A DNA stretch of 64,000 nucleotides, taken from positions 12,772,001 through 12,836,000 of the forward strand of contig NC_087436.1 in the NCBI RefSeq assembly GCF_036321535.1, given 5' to 3'. Numbering within the stretch: position 1 is the first letter of the stretch; every line of letters starts with the position of its first letter. This DNA comes from Camelus dromedarius. Lineage: Eukaryota. The notes beneath the pieces were generated by a model, which saw only the letters and a program-made list of their open reading frames with translations, was not told where the DNA came from and made no database searches. Below, piece by piece: positions 1 to 64,000 of this stretch. A program made the translations under genes and the position numbers.

Positions 1-1544
1 TCCAGTTTATTTTTTCCACTTTTAAATGTTTCATGATCATCATTGTTGATAAAGGATAAAATGATTTGCTATGAGTCCCTCCCTGTGAAAAAAGGATTAG
101 CACTAATTTGTTTATTCCTGTGTCTCACCAGCACTTACTCATTGTAATTAATAAGGGCTTGAATCTTTAACGTAGATTCTCTTGAGTAACTCAGCAACAT
201 GGTTTAAATACAGGACATGGTAGGAAGCATCAGCACTGCAGATGGAACGTAAAAGATTTGATTCAAGCATCAGAACTTTCATAAACGTTGTTAATTAAAT
301 TTGGCTATAGAACTATTATGAAATTTCTTTCTCTGGATTTTTTAAAGAAAAGAAAATTTTCTGGGACAAACTATTAATGCTCTCCAGACACCAAATGGTT
401 GAAGGTACCATATGACCTGTCAAAGGATCTGTGACTTCTGATTCTGTTGCCCGTATGCATTATGTTAACTTTCTGAATGTAATCTTCAGGATAAGAGAAA
501 AAAAAAAGCATAGGTTTCTAGTAGAATTTAGCATCCAAGAAACTTTTCCAATACTTGTTTCTAGATATCTGTGCAAGCTAAACTGTAAAGTTGCTGATGC
601 AAGACTCATTTGTATCAGAACCTGCCACAACATAAAATGTACCGAACAAATGTATTAATACTCAGGGGAAAATGTTAAGTGATCGTAATAATGATTCTTG
701 TTAAAGAATTTGATTGCTAACATGCCTTGAATTTAGTTAGACTGGAGAGTCCATTTTTTTGTCTCATAGACAAACCTTTTCAAAATACTTTCTTTCAGCT
801 GTCCACCTGTCCACCTCTCCTTTTCAGCCGCTTTGGGTCCTCCCGGTGTGCAGACAGCAGTTGCTCTGAAACCGTCATGGTAACAAGCACTTACCTGATG
901 ACATAAGGTTAAGACATAAACAATGGAATGAACCTAAGCTTCTGAACACATCCTTGTGAAATGCAAAGATCTTTATCTGTCTTGCCAATGACACTGTCAT
1001 TAACAAGTGAAGTGTCAGGAAAGTTGGGCTAATTACAGCTGCATACAGTTCACATTCTGATCTCATAACATAGCTGTGTCGTTTTATACATGTCTACATC
1101 CATTAAGTATAATCTCCTTCTGAACTGAATAACATCTAAAACACTCCTCAGAAAGAATAAATTATGGTCTGAGAATAAATTGGGTGTTAAGAAGAACTGA
1201 TTCTAAGCAAGCAAATATGTTTCAGTGAATAAATAACATACATGCCTGCATTATTTGGTAAATGTAATATACGTATATGTAGTGTTTTTTTTGTAAACAA
1301 CAGGAAACTTTCAAGAGAAGCAAAAGTCTTAAGTTACTATTTTCCTATCACTGAGAACATTCTGAGTTTTTCAAGCTAACTCATTTATCAATATTGCACA
1401 ATAAATACAAAGAAATAAACTCTTTACATTCTCAAAACAAAGATTATAAAGCTATTACGGCTTTATCACACTTTTCTCTTTGGCATCTATGTCCTCAAAC
1501 AGAACATTTTGTTTCTGGGAGCACAAAACTGTTGAAGGAGCAAG

Positions 1545-1745
1545 GACTTGACAGTCTGGGAGACCTGGATTTAATTCCCAGTTTAGCCATCTCTTCTCGG
1601 GCAAGTTACTGAACCTCTCTGTCTCTGTCCCTCTTGTAAAATGAGCATGATAACTACTTTGCAGGAGAGTTGTAAAGACGAAAGACCTATAAGGAGGCTG
1701 CCTCATACCACAGCAGATGTAACACAGTAGTTGCTGCTCAGTTAA
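1545..1745 (+). mobile_element. MIR SINE
   Basis: gggcaagttactgaacctctct...tgtaaaatgag core. Confidence 0.65.
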
Positions 1746-3082
1746 TTTTCCTCTTCCTTTCCCAAGTGACTGGTTCAGAAACCACGTGCATCTTGAACTG
1801 AATTCCTAGCTGCCAACGATTCAAAGTGAAAAAACATTGTAGCTGATTCATAGTCTAAAATCTGAAATGGATCTTTAAAAGCCCCTAGTATCTCAATGAT
1901 TTGAAACAACAGTATTTCAGTAGGTCCAATAAAGTTATCTTAGAATTTGTTGTATTTTATGACCCAATTAGCTTCACCTTTAAATGTATATACAAGTTTA
2001 AAATCAAGATGCTCGTAGAATAAAAATATAACTGAAACGCTGAATGCAGGTATTTAATGTAACCAAAAACCTGGCAGTACCATGAAGTCAGCAAAGTAAA
2101 CACTGGAAAGAGATAGCTGGCCTTGTTGACTCCGTTAAACACGTCAAAGAACTGCATCTAAAAATATTTGAAAAATCTGCTTATTTTCCATCTGTTATAT
2201 TTCTCAGAGGAGAACTGCAAGTTCATGTGAAAGTTCACTGTAAGTTCAAGTATGTCATATCAGGTCATTTACAGGGTAAGAGTTCACTGGGAGTTTATTA
2301 TTATTTTTTAAAGACCGAAGTGGAAAAAGAATAAACATACTAATTGCAGCTATGTTATTTTGCATTATGATCACTGCATTTTTGAGCTTCATAAATTAAA
2401 ATTATAAATTCTAAAAGGCCATGTGCAACGCATAATGGCAACAACAGGAATTACAAGGAAGATGCCTAAGACAGTTGTCATATTTTACATTGTACTGAGT
2501 AATTTGTTTAAACTACATATTTAAAAATAGTAATATAGAGATACAGAAAAGAAGAGAGAAGCACCAGAGATAATAAATGAATGTCATTTCATTATTTAGC
2601 TGAATAGAGATGATCTTTAACTTGCAATTGCTGAGAATGCTATTGAGGAACACCACAGGAAACCAGAGAAGTATGTTTCATTTGGAACAAAATTACTAAG
2701 TCATTGAAAAAAAATCTAAATCGAACAGCTATTAGTCAATATTATTTGAATTACTACACAACATTGTACCTCAATAAAAAAAATTTTTTAATAAATCTTT
2801 GGGTAAAACCTTCACATTTTTTAGAATGTTTAGAACAACAATTTTCAAGGAAAATAACAGTGAACGTGTATTAAAATTTAGGACATAACTTCTGGGTTCA
2901 CAGATTAAAAACATTTTCTTTCTATAAAGTACTGGTAATCAAGAGTTCAGCAAAGGATTCTAAATGGATTGAGTAAGGGTGCAGCCCACTGATTCTCAGT
3001 TTCTCCTGTCAAATGCGTGGCCTCAGCTTCACAGTAGAACTTTAAATCTATAACTTGCTTCTTAAATTGAAAAGCACATCAT

Positions 3083-3222
3083 AGGGAGGGTATAGCTCAG
3101 TGTAGCGTGTGCCTAGCACGCATGAGGTCCTGGGTTTGATCCCCAGTACCTCCATTAAACAAACAAATACCTAATTGCCTCACCTGCCAAAAATTAAACA
3201 TTTAAAAAAAATTATAAAAAAA
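3083..3222 (+). mobile_element. tRNA-derived SINE (camelid Vic-1-like)
   Basis: gggagggtatagctcagtg A box, gggtttgatcccc B box, A-rich tail, imperfect TSD gaaaagcacatc/gaaaaacacacc. Confidence 0.85.
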
Positions 3223-4523
3223 GAAAAACACACCTGTTTCTCTCCAGAATGACTATAGTCTCTTCATGATATATTGTCAATTGGTTTCAAGGGATCATAG
3301 TATTTATTCATTCAGTCACTCAATACATGTGAATTCAGTACTTGCTATTTACAAGATGCTATGCTAAGGATTATAAAAGACACAGAAATTAATTGGACAA
3401 AAGTTTCATTTTCAAGAAGCCTACAACCCAGTAGAAGAAATATGAAATAAAAAGAATACATAAATAAGTAAATAATACAGGGTTGAAATCATTTAGGGCC
3501 ATTTGAGAGAGGTCAGTGAATGATTGAGAAGTGCTTAGAAGACACTGTTTCCAGTCAGCAGGATAATCTTGGAGTTAATTACTAGCTGAATACCTAATTA
3601 AGACGCTATTTTCTTATGTCAAATTGTTAAACATGAATTAAGAGCAAACTTATAAAAAAAAAACTCTTTACCACTTCATTCCAAGAACTTTCTAACACAT
3701 GCCATTAATCACATCACAGAACTGTCAAGTTATTTCTACACTTTGCTTTGAAAAGATGGTCCTGGAGTTGGAAACAATTATACTTTTGTTTGTTAAAAAT
3801 TTCTAGAAAGAGATAGAGAGAGAATACAACATTTAAAAACAAAACCCTTTTAGTCACTGACCTGGAATTTCAGCAATAGAGACTTGAGAAAAGTCACAAG
3901 TTACATCAGGTACCAGGCAATGTTGCGGGTCACCAATTTCATACAATATCACCAATTTCATACAATAGCTCTTCAGCCGCTGCACCAGAGGAGACTAATC
4001 CCCATGTCAGGGCTCGGATAGGATGAGCTGTCTGTCAGGGAAACATTGTAGTATGGGAAATCCTGCGCTGTGCCTAGGCGAAGAACAGGGAAGTCTATGG
4101 TTTAGAGATGTCAGGGGGAAAATCCAAGGGAAAGAGACTGCATTATACCAAAAGATACTTCTGATGAATGACAATTATCCAGAACTCACTGCGCATTTTG
4201 TATACTCTATTTTTATATTTAATTTTATAACTTTTAAAATCACACAGTGATTTATTAATGTGTATTAAGTACTAAATACAGACGATACCTGGGGGCCAAA
4301 GAGAAAGAAATCGTATTGAGAGGAATGGATGAATATTTAGTATAGAAATTCAGAGACTGTTTTTCAAAAGGTTTGGAAATGGTATCCGGGTCCCCTTGAT
4401 GTGAGAGTGATGAGAACCCCAGCTGATGGAACATGACAGTCCGGGATAAGAAGTCAGAGAGAGTGGGCCTGCAGGAGCTGTGATGGCTAAAAGCACCTAC
4501 ACACCATGAGAATCCTGCCCAAC

Positions 4524-4996
4524 TGTAAGGACCCTGTGGGGTCTTCCAGGGTCAGACCCCTCCCCCACATCCTCTGCTGCAGCTCCTCTCTGAAGTACCC
4601 AGATAACAGTATCTCATGTGTATTTTCTGAGCTTTTCAGATGTTAAAAACCACCACCAAATGGTAGAAATTAACTACTTGATGATCGAGAGCTCGTGGCC
4701 CCCAGACCTTCTGGTGCCCAGGTTTGGACAGTGTTGACCGCCCTGTTCCCTCCACATCAACCAATCAGAGGATTGTGCATGAGCTGATCACGTACCCTGT
4801 GACCTCCCCCCCAACTCCCTTACCTGGCTTTTAAATATACTTTGCTGAAGCCCTTCAAGGAGTTTGGGGTTTTCTTGGGCATGAGCTGCCCTGCCCTCCT
4901 TGCTCAGCCCTGCACTAAACCCTTCTCTACCCCAAACTCCGACGTTCTGGTTTGGCCTCACTGTGCATCAGACACATGAACTTGTGTTCAGTAACA
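4524..4996 (+). mobile_element. Solo LTR (ERV1-like)
   Basis: TG...CA termini; homologous to 16059-16533 and 23650-23915 in the opposite orientation. Confidence 0.8.
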
Positions 4997-5517
4997 ATCA
5001 GATTTCTCTGGTCAGGAAGCTTCACTCCATTGGTGACCGGCTGAGTTTCTCCTCCCTCCTCTTACTGCTTGTTATAAATCCAAGCAGGTGAGACTTGGGC
5101 CACAGCTTTCAAAGAGCCTTTAATTTATAAAATTGACCTTTTGTTCACTAAGAAATATAAGATAGTTAAAAAAAAAAAGAAAAAGAAAAAGGAGAAATAG
5201 AGGGTAACTTAGAGATGTCACCTTTAACCCTAGTTTGGTGCTAAAATGGCCATTTAGTAAAGTTCAATATTAAACACGATCTTTTTGAATAATAAGGAAA
5301 AGACTCCTCTTTGATTCTGGGAGAAAAAAGAGCATTTCATTATGGTAGACCATAATATAACCTTAAAAGTAAAAGTGACAAGGTCATAAATACAAAAATA
5401 ATGAAAGCTAATGCACTTTATTTCAATATTTCTAAAATGTACTGAAGGACAATAAAATAAGCTTGTTCTAAAAACAAGATCTTTTGATGGAAAACAAACC
5501 ACCTTCTCAGATGGAAA

Positions 5518-6063
5518 TGTTAGGTAGTTAGATAAGTGGGGGCACCGGGCAATAAGGTGGAGGAGCGGGAGGAGGGTCCTGAAGATGGTGTTATGCCTGC
5601 CTTCAGCTTAAAGGGGCTTTACTTCCACTAAATGAGCGCCAGCAAGAAACTGATGGCCGCAACTCCATGGTAGCAACAAGGACCTAACCAGACATGACCC
5701 AATGCTCACTGAAATATAATTAGCATTATGGTTTAGGCTTCCCACCCTCATGGTTTTTTCTGTGTGCGTCACGGGTAAGGACATGCACAAAGGGGACAAA
5801 CATGACTAAGCACTTCAGGGGCAAGAGCTGTCAATCAATCAAGAGACCCCCTCTAGGCAAAGGGATAAGAGAAGGGGGCAAAGATCATTGCTACCCTCCC
5901 TTGGATCAGCCTGCCTGCTGTTCTTGGAGGTGCAATTTTGCGCCACTAATTGAATCTTTAAATTCTTTTCACTGCACGACACTTATGTCTCCCGTCTGAA
6001 TTCTTATCTTTCAGGCAAGACAAAAACCAAGGTTTTTTTTTTTCTTCCCCTTTTGGGGTAATA
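5518..6063 (+). mobile_element. Solo LTR (ERV-like)
   Basis: tgttaggtagttagat start, LTR-like U3/R/U5 composition, ggtaata end. Confidence 0.6.
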
Positions 6064-8668
6064 TAAAGACATTATAATGTCAGTTCTACCAAATTTATAC
6101 ACTCAAAAGAAAACCAACTGGAATCATCTTCTTTAGATAAAAGAATACTGAGTTTCACGTGGAAGAATAAATGCCAGAGAACAGCAAAGCACTTTTTTAA
6201 AAGGTGAGGGCAGTGAGGAAGGACGTGGCTCATCAGATTGTAGAACATGTTATCTTGTACCCGTATGAGACTGTTGCTATATGCATTTGCAGCCACATAT
6301 GATTATCTGAGGATTAATAAAACGTATGAAAGAATGTATGTTAGAACAGTTAACGTGAGTACATGGGCAGAAGTGGTGCTGACAGCAAGAGAGAGAAAGT
6401 GAGTGGGAAAAAGGAGTCAAACAAAACATTTTTAAAAGCTGCGTTAAAGAGAGCATGTAGGATAAAACCACATTTACTCACTTATGATAAATATTTTGTT
6501 TGTGTGTGTGTATCTCTAGATCTACCTACCTAGAGAGATAAATGTTTTAACTATTAGAGAAGAAAGAAGGACAATTCTGAGTAAGAAGGAAGCATGAGAA
6601 AATGACTTGAGAAGTGGCTTGCAGTGCGGGCGGGGGCAGACCACGGGCTGAGCTGTCTTCCTTGACCATTTGATCTCTTGCTCTTTAGCACTCTCTAATC
6701 ACAGCTTCCCATCTCAGAATATATCCTCTTCCTCCCACTATCTCTGAATTTAAACTCTACTCTCCCACGATCCATCTTTGCCCTGGCCCTCCCTTCCCTG
6801 GGCTGCACACTCCACGCCATCCATCCACTCCCATGGCTTTGACACTCAGCTCCCACTGAATGCCAAGTAAATCTCTGTGTCTTTTCCTCACATCCCCTCA
6901 AGCTACGTTCCATTGCTTGTATGTCCCACAGTTATCAAAACCTAAATGAAATGCTGCTTCCACCTCCTGTTACTACCATTTTTGCAACTATTACTACCAT
7001 TACCATCACTGCGAAGTGCGGTGGTGTTACTACCACCATTATTACTGTCTCCACTGGGTATCCTTTTTTTTAGTGTTTACCGTGTGGCAGGCAATGGACT
7101 CACTCTTGCCAACAGCAACCCATTTATTGTAATCTTTACAGCAACCCTATAAGTAGGTATCATTATCCATATTTTATACCAGAGGAACTCATACCACCAT
7201 AATGGAGTGGTGCAACACCCTTGTGGATCAAATCAAAGCATGCCTCTATTCCTGGGTTAATGCAATCTACCACCTTTTATTAGTCTACAAATATCTGATG
7301 AACACTGAATTGCAAAACAATAAAAGTGATCATTTTACTAAATGCTTACTATATATATTTTGGTGCTAAGTGCTTTACATTTATTATTTTATTCACTCCC
7401 CCTTTCATAATAACCCTATGAAAGCAGACATTACTATTAGCAAATACTCTTCCAAGTCCCTTATTGTATTGGGGCCTTCCTGAAAACAAGTTTGATGTCT
7501 TCTGTACTGAGGGCTCCCAATACCAGTCTTTGGCAGGTGCCCCCTCAGTGATCACTCTACAGAGCTGAATGGGTGTAATGATTTAATAACAGTTAAAACT
7601 GGAAGAATTTATCTTTAAAAAAAATTAGTTTTAAAAAGACACCAAGATTTAGTTATAAGGATATCCACTGTAGCTTATTTAAAATAGAAAAGAAAAATTG
7701 GGACCAACATATATGTCTACTTAAAGACTGGTCCTATCATTTGTACCATACACTAGTATAAAATTTACTGCCATTAAAAATGATGATTTGAAAAATATTT
7801 AATGATATTCCTGCTCCAAGTATGTAATTTAAAAAATAAGGTTCTTAGTATTCATGGTACAATCTCATTCTTGGTTGAGATACATATGTTAACATTTCCA
7901 TGTGTATAGTCCGTAGTGTAGTGGTCACCACAAGGAAATGTGATGGACGTCCCCCCGCATCCCCTACCATCTGAATTTGGTTCAGATGCAGAGACTGATG
8001 ATAGCGAGGCTCTCTGGGGAAGCGCGGTCTCCTAGCAGACCTCAATAGCTGGAGAGAGCAAGGAAAACAGACTGGCTTGCACTTTACTGCAATTCAGGGG
8101 TCACCACCCCACCCACATCCTTCAGGACACTCAACATTTACTAAGCACCAATGAGGCACAAGGATGCTCACGGGAGCCAGGGACACAGAGGTGGAGGGAG
8201 CTTCTGGACATGCCATTGAGCTGGGGGACCACGAGCCCCAGGAGTGAGGTGAGTGCTGCAGGAATGCAGAGGAGGAGCAGGAGGCAGAATCCCCACTAGA
8301 CTTTGTAAAAGGTGTGCTTAAGCAGAGGGAGAAATGGGTAGAGTACTTGTGTAAGGTTGTGATCAATGGAACAGCACTGAAACCAACCACAGTCTTTCCA
8401 CAAAACACACCTTTGCTGCTCCAAAAACTGTTCTCAGCTTCTCAGTCTAAATCCCTTCCAGTTTGCTGTGATCGGGGTCCACTGTGGACAGCCCCGTGAC
8501 AGACACCAGGCATTCAGGGGGTAGGAAGTGGGATCCTTGGCTTACAAGGAACTCAGCGCACAGGGAGGCAGACGGAGCCTCCCCTCACGTTCCCCTCATG
8601 GATGCGGATGCACTTTCCGCTCCTCGGGGCTGCCACAGATTTTACTCACCTGTGCTGTCCCCCCACCA

Positions 8669-8699
8669 CCCGCCCCGCCCCGCCCCGCCCCGCCCCGCC
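8669..8699. repeat. (CCCCG)6 tandem GC-box array
   Basis: Directly visible; TATAAA at 8730-8735. Confidence 0.9.
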
Positions 8700-9545
8700 T
8701 GCAGCACACACCTGTGCCTCACAGCGCTCTATAAAGCAACTGGCGTTTCAAGTTCACGGAGCCCCCAACCTCCCAACCTCTCACAACCAGTGATTTTTCA
8801 TCCCCATGGGTTAGAGCTGAAATCCTTTTTCTGTGCTGCTGTGGGTTTAGATACACCACCATATCACAGCTACAGCTGTCAGAGAATTTTTCTGCATCCT
8901 TTACTCTGGGCCTATTGTGTGGTCTGGGAGGTTCAAAACTATGGTGGTTGCTGAGAAATTTCTTTCGATACTCCTAAGAGTTTGTGCTGCTACCTGGGCA
9001 CCCTGGGAGAAAAGCTTTCAAGATGATCAACTCTTTGAAGCAACATGCATCCACCTACACCTGGAAGGAAGGAAGGATAGAAGAGAGAAGACGAGGGAGG
9101 AGTAAAGTGAAAAATGAGAGGGAAGACCTCATCCAAGGCACGCATCCATGCTTTCAACGGTGTCTGGAAATTTCTTCCCGCTCTCCATATCCAGGATAGC
9201 TGACCCTTGCAGAGTCTCCTTCTATAACTATTTTGCAAAAAAAGGTTTTAAATCTTTATTCACATAACACTTACTTTTCATCATACATGCTAAAACAATA
9301 AAAAAAATTGTAATATGCAAGTAGAAGCCTATACATTTCATTATTGGAATGAGTAAACTAGTATGTATTGAAAAAGGTATTCTGTTTCAGGGACTTTTCC
9401 TACAATGTTTCATATAGGCAGCTATCACAGCCCCCATTGGATAGATGAGAAACCTGAACCAAAGAGGGGCTGAGGAAGCCTAGGGGCGAGGTATGCAGGT
9501 TCTGGACCCTGGGCAACCCTCCTGGCTTCTCTGAGCTCCTGCCTC

Positions 9546-9640
9546 TATTTTATTTATTTTTTTAATGGAGATACTGGGGATTTAACCCAGGACCTCATGC
9601 CTGCTAAGCAGCTGCTCTACCACTGACTTATACCCTCCCT
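9546..9640 (-). mobile_element. tRNA-derived SINE (Vic-1-like)
   Basis: Reverse complement of the same head and tail. Confidence 0.85.
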
Positions 9641-11917
9641 CTCTGCCTCTTTAAAGTAAGACACCATAATATCTGTCTCACAGGACTGTTGTAAATACAC
9701 ACAGGATCCCTTCTCGTTCTTGCAAAGTGATTTACCAAATCTGAAAGGTTCCACCGCAATTTATCTCCAGTAAAGAACCACGCTTCCTATACTCAAAGTT
9801 AAGAATAAAAGTTGCCAATACATGTCCCTAAAAGACCTGCGTTTTGCTTTGGCATTTCCCACCCCCCCCCCATAATCATTAGGTTCACGTACATGTCCGG
9901 GGACTCCCGATGCAGGCACATCTTCCCAGGCTAAGCCCCGAAGCGCCGGGCAGAACGTGCTTACACGGTGATCCCTACGCCTCCCCCAAACAGGCTCAGG
10001 CTAGAGTTACGGAAAGCAGGACAAACAGCCTGAAAACTGTGCGACCCCCGCAGCGCTGGAGCTGCTTAGAGATGGTCATTCACGTGTAACCACCTCGCAG
10101 GGTCTCCGGGCTGCCGAGGACACTTCCTGTTACTCTGACGCCCGACCACAGCCCCGAGCCGCACCAAAGCCAAAACGTGACTTCACCACCAAGGGCCAGA
10201 GCTAGGACTGCCCAACTGGTAAGTCCCTGGTACGGAATCTGGTGTCATACATGATGATACAAAAATGCACATGATATAGAACACAGCAGAGCATGTTATA
10301 CATCATGACAGGTACGTTTTACGCTGTGTCAGTTACCAGTGCAACAGCGGGTGGTTAGAGTTCAGGCTATTAAAGGTCAGATGTTGATATTCCTCAGCGG
10401 AGACCTGCTTCTCAGGGTATTACTGTTTCCATCTTTGTTTTCTATAAACACATTAAATACATTTAAATCTCCCTAGGGGTATTTTCCTTTGCAGAAAAAA
10501 CAGGTCTATGGTTTAATTCTCTTGGATAAGATTCAGCATGTTTGTCATCACAATGGGATCATTAGAGCAGAAGTCTCTCTCTTGCTAACGTGACATCATA
10601 TTTAAAATAGACCAACAGATCGTTATGGCAGCAAATTCATTCACAGTAGTTACTTCTTTGGTAATGTACAAATAAGAACCTCTTTTTAGAGGAAGGATAC
10701 AGATGAGCTAAAAATACACTATCTACACAGACACAGGATGGCTCTCAAAGGTTCTCTCCACAGCTGTTTTCACAAATCATAAATCTAACCCTGCAGATAG
10801 TACATTGCGCAGGCCTGGCTCCAGGAAGAGAAGCTAATTAGCAGATCTGTTCTGTTTACACTCAAACAAATGAGTCTATGGTTTTTCTGTGGGTTCCTGA
10901 CAGCTCATACCAATATTACAAATATACAAGGACCTGCAAAAATATTTGCATTTCACAAGTGGGATTTTACCCCTTTTGCATTTCACTGGGAGCCAAACTC
11001 AGATGGTACTAAGGAAGGAATGTCATGGAAAGTATGATGCTTGCCTGAAACATTTAGCTTTTCACATAAAGTGTTAATGAAAGAATTTGTTAATGTCATC
11101 TCCTTTCTGGTTGTGACACAGAAAGTGTCACTCGCAGCAAAATCTGTCCACAGGAGCAAAATGATGGTAAGATTAGAAAGATACTGACTTGTGCTAAGAA
11201 ACTTCACGTTTTGTAAGAAGCACAGTTTCAGTTTAATCTGCCGCGTCCCAAGAAGGGTCCAGAGTCATTTTAAACACTGCCTTCAATGAATATCAATAAA
11301 TCTTTCACACCACACATACGTGGTTTATGACATAAACGGATGGCCAGTCTGGGCAGCTGACACAGCAGGTTTTATAGCCTAACAGATCAGAAAGGGCTCA
11401 ATCCAGAGCTCAGTCTTTAGAGTTAGACCAAAAACCAATGATTTGACCAAATTAAATGATCATAGTTGTTTACCACATGATCTAATAGCTTCTTGCTTAG
11501 AAGGTGTCACATAAACGCCTGTCACATCTCCTGTGACATCAACTCTGGTGACAACTGCTATTTTCAAATCAATGCCAGCCCTCCTGGCCACCTTGTCAAA
11601 GGCAGGAGCACACGCTGGAGGACTGGTACCCCCAGCACTGCGGATCACATGCACACCTGCCAGAAAAGAAACACCATGGCGACCACTCTGACGTGACCAT
11701 CACCAATTTACACTCAGTGAACTGCTTTCTTTTCCCATTGTTGTTGGGTTGTTTTTTTTTTTGGTTATGTTTTTGTTTTTCCTTTTAGCAGCAACCACAC
11801 CAAAGGCAATGGCATCCCTGGAGAATATTTAAGTGGCTACAGCCACTTCTGGTGTTTATGCTCCTCAGGTGCGTGGCTAGTAACAGATGTAAATGGAGGT
11901 ACAATCGTTAGGTCTTT

Positions 11918-12163
11918 TTGTTGTACTTGTTAACTGAAGTACAGTCAATTACAGTGTGTCAATTTCTGGTGTACAGCACAGTGTCCCAGTCATGCATATA
12001 CATACATATATTCATTTTCATATTTTTTCCATTAAAGGTTACTACAAGATATTGAATATCGTTCCCTGTGCTGTACAGAAGAAATCTGGTTTTTCATCTG
12101 TTTTTATATACAGTGGTTAACATTTGCAAATCTCAAACTCCCAAATTTATCCCTTCCTACCCC
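11918..12163 (-). mobile_element. L1 3' end fragment (camelid lineage)
   Basis: Matches the other L1 3' UTR copies; TSD acaatcgttaggtctt/acaactgttaggtctt. Confidence 0.88.
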
Positions 12164-13459
12164 ACAACTGTTAGGTCTTAAGAAAAATATCTGTGGACTA
12201 TTAAAGCAATGATTAGTTTCAATCTTTGAAATTCTCTGGATTTTCTAAATAATCCTCTAGAGAGGATTGATCCAATCAGTTACCTTTCAGAAACTCTGAC
12301 TTTTAATTCAATCTCTGACAGTGATTTGCTGAGACAGGCCAGGTATAGTACTACGGAGTGCTTGAGCCAGAGAAGCAAACAAAATTCCAGCATTCTGAAG
12401 AAGACAGGACTTAAGTGATCACCTAATTCACTAGTTCTTATCTTTCTAAGGCTCATGATCCTTTGTGGGGTCTGATAAAAGCTGTGGCTCCTCTCCTTAG
12501 GGGAGAACAACATATTTTGTTTATACTTTCAGAGGAATCTCAGATTCCCTGAAGCCCATCCTTGGATACTGGATTAAGAAACCTTGACCTCATCCAGTCA
12601 CCTCGTTTACAGATGAAGAAGTTAAGGTGCAGAGAGGCTGAGCGCCTCGGCCAGGGCCGGGCAGCTGGTTAGGGACACAGGCAGGAGGAAGCCTCGCTCT
12701 TCCCACTCCTTGTCTGCAGTGTCTCAGGGTCAGACTCCATGTGGACCTGTGTGTGGGGTTAAGGACAAGGGCCATCAGGCAGTGTCTGCAAAGATTGGCG
12801 GGCTCTGCTGACCGCTCCTATTAACCGTCCAAAGAATGATTGGTGAGTCTATGTGATTAGAATTTAAACCCCCTCGTCCTCTTTCTAACCAAGTATGATT
12901 CTTTCTATGTTTTCACTCTGCTCAACCCACTCAGGTACATCTGAACCCACCCCGTCCTCCTCCCACCCTCGTCCACCCACCAACACTTTCTTAAAACACC
13001 CTCCACACTCCCCAGGTTCTTCCCCTGTCTCTGCACTGTTCACCCTTCGCCTCCCCTGCATTTTACATCCTTCTCCAAGTCTCTCCTCTCCCCAGGGGTT
13101 CCCTACAGCTCAATCCTACCCTCCTTAATATCCATTCTCACTCTTTCACATAGAAATCCTTCTCAATACTGGCTTCAACTGTTACTCCCTTTGAATGGAA
13201 GTTCCTCCCCCATCCTGCCTCCCGTCCACCCTCTCCTCTAAGAAGCGCTAGTGTCTTGGTCCTTGTTTATACTGTGATGTCTGGCTCTCGGCCACGTAGC
13301 CAGATTCATGGACAATTTATAATTCCAAAATGAAAGACAATATACAAATAACAAACTTACCACCAATACCTGCGGTTCATAAGAAGTTTTGGTACGTCTG
13401 ACACCTTGCTTTCTTTTTGCCTTTTTCTCCGGAACTGATTTTTTTTTAAGGGGGATATA

Positions 13460-13473
13460 GCTCCCCCTGGTGG
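13460..13473 (-). promoter_or_regulatory. CTCF motif CCACCAGGGGGAGC
   Basis: Close match to the CTCF core consensus. Confidence 0.55.
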
Positions 13474-16058
13474 AAAATTATGATATTTAAAAAACAGGGC
13501 CTCCTAACCAGTGTAACGGGAAATGCATCAACAATAAAACTAAAGGGTACGTGATAACTACATCCAGACCATTAATTGCTCAAAGCTCTGCATCTTATGA
13601 CCTTAAATAACAACACATCCTAAGGGATTTATCCTTCCTAAGCAGAGATACATTTTCAGTACTTGAAGAAATATTCAGTAATGCCACCTCCGTACCCGAC
13701 TGCAGAAGACTTCCTTTGTTAGTTCAGTAAATCACAGCACTGTGATAATGAGGCCAGAGCCCTGGATTTGGTTCATGCACGGTTGGCAGCTGCTATGGGT
13801 CCAGTAGCCACCAGTTTCACTCTAACTCCAGCAAGTCATCTTAGTAAGATTTACCCTGAGCCACAGAAGACCCAGGGTGAGAGAGCAAACAGCCACAATT
13901 CTAACCCTCTAACTGGAAATCAACCCAAATATGCTGGTGGGTTAACAGTGACTATATTATTAATTATTCTTTCATCTAATGGCAACTTCTTTCCTCAGAA
14001 CCATCTCAAGGTGGCTGATAAAGTCCGTTTAAATGTTCATTGAGTTATTTATTTACTTTTAGTGGCTGTATCATTCAAACAATTTTACTTACATAATTTT
14101 ATGTATAAATCCTCTCATTCTTAAAATTTGACATGCACTGAATGCAGGAAATTAAGACGATTTAATGAAAAGCATTTTTCAGATGAACTTCTGTATGAAT
14201 GTCCTTTATATATGAGGCCCTGGCAGTCTGTACAAAATCAGGAACATAGCCCAAGGCCTAAAATATAAACCTAAATGTGTTATGCACTATAAAAATGTAT
14301 GTAGTCAACTCAAAAGAAACAGACTAATCAATCTCTTAGTTACTTGCAAAACTATATTGCATATTAAGTATTTGTAACGTTTATGTTGCCTGCAAAGAAC
14401 TAGTCCCAGATAAATTTGAAAATATAATCAGTCAGTGGAAAGGTCTAACATTGTGTTCAACAGAAACAGAACTTTCATCAGCGCCAAAGTGATGAAATAA
14501 GGATAATAACTTTAAAAAGTAATCACTTCTCTTGTGTGATCTATTAGCAATTTTATTTCCAAAGTTTCATTAAAAGCTAAATTTCGCAACCTTATACGTG
14601 CCCTCAGTATTCATTATGAAAACCCAACACTAATTCTCAGGAGAGGCCAGTGACTTCACATGTAGTTGATAGATTGTAGAAACAGATGCAGGAGACCAAA
14701 AAGGTAGATTGGGGTAAGAGTTAATAGGAATGATGCAGTTAATCAAAAGTTCCTCATTTGCAGTCAAACTGTAGTTTAAGGCACAAACTGGAGAATTAGC
14801 TGTGTTACTGTGGGTTCATTTTTTTAAAAAAATGAATTCTACCAACTAAAAGCAGCTACTTACCTGGACTAAATATCACCAAGTCAGCGACTTAACTATA
14901 CCAAGATTTTTACAGATTCTCTAACCAGAGAAATCATGTGGATGGTTCTCTTGTCTAAATGGAGTTTCTGCTGGGATAGTCCAAGCCTCAGGCCAACTTC
15001 TAGGCCTTACGTATTAAAATAAGAAAATTTAATCCACTGGAACTAAATATTTCAAGGTTAGGACTAACGTTTATCACATGCTGTATGTAATGGCATAAGC
15101 AATTTTCCTTGTGAATAAAGCTTTTCCCAAATACAATTTTAGTGGATACACGAGCTTTCATTGCCTGGATCTCTCATCACTTACATAACCACTTCCTTAT
15201 TCGGACCTTCAGTTTTGTGTGTGTGCTACACATAAGACTGTATTACCAACTTCGCAAGCAAAGCTCTTCCACAGTTAGCTGTATTTCCTTAAGATAAGTC
15301 TGACTTCAATGATGGTAAATAGCCAAGCGACCTACATTTTTTTTCCAATAAGAAGATCTCGCATTTTAAAGTTTTACAGTAAGTCACATAAACATTGCCT
15401 TGTATAATTAGCCAAGTGCGGTTACATGGCCACTAAAATGACCACAGCACTTACAGAAGATTTTGCTTTCACAGCAGTTAGCAGACACATGTTTATCTCA
15501 GAGATAATAAAAAAACCAAATAATCCAGCTGTTCTCCACACAGTAGCTGAGGAACTAGAAGCAAAACACAAGGTGTAATTTACTTTTTAAAGTGTGAGTT
15601 TAACAGTAATTTAAGTATATTGGGAAAAAAATGTGTAAAATCTTATTTGCTTTACATTACCCAAGTGCAGAAGCTGTGGATACATACTTACGCATTTTGC
15701 AGTTATGCCCCTTGGAACCCTTTCTATCTCAGTGAGATTTTGGCCATTGTATTTTAACAACCAAGCACTGTCATTTTGGGGTGATAATCCACACACTGAA
15801 CCATGCTGACTAAAGGAAAAGTAATTATAGGAAAATAATAACAGAAAATAGTAACAGAAAAGGCAAGAAAATAGAAAAACATCTATAGCAGTGGTAGCAG
15901 ATGCCCCTGTCCCCAGCGCTCTCCAGAAATTATCTCCCTTGAATGGCAAGGATCTCTCGGTAAAAGAAGTGATGTATTTTTAATGCATCAGGTGTAAAAT
16001 CGTCTTTGCTTTTCCAAGCTCATAATCAGTTCAGGCAAAAATCAACTCTGCCCCTCGC

Positions 16059-16533
16059 TGTTACCGAAGGCAAGTTTAAGTGCCCGCAGTATCATGGGGC
16101 CAAACTAATTGAAACATGAGTTTGGAGCAGAGAAAGATTTACTGCAGGGCCGAGCAAAGAGGATGGGGCAGCTCATGCCCAAGAAAACCCAAACTCCCTG
16201 AAGGGTTTCAGCAAAGCCTATTTAAAGGCCGGGTGAGGAATGGGGGTTGCAGTGTACGTGATCAGCTCGGGGCACAATTCTCTAATTGGTTGATGTGGAG
16301 GGAACAGGGCGGTCAACACTATCAACCCCAGGGCACCGGAAGGTCTGGGGCCCACATGCTCATGATTATTAAGTAGTTAATTTCTTCCTTTTAAGTGGTG
16401 GTTTTTAGCATCCGAAAAACTCAGGAAGTATACATGAGATAGGACTATCTGGGTGCTTCAGAGAGGAGCTGCCCAGAGGACATGGGGGAGGGGTCTGGCC
16501 CTGGAAGGCCCCCCAGGGTTCTGCTCGGTTACA
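16059..16533 (-). mobile_element. Solo LTR (same family as 4524-4996)
   Basis: TG...CA termini, 4-bp TSD tcgc/tcgt. Confidence 0.82.
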
Positions 16534-19500
16534 TCGTGACTTTGGCTAGGATGTAAACATGAGAGGTCAAAGCGAAAATCTGCTTTAGTTTTCCTCCTTC
16601 CATCATCCTAAAAAAAATTGGCTGTCCTCAAGTTATTCCCTAATTAAAAACCTCAGAGGCAATTCCCAAAGTTCAGGACAAGAGACCTAAAAACTCTAAA
16701 GAAAAATATGATCATAAGATTTTGTTTTTTCCAAAACAGTGGAGGTAGGGCTAAAGGTAGGAGCTTGGTCTTAATGTGGTGTCCCTAAGTCTCCAGCACT
16801 GTACTTGATGGGCACTTAGCAAAAGTTGGTTGACTTGGTGGCTGAATTAATCAGAGAGTATATTTCAAAACAGCTTTTTTTCCTTAAAGGTTTCTTCACT
16901 CTCATTTCTCATAAGCTATTATGACATGGCCAAGGATTACTTAATCCTCTAATTTCTTATTAACTGCCAGAAAATCCTTTCTCCTAACATACTGAAATTC
17001 CTAAAACCTTCTGTAAAGATTCTATGTAAAGGTTTTTCACAGGGGAGCATTTTCCACTAGGTCAGAGACCTTGACGCAGCAAAGTCTTTTTTAAATTTGT
17101 AAAGTAAATGCAGAGTTAGAAGTACTTCTTAATTACTGAGATGGTCATTTACACACTTTCCCCTGTATAATGCAACTATAATGTGCTATAAGACAGATGG
17201 ATGGCTTTTGCAATCATAAAAGAGCCAACTCAGACATAACGTGATATACATATTAGAAAACCATTAAAATATGAGGAGAAATTATTGAAAGACAAATGAT
17301 CCTATAATTAATTCTATGTTATTTCTTTGACGGAAACATTTTCCGTCAATCTCCAAGTAAACCATTCTACAGACTACACAGAACAGAATCTTTTCATTAG
17401 GGACTTCAGAGAAGGAAGAAAAATGTCACTTGGGGATTTCAAGTCAAGACGTTTAGTAAAAGTGTGAAAGTCAAACAAGGCATGACAAGTGGTTGTGTCT
17501 GCCATCGTGGGAATATTGTGGGAAGGGAGAAAAGAAAGACAAGAACAAATGGATGCCACAAAAATCAGACAAAGCCCGCTTTGTGGCTGACGGATAATTC
17601 AAATGATCACCCTAGGCTGCACAGACAATGCAGAATTCAAGACAGAGATGTAAACCGCATTGCAAATTAGTGGCATGTATTTTTAAATGTTTCTTGTTCA
17701 GACTCTTAACTCATCATCTCTGCCAGTGTTTCAAGAGTCCAGAAGCAAATGGAGTGACTCATGAAATCTACTTTCTTGAGGAAAGGTATCTGAACAAGTT
17801 TAAGGCACAGTGGAAAATTTCAAGAAGGAGCAGAACTGGCTGTGGTCTGCCTTCCCTTCAGTGCCCAGGAACCTGCAAGCAGCCCAAAGCCCAAAAGGGA
17901 AGGTGTGAGGATGCAGAAGGAGCAGAGACCCAGCCGGATGACTCTCTCCCCAGGGCTGCAAGGCATCCTCACTGAAATCACCCTCTGTGGGGACAGAGCC
18001 GGAGGGTTGGAGGTGGATTCGACTTTGTCCCACTCTAACTGCTCTAACTATGCGGCTGAGGGCTACTGGATTAAATGAATGGACCTGCTTGTACTCTGTG
18101 TTAATTAGAACCTTTTTAAAAAGTAAGTAAAGATGAGAATATCAAAATAATCATCTTAAAATATTTCTCTACAGTTTATATGTATAAAAAAAAAAAAACA
18201 ACCCATTCTTGTTCTTTATTGAGAGCCTTGGGTTTTTGAAAGGTAAACAACTTGCTAAATTTGGTATAGATCTGGAGATAAAACTAAGGAAGACCAATAG
18301 AAACTATCTTGGTTCAGGAAATAGGTTGTATTTTGTCTTGTATTTCTATGGCACAGCACAGTGCTCAAAAATTATTATTGCTAAGTAAATACTAAACTAA
18401 AACAATTTAAATTATGTACATATTCCAGAATTCCTGATGAATAAATATGAGACTCATAGATATTCCTAAGGAATAAGTCTAAGTACAATTAATAAATAAC
18501 TGATACACTGTGTGTGAGTCAGTGTGCCAGGCAAAAATGGATAAAACCCAGTCCCAGTCCTGTGAATGCTTGCCAGACCGTCTGGCTTTATTGGAAAATA
18601 AAAGCATTTACTGGCCATACTCAACTTAATTGAAGAAGTCTCTTCAAGTGTAACCACCCAGGGTCAAGCACACCGTTATCTTCTCCAGGTCTAGGACAGC
18701 TCTGTCCTGTTGAGCCCTCGTACGTTGGGGTCATCGGCCTCTCAGCATGAGATGGTGCACTCTGCGTGGTACCCTAGGGAGCATGGGCGGCCGCGGGGCC
18801 GCCGGGGCCGCCGGGGAGGCGGGGCCGCGAGCTAGGAAAGACTCAGCAGCTACCTCGGTTGTTTAAATCATTCTGAACCTGCGTGTACTAAAGAAGGTGC
18901 TGCAAACCAAGGAAAAGGCACATCACAACCTAAGCAGGACTGCTTGGGAATCCCTAGGAAGGTTCTAAGCTGTCTCCACTTATCTAGTAGTCCTGTAGAC
19001 TATTATCCTTAAATCTCCACCCATAAGAATACAGAATCGGTCCTGGGGTCTCAGCCCCACCCCCTACAGCAGTGCCCTCGGAGCTCCTAAACTTAAGGTC
19101 TTAAGAATATGGCCCACACCTTGGAGTTTCAAGAACAAACTATCTCAAGGTGAAAAAAAACTTCGCGTATGCTGCCTGGCTTCCTGCTGTCGCCAAACAG
19201 CCCGTATTGCACGCACCTTGTACAACTGGCCTGGACTATACTGTAGCAATAGACTGTGCGTTTCCTAAAAAGAAGGACGTGTCCCGTTTCGCTCTGAATC
19301 TCTAAGGCCTAGCTTTGTGTACAGAACTAAACGAAACAGTACTCATCCAGCAGGACCATGCCGAAGAAATGGAAACTGACAGCTTTTCTCACCAGCCATT
19401 TACTTAGATTACCTGTGGGTGACTTAAGTGACTGAATTTGTGCACAGGTTTTTGTGAGACACTGGGATAATAAAAAATATATGTATATTGCCTACATATT

Positions 19501-20132
19501 GGCATAGCAGGGCCAAAGGATAAGGGAAACATATGCAGGAGTAATGGGATGTCAGACAATCAGTTCCACTGGAACATTTAGATATGAGGTATAGATGCCA
19601 CTATTACTATTCATTTTCTAATGTGCACTCTGTGATGAGCACTGAAATGCTAACCTCACCCTGAAATGTTTAGAACAGGACATGGCATAAAGTAGTCCTC
19701 AGTAATTTTAGTGTGATAGGTGTATGCATGCCTTTAGAGCTTACAAAGTACATCCCTATATAAATAATCAAAGCTGCTCAATTTTTAGCCTCTTCATAAC
19801 TAAATGCTTTGAGTACATTTATGTTTCATCTTATAGTCACAATAAGGCTTTGAGGTATTGTATCATATCTACCCCACAAATGGAAAAGGGACCTTCTGAG
19901 AGGTTCACACTACCAGAGAGCGTGAAACCAGGATTAGAAACCTGATTTATCCAACTGTAAAGCCAGGGTTCTTTGTAGAATACAAACTGGACCCCCAATG
20001 TGATCTTCACTTTAGCCCCGTGATATACACGGTACAAACATTAACCTTACTTTACCCCTGTGATATAAATATTACAAATATCATTTTACAGATTTGTTCC
20101 TTTAATAAAGACGTGTTGATAACCTTACAAGC

Positions 20133-20467
20133 TGCTATGGAATGAATGTTTGTGTCCCCATCAAAATCCATGTTGAAATCCTAAGGCCCAATGTGGTGGT
20201 ATTAGGAGGTGGGGCCTTTGAGCAGCGACCAGGTTATGAATGGGATTAATGTCCCTTATAAAAGAGACCCCACAGAGCTCCCTAGGCCCTTCCGAAATGT
20301 GAGGATCCAACAAGGAGCCTTTGACTTGGAAGAGAGGCCTCCCCCAGTGGTGCTAGCACCCTGGTCTTAGACGTCCAGCCTCCAGGACTATGAGAAATAA
20401 ACTTCTGTTGTTCATAAGCTACCCAGCCAGTGGCACTGTGTTGTAGCAGCCCAGAGAGACTAAGACA
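20133..20467 (+). mobile_element. MaLR LTR (MLT1-like)
   Basis: tgctatgga.tgaatgtttgtgtcccc start, aataaa, gactaagaca end. Confidence 0.85.
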
Positions 20468-20469
20468 CA

Positions 20470-21550
20470 TGGCAAGCACCGCTCTGGGCACTGGAAACAC
20501 AGCAAGTGATCAAAACCATCTTTGGAGTTTACATTCTGGGAAGAGGAAAACAAAAAATCTCAACAAGTACTTGTCAGCTGCAAGCGTTGTGGAGAAAGAT
20601 AATGCAAGGTAAGGAGTTAGGATGGACCAAGAGGGGTTGGGTAGAATTATACCTATTGGATGTGGCGTGATCAAGAGGAGGGGCCTTTGATAAGATACTG
20701 GAGGGAGCAGAGACCTGAAGGAGGTGGAGCCAGCCATGGGTTGTCTGGAGAGACCAGAAAGGGCAAAGTCCCCAAGACAGGGATGTTCTTGGCCTACCGG
20801 AGTCAGAGCTGGGAGGTCAACATGCCAGGAGTGTTAATGGGGGCAGGGGTTGGGGGAGGGCTGGCAAGAAAGAGAGAAGGCCAGAAAGGAGCTGAGACTA
20901 AATTACATAGTCTTTCAGGACACTGTAAGGACTTTAGATTTTACGCTGAAGGACATAAACCACTGGGCAGATTTCACCCAGTGCAGCACATGCCCAGCGG
21001 GAGACTAGGTGGGAGGCTGTTGCGATGGTCCAGTTAGAGGGATGGCGCTTTATATTAGACTGATAGTGAAAGACAAGTTTGCCTGCAAGGGTTTTGTCCT
21101 GAGCATGGAGAGATAGCGTTGCCAAGAGTGGGGGACGATCTGGGGATGAAGATCAGGAGTTCAGCCTTCAACATGCTGCTTCTGAGATGCCTTTTACCGA
21201 GGATGTCAAGTCGGCGGCTGGATCTGGATTTTACAGGAGGACAAGTCCATGCTGGAGGCATAAGTGTGCACTCTGTCAAGGCACTGATGGTAAATATCGG
21301 AGAGGGGAGCATCTAAGGAGTGGGTGAGTCAGAGGCAAGGCCATCAGTGCTCCACACCTTCACCTTTAGAGACAAAGAGGATCCAGTCAAGGCGACTGGG
21401 ACGGAGTGGGCAGAGAAGAAGGAGGAAATCTTCATACAATTTCCAGAAGAAAGCATTTTAGGAGAAAGTGATCAGTTTGGTCCAATACCACTGATAAGTC
21501 ATGGAAGATGAGGGCCAAGACTGACCACTGAATTTAGCAGCCTTGGCTGA
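20470..21550 (-). mobile_element. L2 fragment
   Basis: Purine-rich antisense L2 motifs such as caggagttcagc...gagatgcc and gactgaccactgaatttagca. Confidence 0.65.
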
Positions 21551-21805
21551 TTGATGGAGGTTATGAGTCCTAGCTTCCCTGAAATGAGAAAAACAAGGTC
21601 TGAAAGATTAATTCAATTGAACAACCAAGATCACATAGCCAGTTAGCAACAGAACTGGGCCCAGAACCAAACGCTGAACACAGGCCTTTGGAAGTCAGCC
21701 CTGTTTCTTGAATCCCAGACCACACTCTTCTTCAGTAATATTTTGTGATGTCATTCTTCCCACAGTAACTGCCATTCATAAGGGAGACTCTAAAAGCACT
21801 CTAAG

Positions 21806-21917
21806 GTGGGGGGAGGGTATAGTTCAGTGGTAGAGTGTGTGCTTAGCATGCATGAGGTCCTCGGTTCAATCCCCAGAACCGCCATTAAGAATAAATAAAT
21901 AAATAAACCTAATTATT
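21806..21917 (+). mobile_element. tRNA-derived SINE (Vic-1-like)
   Basis: A and B boxes, (aaat)n tail, TSD aaagcactctaag/aaggcacactaag. Confidence 0.88.
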
Positions 21918-22529
21918 AAGGCACACTAAGATGGTAAGCCAAAAGGAATAAACCTCAGTAGAACTGAGGGCATGCTGACAGTCAGACAATAGTTTAGTAT
22001 TTCATGACAGAAACAATGGCTCTCAAATCAAACCAAACAGACACTGCAACCAGGACAGGACCAGGTGTCAAACACAACGCGATGCAAAGAAATGTTTACA
22101 TCTCCTAAAAATGAATTCTCTGTTTATAGTGTTTTGCCACATGATTCTCATGGAAATAATGAGATGAATCAACACCTCAGGCCTGACTGCCGTTATGTTG
22201 TTAGTACTATGTAGAGTCAGGGGATCTGAGTCCCCAGAACTCTTTCTTTCATTTGACTTATCAAGGTGCTCCAAAAGGGGGAGGGGAGGATATATTTTAC
22301 TTCTTTAATAATTCAAACAAATGTTTAGGGGGCCAAAGGCACAAGAAAGCCCCAAACCATTCAGGTATGAAAGACATAGTTTTAACAGTCCCTACTCCTC
22401 CCTCAAACGCACAACCCCCAACAGCAAAAGAGGCTCGATCATTTAAAGAATCCACTCAGTTGCCAACATTTGCTGAATGACTTTGCAGACTAAGAAGTTA
22501 AGATTTCCAAAGGGAAGAAGAGTGGGGGA

Positions 22530-23180
22530 TGGGTGAAAAGGATCCGGACCGGGCTCTGGAAAGGAAAGCGACCCAGCACGGGGCGGGGAGGGAGGCGCTG
22601 ACCGTCCCAGGGCATCTGCAGCGGGGGCGCATGGCGGGGCTGGCGGGGCTCTCGCCTCGCAGAGTCCGAGTGCCATCGCTCGGACCTGGGCCCCAGACCC
22701 GGGGTCTCCCTCCAGGGCTGCAGCTGGCTCGCGGCGCCCGCCTTCCCGCCTCTCTTTCCCGGAACGCGGGGCAGAAGGGATCGCGCGCGCGAGCGCGGGC
22801 CGCCGCTCGGTTACCTGACGCCGCCGTGTCTCCCCAGAAGGCGGAGGCGCAGCGCTTCAGCGCTGGCCGGCACCCCCGCGACCGCCTCGGCCGGGGTGCC
22901 GAGTGTCCGGGACCCGGGGCCCAGGCCGGAGAGTCGCCTGCAGCAGGTGCAGCGCCCGGGCCCCGCTCCTGGCCCCGCGCGTGACAGCCCCGAGCCCAGG
23001 TTCCCGCGCGCTCGCTCGGCCAACCCGCGGGGTGACGGCGCCCGCGCGCCCCCTGCTGGCCGGGCCCCACCGCGCGCCCAGCCCGGCTCTGAAGTCCCCA
23101 GGTCTGGCCTCGCTGCGCTCAACATCTCAACAAGCAGGACCGCCAAACATAGTTCAGGATTTAGGATCGCTGGCTCAGCT
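22530..23180. promoter_or_regulatory. CpG island with minus-strand splice donor
   Basis: Very GC/CpG-rich stretch in an AT-rich context; minus-strand CAG|gtaacc at 22815/22814. Confidence 0.85.
23046..23061 (-). promoter_or_regulatory. CTCF motif GGCCAGCAGGGGGCGC
   Basis: Consensus match, but inside a GC-rich island. Confidence 0.65.
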
Positions 23181-23649
23181 CCCTCCTTCTGTTTTTGGAG
23201 TTTGCGCCAAAGATCTAAAGATCCTCCCTGCACTCCGTTCCCTTCCAAACTCTGAGTTTGAGAACGAAAAACCCAACAAGATAAAAGGCCCCCAAGACTT
23301 TCTTCCAAGGAGCTAGAGAATTGAATCTAGGCCGGCTTTGTTTCTCCCCAGCGCCGTGAAGAACCTGTTTTTTTTCTGTAGTTGTAGATACCACCCATGC
23401 AAAGCCTGCTGGGAAAACAGAATTACTGCAAATATTCTTTACTAGTTACTGAGAGGGATGCAAAAGAACCACACGCAGGGAGTTAACAATCTAGTTAATT
23501 TTGAGTGCATGAAGAAAGGGGAGCCAGTCTCCTTTAAACTTAGTGTTTGAATCATTTTGTTTGAATCACAACCCTAGGAGATAGGATTTTTTAAAATTTT
23601 ATTTATTTATTTATTTACTTACTTATTATTTACTTACTTACTTATTTTT

Positions 23650-23915
23650 TGGAACAGAGAAAGGTTCATTGCTGGGCAGAGCAAGGGGGACACATGGCTC
23701 ATGCCTCCAAAACCCCCAAACTCCGGGAGGGTTTCAGCTGAGCATTTTTAAAGGCCAGCCGAGGGAGGGCATCCCAGGGACTATAATCAGCTATACAGAA
23801 TTCTGAGTGGTTGATGGTGATCAATCCTTGGGCACCAGAAGATCTGGGGCTACATGCTCATGATCATCAAGTAGTCCATTTCTTCCATTTGGTGGTGGTT
23901 TTCAGCATCTGTAAT
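23650..23915 (-). mobile_element. Partial LTR (same family as 16059-16533)
   Basis: Shared blocks such as gcagagaaag...gctcatgc...gggtttcagc...catgctcatgat. Confidence 0.75.
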
Positions 23916-23934
23916 AACAAATGAATAACAGAGA

Positions 23935-24270
23935 ATATAATTATTCCCATTTTACAGTTGAGACTGAGACACAGAGAAGTAGGTACATTTCCCAAGGTTA
24001 CGCAGCCGGAAGTTATAAAGCTGGAATTTAAACCTAAGTGGTCTGGCTCCAGTGTCTGTCCTCTGAGCTCTCATATAATAAATACCGCCTCAGAGAAAAA
24101 TGAACTATGATCTCACTTAATCCTCACAACAAATCCACCAGGTGGATACCACTGTCTCCATCTTACAGGCAAAGAAGTGTAGGTGCAGAGAGGCTAAATC
24201 ACTGTCCAGGATCGTGGAGCTAGTACGTGGTGCAGGCAAGACTGGATTAGTAACCGCCAGTCTGATCCTT
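23935..24270 (-). mobile_element. Two MIR fragments
   Basis: cccattttacag...gagacacagagaagt and ccatcttacag...agagaggctaa cores. Confidence 0.65.
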
Positions 24271-24339
24271 AACAAACCACAGAAACAGAGATGCTTTTTT
24301 CAAACATCCAACTGTTGTACAGACTCAGCCTCCCAGCCC

Positions 24340-25125
24340 TGATTACCACATTGAGACTCAAGGACAGAATTTTGGATGAGGTAAAAAAGGCAGCTTTCTT
24401 TCTTTGCCAGGCAAAGGAGGTCACGGTGGGCTAATGTCTCCATGACCGTGAGCCTGCCAGGGAGAGAAGCCAGGTGGTTTTATAGTAAAAATTCAAGAGT
24501 TCACGGGGTGGTGCTGGTTTCCATAGAGATCCCATACAGGGTAACTTTTGTTACAAAGTCGTTCTTGTTTTTGCAGATGCAATGGTCCCCTTCCTTCTGG
24601 ATATGATATTTTCCTCAGGCTTTGGGAATCTCGTAATATTCTTGTGCCTAGAATGAAGGGTTCTTAGCGAAGGGGTCTGTAGAAAAGTGCTCCAGAGAAA
24701 TACTTGTGCAGTTTAAAGTCAAGTTGATATCTGCTTCTAGTATTTTAGGCAAGCTGAGGCCTGGGACCTCTTGCTACAGTGTATGCACAGGCCAGGACCT
24801 GCACCTCAAACAACAGAATACAAAAGAACCACAAGGGACTAAAAATAATTGTGTGCATGTGCAGTTGGGGCCAGTTATGAACAACAAGACACAGAAAACA
24901 GAAATCCAACTGCCATTTCTGAGGTGTCGGGAGCAAAAGCAGGGCACTGAACATGATCCCTGTACGCAGCAGCATGAGGGGGTTGGGGGACCACCCAAAC
25001 CTCCTTCCTCTCCAGCCTAACCCTGGTTGGCAAAAGCATGAGAAAAGCCATTTAAATTATTATACAGTTAAGCAGTTATAAATACCATATGGTCACTGAT
25101 GACAGTGCGGTCCTGCTCAGTTACA
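24340..25125 (-). mobile_element. LTR element (ERV1-like)
   Basis: Ends cctgctcagttaca, like the 16.5 kb LTR end; LTR-like body. Confidence 0.55.
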
Positions 25126-26513
25126 CAACCATGCAGAGAGAGAAGGAATTACTTAGAAAGTGTATGAAGCTTTCATAACCTTCAAATACTGAGCCCTTGG
25201 GCTTTAGGCTCAGACCTTCAGTACCCTTTCTCTGACCTAATGCTGGGCTGGATCTTTTCTCCAAGCAGCTTCACCAATCCTGCCCTCCACTAAAGAGACC
25301 AAGAACACAGGGGCCTTTGACCAAACTCAGAGTTAGATGAAGGAGCAGCCATCTCTTCTCCGAGGAGGGAACAGCATATTTAAAGCATCTCTGCACTGTG
25401 CACCTTCATCCTCTTTGTGGCCAGGCCTCTGGGACACTTTGGGAAGGGAGAGCCAGGGCACCAGTACCACCAAGCCCTTTGTGCTCCTATTTAGGAAACT
25501 GTGTTGCTTTCTGCAGCAGAACAAGAGCAATCCAAGAGGAAGCACAGAGGATGTGTACGGCCATGACCACATAACAACTTGATTTACGTCCATTTATGAA
25601 GTGTATTTCTTTCTTCCTGCCTCTCTTGCCCAATATAGTGAGTTGGAGGGATTTGGGGGCTGATCAAGATAAAAATAAGACCATGAGGTTTTGGGCAACA
25701 CTTTGATAGGTTTGCTTGTGGGAGGCAGGGAGGGGAGTCCCACACAGCGTGGGACCATCAGAGGCTACGGCCCAACAGGGTGACCACCCAGAAGAATGGG
25801 AGGGTGAGGGAACTCCCAGGGAGAGGGGGATGGGAGAGGGGCTCACATGTCTAGGAGAGGGGGTTCAGCAGCCCCTCTGCCCCTCTGGGAGTTTCAGAGA
25901 ACCCGGTGCTCCAAAGGGCAGCCCCAGAGCAGGTCTCTAATAGCTACAGAGTTTCTCTCGTCTCTGTCTAGGAGATGTTAGATGCAATTTCTCAGGGTAT
26001 GCAAAGCATACTGCTTATAAACAGCTAAAAACCTACTTTTTTAGGCTGTGTTCAAAACCATCAAATTTGTCATAAATATGAACATTTGGCTCAGTGCCCA
26101 TAGGCTTTTGAGCTCATGGGTCCTAGCCTATTGCCTTCACAATAACCCAGGGGCCAATGTACAGGGACCATCTTGGCTTATTTATGTAACATCCTAAGAC
26201 CCAGTAGGTGGTACAAGCAAACACACTCTGTATCCACAGCTCCACCAGGCCCAGACTGATGCACATCCAAATTCTGAATTCAGGGCTCTGACCAGAGGAC
26301 CCACTTTAAGTGGTGGTCATTGACATTGGCTGATGATTGATTCCTTTCTTACCATCCGCTCATCAGCACCAAAGCAGAGAAATCTAACATTCCGACAGTA
26401 AATTATATGCACGCAGAAAGAGTGACTAGGAGGATATTTCATCTACAAGAATCCGAGGCACTTCAAGTGGATGGGCGTGTGCGTGGTTTTCCTCTAATAG
26501 TGAAATAATTTCA

Positions 26514-26527
26514 CCAGCAGGTGGCGC
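26514..26527 (+). promoter_or_regulatory. CTCF motif CCAGCAGGTGGCGC
   Basis: Consensus match in an AT-rich context. Confidence 0.7.
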
Positions 26528-27301
26528 CATTACATTACATATCAGAGAGGGTCTGTCTTCCAACCTAGGGCCTGAAAATAGAGCATACTTTTCTAAGTTC
26601 CTATATTCTGATCACAAGCTTTCATAAACGCTATGTAATCACGGACATCTGCAATGACATACACACTCGATATTAGACCCATTCACTGTGCCATCCAGCG
26701 GATTCCTCCAAGCCCCTTGGGAAATTCAGCACTACTAGGAGATGAATGTCACAAGGATACACTGAGGAACAAACTCTGTTTACTAGGCCGCCTGCCTGCT
26801 CCTGGCTTCATAGGGTGTGGAATTCCTAAAACGACCGCTCCACTACTCACTCTGTATTATTGGATATATCATCCAACAGAAAAGGTTCTGTCTCTATAAT
26901 ATCGTTTATTATTTTCTCACTTGAAAGCATTCCAAGGCCCATCTAAATAGAGGAAGTCAAGTCCAACGGATTCCACTTTGGAGACAGGAAAGTCTCCACC
27001 ACCTGTAGGACTGGGACCTGTGTCAGGGACAGAGCTGTTCTTTCCTTGTCTGTCTGTTCTGTTAGCCTTAAGTTTAGGTCCAAGTTCTGTCCTCAGGCCC
27101 TTTTATTGTCACACAGTATTTTTTTCCAGGAAACTCTCACTGCCTTCCATCTACTCAACATCCGTTCTCATTCCCAAAGCTCTGTCTCCAGCATTTCGAT
27201 GCCACTACCCACTGGAGGCCTCACTACTGCTCAAGCTTAAAGCGTTGGAAATTGGGTGCCTCTTTTCTCTTCCTGTTTTCCTGTTTCTGCGAATGGTCTC
27301 C

Positions 27302-27711
27302 TGTGAAGGAAAAGCCCAGATGGGCTAATGAGCTAAGTCACAAATATAAGTGTGATAAGTGTCGGTTTACTGATATAAGTTCTGCCGGGCTAACTCGTAA
27401 ATCTGAAGTTTAGTGTCAGTTTACTGGGCTAACAAGCTAACTCGTAAATCCAAGCTCAACAAGTGTCAGTAACGTGATCTGTTCCGAATTGATAAGCTCC
27501 AGTGTACTGATTCCTTGCTTTTTGTTGTTTAAACCTTATTGGCTAATAGCCCCATACTTGTAATTAACCCTATAAAACCTCATGCGCACGTCTTGGAGGT
27601 GCTCAGAGCTTCGGAGCAGAAGCCCCTCTGAGCCTGCCGGCGTACTAAATCTGAGTACACCAACCCTCCGAGTGGTGCTTGTTTCTTGGCTGGCCTGTCA
27701 TTTCCCTAACA
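27302..27711 (+). mobile_element. Solo LTR with internal repeats
   Basis: TG...CA termini, ctataaaa TATA near 27570, repeated U3 motifs. Confidence 0.72.
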
Positions 27712-28184
27712 TCCCATCTCCCCTTGTCCTCGGAGTTACTATCTTTGACCCTTCCCTCCCTTCCACCTCCTCCCAGTTCAGTCCTTCCCTAAGTCTTTCT
27801 AGTCTATTTCTGGCAAGGGCCTGAATCTCTCCAAACTATTTCTTGAACACCTTCTACGTGCAAGGGCTTCTGCAGTGCGTTAAGGTGTTAGACTGGGCAC
27901 CGGTCTACTTCCATTCTTTTGGCAGCATTAAGGCAATACTCATAAAGCAGTACATACCAATAAATTGAATTACCAGAAATCTAATCTTTAGCTTCAATAG
28001 AAGAAACTGATGCAGTTTTTTTTGATTATTCTTTGTGCCACAAGAAATGATTTCCCATGCCTTCAGAATAAAATATAGCAAAGAGGAATTACGTGAGCTT
28101 TGAGATTGCCGAGTAGAAATCAGGCCTCCTTATGGAAAGCTGGCGTGATTACTCTTCCGCAAAGTGTGAGGGAATGGTCCTCCT

Positions 28185-28305
28185 ACTTTCCTATGCAGAG
28201 CAATCATCTGGGGAAGCTTGTGAATAAAATACGGATTCCTGTAGTCCCAGATAGTCTGATTCAGTAGATTTAGAAAGAGGCTGAGGAATCTGCATTTTTA
28301 AACAA
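28185..28305. mobile_element. MER5-like hAT DNA transposon fragment
   Basis: tctgattcagtag...gaggaatctgcatttttaa. Confidence 0.65.
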
Positions 28306-28349
28306 AATAAAACAAAAATCTAAGGAGTATTTTTAATAACATTATTTAG

Positions 28350-28720
28350 CCTTTTTTTTTATTGAGGTACAGTTACAATGTGTCAATCTCTGGTGCACAG
28401 CACAACGTCCCACTCATACATATACGTACATATATTCATTTTCATATTCTTTTTTCATTATAAGTTATTACAATATATTGAATATAGTTCCCTGTGCTAT
28501 ACAGAAGAAATTTGTTTTTTATCTATTTTTATATAGAGTAGTTAATGTTTGCAAACCTCAAACTCCCAAATACCCCTTTCCCCCCCAGTAACCACAAGGC
28601 TGTTTACTATGTCTGCAAGTCTGTAGGTGAGTTCATTAGTGTCCTCTTTTTTTTCTTTCTTTCTTTTAGATTCCACATGAGTGATATCATATGGTATTTT
28701 TCTGTCTCTTTCTGGCTTAC
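28350..28720 (-). mobile_element. L1 3' end fragment
   Basis: Poly(T), L1 3' UTR, TSD taaggagtatttttaa/taaggagcatttttaa. Confidence 0.88.
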
Positions 28721-30754
28721 TAAGGAGCATTTTTAAGAAATAATCACGTAGAAAAAAGTAAACTTTCTTGGTTCATCAATTGTACCAAACACACCCCACT
28801 GATGAGGGATGCTGAGGGTAGAGGAGTATATATGCGGGGGGGGGGGGCTGTGTGTGAACTCTCTGTATTTTCAGCTCAATTCCACTGTGAACCTGAAACT
28901 GCTCTAAAAAAATTAAATCTATTAATAAAAAAAGTATACTTTCTATACTTAATAGAAATTCTATAGAATTTTATACTTTCTATATACTTAACATAGAAAT
29001 AAAATATTGTCCTTACACCATGAAATTTCTTTATCAACTACTCTTAAATTCATCACCTCAGCTGTGATATTTGATCCCACAATTCTCTCCCAATAGCTGA
29101 GCGTTTCCTAAAATTCTATCTTTCCAAGTCCATATCTTTGGTTTCCAGTTTTAGCTCAAGTTGAAATTTCAGTCTTGGTCGATGTACCACCACAGGCCAG
29201 ATCACTCATTCACACTTCACTACAGATGAGTGCTTAGGACCCTGTTCTTGGGAGAGCAGAGGGTAGGCAGGGAATCTTGAAAGGAGGAAGAAGGCCCCAC
29301 ACACCCTAGGCAGCTGGGCCAGGGCAGGAGGCGCCGGTGCGGCTCCACACAGCAGACGGGGTGGCCGTCGGACGCTCACTGTAGCTGCACAAAGCGTAGT
29401 TGCAGAGAGGAGCAGGCTGGGGAGCCAGAAATCCTGCAAGAGCTTCCCAAGTGAAGGCCGTGACCCCTCTTCTTGGTCACAGTCGGGGTGCAGTTGGGTG
29501 AGCTCAGCTAGAGCCCAGGCCAGGACAGACAAGCCTAAGGGAAGGGGCAGAAAGGTCCCTGGCTTTCGTCACCTCGCACACGCACCGAGTCCTGTGTGCA
29601 CCAGACGTCTTTCTTAAGTGAGTGCTAGTGCTCCGGGGAGCTCCCAGCCGCAATGCTGTCCCAGTTCCCTCATTTCCAATCCCGTTTTACTCAACTTCCA
29701 CAACGCGGTACTGCTCGGTCAGAACCCACTTGTTCCAGGCAAGACGGAAAAGCTCAGAGGCCTGTGTGAAGCCTCCTCTCCTCACACTTCATAGAATGGA
29801 TCCAGAGAGGCTGAGACCATTGGGTTCTAGAAACTTCCTAGCATGGTGGCGTTTTGGGATTTGTCCAGCCTGTTTTACAGACATCATTCAAACTTGGCCT
29901 TGTTTTCAAGTGCTACATAGTTTTGCTTTTGTTTTCCAAAAATTAAACAAGGTCCTCCTTGTCACAATGCCACAGTGAACGTCCCTCTCCCTTCCTGATG
30001 TCACTCAGATGGAGTCACAGAAGAATCACCAGGGTTCAGCCGTGGGCAGCCGCTCTGCCCCTGCCGGTTTTATAACTGACCTGCCGACAGTTTTGCTACC
30101 TCTGGGGACAGATTTTGCTTTGAGACAGATGCTTTTGAGGCTGGTGTACTTTGCCTTTTCTTTTCTTGACTCATCTTCTAAGCTTCTTACTGGCCATGTG
30201 CTGCGCCTCAAACTGCATTTTACTATTTTATTTCCGTGTTTCCGTAATATTTAGCATTTAGTAATATTTATGTGAAATACATTTGATTTAGTCAACAAAT
30301 ATTTGTTGATGTGCTGCAGATGACAGAAGATAAAAAGAAATCCTTGCCTCCACTGGGCTTGTGTAAAATTTATTTTAATTAATTATAACAGGATTATGCT
30401 AATATCTTAAAATTGTATAGGATTCTGATGCCTCACTTCAGTTTAGAAGCTCTGGCTAGTAAGTTCCATTTGGCATGTTTTTGTAGAGAAGCTTAAACAC
30501 AAGGCTGAGAAATTTGTATTTAACAAGATAGGAGATAAGGAGTCCTGGGAGGTTTTGATGAGGAAAATGACACCATCACAGCCCCATGAAAGGGTACGGT
30601 CCCAACAGTAATGAGAAGATGGACTTCGTGGTGCTCTCGGGCTAACTTTCCCAGGATTCTTCTACTTTATGCTCACTCAGGGCTTTGTCAAATTTCTGAC
30701 AAGCCCCTAATCAAAACAAAATGTATGTTGACTTCAAACCACCCACCCTCCAGG

Positions 30755-30772
30755 TGGCCTGCAGGGGGCAGC
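30755..30772 (+). promoter_or_regulatory. CTCF motif TGGCCTGCAGGGGGCAGC
   Basis: Consensus match. Confidence 0.6.
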
Positions 30773-33700
30773 GGTGAGCCGGCCAGGAGCTTTGGGACTT
30801 GCCCACCCTAACCCAGCAAAGTCCTGACGCCCTGTGGAGTGGTTCTCAGATCACCAGACCTCAGCCAGCACCTCCTGGAGCCTCCCTCGTGCTCCAAAGC
30901 CCTCTCTGCTCTTGTTCACAGCCTTTGTCACTAATTGACGTTACATAATATGCTATTTATCACCTCTTTCTCTCCATTGGAGTGTAAACTTCTTAAGAGC
31001 AGGGATTTTGTTTATTTTGTTCACTGTGCTGGGCAAGGAGGGCCTGGAAAGCAGTACGTGCTCACTAAGTATGTGATCTGAGTAGTGACTGGAGGAGCTC
31101 AGAGCGAAGTGTTGAGCGGCCCTCTCACCACATCTGATTAAGCATGGCTTCGGGCATTTTCCTAGGATAATTCTGCAAAGTCCGTGTGTCAGAACTAGAG
31201 GCAGTTTACCATATGAGGAGGAGATGAGGAGGGTGTGGAGAAGGGGCCTTCCACACCCAGATGGTGTACAATTAAATATCGAAGTGCTGATGGAGAAATT
31301 CACCTAGTATAGCACATAGGGTGAGACCTGCTGGAGGTGAGGAAATGAGCCTGTCGGATGGTTTTCTGACCTCGAGGGATGTGCGGTTAGGCAATTGGTT
31401 TCCCGGATCTTGGTAAATGGGATTTCCTTGGTCTTGTTTATAAAATATGAAACATGATGTTCTGAATTCTGACCGATTTTGTTCCCGAACGGGTAGGCTT
31501 TTCCTAGTGAGCCCTGCAGGCAGGCTGTTCTTCAGTTACCTGCTGACACAGTTGTTATCACACCAGAGTATGCTTTACACTCTGGTCTTCCTTGCAAAAC
31601 ATTCAGTAAATATTTGGACTTTTACAAATCGTATCTTTGTTTACCGGAGCGGAGGTCACTGCTCCATCACTCAAGGTAAAGCATACAGAGCATCTGTGCT
31701 TGAAGAGGGGTAGCAACACGTGTCCCTTGCAGGGACGCAGCAAGGGCCTTCATGGTGCTGATAAGAAGTTAGCCTTTACACACAGTATCTTCTTTTCTTT
31801 ATACACAGTGTCTAACTTTGAGTGGAGAGGACTAAGTTGTGACCACCGTAAACTAGTATACTAACCCGAGTAGTTAGAATTTAAAACAGAGATAACAAAC
31901 CTTATAAATGTTTATTTGCCCTCATTCAAGATTGAAGGTTAGAGTAAACGTGGGCATTAAGCAGGATAAGATGAATCACTGTGTTGGTCTGACAGCATTT
32001 TCTATTCTTCTTACCTTCCCTCCTTCTTTGGAAGCATGTAATTTTCCCAGATAATTTCCAGAGATAATTTATGGGACAAAATGACCAGAATTTCTCAAAC
32101 AGGAAGAATAAAAATTAGTCGTGAATATTCTGTCACGGGGAAAGGGATCTCAAATTGCAAATTTCATGAAGATAGAAACATACAAACCAGGAAGTCAGTA
32201 ACAGACCAGTTTGGCACAGCAAGCACTTAAATCTAACTTCTCCATTCCAATTTCCAATCTGTGTCCTCAACCTCCTGCCAGTATTTAAAATGGCTGATTC
32301 TTGGGCATTTGGGGCTCTGGCTGTAATTCTGATTAGGATGATCCTTCTGTCTTTAGGCACTCAGTTGTTTAATTTCCTAAATCCAATTCATAGCACTTTT
32401 TGAACAACCCTGCCCCTCAGCCAGATGCACCAATGGATACACCCAGTGAAGCTTTGCGAAGTCAAGAAGCTCAGGACCCGGGTCCTGCCCTGCCTCCAGG
32501 GGCAACTCCATATTACGTGCCCCATGTAGTTTTTCTGTCTCTGATTTACATAGTGAAACTGAAAACACAGTGTTCACAGACCATCAAGAAAACATTTTCA
32601 GTTTCACTTTCCCTGGACTCTTTTTATGAACAAAGCAAATATTCTAACAGACATCTTTGTTTCCCTTAGTGGGATATTTTTACTATTAGGTTGGATTGAT
32701 TTTCAACAACGTCAACAGGTCATTTTCTTTCTGCCTATTTTGAAAAAATCCAATTCCGAGGAGTTAGGCTATAAATTTAGCTTAGATCTAGACATGGTTT
32801 AGTTATTAGAAAAATAGACATATCACACTCAGCATTGATTCGAGCTTCCTTGGACCACCTTACTGATGTATCTTCCTTTCAGCTACTGAGAGAATTCAAT
32901 TCATCAGGTCCTGTTGAACTTGAACCATGTCGTCAGCACTGAAAAATACCTTCCATGTAAAACTGGACTGAAAACACAAGCCTGATAAAACAACTAAAAT
33001 CCAGGTTTGAGAAAGAATGTGACGGCCAACCTTGTTTCTAATCCAGAGAAGAAGACAGATAAGCAGATTAGATAGGTAAGTTAGATGTAAAGATATGTTC
33101 ACACGCATACAGACACACACACGTATCCATACACACAGTATTTTTTAAATCCTTAAACTCCACTAGGAACCCGTTCCATCAGTGAATAGCTTTGATTCTC
33201 ATAATAACATCTTGTATCTGTAGATCACCTTAGATTAAGAAGTGCTTCGTGATTATATCTACAGTCATGGTTAAGAGTTCAGGCGTTGGGCTCATGGGTT
33301 TGGAACCCTATTCTGGCACCATGCCTTGTATCACCATCACCTCTCAAGGACTCTCTTTCTTCATTCATAACATACAGAGGATCAAATTTCCCTCCTAGCC
33401 TTTTGTGAGGATTAAATGAGAGAAAAAATAAAACAGCATCAATGAAACTACAGCAGGACATCAAACATTAAGAAGATGCTCGAAATCAGTGGCTCTTTCT
33501 GTTACTCCCCAGGCCTGTATCATTTGCCACAGGTCAGGAAGTCTTAAATTAACTCTCCACAATCAAATTCAAATTCAGCAAACAGACTTGTGAGCAGGAA
33601 AAGGGCTCAATATACATGAAGACTGTTAACAATAGATGTTATATTTTTTAAATCAGAACACAAACAGGCAATTTGGGAAATTATTTCAGTAAGCAAGCCC

Positions 33701-34989
33701 CTTGACCTCTGAATTAAATAAAGTGATTATTTTGGCTTAAATATTGCCTATTCTATCTTCTTAGAAAACCAACTTGGAAGTGAAGGAAAATTTGATTTAA
33801 GAAATACTCTTCTTTCCTGGAATTCATTAATCATTTATAAGTTTTCAGAGAAAAAAGTTGCTCCAAACATAGAAGAGAACAACTAGTTAAAATTTAACAA
33901 GCCTAAGTAACTGACAGCAAGGCCAGTCCAGGTCACTAAGCCACTGCTGGCTATTTTCTGTCAGAGAGCATCTTATCTGATCGGATTCTGATTTAGGACT
34001 TACGATTGTGGTAAAAAAAAAAAAATCTTTTCTCTAAAATTGTGATAACACATCTGAAATTCTAATGGAAGTCAGCAAAAGCCCAGAATACACTACACTT
34101 CTAAAACTGGATAACATAGAATTTCTGATTTCCTCAGTTTAAGTGTTTATCAACCTTGTGCATATGAAATTATATTATATATACATACATATATAAGATT
34201 TAACAAAGTTATGAACTGTCAACTGAAATTCAATAAATCAATACTTTATGCTTTTCAGCAAAATGAACTACAGTAACAAAATGCTCCTGTCTGACACGCT
34301 TACTGTTAGCAAGTATATATTTCCATAAGGCGAGCAGTCTAATTCTATTATCATTTCATCTTTGATAAGTGGAATTAATTTAGGTGGCATTTCCTCCTAA
34401 TCTAGACAACAAGCTGCTCTCTCCTCTGGGGAGCATGGCAGAAGCAGCTTGCTGTTAGTTGCAATGGATCATGTATTAAGGAGCACTTTCTACTCCTGGA
34501 ACAACAGAGCTTGATCCCCATGAGCTAAACCTGCCTGTAATGGTCCCCCTCTTACAATTCTTTGAAATGAAATACCTATTTATACAAGTACCAATTGTCA
34601 CTTTAAAGCATCTGCTAATTCATAAGCCTTATGAACATTTACTGAATACCCTCTGTGGGTCAGGAAATATGCTCGATACATTATTTCATTCATTCCTGGT
34701 ACCAGTCTTATGAAGGAGATACCGTGTTATAAATATTATTTCTATTTTACCAACACGATATTAAAACTCAGAGAAGTTAAGTAACTTGTACTAAGAGAAA
34801 ACAGTAAGTTGTAGAGAGATGAGACTGATACCCAGGCACATGGACTCCAGAGATCTTAGCAATTACTTAGGCATATGTTTCCCAGCTGGGCTATACTCAC
34901 CTAAAAGGCAATGCCTTTTATATTCAAATAAGAAATAATCAAGAAATAATTACTAGTAAAACAAATAAATTATTGTGATCAATAGTTTC

Positions 34990-36170
34990 ATATTTTAATT
35001 TGTATAAGGGTAGGTAACGTGTGCATATATTCAAAATTCTACAGATACAGAGTATACAGAGAAAATGAAGCCTTTTCCCCAACCTTGTCTTTCAACCTCC
35101 CACCCACACCTCTCCACAGAGGAAAACGCCAGTAGACTTCTATTGTATGTGCTCTTGAAATGTTTAATGTGTATGCCAACACGTACGTATATACATTCTG
35201 TTGTCTCTTTGTATTATGCTTTTGATTTTTGTATATAATGGTTTTGAGGGGGTTGTTTTGTCAGCTGGGAAGAAATAATTTTATGTGTCAAAATTCATTA
35301 GTTTCTTCTGGGGTTTTGTGTCATATGTAGATAGACCCTCCATACTCAAGTATTATGAATGATTTCTATCATGTTTTCTTCTAGTGTTTTTGTGGTTTCT
35401 TTTCTGATATTCAAATATTTGTTCAAACTGAACTTGTTTTGGCATAAAAAGTTAGGTATGCATGCCACTTATTTTTTTTTACCCCAGATAGCTTCTCAAA
35501 TTGTTTCCAACTAGTGCCACATATTGAATAATTTTTTTCCATCATCCCTGATCTGCAATGCCAACTTGTTCATACTAAACACAAAAATATATGAAGGTCT
35601 ATATCTCAATAATGTTTATTCTTCTACCTACTATGGACCAGTATTCTGTTGTTTAAAAAGTTATGGATTTCTAATGTTTTAATATTTGGGAAATTTTTTG
35701 CCCTCATTTTCCTTCTGCTTGTTTAGAATTTGCCAAGATAATTTTCTCTTCTTTATATTGGAGCTTTAGAAACAGCTTATCTAATTCTTAAAAAAAAGAA
35801 GGAAGGAGAAAGAAGAAAAAATATTTTTCATATTTTTGTTGGAATGTCAATATAGTCCTGAAGTATCATGGAAATAATTGGCATTTTTATTGTTTCTTTT
35901 TATTTAGAAATTGAGCGTGGTTTTTATTTTTTCCAGTTCTTATGTTAGATCTTGATAGCATTGTTTGGAATTTTAAATAGTATCAATCCTGCCTATTTCT
36001 TGTTAAATTTTTCCTTAGATATTTTATCTAGTTGTGTGCATGTGTTTGAAGTTATAAGTGCAAATTTTTTCTTCCATTATATATTTTAGCTGGTTGTTGC
36101 TTTTATAGAAGATAGCTATTGATTTTTAACTAGTAATTTTTACACACCCACCTTACCAATAACTACTTTC
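34990..36170 (-). mobile_element. Ancient L1M fragment
   Basis: T-rich antisense L1 ORF2/3'-like motifs, highly diverged. Confidence 0.55.
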
Positions 36171-36574
36171 TGATTGATTTACATTTACCTCTACATAATT
36201 ACCCTTGCTGAAGTCTTTTTTTTTTTTTTTGTCTTTTTTGCAACTTGGAAGTTTTGAGAGCTATTAGAAATGTAAACTTTAAAGGCTTACTTCCAGCCCA
36301 GCTCCATTCAGTGTCATCAAACCATTGTAGTGTCACATATTGCGAAATAAGTTTACCTTCTAATGAGGAGGATGAAGCATGGGCATATGTAATATGAGGT
36401 CACTGCAGATGCTATGGAGGAGGTAAAGCTGGCTGCCTGAGTTCTGGTTTTGGAGGAAGTAGGAATCATGTAACAAGACCTTAAGGTTGTGTAGGATTCT
36501 GACAGCCACAGATGCAGGCATGTGTGTGAAGACAATCCAGGCGGAGGGAGCAGCACATAAAAGGAGAAACACAA

Positions 36575-37080
36575 GGGGATGGGAAGGGATAAATTGGTAA
36601 TTTGATATTTGCAGATACTAACCCCTATGTATACAAAATAAATAAACAGCAAGGTCCTACTGTATAGCACAGAGAATTATATTCAGTATCTTGTAGTAAC
36701 CTGTAATGGAAAAGAATATGAAAACAAATACATGTATGTATATGTATGACTGAAACATTGTGCTGTACACCAGAAATTGACACATTGTAACTGACTGTAC
36801 TTCAATTAAAAAATAAACAAGTCAGTCCTGGGTTGTAACATACAGCATGGTAATTATAATTAATAATATTGTTTTGCATATTTTAAAGTTACTAAAAGAG
36901 TAGATTTTAAAAATTCACATCACAAGAAAAAAAAGTATTTTATAACTATGTGTGGTGACAGGTGTTAACTAGATGTATTGTAGTGATCACTGTTTAATAC
37001 ATAGAACTATCAAATCATTATGTTGTACATTTGAAACTAACGCACTGTTATATGTCAAGTGTATTTCAATTAAAAAAAAA
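36575..37080 (+). mobile_element. Young L1 3' end followed by an older L1MA-type 3' end, just upstream of the FGG promoter
   Basis: Two successive L1 3' UTR tails ending caattaaaaaa at ~36810 and ~37080. Confidence 0.8.
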
Positions 37081-37479
37081 GAAAATGGTCAACACAGAGG
37101 GGCAGGGGTATATTTCCAGTGTCATTCATTCCCGGTAATCCTGACTTAGACCTGGTAGAAGGCAAAGTTTTCACCTGCCACAGCCACAGGTTAAAAATAA
37201 TGATGTTGCCTCATCCCTGGCCTAAGAAAGGACTTGCGGTAATTTGGGTAATTTGGGTTACAGCACCAGGCTCCATCTTAAGGTTGGGGCGGGTTTGATC
37301 TGGTCGAGGTCAGCTGGCTGTGTTTGCTCCCCAGTCCCTGTCCTGGAAGCCGTTGCATCACACAGCCTCCCACGCGCCCCTCCCTCCTCACAGCCATGGC
37401 TAATGCTTCACTAGCCTTTGCAGATGGGTTTGACTTCGAGGAGAAAGGTTGAGCTGAGCCAGAGAGGAGGAGCTGATAC

Positions 37480-37700
37480 CTGTGTGCAAAATCTGGGAAC
37501 CTGACGGAACATTGGTTGGGGGCCAAGATGAGGAAAAAGAGCCAGGAAGGACATCCCGCCCTCCTGGGAAGAAGGCCGCGTGATCAGCCCCAGCCACTGG
37601 CAGTCCTGCCGTCCTCTGGGCTTAAATAAAGGGGCAGTAGGAACCCAAGAGGCCACAGTTCTGACATACAGGGCTCGGAGCACCGGGCACCCCCGACATC
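37480..37700 (+). promoter_or_regulatory. FGG proximal promoter and 5'UTR
   Basis: IL-6/STAT3-type CTGGGAA at 37493 and 37564, reverse CCAAT (attgg) at 37511, USF-like cgtga near 37579, TATA-like ttaaataaa at 37622. Confidence 0.75.
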
Positions 37701-37778
37701 ATGAGTTGGTCCTCGCACCCCCGGAGTTTAGTCCTCTGGTTCTGCACTCTTTCATTGCTCTCTTCAACATGCCTGGCA
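37701..37778 (+). CDS. FGG: Fibrinogen gamma chain, coding exon 1 (signal peptide MSWSSHPRSLVLWFCTLSLLSSTCLA)
   Basis: ATG at 37701, 26 codons resembling the FGG signal peptide, donor GCA|gtaagt. Confidence 0.97.
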
Positions 37779-37879
37779 GTAAGTGTGCTGTTTACAAAAC
37801 GTATTTGTTCCCAATGGAAAGCTGAAATTTAAGAAAAGATACGATAAACCAGTGACATGTCTGTGTTTTCCTCCTCTAG

Positions 37880-37924
37880 TATGTCGCTACCCGGGACAAC
37901 TGCTGCATCTTAGATGAAAGATTT
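37880..37924 (+). CDS. FGG: FGG exon 2 (YVATRDNCCILDERF)
   Basis: ctag| acceptor, |gtaagt donor, mature gamma N-terminus with Cys8/Cys9. Confidence 0.98.
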
Positions 37925-38133
37925 GTAAGTCGTTTTTTTGTTCGTTTCTGGCTGTGTTTGAACTGGACAGGGGTGGAGGAATAAAAGGAATTCTCTCGCA
38001 AAGACCATTTGGCATTTTAGACATTAAAAAAAAAAAACGAAACAGTCCATGTTTTATCTATTTTTTTTTTAACTGGTGGATTTTATGTAGCTTTTTGTCA
38101 AGATTTTAAATCACTCTGTTGTTGTACTTTCAG

Positions 38134-38317
38134 GGTAGTTACTGCCCGACTACCTGTGGCATTGCGGATTTCCTGTCTACTTACCAAAACAGCGTGGACA
38201 AGGATCTGCAGACTTTGGAAGACATCCTACATCAAGTTGAGAACAAAACGACAGAGGCCAGAGAGCTGATCAAAGCCATCCAAATCAGCTATAACCCTGC
38301 CGAGCCGTCAAAGCCAA
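38134..38317 (+). CDS. FGG: FGG exon 3 ([14 protein letters not shown]...PSKP)
   Basis: ORF 38119-38358 translation; tttcag| and |gtgaga; NKT glycosylation sequon retained. Confidence 0.98.
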
Positions 38318-38428
38318 GTGAGATTCTAACCACCCCCGACTGGGAAAATCATCTGTGAAGTTCTTTTGCTGTGGTTTTAGCAGTTCTGTTTGCTTAAGTA
38401 TTTTTATATCTCTGACCCCATATTACAG

Positions 38429-38522
38429 GTAGGATAGAGAGTGCTACCAAGGATTTCAAGAAAATGATGGAAGAAATAATGAAATACGAGACATTGATTT
38501 CCACACATGAATCAACTATTCG
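38429..38522 (+). CDS. FGG: FGG exon 4 ([31 protein letters not shown])
   Basis: tacag| and |gtaggc; coiled-coil sequence, phases join exons 3 and 5. Confidence 0.96.
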
Positions 38523-40041
38523 GTAGGCATTTTTTGGTTTTAATTTGCTCTCCAAGACTGATCTAGTGTTTATTCAATATTCCAACTTTCAGTAGAGGTA
38601 ATCTTTTTATTTTTTATTTTTTTACTTGTAATATCTAATAGGCGTGATGCCTGGCCACCTTGAACACCGTAGAGATGGGAGTTTTTAGGCAATATGAATT
38701 GTATTGGGTTGTAATTGCTTTTAATAATCATGTGGATGAAAAATGTTTTAGACGTCTTCAAATGCTTTATGACTATATTTACCAAAATATTCCCCCTGAG
38801 CCCCATCTGTCTTACAGCTAAATTCGAACTGATGGGAATTTGGGTGTTGAAAATAAAACTCTTTTTATAAGAATGTCAACAAATGGGTGATAAGAAATTG
38901 CAGGCAGAGACATAGGGAGGATCTTGTCTGCAAAAGTAAATTATACTGGAGGCAGAGCAGAGAGAAAAAAAAAAGTGCCTTAAGAGATAACTGTAACAAA
39001 CATTGTAAAGCTACATGTTAATCATGGAACCTGTAATTACGTGGTCTCCTCCCTTCTCCTTAAAGTAAAATGTCTCTGTTAACAACTTCCCAGGGATTCA
39101 TAGACTTCCTGAACATCCAGTCTCGGATTTGGTTTTAGTTTCTTCCTCAATTTTTTCCCCCTAAATTGTTCTCAAAGAAGCGTAAGAAATTGAAGTAAGT
39201 GGTGGCTGAGGATAGGTGGCCCAGGAGGAACTTAGACTCTTTTTTATATCAGAAGACAATTCTTATTATTATTGTGATTACTATTAGCATTATAATTTAC
39301 ATTCTTATTGCCCATCATTGAAGCTGAAGGAAAAATTATCTAAGGTGCAGAAGAGGAAAAAAGTGGTCATATAGTCTGTCTATCCTGTACCTCAAAGAAA
39401 GAAATAACAGTCTATGCTCTATAGATAGTTTTCTATTATGTTTGAATATTTACAAGCAATCCTGTGAGAAACTACAGAAGTAAGAGTTTTTACTCCCCCC
39501 AGCCTTTTTCTGAAGCTGTGTAAATAGAAACATCAAGAGGAAAGGGGAAATGTGTTCTGTTTAATTTTACGTAAGGTAATGCCCCAGATACTTTTCCCAT
39601 GTAAGTTATAGATTGAAGTCCATAAATAGATCTTCAGTAAACCCACCAGGGAAAAGGAATAATGCTTCAACACACATGAATTCCTGAAGGGCCTTTCCTT
39701 CTCTAAGGATATTCTGTCCTAATAGTTATCACCAAGTGCTCTTACTATGAATCAGGCTTATTGCTCAAGGACGTCGTTATCTGATGCCCTTTGTGCAAAA
39801 GATAAAAATCAGAATGGCCACTTACAAGGATATCGTTCATGGACAATAACCTTGTTATTTTCTTTCCCAAAAACCTTAGAATTTACCTCATTTTAGTAAC
39901 ATCATTTTACATTTTTTCCAACAATGGAGTAATTTATCAGGAACTAATTCTTGAGAAAAATCAAGTGGTGTTTTTTAAAAAGAAAATGCAGAATGATTCC
40001 TCTGAGAGAAACACTCTATTATCTTATTCTTCTGCTTGTAG

Positions 40042-40172
40042 ATTTTTGCAGGAAATATATAATTCAAATAACCAAAAGATCATTAACCTGAAACAGAAAG
40101 TGGTCCAGCTTGAAGCAAAGTGTCAGGAGCCTTGCCAAGATACAGTAAAAATATATGATACAACAGGGAAAG
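40042..40172 (+). CDS. FGG: FGG exon 5 ([13 protein letters not shown]...[17 protein letters not shown])
   Basis: tgtag| and |gtaagt; CxxPC disulfide ring. Confidence 0.97.
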
Positions 40173-40459
40173 GTAAGTGAAAGGTTTATATTGGGCTTAA
40201 GTCCATCCAAGCAAACATAAAAAGTAAAGGAGATTATACGTATTGGAATGTATACACATACATTGGAAAATATCTAGCCATTAAATCTAAACACTCTAAT
40301 TGCTTCGACTTTTCTTGAGTAGCTGAAAATAGTTTGAAAGGAATGATGATGTGAGAAGTAAGAAAACTATTATATCTGTCTTGGGATTATATTTTATCTT
40401 GGGAAAGGAATAGTTTGCACCATGTTGAAAATTCCATTTTCAAGGCTGGCATAGTCTGA

Positions 40460-40660
<201 letters not shown>

Positions 40661-40673
40661 TAATAAACACCCA

Positions 40674-40817
40674 GAAGGAGGGTAAATCTTAGTGGTAGAG
40701 TGCCTGCTGAGCATGCACGAGGTCCTGGGTTCAATCCTCAGTACCTCCACTAAAATAATAATAAATAAACTGAAACCTAATTACTGCCCCCAAAATAAGC
40801 AAGCAAACAAACAAAAA
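40674..40817 (+). mobile_element. tRNA-derived SINE (Vic-1-like) in FGG intron 6
   Basis: B box gggttcaatcctc, A-rich tail, ~40 nt after the exon 6 donor. Confidence 0.85.
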
Positions 40818-40829
40818 CCCACGTCACTC

Positions 40830-41310
40830 TGCTATATGCCAGATAATTTTCTAAGCAACTTGTGAACATTAACTCAACTAACCCTTGCAACTTCTCTTTG
40901 TGATAGTTTTTCCCTCTTATCTCTGTTTGCAGAGGGGGAAACATAGGCACAAGAGGCTAAGTAACTTGCCCCCGTCACATAACTGATAAGTAACAGAGTC
41001 AGGATTTAGTCAGGATTCTGTCCGTGCTTGGCTCTCTCCTACGCTGGCACTGCTGTTGCGGATTCATGACGGCATGTGATCATGATATCATAGTGACAAA
41101 GAACCAGACAGAGAACTAGGCAGATACATCAACACATAGGGCTGCCCGTCACAAGAATTTAATTTACCATGTGCCAGGCACTCTTTTAAGTACTTTCACA
41201 ATCTCCGGTGTAACCCCTGCAACAACCCTAAGGAGTAAGCACCATTATTCCGGTTTGCCGGGTGAGAAAACCGAGGCAGCTAGCCCGAGGTCACTTCGTA
41301 AATGATGAAA
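40830..41310 (-). mobile_element. MIR fragments in FGG intron 6
   Basis: gaggctaagtaacttgccc and gagaaaaccgaggca cores. Confidence 0.6.
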
Positions 41311-41407
41311 TCATACCCGCCGTATTTTGGACAAAATGTTTATAACGTTTTCTTTACGTGCACTGACAATCCACTCTCTCCTTTGGCCCGTGCAATTGTG
41401 TAATTAG

Positions 41408-41592
41408 AGGCTTGATGGCAGTGAGGATTTCAAAAGAAATTGGATTCAGTATAAAGAAGGATTTGGACATCTGTCTCCTACCGGAAACACAGAATTCTGG
41501 CTGGGTAATGAGAAGATTCATTTGATAAGCACGCAGTCTACCATCCCGTATGTATTAAGAGTGGAGCTGGAAGACTGGAGCGGCAAAACCAG
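41408..41592 (+). CDS. FGG: FGG exon 7 ([20 protein letters not shown]...EDWSGKT)
   Basis: aattag| and |gtaccg; [10 protein letters not shown] motif. Confidence 0.97.
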
Positions 41593-43065
41593 GTACCGTT
41601 AGAAAGGATTTCTAACATTTTGTTGTAGAGACGGTCTGGAGTGTTCACTTTCCAGCTATCAGGAGACCAGTGGGAAAGACAGTCTGACAAATGCCAAGAG
41701 CATATCCAGCCAGCTTCCCTGGAGGTCAGTTCGGCTCTAGAGCAGCCCAAGACAGTGGGTCCTATCCAGGCAGGATCTGAGTGTTTTGATACAATCCACG
41801 TATTCTGGAACCATACAAAATAACAGCTGACATTTCCTGAGCATTTAATAGGTACCAGAAATTAAGCATGAAATTAATTTAATCGACTCCAAATAGTTCA
41901 TGAGACAGGAACTATTATTAATCCCACTTTGCAGATTAACTTTTCCAAGGTCGCATCACTGGTATATGGCAAAGACTGGATTTAAACTCAGATAGTTTAA
42001 CTTTACAGTCTCTTAACCATTACCCTGGTTGAAGGGTGAATCTAGTGCCTTTAGATGTCCCAGTGCTTTAATAACCACTTAGGCAGTCAAATCCAGGAGC
42101 GACCTTAAAATTAAATCAGCCAGCTTCTTTGGTGAGCTGGATAGAGCTCCTTCTACGCTCAAAGCTGCCTGGGCACTTTGACTGCTGTATACCCGATTAA
42201 AATTCAAAACAATATCCAACCCTCTTGTTACATTTATAATATTGATGAAATACAGCCTATGTCCAAACATGTATTTTTACTTTCTAAATGTTTAACCAGA
42301 AAGTACCATAGTCAGTAGACCTTCTCCTGTGGGAACATTTCCCATTTCCCAAGTATTGGAGATCAGGAAGGCAGCTAAATGTTTTCTACAAATCTCTGTT
42401 CATGCACCAAGGCCCATTCTTCCCTGTACTCCATAGAATTCTGGCTCCATTCGCAATTTTTTTTTTTTCCCAGAGGAGAATGTCTCTCTGACCCTGCAGC
42501 TCATGTTTTGTGGGTCACACAGGGACCACTTCTTTTATGTGATCCTCCTTCTTGACACTGCCCCACTGCCTTGGTGAAGATAAACCCCTTTAGGACCTCA
42601 TCCTTTAGAGGGTACACGTGGCTAATGGAACCATTGCTTCTTCAAGGGGGCTGCATTAATTAATGGTCACTCACTGTCAGATAATGAATGCTGTTTATTG
42701 GAACTGTGTGTACAAGTTCAACACTGAGATAAAAGTGGAAAATATGAAATTAGTCAGATCCAGCCACATATCTGGATTGGATATTTGGTTCCTATAGGCA
42801 GAAGGCATTCAAATGGCTGAAGTTTTTAGTTTTCCCTGGGATGCCCTGAAGGCTTCTAGACCCATCGTGGGTGGTTCTGATGACCTACACACTGGTTCAC
42901 ACAACCATTGTCCTTTGCCATATTTGCAGAAAATTTTATTCAGTGAACATATGTCAGACTTAAGAAGCAGAGTCAAAAAATCCAAACAATTATCCTGTGA
43001 AAGGGCGAACTTCTGAGACGCCTTCTGAGGCTCAGGGGCTAAGGTGCCTGTTGCCTTCTTTGCAG

Positions 43066-43343
43066 CACTGCGGACTATTCCACATTCAGCGTGGGTCCTG
43101 AAAGTGACAAATACCGCATGAAGTACGCCTACTTCATTGGTGGGGATGCCGGGGATGCGTTTGATGGCTTTGATTTTGGCGAGGATTCTAGTGACAAGTT
43201 TTACACATCCCACAATGGCATGCAGTTCAGCACCTGGGACAACGACAATGATAAGTTTGAAGGCAACTGTGCTGAACAGGATGGGTCTGGTTGGTGGATG
43301 AACAAGTGTCATGCTGGCCACCTCAACGGCGTTTATTACCAAG
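43066..43343 (+). CDS. FGG: FGG exon 8 ([16 protein letters not shown]...[35 protein letters not shown])
   Basis: ORF 43091-43411; tgcag| and |gtatgg; Ca2+-binding loop intact. Confidence 0.98.
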
Positions 43344-44013
43344 GTATGGCTTTCTTCTTCAAACATATGAATTTGTGTATAGTCTGTATTTTTAGAAAAG
43401 GTAAGACATAAATATAAGGAAATGAGAAATAATTAGTAAGGATGTTGGGGGCTTATTATATAGTTCTTTAGTTTAAGCCAGAATTGGATAATGCTAGCTT
43501 ATACCTCAAATTGGCCCCTCTGTGAGAAATCCACCTGCTGCAAACTATCCAGTAGTTCTCATTGTGCCTGAAACTACCACCATCAGAGTTGATACTTCGG
43601 GTGACGGTGTCTCCTCTAGACTTACCATCTATATGATCTGGATGGACAAACATTACATGTTTATGCCTGTTAATACATTAGCCCTGCTCAGCTTCCCAGG
43701 AGCTACATGTCGGATACAACTGGGGAGCAATGAGTAGGTGTCTGGTGGAATGATGTGAAGAGGAGGGATGAATTGATAAGGGCGGGGGTCCACGAGAGCT
43801 TGAAAGGAGAGGAGTCCAGCCTGGGGAGTGTAGGCACTTATTTTAGGATGGGAGGAGGGCAAGCTAAAGTTTGCTCTAAGACTGGAGTAGTTCTGGACAC
43901 TGGTTTTACTTAGGACAAACTATTGTTGCTACTTAGCAGTTATGTTTAGGGAAGCCTTCGTCTGTTATGAGCATCTTACCTCCTGAAGACACTGTCCCAG
44001 CCAAGAGATGTCT

Positions 44014-44327
44014 TTTTTTTTTTTTTCATTGAAGTATAGTCAGTTACAATGTGTCAATTTCTGGTGCATAGCATAATATTTTAGTCATACATACATATAC
44101 ATATATTTGTTTTCATATTCTTTTTCATTATAGGTTACTACAAGATATTGAATATAGTTCCCTGTGCTATACAGCAGAAACTAGTTATCTATTTTATATA
44201 TAGTAGTTATATCTGCAAATATCGAACTCCCAATTTATCCCTTCCCACCCTCCTTCCCCTCTGGTGACCATAAGTTTGTTCTCTATGTCTGTGAGTCTGT
44301 TTCTGTTTTATAAATAAGTTCATTTGT
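44014..44327 (-). mobile_element. L1 3' end fragment in FGG intron 8
   Basis: Poly(T), L1 3' UTR, TSD caagagatgtct/caagaggtgtct. Confidence 0.88.
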
Positions 44328-45066
44328 GCAAGAGGTGTCTTGAAATCCTCTTAAAAACTACTTAAATTTACCCTTTGGTTTTCACATTTTTTTTGAAACC
44401 TAACTTATCTTTGCACCAATAGACCAATTAGAATTAGAAGAAGCTCTCAAGCAAAATGCCTGATCCACAGGATCCAGAGTAGATGTGTTGATAGCCTGTG
44501 GTATACTCTAGTCCTGGACTCTTGACAATCCCTTCCAAAATTACTTGAGATCTAGCAGCCAGGAACAACAAGGCACATCAACCTCATCTCCACTTTATAA
44601 TGGGATATAAACTAACATTTCAGAACCATTTTCTAAAGCCCAGCGTATTTTCTAGTAAAACTGTATTTTCGGATGACCTGAGACACCCCCACCCCAATGA
44701 GGAATGACAACTTCTGCCATTTTAATCTGCTTCCAGAAAGACGGTTCATAACAGCTGAGTTCAGGGTGGCTAAGCTTAGGGAGAGAGACCACTTGGGGAA
44801 ATTTGTGGTTCTAGCCCTGTTGAGAGTGAATACATTTAAAGTATGGATGTGACCAGAAAGCACAACACAGACATACATGTTTGTTTAACATTAAGTTTAT
44901 GCCACTTATAAACTGAGAATTTAGGAGTCTTTAAGGACATTTTCAGTTAGTAGATAATGCTATAAATTTGATGTAAGTGACAACGGACTTCATGATGGTT
45001 CTTGACGGACTTTTAGAGGTGAGGCGATTCCAGAGCACTGATATGTCCATCTACAATTTGTTTTAG

Positions 45067-45236
45067 GTGGCACTTACTCCAAAGCATCTACTCCTAATGG
45101 TTATGATAATGGCATTATTTGGGCCACTTGGAAATCTCGGTGGTACTCCATGAAGAAAACCACCATGAAGTTAATCCCGTATAACAGAATCGCCATCGGA
45201 GAAGGGCAGCAGCATCACCTTGGGGGATCCAAACAG
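45067..45236 (+). CDS. FGG: FGG exon 9 ([22 protein letters not shown]...[13 protein letters not shown])
   Basis: ttttag| and CAG|gttgga; FXIIIa cross-link QQ and K residues present. Confidence 0.98.
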
Positions 45237-45272
45237 GTTGGACCAGAACACCATGTTGAAATAGAACAATAG
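45237..45272 (+). CDS. FGG: FGG gamma-prime read-through tail ([11 protein letters not shown])
   Basis: In-frame continuation into intron 9 resembling human VRPEHPAETEY; TAG at 45270-45272; intronic AATAAA at 45282 and 45531. Confidence 0.8.
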
Positions 45273-45765
45273 AAAATAGAAAATAAATTGTTTTATCCTG
45301 AGAATTAGCTCTTCATTGCTGTTAACCCACAAAGTTTCAGAAACTTTCCTGAAATTTTCTTCCCGTTTTCTCTTACTGTAGGTATATTAATTTTAAGTCT
45401 TTTATGAAGGATAATTAGCCTTGAAATGGCAACTAAAACTCACTTTGGACCATATTCCCAAATTACTGAATGCAGAGTTAACATTTACTTCTTTGATGAG
45501 ATCATATTTTAGCTTATTTCCTAAATATGTAATAAAATTGTCATGATAGTTTTCGTTTCAATGATCACACGTCATTTTGTTTTGGTCATTTTTAAGATTA
45601 TTTTGTAAATATTTTAGTGTGTACTAATAAAATAGGAGAAAATTCTAGGCATTTCAAATGCCTAAGTATTTTCCCACGTTTATTACCCCTAAATCATTCA
45701 TATTTAATTATTTTTTCAGTAGAGAGAATTATATCTTTTTAATATATTTTTTGTTTTGGTCATAG

Positions 45766-45780
45766 GCTGGAGACATATAA
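45766..45780 (+). CDS. FGG: FGG exon 10 coding part (AGDI*)
   Basis: T-rich tract, catag|GCT GGA GAC ATA TAA. Confidence 0.95.
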   Translation, partial: AGDI

Positions 45781-45962
45781 AAGACCATTTCAAAAGTGAT
45801 TTACTTTTTTTAAAGAACTTTATCTGAACAGAGAAATATAGTATTTTTCCTACGGAACAATGGACTTGCAAGGCCTCACTTCATCTTAAGAGTAAAAAGA
45901 ACCTATGTTGAAAACTCCACTAATGGTTTTATGCTGGCGGTAATTTATCTACATACCATTTC

Positions 45963-45968
45963 AATAAA
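45963..45968 (+). terminator. Likely FGG gamma-A polyadenylation signal AATAAA
   Basis: First AATAAA after the stop codon, ~180 nt downstream. Confidence 0.7.
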
Positions 45969-46892
45969 CATTTTGTTTCCTAAGACCAGACACATGGTAC
46001 CTTTTACTGGCTGTTAAAAATCATCACTTTCCTTTGATTTCGTAGTTACTGTTGGACAATCATCAGTAGTTGCTGATGCTAAACTTTATACTTGGTGCTA
46101 AACATTATACCTGACTCTTGGGCAGTTATAAAGGAAAGAGAAATCATGGCTTTTGACCTCCAGGGGTTATAAGACAAATATAGAAAAATACAGTCAGCCA
46201 AACTAACAAAATTTGATATAAAAATGTAAACACAAGTCATAATCACATTACCAAGGTTCATGGTACCCGAAGTGCAGCTGGAGACGTAAGGCTGTTTGGG
46301 GATTCTCCCAACAAAGCCTTTTAGCTCTAGGATCCTGTGGCCATATGTGGGCGCTCAGAGAGGGCTGTAACTCAGAGCAGAGAGCTCCAGGGAACCACCT
46401 GCTCAGCCCCGCACTGGGGAACAAAGAGGTGAGCAGAATGAAGCCATTACTTCAGTAGCCAGAGACCAGGAATCGCCAACTGTCTGTGAGGAATAGCTGA
46501 GTCTACAAAAGCTGGCAGACGGTTGATCTTGTAGAGTAATTGACTAATTCTATGAGGGGAGGATCTGGTTGCTCCGAAGTCCTGAGCATCAGCATTGGAT
46601 TTCTTTCCTTGTCACCATTTCCTTCCTAATTCTTTCACTTCCTCGTTCTCATGAGTCCTGATTTTAAAAACATCCTATTGAGGAGATTAAAAAACAGTAA
46701 GTCGGCTTCTAGGAATACAGCCCAAAACTTGTGAGGCATTGAGAAAATAGAAACACTGATTCTCATTGTCTATAGCACTCATTCATTCGTGTATGCACGA
46801 GGCATTCATTCAACCAACATGTATTGACACCTTCATTGTACTAGTCACTGTGCTGCTCATAGTAGTGTCCTCCTTTCTCCCAATACTGTTCC

Positions 46893-47212
46893 TTTATTTT
46901 ATTTTATTATTTTATTTTATTTTATATTATTTTTATTGAAGTATAGCCAGTTTACAATGTTGTGCCAGTTTCTGGTGTACAGCATCATGTTTCAGTCATA
47001 CATGTACATACATATATTCCTTTTCATATTCTTTTTCATTATATGTTACTACAAGATATGGAATATAGTTCCCTGTGCTATATATTATAAATTTGTTGTT
47101 TATCTATTTTATATATAGTAGTTAGTATCTGCAAATCTAGAACTCCCAATTTATCCCTTCCCACCCCATTTCTCCCCTGGTAACCATAAGTTTGTTTGCT
47201 ATGTCTGTGAGT
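46893..47212 (-). mobile_element. L1 3' end fragment
   Basis: (tttta)n tail and L1 3' UTR. Confidence 0.88.
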
Positions 47213-47224
47213 TTTTTATAAGAA

Positions 47225-47320
47225 ATTTTTAATTAAAAAAAATTTTAATGGAGGTATTGGGGATTGAACCTGGGACCTCACGCATGCTAAGCATGAGTTC
47301 TACCACTGAGCTATACCACC
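47225..47320 (-). mobile_element. tRNA-derived SINE (Vic-1-like) abutting an L1 3' end
   Basis: Reverse complement of gggtggtatagctcagtggtag...ggttcaatcccc. Confidence 0.85.
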
Positions 47321-50300
47321 CCCAATACTGTTCTATTCCATCCAGTTCTCAAGTTTCAAAAAAAGGAATTATTCTTTCTTATTCCTCCCTCCCCGTGTCA
47401 CTAAGCCTGTCAAATCCACCTCCTAAACATTTATTATATTGACTTCCTTCTCCTTACCCACTGCCACCATTCCAGTTGGGATCTATAGCATCTCTTGCCA
47501 AGATAGTGGCAAACGCCTCCTTCTTGTTTTTTATCTTGTCTCCAACCTTATCTGTTCCTACCTCATCATACTCCAAACTACTTCTAAACTCAAAATGCAT
47601 ATGTCTACCCTCTGAGGATCTATAAAATCCTTTGGGTGAGCAATTCAGTCATAGACAGGGAGAGTTATGTAAATATTCATTAAGTTTTGATGCAATATCA
47701 TTCCAGTGATATATCCCAAGAAAATTATTTTTGAAAAAGAAAATAGCTATGTATAGAAATACAAATACAGTCATATACTTAACAACAGCGGGACATTTAG
47801 AAAGTATTTAACAGTGGAAGAATGGACAAGCAAGGTGGTTTACTAGTACAATGGAAAAGAATGCAATGATTACGTCATAAGCATAATATCTCTGTATGGA
47901 CAAAGAAATATTTACAAAGTAATAAGTAAGATTTAAAGATGGAAAAGCAATTCTACAATGATAACTATGTTAAAAGTATCTATACATATGCATTTTGAAC
48001 AAAATATAATCTTGACATACATGCACTATTTGTACATATTTGATCTACGAAATGTGATTTATAAATATAGAGTCCCCAACTGATCTATAAAAGTTAATAA
48101 AAATACTAAGCACAAAATAAATATAAGTCCAAAAGTCTCTAATTTTTCCTGTGATCACTTTTCCATTGCTTCTTCTAAAATAGCAGTTGTAACATTCTTT
48201 CATAAGCATTTTGGAGCTCCCTGTTTTTGTGGGTGTCCAGAGCACATAAATGGTCCGAGTGTTGGGTAATCCAGCATTGCTAGGGAGGGACTTCTAACAT
48301 CCTCTTTCTACACCTCTCCATTGTTTGATTTGTTATAACGAGTACGTTATTAGTTTTGCAGTTAATTTTAAACCCCAGTGAGGTAGAAGTGCACAGAGGA
48401 GCATCAAAGTCTTACTTGTTTAGTTATTTATATTCAGTGGTGAACCTTGAAGGGCTATAACTTAAGAAATAAAGTAAGAGATATACTTCCAGACTCAATT
48501 GGATCATATCTCTACAAATAAAATAGAAATTAAAAGGCTTATCTTGATAAATCAACTTTTAAAAAATCTACTTTTAAGTGAAACAGCGAGCTTGGAGCCT
48601 TGTAGAGACAGGTTACTTTTCTGCACAGCTCAAATCACAGGTAACTATTACCTAGCACTTCTCTTTCCTTTCCTGGGCACATGAAACTCAGGTCACTGCA
48701 AAAGAGGGAGGCTAAATACAAAGCAAATGTGCATGGTCACACACTTTGAAAAAACCCACAGAGAGAAGCTTCCAAAAAGGAAGGTGCTGGTACAGAGGCA
48801 CTGATACCATGACTTCAGGTCACGAACTACGGGGCAGAGTTCTTTAAGCTAGCAGGCAGGAGTAATCATTTACTGGACAACTGTCGAGATTTTCAAATAT
48901 ACTTCTGAAGTGCTATAGCTTTGGTTTTAAAAAATTCTTCGTACGTTCAGTAGCTTGGCTTTAAGGATCATGTTTCAGATTCACGAGGAGGTTGAAAGTG
49001 AGTGGGAAATGAAGACGTGCAAGTATAGACAACGTATTTGAGAACTTACAAGATCTAAATGTCTTAACTCTTAACTCTGATCAGTAATAAACTAGCCAAA
49101 GTATATATAGCAGCTATCCACGGCGTATTCAGATGACCAGAGTGAAAAACAAAGTACACATTTAACCCTGGAGAAAATAAATCAACTGATGATTTCTTAT
49201 CAGTTTGATGCAGCTCAAAAAGAATGGAGAAAAGAGACTTGATGGTGGTATGAGTTCATGTAGATGGAAAATACTAAGTTAATGACAAAGAGACCAAGAG
49301 TGTGGGAAAGACTGTTTCATATACCGTTTCCTTGTGTGTGTGTGTGTCCAGAGGCAGAACTTGTGTTAGTCGTACTTTTAACACACCATATTCATGTTCG
49401 TCTGTGCTGGGTCACTCTTCATCGATTGAGTCTCTTTTATTCAAACTTTCTTTTCTTCCCTTTAAGAATCCCTTAATAAACAATCATTGTACTAGATTTG
49501 ATGAATGTTTCCTTATTTGTGCATATTCTTATAAATCATGGATTGGTTTTTTTGTTTTATGTATTTTTAAATTATGTAAATGTCACTGTGCTATAAATCA
49601 GTGTTACTCAGAATGCTGATCCCCAAATTCTGTGTTTCCAGTCAGCATTAGGATAAGTAAAAAATTGAGAATTAGCGTGTAGAAACATTTTCCCTGTATT
49701 ATGTATATGATGATTATATTTATTCAAATGTAATTATATGTCCTTGGAATCTAATAACAAAAATAGGGGCCTATATTTTGTATATCCTTGCTTTTTAACA
49801 TTTTATCTTACTAGTCATCATTTTTATTGCATTTTATAATCTAATAGGTCTGTGACTGATTAAAAATTTAATAAAACTGGTCCTTTAGCACAAATACCTT
49901 AAGAAGCACTGCTAAGGTCCTCATTATACTTGCAGTCTGAGTATTTTGTAACTTTTGATTTCCTTTTGAACCTAAGACATAAAGTGAATTTTATTTGGTT
50001 CCAGAGCTTGTGCTTTTTAAATCTGAGAGCATAATTTTGATAATACTGATCCTTGAGAGAGAGAGAGTCGGAAATTACTCTGGGACACAGGAATTATCAG
50101 AGAATTAATTGACCCCATCAAAGTGCACCTAAATCATAACCACTCTCCAATAATGACCTGCATGCAAGAAGACTATTGCCATTTTCTCCTTTAAGAAGGA
50201 AAAAGAACAAACAAGATAGACAGTGACTGGCCTTGTAAACATGAGCTTTGGCCCGAATGGCACTGTAGCCGTGGCCTGTTACAAGCACTGATACCAGATT

Positions 50301-51156
50301 TGACTGCTGGCTTGTAGAACACGCCTCTGCGTCAGGTTTGAAAGCCTTTTGGGAAGACTGACTGGTGCAATTTCAAGCTCTTGTTCGTCCCAATTTTCAC
50401 TAAAAATATCTGGAAATCCAAACAGATAAATTCAGATCGTGACATTTAATCAAGAGTATAACTGGGTCAAAACTGTCTTTTCCAAGTCCAAAATCCAGTA
50501 TTCTTGGCCCTGTCTCCCATCCCCCTGCTCCGCACTCAGGTTTTCTTCTGCTGGTAACTTAAAAGCATGAAGTAACCTGAGATAGATGGGAATCCTCTCT
50601 AAATAAACCCACATGTTGACTCTCCCTGAATAAACAGAGGAGGGCAGATTCCACTTTGGGATGAAAGTGGCCTCTTTCAAATCCTCAGGGACAAATAGTT
50701 AAAGTGTGACTTAGGGAAAATGACCTAACATGGAAGAGACTTTGGACTGGAAATATTTTCCTTCCCAATTCACTCTCTTTATATCATAAAGCTGCGGTAA
50801 GTGTCAAATGAGATCATATACAAAATTGCCCCCGAGACAAAAACAAAACTGAATTGTCTTTTGTTATTAAGATTGGCATAGCTACATGAGGTTTGACTCT
50901 AATGTCAGTTAAGTCTGGAAACATAATTTTAAAACTTTAATTTTTTCGCTTTTATTTTTTTAAGAAAATTTTAATTTCAGAATAATTTTTTTATTTGCAG
51001 AGAAGTTATAAAGATACTACTGAGAGTTCCCTGTATCCATCACCCAATTCCTTTCATGTTAACATCTGGCATGACCATGGCTCATTGGTCAAAATTAAGA
51101 AACCAACGCTAGTAGTCACTCTTTCCTAACTTTATATTTTATTCAGGTTTCACCAG

Positions 51157-51748
51157 TTTTTTTTTTTTTTTGAAGTGTAATCTGTTTATATAATTTTGTG
51201 TCAATTTCTGGTGTACAGTATAAGGTTTCAGTAACACATGTACATACGTATATTCATTTTCATATTCATTTTCATTATAGGTTACTACAAGATACTGAAT
51301 TTAGTTCCCTGTGCTATACAGTAGAAACTTGTTGTTTATTTTATAAATAGTGGTTAATATCTGCAAATCTCAAATTCCCAATTTACCCCTTCCCATCTCC
51401 TTCCCCCAGTGGTAACCATAAGTTGGTTTTCTATGTCTATGAGTCTGTTTCTGCTTTGTAACTAAGTTCATTTCTGTCTTTTGTTTTTTTGTTGTTGTTG
51501 TTGTTGTTTTTAGATTTCACATATGAGTGATATAATATGGTATTTTTCTTTTTCTTTCTGGCTTACTTCACTTAGAATGACAATCTCCAGGTCCATCCAT
51601 TTTGCTGCAAATGGCACTATTTTATTCTTTTTTATGTCTGAGTAGTATTCCATTGTATAAATATAACACAACTTCTTTATCCAATTATCTGTCAATGGAC
51701 ATTTAGGTTGTTTCCATCTCTTGGCTATTGTAAGTAGTGCTGCTGTGA
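51157..51748 (-). mobile_element. L1 3' fragment nested in an older L1 3' end (~50960-51960)
   Basis: ORF2 C-terminal relic (WIKKLCYIYTMEYY), TSD tttcaccagttt/tttcagcagttt. Confidence 0.88.
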
Positions 51749-52589
51749 GATTTCAGCAGTTTATGCAAATATCCTTTTTCTGTTCCAGGATCTTACCCAG
51801 GATACAGCATGATGCTTAGTTGTTACATCTCCTTAGTCAGCTTTGGTAACAGTTTCTTAGTCTATCCCTGTTTTTCATGACCTTGACTGTTTAGAGAAGT
51901 ATATTCTGGTATACTGGGCAAGTATGTTAAAATGTCCCTCAGTTTGCATTTCTGTGCTGTTATGCTCAATGATTTTTTGTTGAATTTTATCTAAGCAAAA
52001 TTTTACCCAAATGCCTTCCTTAAATTGCCTTGGTTTTACTACAGAATTGTCTATTAAAAATAGGTTTCAAACAGAATCACAGAGAATTAAATGGATCTTG
52101 GTAATTACCAAGTAATACCACAAGGTAATACCACATACTTTTCATATGATTCTTTGCTGTGGAATATCTAAATACCTTACAGAGACTATTTCCCAAGATC
52201 ACAATACATCACTATTACATAAATACCAATTGATCAGATTTGCTAATCTTTAAGAACCACAGTGAAACCAGCAGAGAAGTGTGCCAAAGTAAATGGATTT
52301 AAGATCTGCGACATTAGAATGAACTTCTATTGTTGACATATTGTGGATATTAATACATCACTTGATTTTTCATCTTCATAATGATTTTACTTTTAAAAAA
52401 TAGCATTTATACTTTAATACATGTTCAACACAAGTACTGATAAATCCAGAAAAATTTAGGAAAGCACATTATAAGTAAAATCAATTTATCTTGAAAAATG
52501 AATTCTTTCATTGGTAATGCAGTTAAAAACAAAAAGAAATAAAGCAGAAGGAAAAACCCAAGAACCTCACTTTCACCTCTCTCTCTATC

Positions 52590-52645
52590 ACAAACGCACA
52601 CACACACACACATCACACACACACACACATCACACACTCACACAT
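52590..52645. repeat. Interrupted (CA)n microsatellite
   Basis: Directly visible. Confidence 0.9.
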
Positions 52646-53724
52646 AACTATTTAGTGGAAACGTGATTAAAAGTGCTTAAGTAAAAGGCCACAAAAATTG
52701 TACATAAGGATAAAAAAAAGAGAATGATTTTTCTATTAATTGAAACACCACAGAATTTAATTCCAAAAATGCTAAAAAATTATTCAATTACATGGCAATT
52801 AACCTGGGGATAGCTTAGTTATCAGAAATAAAGCAGATTTCTTTCCTGATGAAGGAGATTAAAGAGAAGTGCTGTGTGATAGGATCAGGAAAGACTGAAA
52901 AACTTTTTTTTTCCCTCCTCACTTTCCTAAGCACAGTTCAGAATTATTTCTGCGTTTTTAAGGGAATACACAGAATTGTCCATCTTCTTTCCACAGCTAC
53001 AGTGTCCAGGGAACCCATCTCGAGTCAAGGCACTGATGAGTTCTGAAAGTAAAAATCCTGTTAGTCACTCTCAGCTAGATCATCATACTAACTCATTCAC
53101 CTTTCACCGTAAGCAGATTGGTTAAAAACAAACTTTTGTAATACTTTGGAAATGCAGGAAACAAGTAGAGACAATAAGAGACACAAAGCTAAGTAGCCTT
53201 GCCAGTGTTTTCCAGTGAATCTTTTACAGATCAGTCACCGCTGTAAAAACCTGAGGCAGAGGCCCTGAAAGAGTATTGTAAGTGTCAGAACTGCCTACAT
53301 TTTGATAATTTAGGCATTTCAAAACTGAGAAATTAATTTTGGCACTTTCCAATGGTGCATGCAGTATCACTTTAATAAAATATTTCCTATCAAAATACCA
53401 TTATCTTCTTGTTATTAGGACAATGAATCTGTATATTTGTTATATAATAAATACATATTTATTCATATACAATAATATACAATAATATATACATTGTATA
53501 TTTTATTTATATAAAAATGCATATTCATATAGATTTTAAGTCAAAAGACACAGTGAGTATTTTCCAAAAACATCTTTCATTTTTAGACCTGAATTAAATC
53601 TGATATTTTAAGGAACATTTTACACAAAATGTAACAGAAAGCAAAGCAAAAATAGTATTTCACTCTCTGCTCTATTTAAAAAAGTACTTTGAACTTACCT
53701 CACAGAATCTTCTTCATTGTTTTG

Positions 53725-53805
53725 TATTAGCTTAAACCATATGAAATTGCAGACATCCATCATTTTGATCTACAAAAATGGCAATTTTATATGGTTTAAC
53801 TTCTT
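53725..53805. mobile_element. MADE2-like mariner MITE (~80-bp palindrome)
   Basis: Inverted arms ttaaaccatatgaaattgc / gcaattttatatggtttaa. Confidence 0.75.
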
Positions 53806-53999
53806 AGCTGCATACGTATTTATTTGCTCCCCAATTATAAGTAACTTGAATGTACAAACTATCCATTATTTGCCTTTCTCTCTCAAGGACATAGCATGCA
53901 GGACTGACAAACAGACACAAAATAAATGCCTGTTGTAGTCGAACAAATGAATAAGCGAGTAAACAGTCCTCAGAATTCAATACATTTAAAATAAATTGG

Positions 54000-54258
54000 A
54001 AAGGGGGTGGGGAGGAATATATTGGGAGTTTGGGATTTGTAGATATGAACTACTATATATAAAATAGATAAACAAAAAGGTCCTACTGTATGGAACAGGG
54101 AACTATGTTCAATACCTTGTCATAGCCTATAAGTGAAAAAGAATATGAAAAGGAACATATAGATATATGTATGAATGAATCACGATGCTACACACCAGAA
54201 ATTAACACAACATTCTAAATCCACTATACTTCAATAAAACAAACAAATGAACAAAAAA
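54000..54258 (+). mobile_element. L1 3' end fragment
   Basis: L1 3' UTR with an aataaa tail. Confidence 0.85.
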
Positions 54259-54819
54259 ATGAGTTATTAAAGAAAGGGATGTTCTCCAATGCTCCTGGTA
54301 TGTAGCCGTGGGAAGGTCAAATATCCCATTTAAAAGAAAACTGAGGGTTATTTTGTTTTTTGGGGGTTTTTTTTTGTATTTTTAAGTTATGTTTACTCAG
54401 TGGCAAATATTTAGAAGACTGGCTACACATTTCGCTCTCATGTGTAAGTTTTGACGTGTAGATTCAGTTTAAAAGTGAAGCATAATTACAGCTACAGAAA
54501 CTCTATTCTTTTTACATACATTATATATCATATAAATAAAAGCTATTCCAGTCCTGCCAGATGTGATGGCATAAGAAACATGTGAATCCTTGCATTTAAA
54601 GACTTGTAATTTGTGGAAAATTATATTAATTTCAAGGGATAAATGCATGAAACACTTCTCTTAGTAGAGCTAAAGAAAACAGGATATAGTCATCTCTGGG
54701 GAAAAAATGTAATTCACAGAGGTTATGGTTTAAGAAACGGAAAAATTCTCAATTTCTTTCTGTTTTTACATTTGCAAAGATATCCTTATTATCACATGCT
54801 TTAAAAAATGATACTCCTG

Positions 54820-55239
54820 CAAAAATATACAGTGATGAAAAGACAGTCTCTTCAGCAAGCAGTGTTGGGAAAGCTGGACACTCACATGTAAATCAGAGAA
54901 GTAAAACACTCCTTCACAACATACACAGAAATAAACTCAAACTGGCTTAAAGATTTAAACAAAAGACAAGACTCTATAAACCTCCCAGAAGAAAGCATAG
55001 ACAAAGCATTCTCTGACATAAATCTTAGCAATGTTCTCCTAGAGCAGTCTACCCAAGCAATGGAAATAGAAGCAAAAATAAGTAAATGGCACCTAATTAA
55101 ACTTATAAGCTTTTGCACAGCAAAGGGAACCATAAGCAAAACAAAATGACAACCTACAGAATGGGAGAAAATATTTGCAAGTGATGCAACTGACAAAGGC
55201 TTAATTTCCAGAATATACAAACAGCTCATACACCTTAAT

Positions 55240-55270
<31 letters not shown>

Positions 55271-56397
55271 ACAAAACAAACAACCCAATCTAAAAATGGG
55301 CAGAAGACCTAAATAAGCAATTCTCCAATGAAGACATGCAAATGGCTAACAGGCACATAAAAGAATGCTAAATATCACTAATGATCAGAGAAATGTAAAT
55401 CAAAACTAGTGAGGTATCACCTCACAGCAGTCAGAATGGTCATCATTCAAAAGTCCACAAATGATTAATGTGGGAGAGGGTGTGGAGAACAGGGAACCCT
55501 CCTACACTGTTGATGGGAATGTAAATTGGTACAGCCACGATGGAAAACAGTATATAGATTTCTTAAAAACCTAAAAATAGACTGAAAATATGATCCAGCA
55601 ATCCCATTCCTGGGCATATATCCAGAGGGAATTCTAATTTGAAAAGACGCATGCACCCCAGTGTTCATAGCAGCACTATTTACAATAGCCAAGGCATGGA
55701 AACAACCTAAATGTCCATTGACAGATGACTGGATAAAGAAGTTTTGGTATATGTATACAATGAAATACTATTCAGCCATAAAGAAGAATAAAATAATGCC
55801 AGTGCAGCAATATGGATGGACCTGGAAATTGTCATTCTAAGTGAAGAAAGCTAGAAAGAAAAAGAAAAATACCATATTATATCACTCATATGTGGAATAA
55901 AAAAGAGAGAGAGAGACAAATGAACTTATTTACAACACAGAAACAAACTCACAGACATAGAAAACAAACTTATGGTTGCCAGGGAGGAAAGAGGGTGGGG
56001 AGGGATAAATTGAGTTTTTGAGATTTGCAGACATTAACCACTATACATAAAATAGACAAACAACAAGTTTCTACTGTATAGCACAGGGAACCATATTCAA
56101 TATAGTAGTAACCTATAATGAAAAAGAATATGAAAAGGAATGTATGTATGTATATGTATGACTGAACCATTATGTTGCACACCAGAAACTGACACAACAT
56201 TGTAAATGGACTATTCTTTGATAAAAAAAATTTTAAACCAAAATTATGATACCCCTTTAATTTGTACAGCACAAGGAATACAGCCAATATTTTATAGTAA
56301 CTGTAAATGGAATATAACCTTAAGAAATTGTGAGTCACTATGTTGTAAACCTGAAATTTGTATTATATTGTACATCAACTACACCTCAATTAAAAAA
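54820..56397 (+). mobile_element. 5'-truncated L1 (degenerate ORF2 C-terminus and 3' UTR) with an extra 3' segment
   Basis: KDSLFSKQCWESW..INSNWLKDLN relic; internal (AAC)n; TSD aaaaaatgatactcctg/aaaaaatgatattcctg. Confidence 0.9.
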
Positions 56398-57785
56398 TGA
56401 TATTCCTGGTATTATTTGTTGCCTATTCATCTGCATGGCTTTCTGTCTAAACAAAACCTACTTTACAGCTTGTAAGAAAGCTTGTTGGGGAGGTAAGGAG
56501 CCCAGCCTGGTGCTCATTCTTTCAGTGCCTGGTTGGGGAATTCCGGGACTGAAGAGAGACCATGGGAATTTTCTATTTAAGGGCATTGGAACATTCTAGA
56601 AACAATAAAAGCTGCCATTTCTGGGGTTTGTAATGTGCCTATCAAACATGTTACATATCCTCACACTTTACATAATCCTTCCAATAACCCTGCAAGATAA
56701 ATATTGTCATCCCCATGTTACAGGTAAGTCAGATGGTTCAGAGAATTTAGCTTGTCCATGTCACTTAGCTGGAACGCAGACTTCAGTCTCTGAGAAGCCT
56801 GTTGTCCTTCCACAATATCGTGCTGCCCTTGTGACAGCCTTCCATTCCTCCCACAGACACTTCCTAGTACTCCCTCTGCACCTGTCCTTGTACTAGGCGG
56901 TGTGTCTCAGGTTCATGAAACTTAGTGTGGGAGAGACAGAAAATAAACAAGTAACTTTCCAATATGTATTGTCCAGGAACAGAGAGTGCCTGGTGGCACC
57001 TGACATGGCACCAGAGTGGTGGCATCCAGTCAAATTGCTTTCTGTTAACTGACTCTCAGTTAGATCATGGCCAGCTAAGTCACCTGAAGCTCACCCACAT
57101 ACCACGTTTGCCCCCAAGAAGGGTGCTTCCTCTGGGCAGAAAAAGACCTCTGGGGAAGGCAGCCTCGGATTCCTGTACATTCCTGGCATTTTGCTAGTTC
57201 ATCCACTGTAGACATGTGTAACCCAGCTTCCCATGGAATTCATTGCCCTCCAGAACCTGGATCAGAATCTAGGGCTCTCTCTGAGCTTGGCAGCTGCCTT
57301 CAGAAATCCAAGAAAGCCACATCAGAAGTGAGTTTGATCAGACAAAGACCCCCCAAGGACGAAGCACTGCAGGAGGACGCTGCCTTGTACCAGGCCTCTC
57401 CTCCGTTACAGCAAGCTTCACATGCCCACCGAGCCTGAGGAGACGGGGGCCCAGGTTCACATCAGCAGAGCCCACCCATGCCTTCTTGCTCAGTGAAAGC
57501 CCACAGCTCTTGGGGAGAATGTAGAGACCAATAAAACATGTCAATCTCAAGTTTATGACCCAGTGGAGGAGACGGACAACATTCCTGCGATGCTAAGCGC
57601 TGTGAGTGGTACATGGTCTAAGGAAATACGAAAGAAAAAGAGATTGCTTTCAACGGGAGACATGAAATTGGCACTATGTTGAGTGTCTAACAAAGTGCCC
57701 AGCACTTAGTAAACACTCAATAAATTTTGGCTGCTATACAATGATCAGGGTTGGCATCACACAGGAAGTGGAAGTTGAGGCAAAG

Positions 57786-57975
57786 TAGAGTTGTCAGACA
57801 AATTACAGGATGTCCTGTTAAATATGCATTTCAGATAAAAAACAACTTTTTTGTATTGAGTAGGCCCCGTATATTACATCGGTCTTATTTACACTAAAAT
57901 ATGTTTGCTGTTTATCTGACTTGCACATTTAACTGGCCATTCTGGGTTTTTTAATTTACTAAATTGGGCAACTCA
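57786..57975. mobile_element. MER53-like MITE
   Basis: Termini agagttgtcaga...gggcaact; internal gcatttcagataaa. Confidence 0.65.
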
Positions 57976-58579
57976 GCCAAGAAAATGTGATGTGGAGATG
58001 AAGAACAGGGAAGGTAAATTAGCAGGGCTGAGGCCATAGAAACTCAAAAGAAATGGTATTTTCCATGGCACTTCATTCCCCAACAATTGCTAACACTTAC
58101 TGAGTACTTACTATGAGGCAATCACTGCTCTGAGGGCTTTACAAGGATTAACTCATTTATTCTTCATAAAAACATGTGCAGTCGGTTAGCATTATATCCA
58201 TTTTAAAAATAAGACATAAAGAAGCAATTTGTCCAAAAGCAGAGCTGGGATGTGATGTAGCTGGGGTTATGAACCTAGGAAGTTTGGCTCTTCCATTCTA
58301 TCTTAACCTTCATCGAAGTCCTCCATCCTGTCTTAACCATTTTGGATGGAGGAGAATAATCTTTTCACGGTAAGCTTATAGGAGACTTTCAGGGTCAGCC
58401 CGTCACCACAGTCAGTTTTCAAAAGTCAGGTCATCCAATCATAATTCCTGCACAAAGTGAAATCTCAGTTGTCAAAACTCTGCTTCACGGTGGGCTATAG
58501 CCAGCCTGCCTCTATATTCCTCCTACTGTTCAAGTAGAAAGAGGTCCTCCTTTGTTCCCCTTTGCCTTCCCAAAGTCAC

Positions 58580-58857
58580 CCTGTTCCTGGAATGTGGAAT
58601 CTTCCCCTAACTGCTGCTCCCTTTCCAACAGCTTATCGGAAGCAAACAAGCTTGGGGAATTGAGCAAGAACTTCCGGGACACCAACCTTACAGAAGGAGC
58701 AAGGGATGCAGAGTGCATGTTGACTGTCCAAATGGGACAAAGATAATGATTAATCAAACCTCCTGCAGATTTAAATGGGATGGGAACTCAGAGTGGAGCA
58801 GTCCTCCTTTCTTTCAGCTGGAGTGCTCCTCTGGAGCCAGCCCCACCCTCGGCAAAG
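58580..58857 (+). promoter_or_regulatory. FGA proximal promoter and 5'UTR
   Basis: STAT palindrome TTCCTGGAA 58584-58592, C/EBP-like ttgagcaag ~58660, HNF1-like gataatgattaat 58742-58754, TATA-like atttaaa ~58769. Confidence 0.75.
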
Positions 58858-58911
58858 ATGTTTTCCGTGAGGATCTTCTGCCTGGTCCTGAGTGTGGTGG
58901 GCACAGTTCAG
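58858..58911 (+). CDS. FGA: Fibrinogen alpha chain, coding exon 1 (MFSVRIFCLVLSVVGTVQ)
   Basis: FGA-like signal peptide; CAG|gtatgg donor. Confidence 0.97.
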
Positions 58912-60815
58912 GTATGGCCTCCTTTATTTCCTCTTCTGGTTTTCTCTCTGGAGTTTATTCCACCATGAGCTTTCAGCTCTGCGTCAGCTGTGTTCACATT
59001 CTCACACACGGTTGGCTTTATAAGCTCATGGAAGCAAATTCCTAGATGGGCCTGAAGCTGCAACTCAAGGGTGCAGGGTAACGTGACCCTAAGAGGGAGA
59101 CTTAGCTAGACCAAAGCGTATAAATCCAGAGGGGAAGCAGCTACAACTGTAGCTTACTTTTGCAGCTTTTTTTTTTTCAAAGAGAAGAAATATTTCCCAC
59201 CTTTGTTGCTGCAAAGCCTTGCGATAGTTAATGCTAGTTAATAGAACACTCATATGATAAGAACTGTTCAATCGAATTGTTAATTTACTGCTATTTGTTC
59301 ATAATAAGCAGAGCAGTGGTTTAATGTAGTTTTCCTTGAAGATTGTTTTTGTGTTTCTTTAAGACAAAAAAAAAAAGCAGATTAGTTATCTTTGAAAACA
59401 TACTACATAGAAAAATCAGAAGAGTAATTGATAAGGCAATATGTTTTGGAGAAGCAACTGTGTTCTTTTAAGATCATAATCAATTATTGCAATAATTCCT
59501 GAAGTTTGGCTCCAGAGACCTAGACAAAAGAAGAGAAACTTCATTCAACAAGACTTTTGAAACACTTCAATTTTATAAAAACATGATAAATATGTTCCAG
59601 AAACTCAGTTACTTCCAGGCTGTGAATTATTCCAGTTTACTTTTTTCCATTTACCACTTATAAACCCTAATACCAGAGCAGGAGAAACTAAAGTGTTTCT
59701 AAAGTAATTTTCTCCCTTATAGGAAATAATAAGTAAACATTTTTATGGGAGATAAAACTAACATAATTTGCTACAGTGATATTTTGCATAATGCGTAAGT
59801 TTCACTTATTTCTCCCTATTGGCATAAATATTTAATTTTTGCCTGTTTATCTTATTGTGCCATTTTATTCCAATATTCAAATTTATAATTTTATTTCTTA
59901 TACAAAAAAATTATATTTGTTCCTTTAAATAAATTGTTCTTGATTGCTTAAATTAATATTACTATTTTTGGGGTATTTTTTTAAATGAGACAGAAAATGT
60001 TAACTGATTATAAGAGTACACTGAGATTAAAATAGTCATAGTAATTCTTATAAATTGGTGGTACAAAATAAACAGAGCTAAAACCTAAAAGCCACATTGA
60101 TTTATTAGGATATAAAGCCTTGTTGGAAGAATATTTATATATCCTACTTCACTCAAAGATCAAAATAGATTTTTTTTAATCTGTGTTTCTAATTATAAGG
60201 TGTTCAAAAAAAAGTTGTCAATTATAAACCATTATATTTGCTTTCAGTGTACTTTTTTTCATTTCAAGTAGAAAGAAATTATTACTGGAGTGAGTAACCC
60301 AAAAAGCATTTCTGAGTCTGAATTGGCCACATTTGTGTCCTAAGTGTAAACCGGCTCAATTTATGAGCCCATAAAATTCCTAGTAAAAGGTATTGCTCCT
60401 TGAAGGACTGATAGAGCTTAAGCTAAGATGCTGCAGGATTTTTTTCTACTGAAACAGGAATTAGAGGAGAAAGAACTCTGAGTTTTTTAATGATTTATCT
60501 CCAGACATGAACGAAAATATAAACATAAATTTTAACTTTCTGGATTCAAATAATTTTCCTTTTATAATGGATCCTTTAAAATTCCTCACATTTATTAAAT
60601 GCTTGTTTAGTGTCGGACATAGTTAAGAAATTCGTACACCCATCTCCTTTAATCTCACAACTCCACAAAATGGGCATTAGGATTTTCATTCCAAAGCTAA
60701 GAAAGCTGAAGCTTGCAGAGCACCTTGGGTCCCTTGCTGTAGGTTTACAGGCAGGCCATTCTCCTCACCTGCTTACAGACGCTTTCTTTTTGTGTGTATT
60801 TATGAATCCTTAAAG

Positions 60816-60947
60816 ACTACAGATCCTGATGCTGATGAAGGTGAATTTCTGGCTGAAGGAGGAGGTGTGCGTGGCCCAAGACTCGTGGAAAGACCCCAAT
60901 CTGTCTGCAAAGAGACGGACTGGCCCTTCTGTTCTGATGAAGACTGG
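60816..60947 (+). CDS. FGA: FGA exon 2 (fibrinopeptide A, thrombin site R|GPR, ...CSDEDW)
   Basis: taaag| and |gtgagc; [21 protein letters not shown]. Confidence 0.98.
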
Positions 60948-61412
60948 GTGAGCAGCTGGCATGGGGAGGGGGCAATCCTCGCCTGTGCTGCTGGCAGCGC
61001 ACGCAGGCTAACCCCCTAGGTCACAGAAAACTCGTCCACTGAGAAATCATCTCATAGCTCCACATGCATCAAATTAAAGAAGACAAATGGGAAGGAACCT
61101 AGTCTTGAGAGCACTACGTAAATTACCTCTCGGACTCTGGGTCACTGGTGGGATGAACAGATCAGATTTACTTGCTTGTTCTGGCCAGTCCTAGGAACCT
61201 GAGTATCATGGCCTCAGGATTTCATGGGGCCTAAATACCCTCATTCCAGAGTTTCTCTATCAACTCTGACTAGCCCTCTTAAATGATTTTTAGGTCAAGA
61301 GATGATCTGAAGAGACTGGGGAGGAGGGCAGTAGGGGGTGCGTGGAAACCTTCAAAATTGTACTGGATCCAAGAGATAGACCCTTACCATAATCTTTCCT
61401 TTTTGCTTTCAG

Positions 61413-61596
61413 AACTCCAAATGTCCTTCCGGCTGCAGGATGAAGGGGCTGATTGATGAAGTCAATCAAGACTTTACAAACAGAATAAACAAACTGAAAA
61501 ACTCACTCTTTGATTATCAGAAGAACAATAAGGACGCTAACACACTGACCCGGGACATCATGGACCTTCTGAGAGGCGATTTCGCCAAAGACAACA
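61413..61596 (+). CDS. FGA: FGA exon 3 ([16 protein letters not shown]...LRGDFAKDN)
   Basis: tttcag| and |gtaagt; CPSGC ring; RGDF at 61572-61583. Confidence 0.98.
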
Positions 61597-62676
61597 GTAA
61601 GTCGCGCAGTGGGTGCCTTGACTTCATAGCGCACGGCAAACGGCAACAACAAAAAGCAGAAACAAATACGATGTCTCTGTAGAGCAGCAGTGACCCCATT
61701 CCAGAGCACTTCGTGTAGAAACACACACCTTTATGACATTCCTGAACTTTAGAGACGGTTTTGTCATTTTCACCAGGTGCAAGAAGGTAGCTTAGAATTG
61801 GTTTAAGGTCACAAAGTAAGTCAGAATTTTGGGTTAAAGACTAGAATTTAAGTGTGTTCTTAAGAATAGATAGTGAAAATAAGATGGGCCCAGCCTTTTA
61901 AGCAGACATTTTTGTCTGTGTCTTAGAGAGGAGGAAACTGAGAGGGCAAGGGACTTGCCCAAAGGCACGGAGCTATCACGTGGTGGGGCTGGGAGTGCAG
62001 CTCAGAGACTCCACTGAGCTAATTATGAGGGATTTTTTTTTAAATTTATTTAAAATATAGAGCCATATTATTTTTCTCATATCCTTTGAACTAAGTCTCA
62101 TTAGGACTAGGAAACACTGGATTTGCCCTGGACAGGGCACCAAGTTTAGTGAAGCCCCAGCTCCTGAATCCTTACTTTGACTCTTTCTATACTTGGGAGG
62201 CACTTGACTAAAGTTAATGGTGCGAGAGTAACTGGCAAGGGAGTGATCCTGTTGACCTAAAGAAAGCTCAGGAACAATTTCAGCTCTAGAGCTGGGAAGA
62301 AAACCTTCTCAGTAAGACAATCTAAGAATATATTCACGTCCCCTGATTAAGGCTATAATGGAATAATTGGAATGTGATCAAAGTAATTGTCTTATCTCCT
62401 AATCAAACCTTTAAAATTTGAAAGACACTTCTGCATTTATTTGGATTACTAATTGTTAGGAGGGCAATCTTAATTGGTATTCATGAATGACTGCAGGATA
62501 TAACATTGGCCAAGTATCAAATGCCTAAGAGATTTGGAACTCACAAATTAAAAGTTCAGAGAACAAATTATTATAGAAGTAAAATGGGGAATATCTACCA
62601 GTAAATTTCTTTCTTTTGCTGGCTATTGCAAAGGATCACTCAACAGCAACTTCAACATCCTTATGTGCTATTTCAG

Positions 62677-62822
62677 ACAATGATAATACGTACAGCCAAG
62701 TGTCAGAAGATCTGAGAAGCAAAATTGAGATCCTGAAGCGCAAAGTCATAGAACAAGTACAGCATATCCACCTTCTACAGAAAAATGTCAGGGATCAGCT
62801 GATAGATATGAAACGACTGGAG
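62677..62822 (+). CDS. FGA: FGA exon 4 ([23 protein letters not shown]...DMKRLE)
   Basis: tttcag| and |gtaagt; ORF 62616-62918. Confidence 0.98.
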
Positions 62823-63427
62823 GTAAGTAACTTGGAGGCTCTCACCACAGATTTTCTTGGTTTTGAACAGCAGATAAAGGAAGGCAATAGTCATTCATTA
62901 AATGCCTCCTATGGGTAGAGCAAAGTGTTACAGCTATCATCTACCTACAAAGTAGGTATTATTTCCCCGACTCTGTGGATGAAGAAGAAAGCTCAGAGAT
63001 ACTCAGTCAATTTCCCAAGGGCACATAAGATAGGAAATTTCATAAGCAAATATTCAGTTCCTCTTGTCTTATTCCAGCCTTGCTTGACCCTGACATTGAG
63101 GTGCCTCTGAGTCTTCAGCCTCAGTCTTACTGAGGATCCTGTCATTAGTGTTTCTTTTCAGAGGGAAGGCCACCTTACTCTTGATCTAGCCTAGGATAAA
63201 TCCTAGTAGCTCCCACTACTTATCCTGGCTAGCCTTACAGTACCCAACATCTCTTCCACTGAAGATACCACATTAATGGAAAATGCAGTATGGGTTAATA
63301 GGTCTCCAAGTCAAAGAAATGAAACTGGTTCCCCCAAAATAAGCGAACTCCTAAGAACTCAATAGACAGAGTTTACTTATTTATAGCTACCATTTTTTTT
63401 TCTTTATCTCTCTCCCCCTCTCTCTAG

Positions 63428-64000
63428 GTGGACATTGATATTAAGATCCGATCTTGCAAAGGGTCATGCAGTAGGGTTTTAGAACATAAGGTAGATCTGA
63501 AGGACTATGAAGATCAGCAGAAGCAACTCGAACAGGTTATTGGCATAAACTTACTTCCCTCTAGAGACAGGCAATACTTACCACTGATAAAAATGAACCC
63601 AGTTCCAAACTTGATTCCTGGAAATTTCAAGAGCCAACTTCAGGAGGCCCCTCCAGAGTGGAAGGCACTAATGGAAACACGGCAGCTAAAAATGGTGTTA
63701 GAGAGGTCTGGTGGAGCTGGGCATGCCAGAGGGGACTCTGTACCTCATGGAGCAGGATCAGTACCAGAAAGCCCCAGGAAGCCTGGAACTGGCAGTGCTG
63801 GAAGTGTGAGCCCTGGGAGCTATGGACCCGGAAGTGCCGGCGCTTGGACCCATGGAAGTCCTGAGCCCGGAAGTGCCGGCGCTTGGACCCATGGAAGTCC
63901 TGAGCCCGGAAGTGCCGGCGCTTGGACCCATGGAAGTCCTGAGCCCGGAAGTGCCGGCGCTTGGACCCATGGAAGTCCTCAGCCCGGAAGTGCCGGCGCT
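63428..64000 (+). CDS. FGA: FGA exon 5, partial ([16 protein letters not shown]... alphaC connector repeats), runs off the window
   Basis: ctag| acceptor; open for 191 codons to the window end. Confidence 0.98.
63827..64000 (+). repeat. 39-bp coding tandem repeat ([13 protein letters not shown]), 4 full units plus a partial one
   Basis: Units start at 63827, 63866, 63905, 63944 and 63983; one difference (GAG>CAG). Confidence 0.97.

Follow-up and report, generated by a model that had tools for sequence, protein, structure and literature searches.

We conclude that the interval between FGG and LRAT very probably carries a long-dead, single-copy unitary pseudogene, orthologous to the AtuA-family gene of vertebrates (PF07287 plus PF23544; lratb.1 in fish). 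The dead multi-exon gene lies on the minus strand, head-to-head with FGG and transcribed away from it, and comprises 14 colinear minus-strand exons spread over about 88 kb, 7 of which fall inside the window (the whole 64,000-nucleotide stretch analysed here). It starts at 22.97 kb, in a CpG island, and ends at G000:C1:12707213, so that the true gene reaches 65 kb beyond the window and far exceeds the span of 139..22815 given in an earlier sequence-only reading, in which exons 2 and 3 were not named. FGG was confirmed by the exon at 41408-41590, which matches fibrinogen gamma with an E value of 2e-35; 14.7 kb separate the island from the FGG start, and LRAT lies on the same strand as the pseudogene, 19 kb beyond its last exon. 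The earlier reading had proposed a dead minus-strand gene head-to-head with FGG, which the exon map bears out, placing the start of the gene within the island (22.6-23.1 kb); it had also proposed a unitary pseudogene of which an intact orthologue may survive in other vertebrates, with which both the similarity searches and the tree agree. The features are as follows (scores are against the intact bat protein P0148, for which random intergenic control pieces reach a mean of 26-30 and a maximum of 36-39 and the true exons 93-199).

22550..23150, unstranded: CpG island with exon 1 and the presumed promoter; GC 0.76, CpG observed/expected 0.91-0.98 versus about 0.30 in the flanks
22815..22970, minus strand: exon 1, with the leader region and the CASAFWGDTAAS motif; aligned to residues 7-69 of bat P0148 with a score of 93-97
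15455..15554, minus strand: exon 2, residues 70-103; one-base frameshift, AG and GT kept; score 102 versus 27 for the control
14188..14257, minus strand: exon 3, residues 104-126; donor reads TT; score 94
11526..11656, minus strand: exon 4, residues 127-170; open frame; Pfam AtuA E 5.8e-6; score 131
9133..9221, minus strand: exon 5, residues 171-200; donor reads AT
4074..9132, minus strand: expected but undetected exons for residues 201-274, the highly conserved core; best scores in the interval 23-29
3862..4073, minus strand: exon E9, residues 275-340; Pfam AtuA 23.1 bits, E 3.9e-5
776..894, minus strand: exon E11, residues 362-397; net 12-nt insertion; Pfam AtuA E 0.008
G000:C1:12770847 down to 12707213, minus strand: seven more exons outside the window

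The 14 exons follow the order of the protein and align 479 of its 661 residues, 333 of 444 being identical to the bat sequence (75% of the aligned columns). Exon 4, with 25.8 bits, and E9 both score above the curated PF07287 (AtuA) cut-off of 22.8, while intact orthologues reach 446-454 bits for PF07287 and 120-123 bits for PF23544, a C-terminal ferredoxin-like domain; E18 and E20 of the pseudogene align to the PF23544 region, two segments of which are absent. The lesions comprise a lost start codon, frameshifts, stops, broken splice sites and four missing coding segments, and the intron-exon structure is kept in place. In exon 1, which has one frameshift and retains its GT donor, the position of the bat Met1 reads AGG, and no in-frame ATG is found within 23200-22815; E9 carries a small deletion and a 19-nt tandem duplication, with two in-frame stops. 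Among 167 residues invariant in 16 vertebrates, 38 are altered, a few of these being exon-edge artefacts. For residues 201-274, 341-359, 537-564 and 608-636 no credible match was obtained on either strand of 204 kb (best scores 35-44, off-position) or genome-wide; residues 201-274 score at most 42-44 anywhere in the 204 kb, and nothing better than E 4.3 was returned for them from the genome. The pseudogene cannot make an AtuA protein.

A six-frame AtuA search of the 2.3-Gb genome returned three matches, none passing the cut-off, the best two of which lie in the window; similarly, the best 10 of 13 matches of the bat protein to the whole genome are at the FGG-LRAT locus. Any intact copy should have ranked above them, and thus, judged by the best candidates scored, the genome has no intact paralogue. 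Exon 4 as a query gave 16 matches among representative proteins, and a bird-like fragment gave matches as well; none of 1398 candidates passed when exon 4 was compared with 5.8 billion proteins (longer lengths), and an NCBIfam search yielded nothing useful.

Orthologues occur in non-mammals, fish and birds among them, in echidna and in marsupials (best 120 of 7329 matches), whereas the placental orthologues among these 120 listed matches come only from 15 bats and 3 eulipotyphlans; the matches listed include none from shrews, horseshoe bats, pangolins, tenrecs or armadillos, reflecting either loss or poor annotation. The tree places the pseudogene inside the placental clade with a support of 1.0 and on a branch of 0.27, compared to 0.02-0.10 for bats. 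In fish (lratb.1 or si:ch73-132f6.5), chicken (LOC100857197), Talpa (LOC119234757) and Pteronotus (LOC129061551) the parts of the gene are in the same order, intact there and broken here. The label lratb.1, which implies a retinol acyltransferase, is misleading, because Pfam finds only AtuA domains in the fish proteins, and our assignment corrects it to AtuA-family; the name does hint at an LRAT neighbourhood in fish. Judged from the intact sequences, the gene product is an AtuA-family enzyme with a predicted leader of mitochondrial type, the first 35 residues of 9 intact orthologues containing 3-10 basic and 0-1 acidic residues. Comparable losses are those of the metabolic enzymes GULO and UOX, now unitary pseudogenes, and those of CHIA chitinases, which have been linked to diet; in these cases, as here, a single-copy gene decayed in place, with patchy retention and insect-eaters among the keepers. 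However, a simple explanation by insect diet is weakened, since the herbivorous koala, wombat and wallaby retain the gene. If human and mouse also lack the gene, its loss would be invisible to gene screens anchored on these species. Among openly accessible articles, of which two broad queries covered the top-ranked matches, we found no paper on a vertebrate AtuA gene or its loss and none that reports a tested function for a vertebrate AtuA.

Full-length bacterial AtuA proteins encoded in acyl-CoA gene clusters, one of them a canonical atuA-F-like cluster, share 47-50% identity with the vertebrate protein across about 90% of the latter, and many invariant residues are common to both groups. The vertebrate protein has the same two-domain architecture as Pseudomonas AtuA, which belongs to the atuABCDEFGH acyclic terpene pathway and is tentatively regarded as HIHG-CoA:acetate lyase (EC 4.1.3.26). 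Unlike the latter, the vertebrate gene has about 20 exons, a mitochondrial-type leader, no operon, and no AtuF-type partner that we could see. Metagenome loci recovered in a scan were of microbial type, with 47-61% identity and one of 38%, and none of the loci returned was vertebrate DNA. Of 80 metagenome loci, the 29 that reached 15 kb or more were judged for their neighbourhoods, the other 51 being too short: a hydratase was present in 25, an acyl-CoA dehydrogenase in 19, a carboxyltransferase in 18 and a biotin carboxylase in 8. The HMG-CoA-lyase family was not represented among 28 recurrent neighbour representatives, 4 of which had no Pfam family.

Structural comparison points to a known lyase. 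The mole protein, modelled with a mean pLDDT of 69, matched chain A of 9EVF, a structure of the citramalate lyase CmlAB (also PDB 9ERQ), with a Foldseek E value of 2e-19 and a VIA Z of 29.2 (420 aligned residues, rmsd 4.1; next best Z 10.5), and more weakly chain B (probability 1.0, TM 0.68 of the target, E 0.017); a profile match to citramalate lyase had an E value of 7e-5. The fold of subunit A is therefore common to both proteins and that of subunit B probably so, united in one chain in vertebrate AtuA, whereas CmlAB has two subunits, a free-acid substrate and a place in a different pathway, and its CmlA is just 15-17% identical to the vertebrate protein. The fold by itself indicates no substrate. 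Cml is reported to split citramalate directly into pyruvate and acetate (10.64898/2026.01.16.699985); AtuA is tentatively named HIHG-CoA:acetate lyase in PMC4847356, and the review PMC4097962 gives the HIHG-CoA lyase step to LiuE.

It may be, at slightly less than even chances, that the ancestral and intact protein is a mitochondrial lyase that frees acetate from a methyl-branched acyl-CoA. It would be a nucleotide-binding carbon-carbon lyase of the mitochondrial matrix, a one-chain counterpart of citramalate lyase A plus B, and would take the free carboxymethyl arm off a 3-hydroxy-3-alkylglutaryl-CoA as acetate. This release would form the final step of a carboxylate-hydrate-cleave route by which the beta-methyl branch is stripped from isoprenoid-type acyl-CoAs, after which beta-oxidation could proceed. 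Since ADP is bound in the matched citramalate lyase structure, we propose that the carboxylate may be activated as an acyl-phosphate. A rather doubtful alternative leaves the pseudogene as it is and has the intact enzyme act on another hydroxy acid, either a free acid, as citramalate lyase does, or HMG-CoA or a related leucine-type intermediate, rather than on an isoprenoid acyl-CoA. It draws on the sole family member found with a solved structure, the citramalate lyase, being CoA-independent, and on the MCC-beta-like nature of several bacterial neighbours and of a carboxyltransferase on C14 (see below); the much closer identity to AtuA of acyl-CoA clusters than to CmlA speaks against it.

A carboxyltransferase had been predicted as partner of the proposed lyase before a dead third gene of this type, MCC-beta-like, was found on C14 of the same genome. 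This gene is nearer to MCC-beta (E 9e-8) than to geranyl-CoA carboxylase beta (E 8e-4) and does not nest with AtuC in the tree; one of its pieces had no PDB match, and no extra (sixth) biotin-carboxylase gene was seen beside the 5 loci in the genome. Tentatively, it might be hypothesized that the vertebrate ancestor possessed a mitochondrial, bacteria-like Atu route for beta-methyl-branched isoprenoid acids, consisting of the AtuA lyase and the third carboxyltransferase, that most placentals, probably including humans, lost it independently, that insect-eating bats and moles kept it, and that the C14 gene and the AtuA pseudogene are its fossils. The dead gene would then hint at a fat-breakdown route lost in this mammal. 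Our findings connect an orphan vertebrate enzyme with a recently determined lyase fold and with another dead gene, that of a carboxylase, so that both AtuA catalysis and a possible isoprenoid-acid route of non-placental vertebrates, missing from most placentals, become testable; if the ancestral route existed, AtuA of bat, chicken or zebrafish would offer a direct way to settle AtuA function.

It is also conceivable, if unlikely, that the coding gene is dead while its CpG-island promoter is live, driving either a non-coding RNA or an LRAT isoform that begins far upstream; some of the blocks named in the sequence-only reading might be exons of such a transcript. Human LRAT annotations have long 5' extensions toward FGG, LRAT lies downstream on the same strand, and the island is intact (observed/expected 0.98) although the coding sequence has been decaying for tens of millions of years; yet CpG islands may persist without a selected function. 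The minus strand shows a mild excess of the motif GTAA[GAC]Y (44 versus 31±6 in shuffles, 3% of which reach 44), but the remaining splice statistics are at chance level: GTAAGT occurs 8 times versus 5.7±2.5 (200 shuffles, 24% reaching 8), and exon-like pairs number 78 versus 64±10 (7% reach 78). Overall, the splice-signal density is close to chance.

Less probable still is a non-catalytic role of the intact protein as a mitochondrial regulator and complex I partner. The model for this is Verticillium VdAtuA3, which is reported to reside in the matrix and to interact with VdNuo1, a link to complex I, and whose knockout grows normally on citronellol (PMC13399572). The same paper, however, describes non-fungal homologues as of low similarity and without the interaction, and the many residues invariant between vertebrate and bacterial AtuA likewise speak against such a role.

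A dead secreted gene of lectin and EGF modules, possibly nested in the AtuA introns, is very improbable. It was suggested by blocks with AG and mostly GT ends, a few frames of which look lectin-like or cysteine-rich by eye. The lengths of the seven named blocks (179, 106, 111, 183, 99, 87 and 241 nt) and the AG preceding each are correct, and the donor at 22815 and the acceptor at 11656 are true exon ends. However, as exons the blocks 15042-14864, 13466-13361, 12394-12284, 11143-11045, 2157-2071 and 1135-895 fail, scoring 22-28 against the intact bat protein; 15810-15694 and 240-139, coordinates guessed for unlisted blocks of the approximately 11, were at control level too. Only block 11656-11474 (1 of 7) overlaps a true exon, exon 4, whose donor, at 11525, it overruns by 52 nt; its cysteine-rich reading is in a different frame with 5 stops. 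Among the proposed GT donors, that of 11143-11045 is GC, that of 2157-2071 is weak, and that after 895 is in fact the acceptor and first codons of E11. Symmetrical phase 1-1 exons, also proposed, are absent from the 7 true exons in the window (E1 ends in phase 1; E2 1-0, E3 0-1, E4 1-0, E5 0-2, E9 2-1, E11 0-2). In Pfam, 33 translated frames gave no match to Lectin_C, EGF or GAIN at E<=1, although short frameshifted pieces may escape Pfam, and the secreted or membrane identity gives way to that of an AtuA-family enzyme. Block 2157-2071 was also considered as residues 341-359, to which it is similar by eye, and was rejected with its control-level score of 23.

That the lesions and missing exons are assembly errors in an intact gene can practically be dismissed: the lesions, as read from the assembly, extend across most of the 14 exons, substitutions fall on invariant residues, and 0.96-0.97 of the words of 9000-16000 also occur in each of six runs without an RNA label, one of them possibly the source sample. 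RNA-labelled runs share 0.09-0.23 of the words of this region, a figure that describes word sharing only and is no evidence on expression.

The window does hold a dead gene on the minus strand, as the sequence-only reading had proposed, but the identity given there, a lectin- and EGF-like protein gene, was wrong. Across 33 frame translations, Pfam returned no lectin, EGF or GAIN module, and the sole match above cut-off was the stop-free frame of the block at 11656, which belongs to the AtuA family (PF07287, E 5.8e-6); three further weak matches (E 0.01-0.05) all lay below cut-off. With this block (exon 4) as query, 16 fragments matched among 1.84 billion representatives. Through one of these, complete proteins of about 645-713 amino acids with the domains PF07287 and PF23544 were identified in birds, reptiles, amphibians, fish (named lratb.1), echidna, marsupials and a mole. 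The suspected survival of intact orthologues in other vertebrates was borne out; these full-length proteins align to 14 colinear exons in the window and the 140 kb downstream.

Exons of the AtuA-family pseudogene, from protein alignment (exon 4 also from Pfam AtuA); bare numbers are window positions, C1 is the sequence whose positions 12772001-12836000 form the window
22970-22815, minus strand, exon 1
15554-15455, minus strand, exon 2
14257-14188, minus strand, exon 3
11656-11526, minus strand, exon 4
9221-9133, minus strand, exon 5
4073-3862, minus strand, exon E9
894-776, minus strand, exon E11
C1:12770847-12770736, minus strand, exon outside the window
C1:12767435-12767338, minus strand, exon outside the window
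C1:12744742-12744703, minus strand, exon outside the window
C1:12736893-12736842, minus strand, exon outside the window
C1:12728757-12728646, minus strand, exon outside the window
C1:12722936-12722812, minus strand, exon outside the window
C1:12707290-12707213, minus strand, exon outside the window

The pseudogene spans about 88 kb. FGG lies on the plus strand, starting at about 37.7 kb (one exon matched, start placed by eye), and the last exon ends 19 kb short of LRAT, the genome's best match to that family (C1:12687452-12687835, minus strand). In the 2.3-Gb assembly, the ten best of 13 matches to the orthologous bat protein (P0148) fell at the FGG-LRAT locus, the other three having E > 4; a six-frame AtuA search gave three matches, all below cut-off, of which the top two lie in the window and follow the order of the profile. 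A 433-column tree with 27 chosen relatives, leaving out isoforms and most birds and fish, set the pseudogene on a long branch inside the placental clade. It is thus nearly certain that the locus is a unitary pseudogene of an AtuA-family gene; our literature search found no report of a vertebrate AtuA gene or its loss. The seven blocks originally named as exons have the lengths claimed and AG at their ends, but splice scores were mixed and one block ends in GC. Six of them scored 22-28 against the bat protein, the same as random DNA, compared to 93-199 for the true in-window exons tested. Splice signals were for the most part not in excess: against 200 dinucleotide-preserving shuffles, GTAAGT (8 vs 5.7) and exon-like pairs (78 vs 64) were within chance, and one looser donor pattern was mildly enriched (44 vs 31; 3% of shuffles).

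The AtuA-family gene is dead at this locus. Where the alignment puts bat Met1, a placement made by inference, the sequence has AGG, and the search of exon 1 for an in-frame ATG was negative. Frameshifts occur in exons 1, 2, E9, E13, E15 and E18, two stops in E9 and a stop four codons early in E20; four splice sites depart from the consensus, namely the exon 3, 5 and E16 donors and the E20 acceptor. Residues 201-274, 341-359, 537-564 and 608-636 (bat numbering) were undetectable in 204 kb and genome-wide, and many residues of the first segment do not vary among 28 sequences from animals and bacteria. Three similar LTR-like elements were seen by eye (about 4540-5040, 16070-16530 and 23650-23950), one within the interval lacking core exons. 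The pseudogene differs at 38 of 167 vertebrate-invariant residues, or about 0.11 substitutions per site. If rates of 2.2 to 1.5e-9 are assumed, this amounts to about 48-76 million years of neutral decay, a crude figure that CpG decay and edge artefacts push upward. Though the gene is long dead, the CpG island at 22550-23150 is still strong (obs/exp 0.91-0.98), and it is possible that a putative surviving promoter has been re-used toward LRAT. In the genomic fragments P0005, P0006, P0007 and P0017, exon 4 recurs between flanks that resemble the window introns; a frame change in P0005, absent from the dromedary copy, suggests a separate lesion in another mammal.

The modeled mole protein matched subunit A of citramalate lyase (9EVF, ADP-pyruvate complex; E 2e-19; Z 29.2 over 420 aligned positions at rmsd 4.1, the next match having Z 10.5), and subunit B less strongly; a profile search agreed (E 7e-5). 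Full-length bacterial AtuA shares 47-49% identity with the bat protein. Of six plasmid loci inspected, five have genes for a carboxylase, a hydratase and a dehydrogenase next to AtuA, and four of these five are near-copies of one cluster. In 29 long metagenome loci, a hydratase occurs at 25 and a carboxyltransferase at 18, and no HMG-CoA-lyase family was detected among 28 recurrent neighbours. In the Atu route, the beta-methyl group is carboxylated, followed by hydration and release of acetate. Setting acetate free is the same chemistry that citramalate lyase performs; intact AtuA would therefore fit the acetate-release slot, and a nucleotide would probably activate the carboxylate. Citramalate lyase is described as cleaving citramalate directly to pyruvate and acetate (10.64898/2026.01.16.699985). 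One source tentatively gives the acetate-release step to AtuA (PMC4847356), a review gives it to LiuE instead (PMC4097962), and a fungal AtuA knockout without citronellol defect (PMC13399572) speaks against AtuA as an Atu-route enzyme. The substrate assignment of the intact vertebrate protein, made by analogy, is tentative, a shade more doubtful than not. Since the N-termini of intact orthologues are basic and acid-free, their sequence suggests mitochondrial import. The fish proteins named lratb.1 carry AtuA domains only; a transcriptome study of sole enters a transcript under the name lratb.1, induced there by a retinoic acid agonist, as lecithin retinol acyltransferase (PMC7691524).

If the pathway was lost, a partner gene should be dead too, a prediction made before the search. 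A bacterial carboxyltransferase from beside atuA matched intact-looking loci on C3 and C2 and a stop-bearing one on C14 (all sequences of the same assembly). The latter, the genome's fifth carboxyltransferase-domain locus, is a multi-exon pseudogene (approximately C14:20,080,400-20,102,400, minus strand) of six colinear pieces with stops and one frameshift; it is MCC-beta-like and divergent (41% identity to the C3 gene), groups with neither the MCC nor the AtuC sequences sampled and is, by name, perhaps orthologous to chicken MCCC2L. No extra biotin carboxylase gene was seen in the genome. The co-loss in the dromedary genome is real; coincidence is a possible explanation, old pseudogenes being common enough, and the bolder reading of a lost shared pathway is less likely than not.

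Retention was surveyed among annotated proteins rather than genomes (the best 120 of 7329 matches plus the members of ten clusters). The named placentals among the matches listed are 15 bats (Pteronotus, two Saccopteryx, Rhynchonycteris, Miniopterus, two Pipistrellus, six Myotis, two Molossus) and three eulipotyphlans (Talpa, Condylura, Erinaceus), whose diet is chiefly insects and other small animals; eleven marsupial genera are also listed, herbivores included. The Erinaceus models (P0173) end before the C-terminal domain, which looks like either partial loss or model error; in those of Pelobates (P0143) and P0110, fusion to unrelated domains suggests an annotation chimera. Among the same matches there was no primate, rodent, carnivore, ungulate, fruit bat, afrotherian or xenarthran. 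As an intact orthologue should rank near the top, this absence among annotated proteins makes repeated loss among placentals likely. Pteronotus is listed and phyllostomids, horseshoe bats and fruit bats are absent among the matches listed; from such absence, loss with diet change in bats is possible.

Elsewhere in the window, small CpG-rich patches at 18700-18900 (obs/exp 0.82) and 9850-10200 (0.73) are probably repeat-derived. An L1-like fragment between FGG and FGA (about 54800-56000, plus strand) and the 39-nt tandem repeat of FGA (63830-64000, plus strand) were seen by eye.
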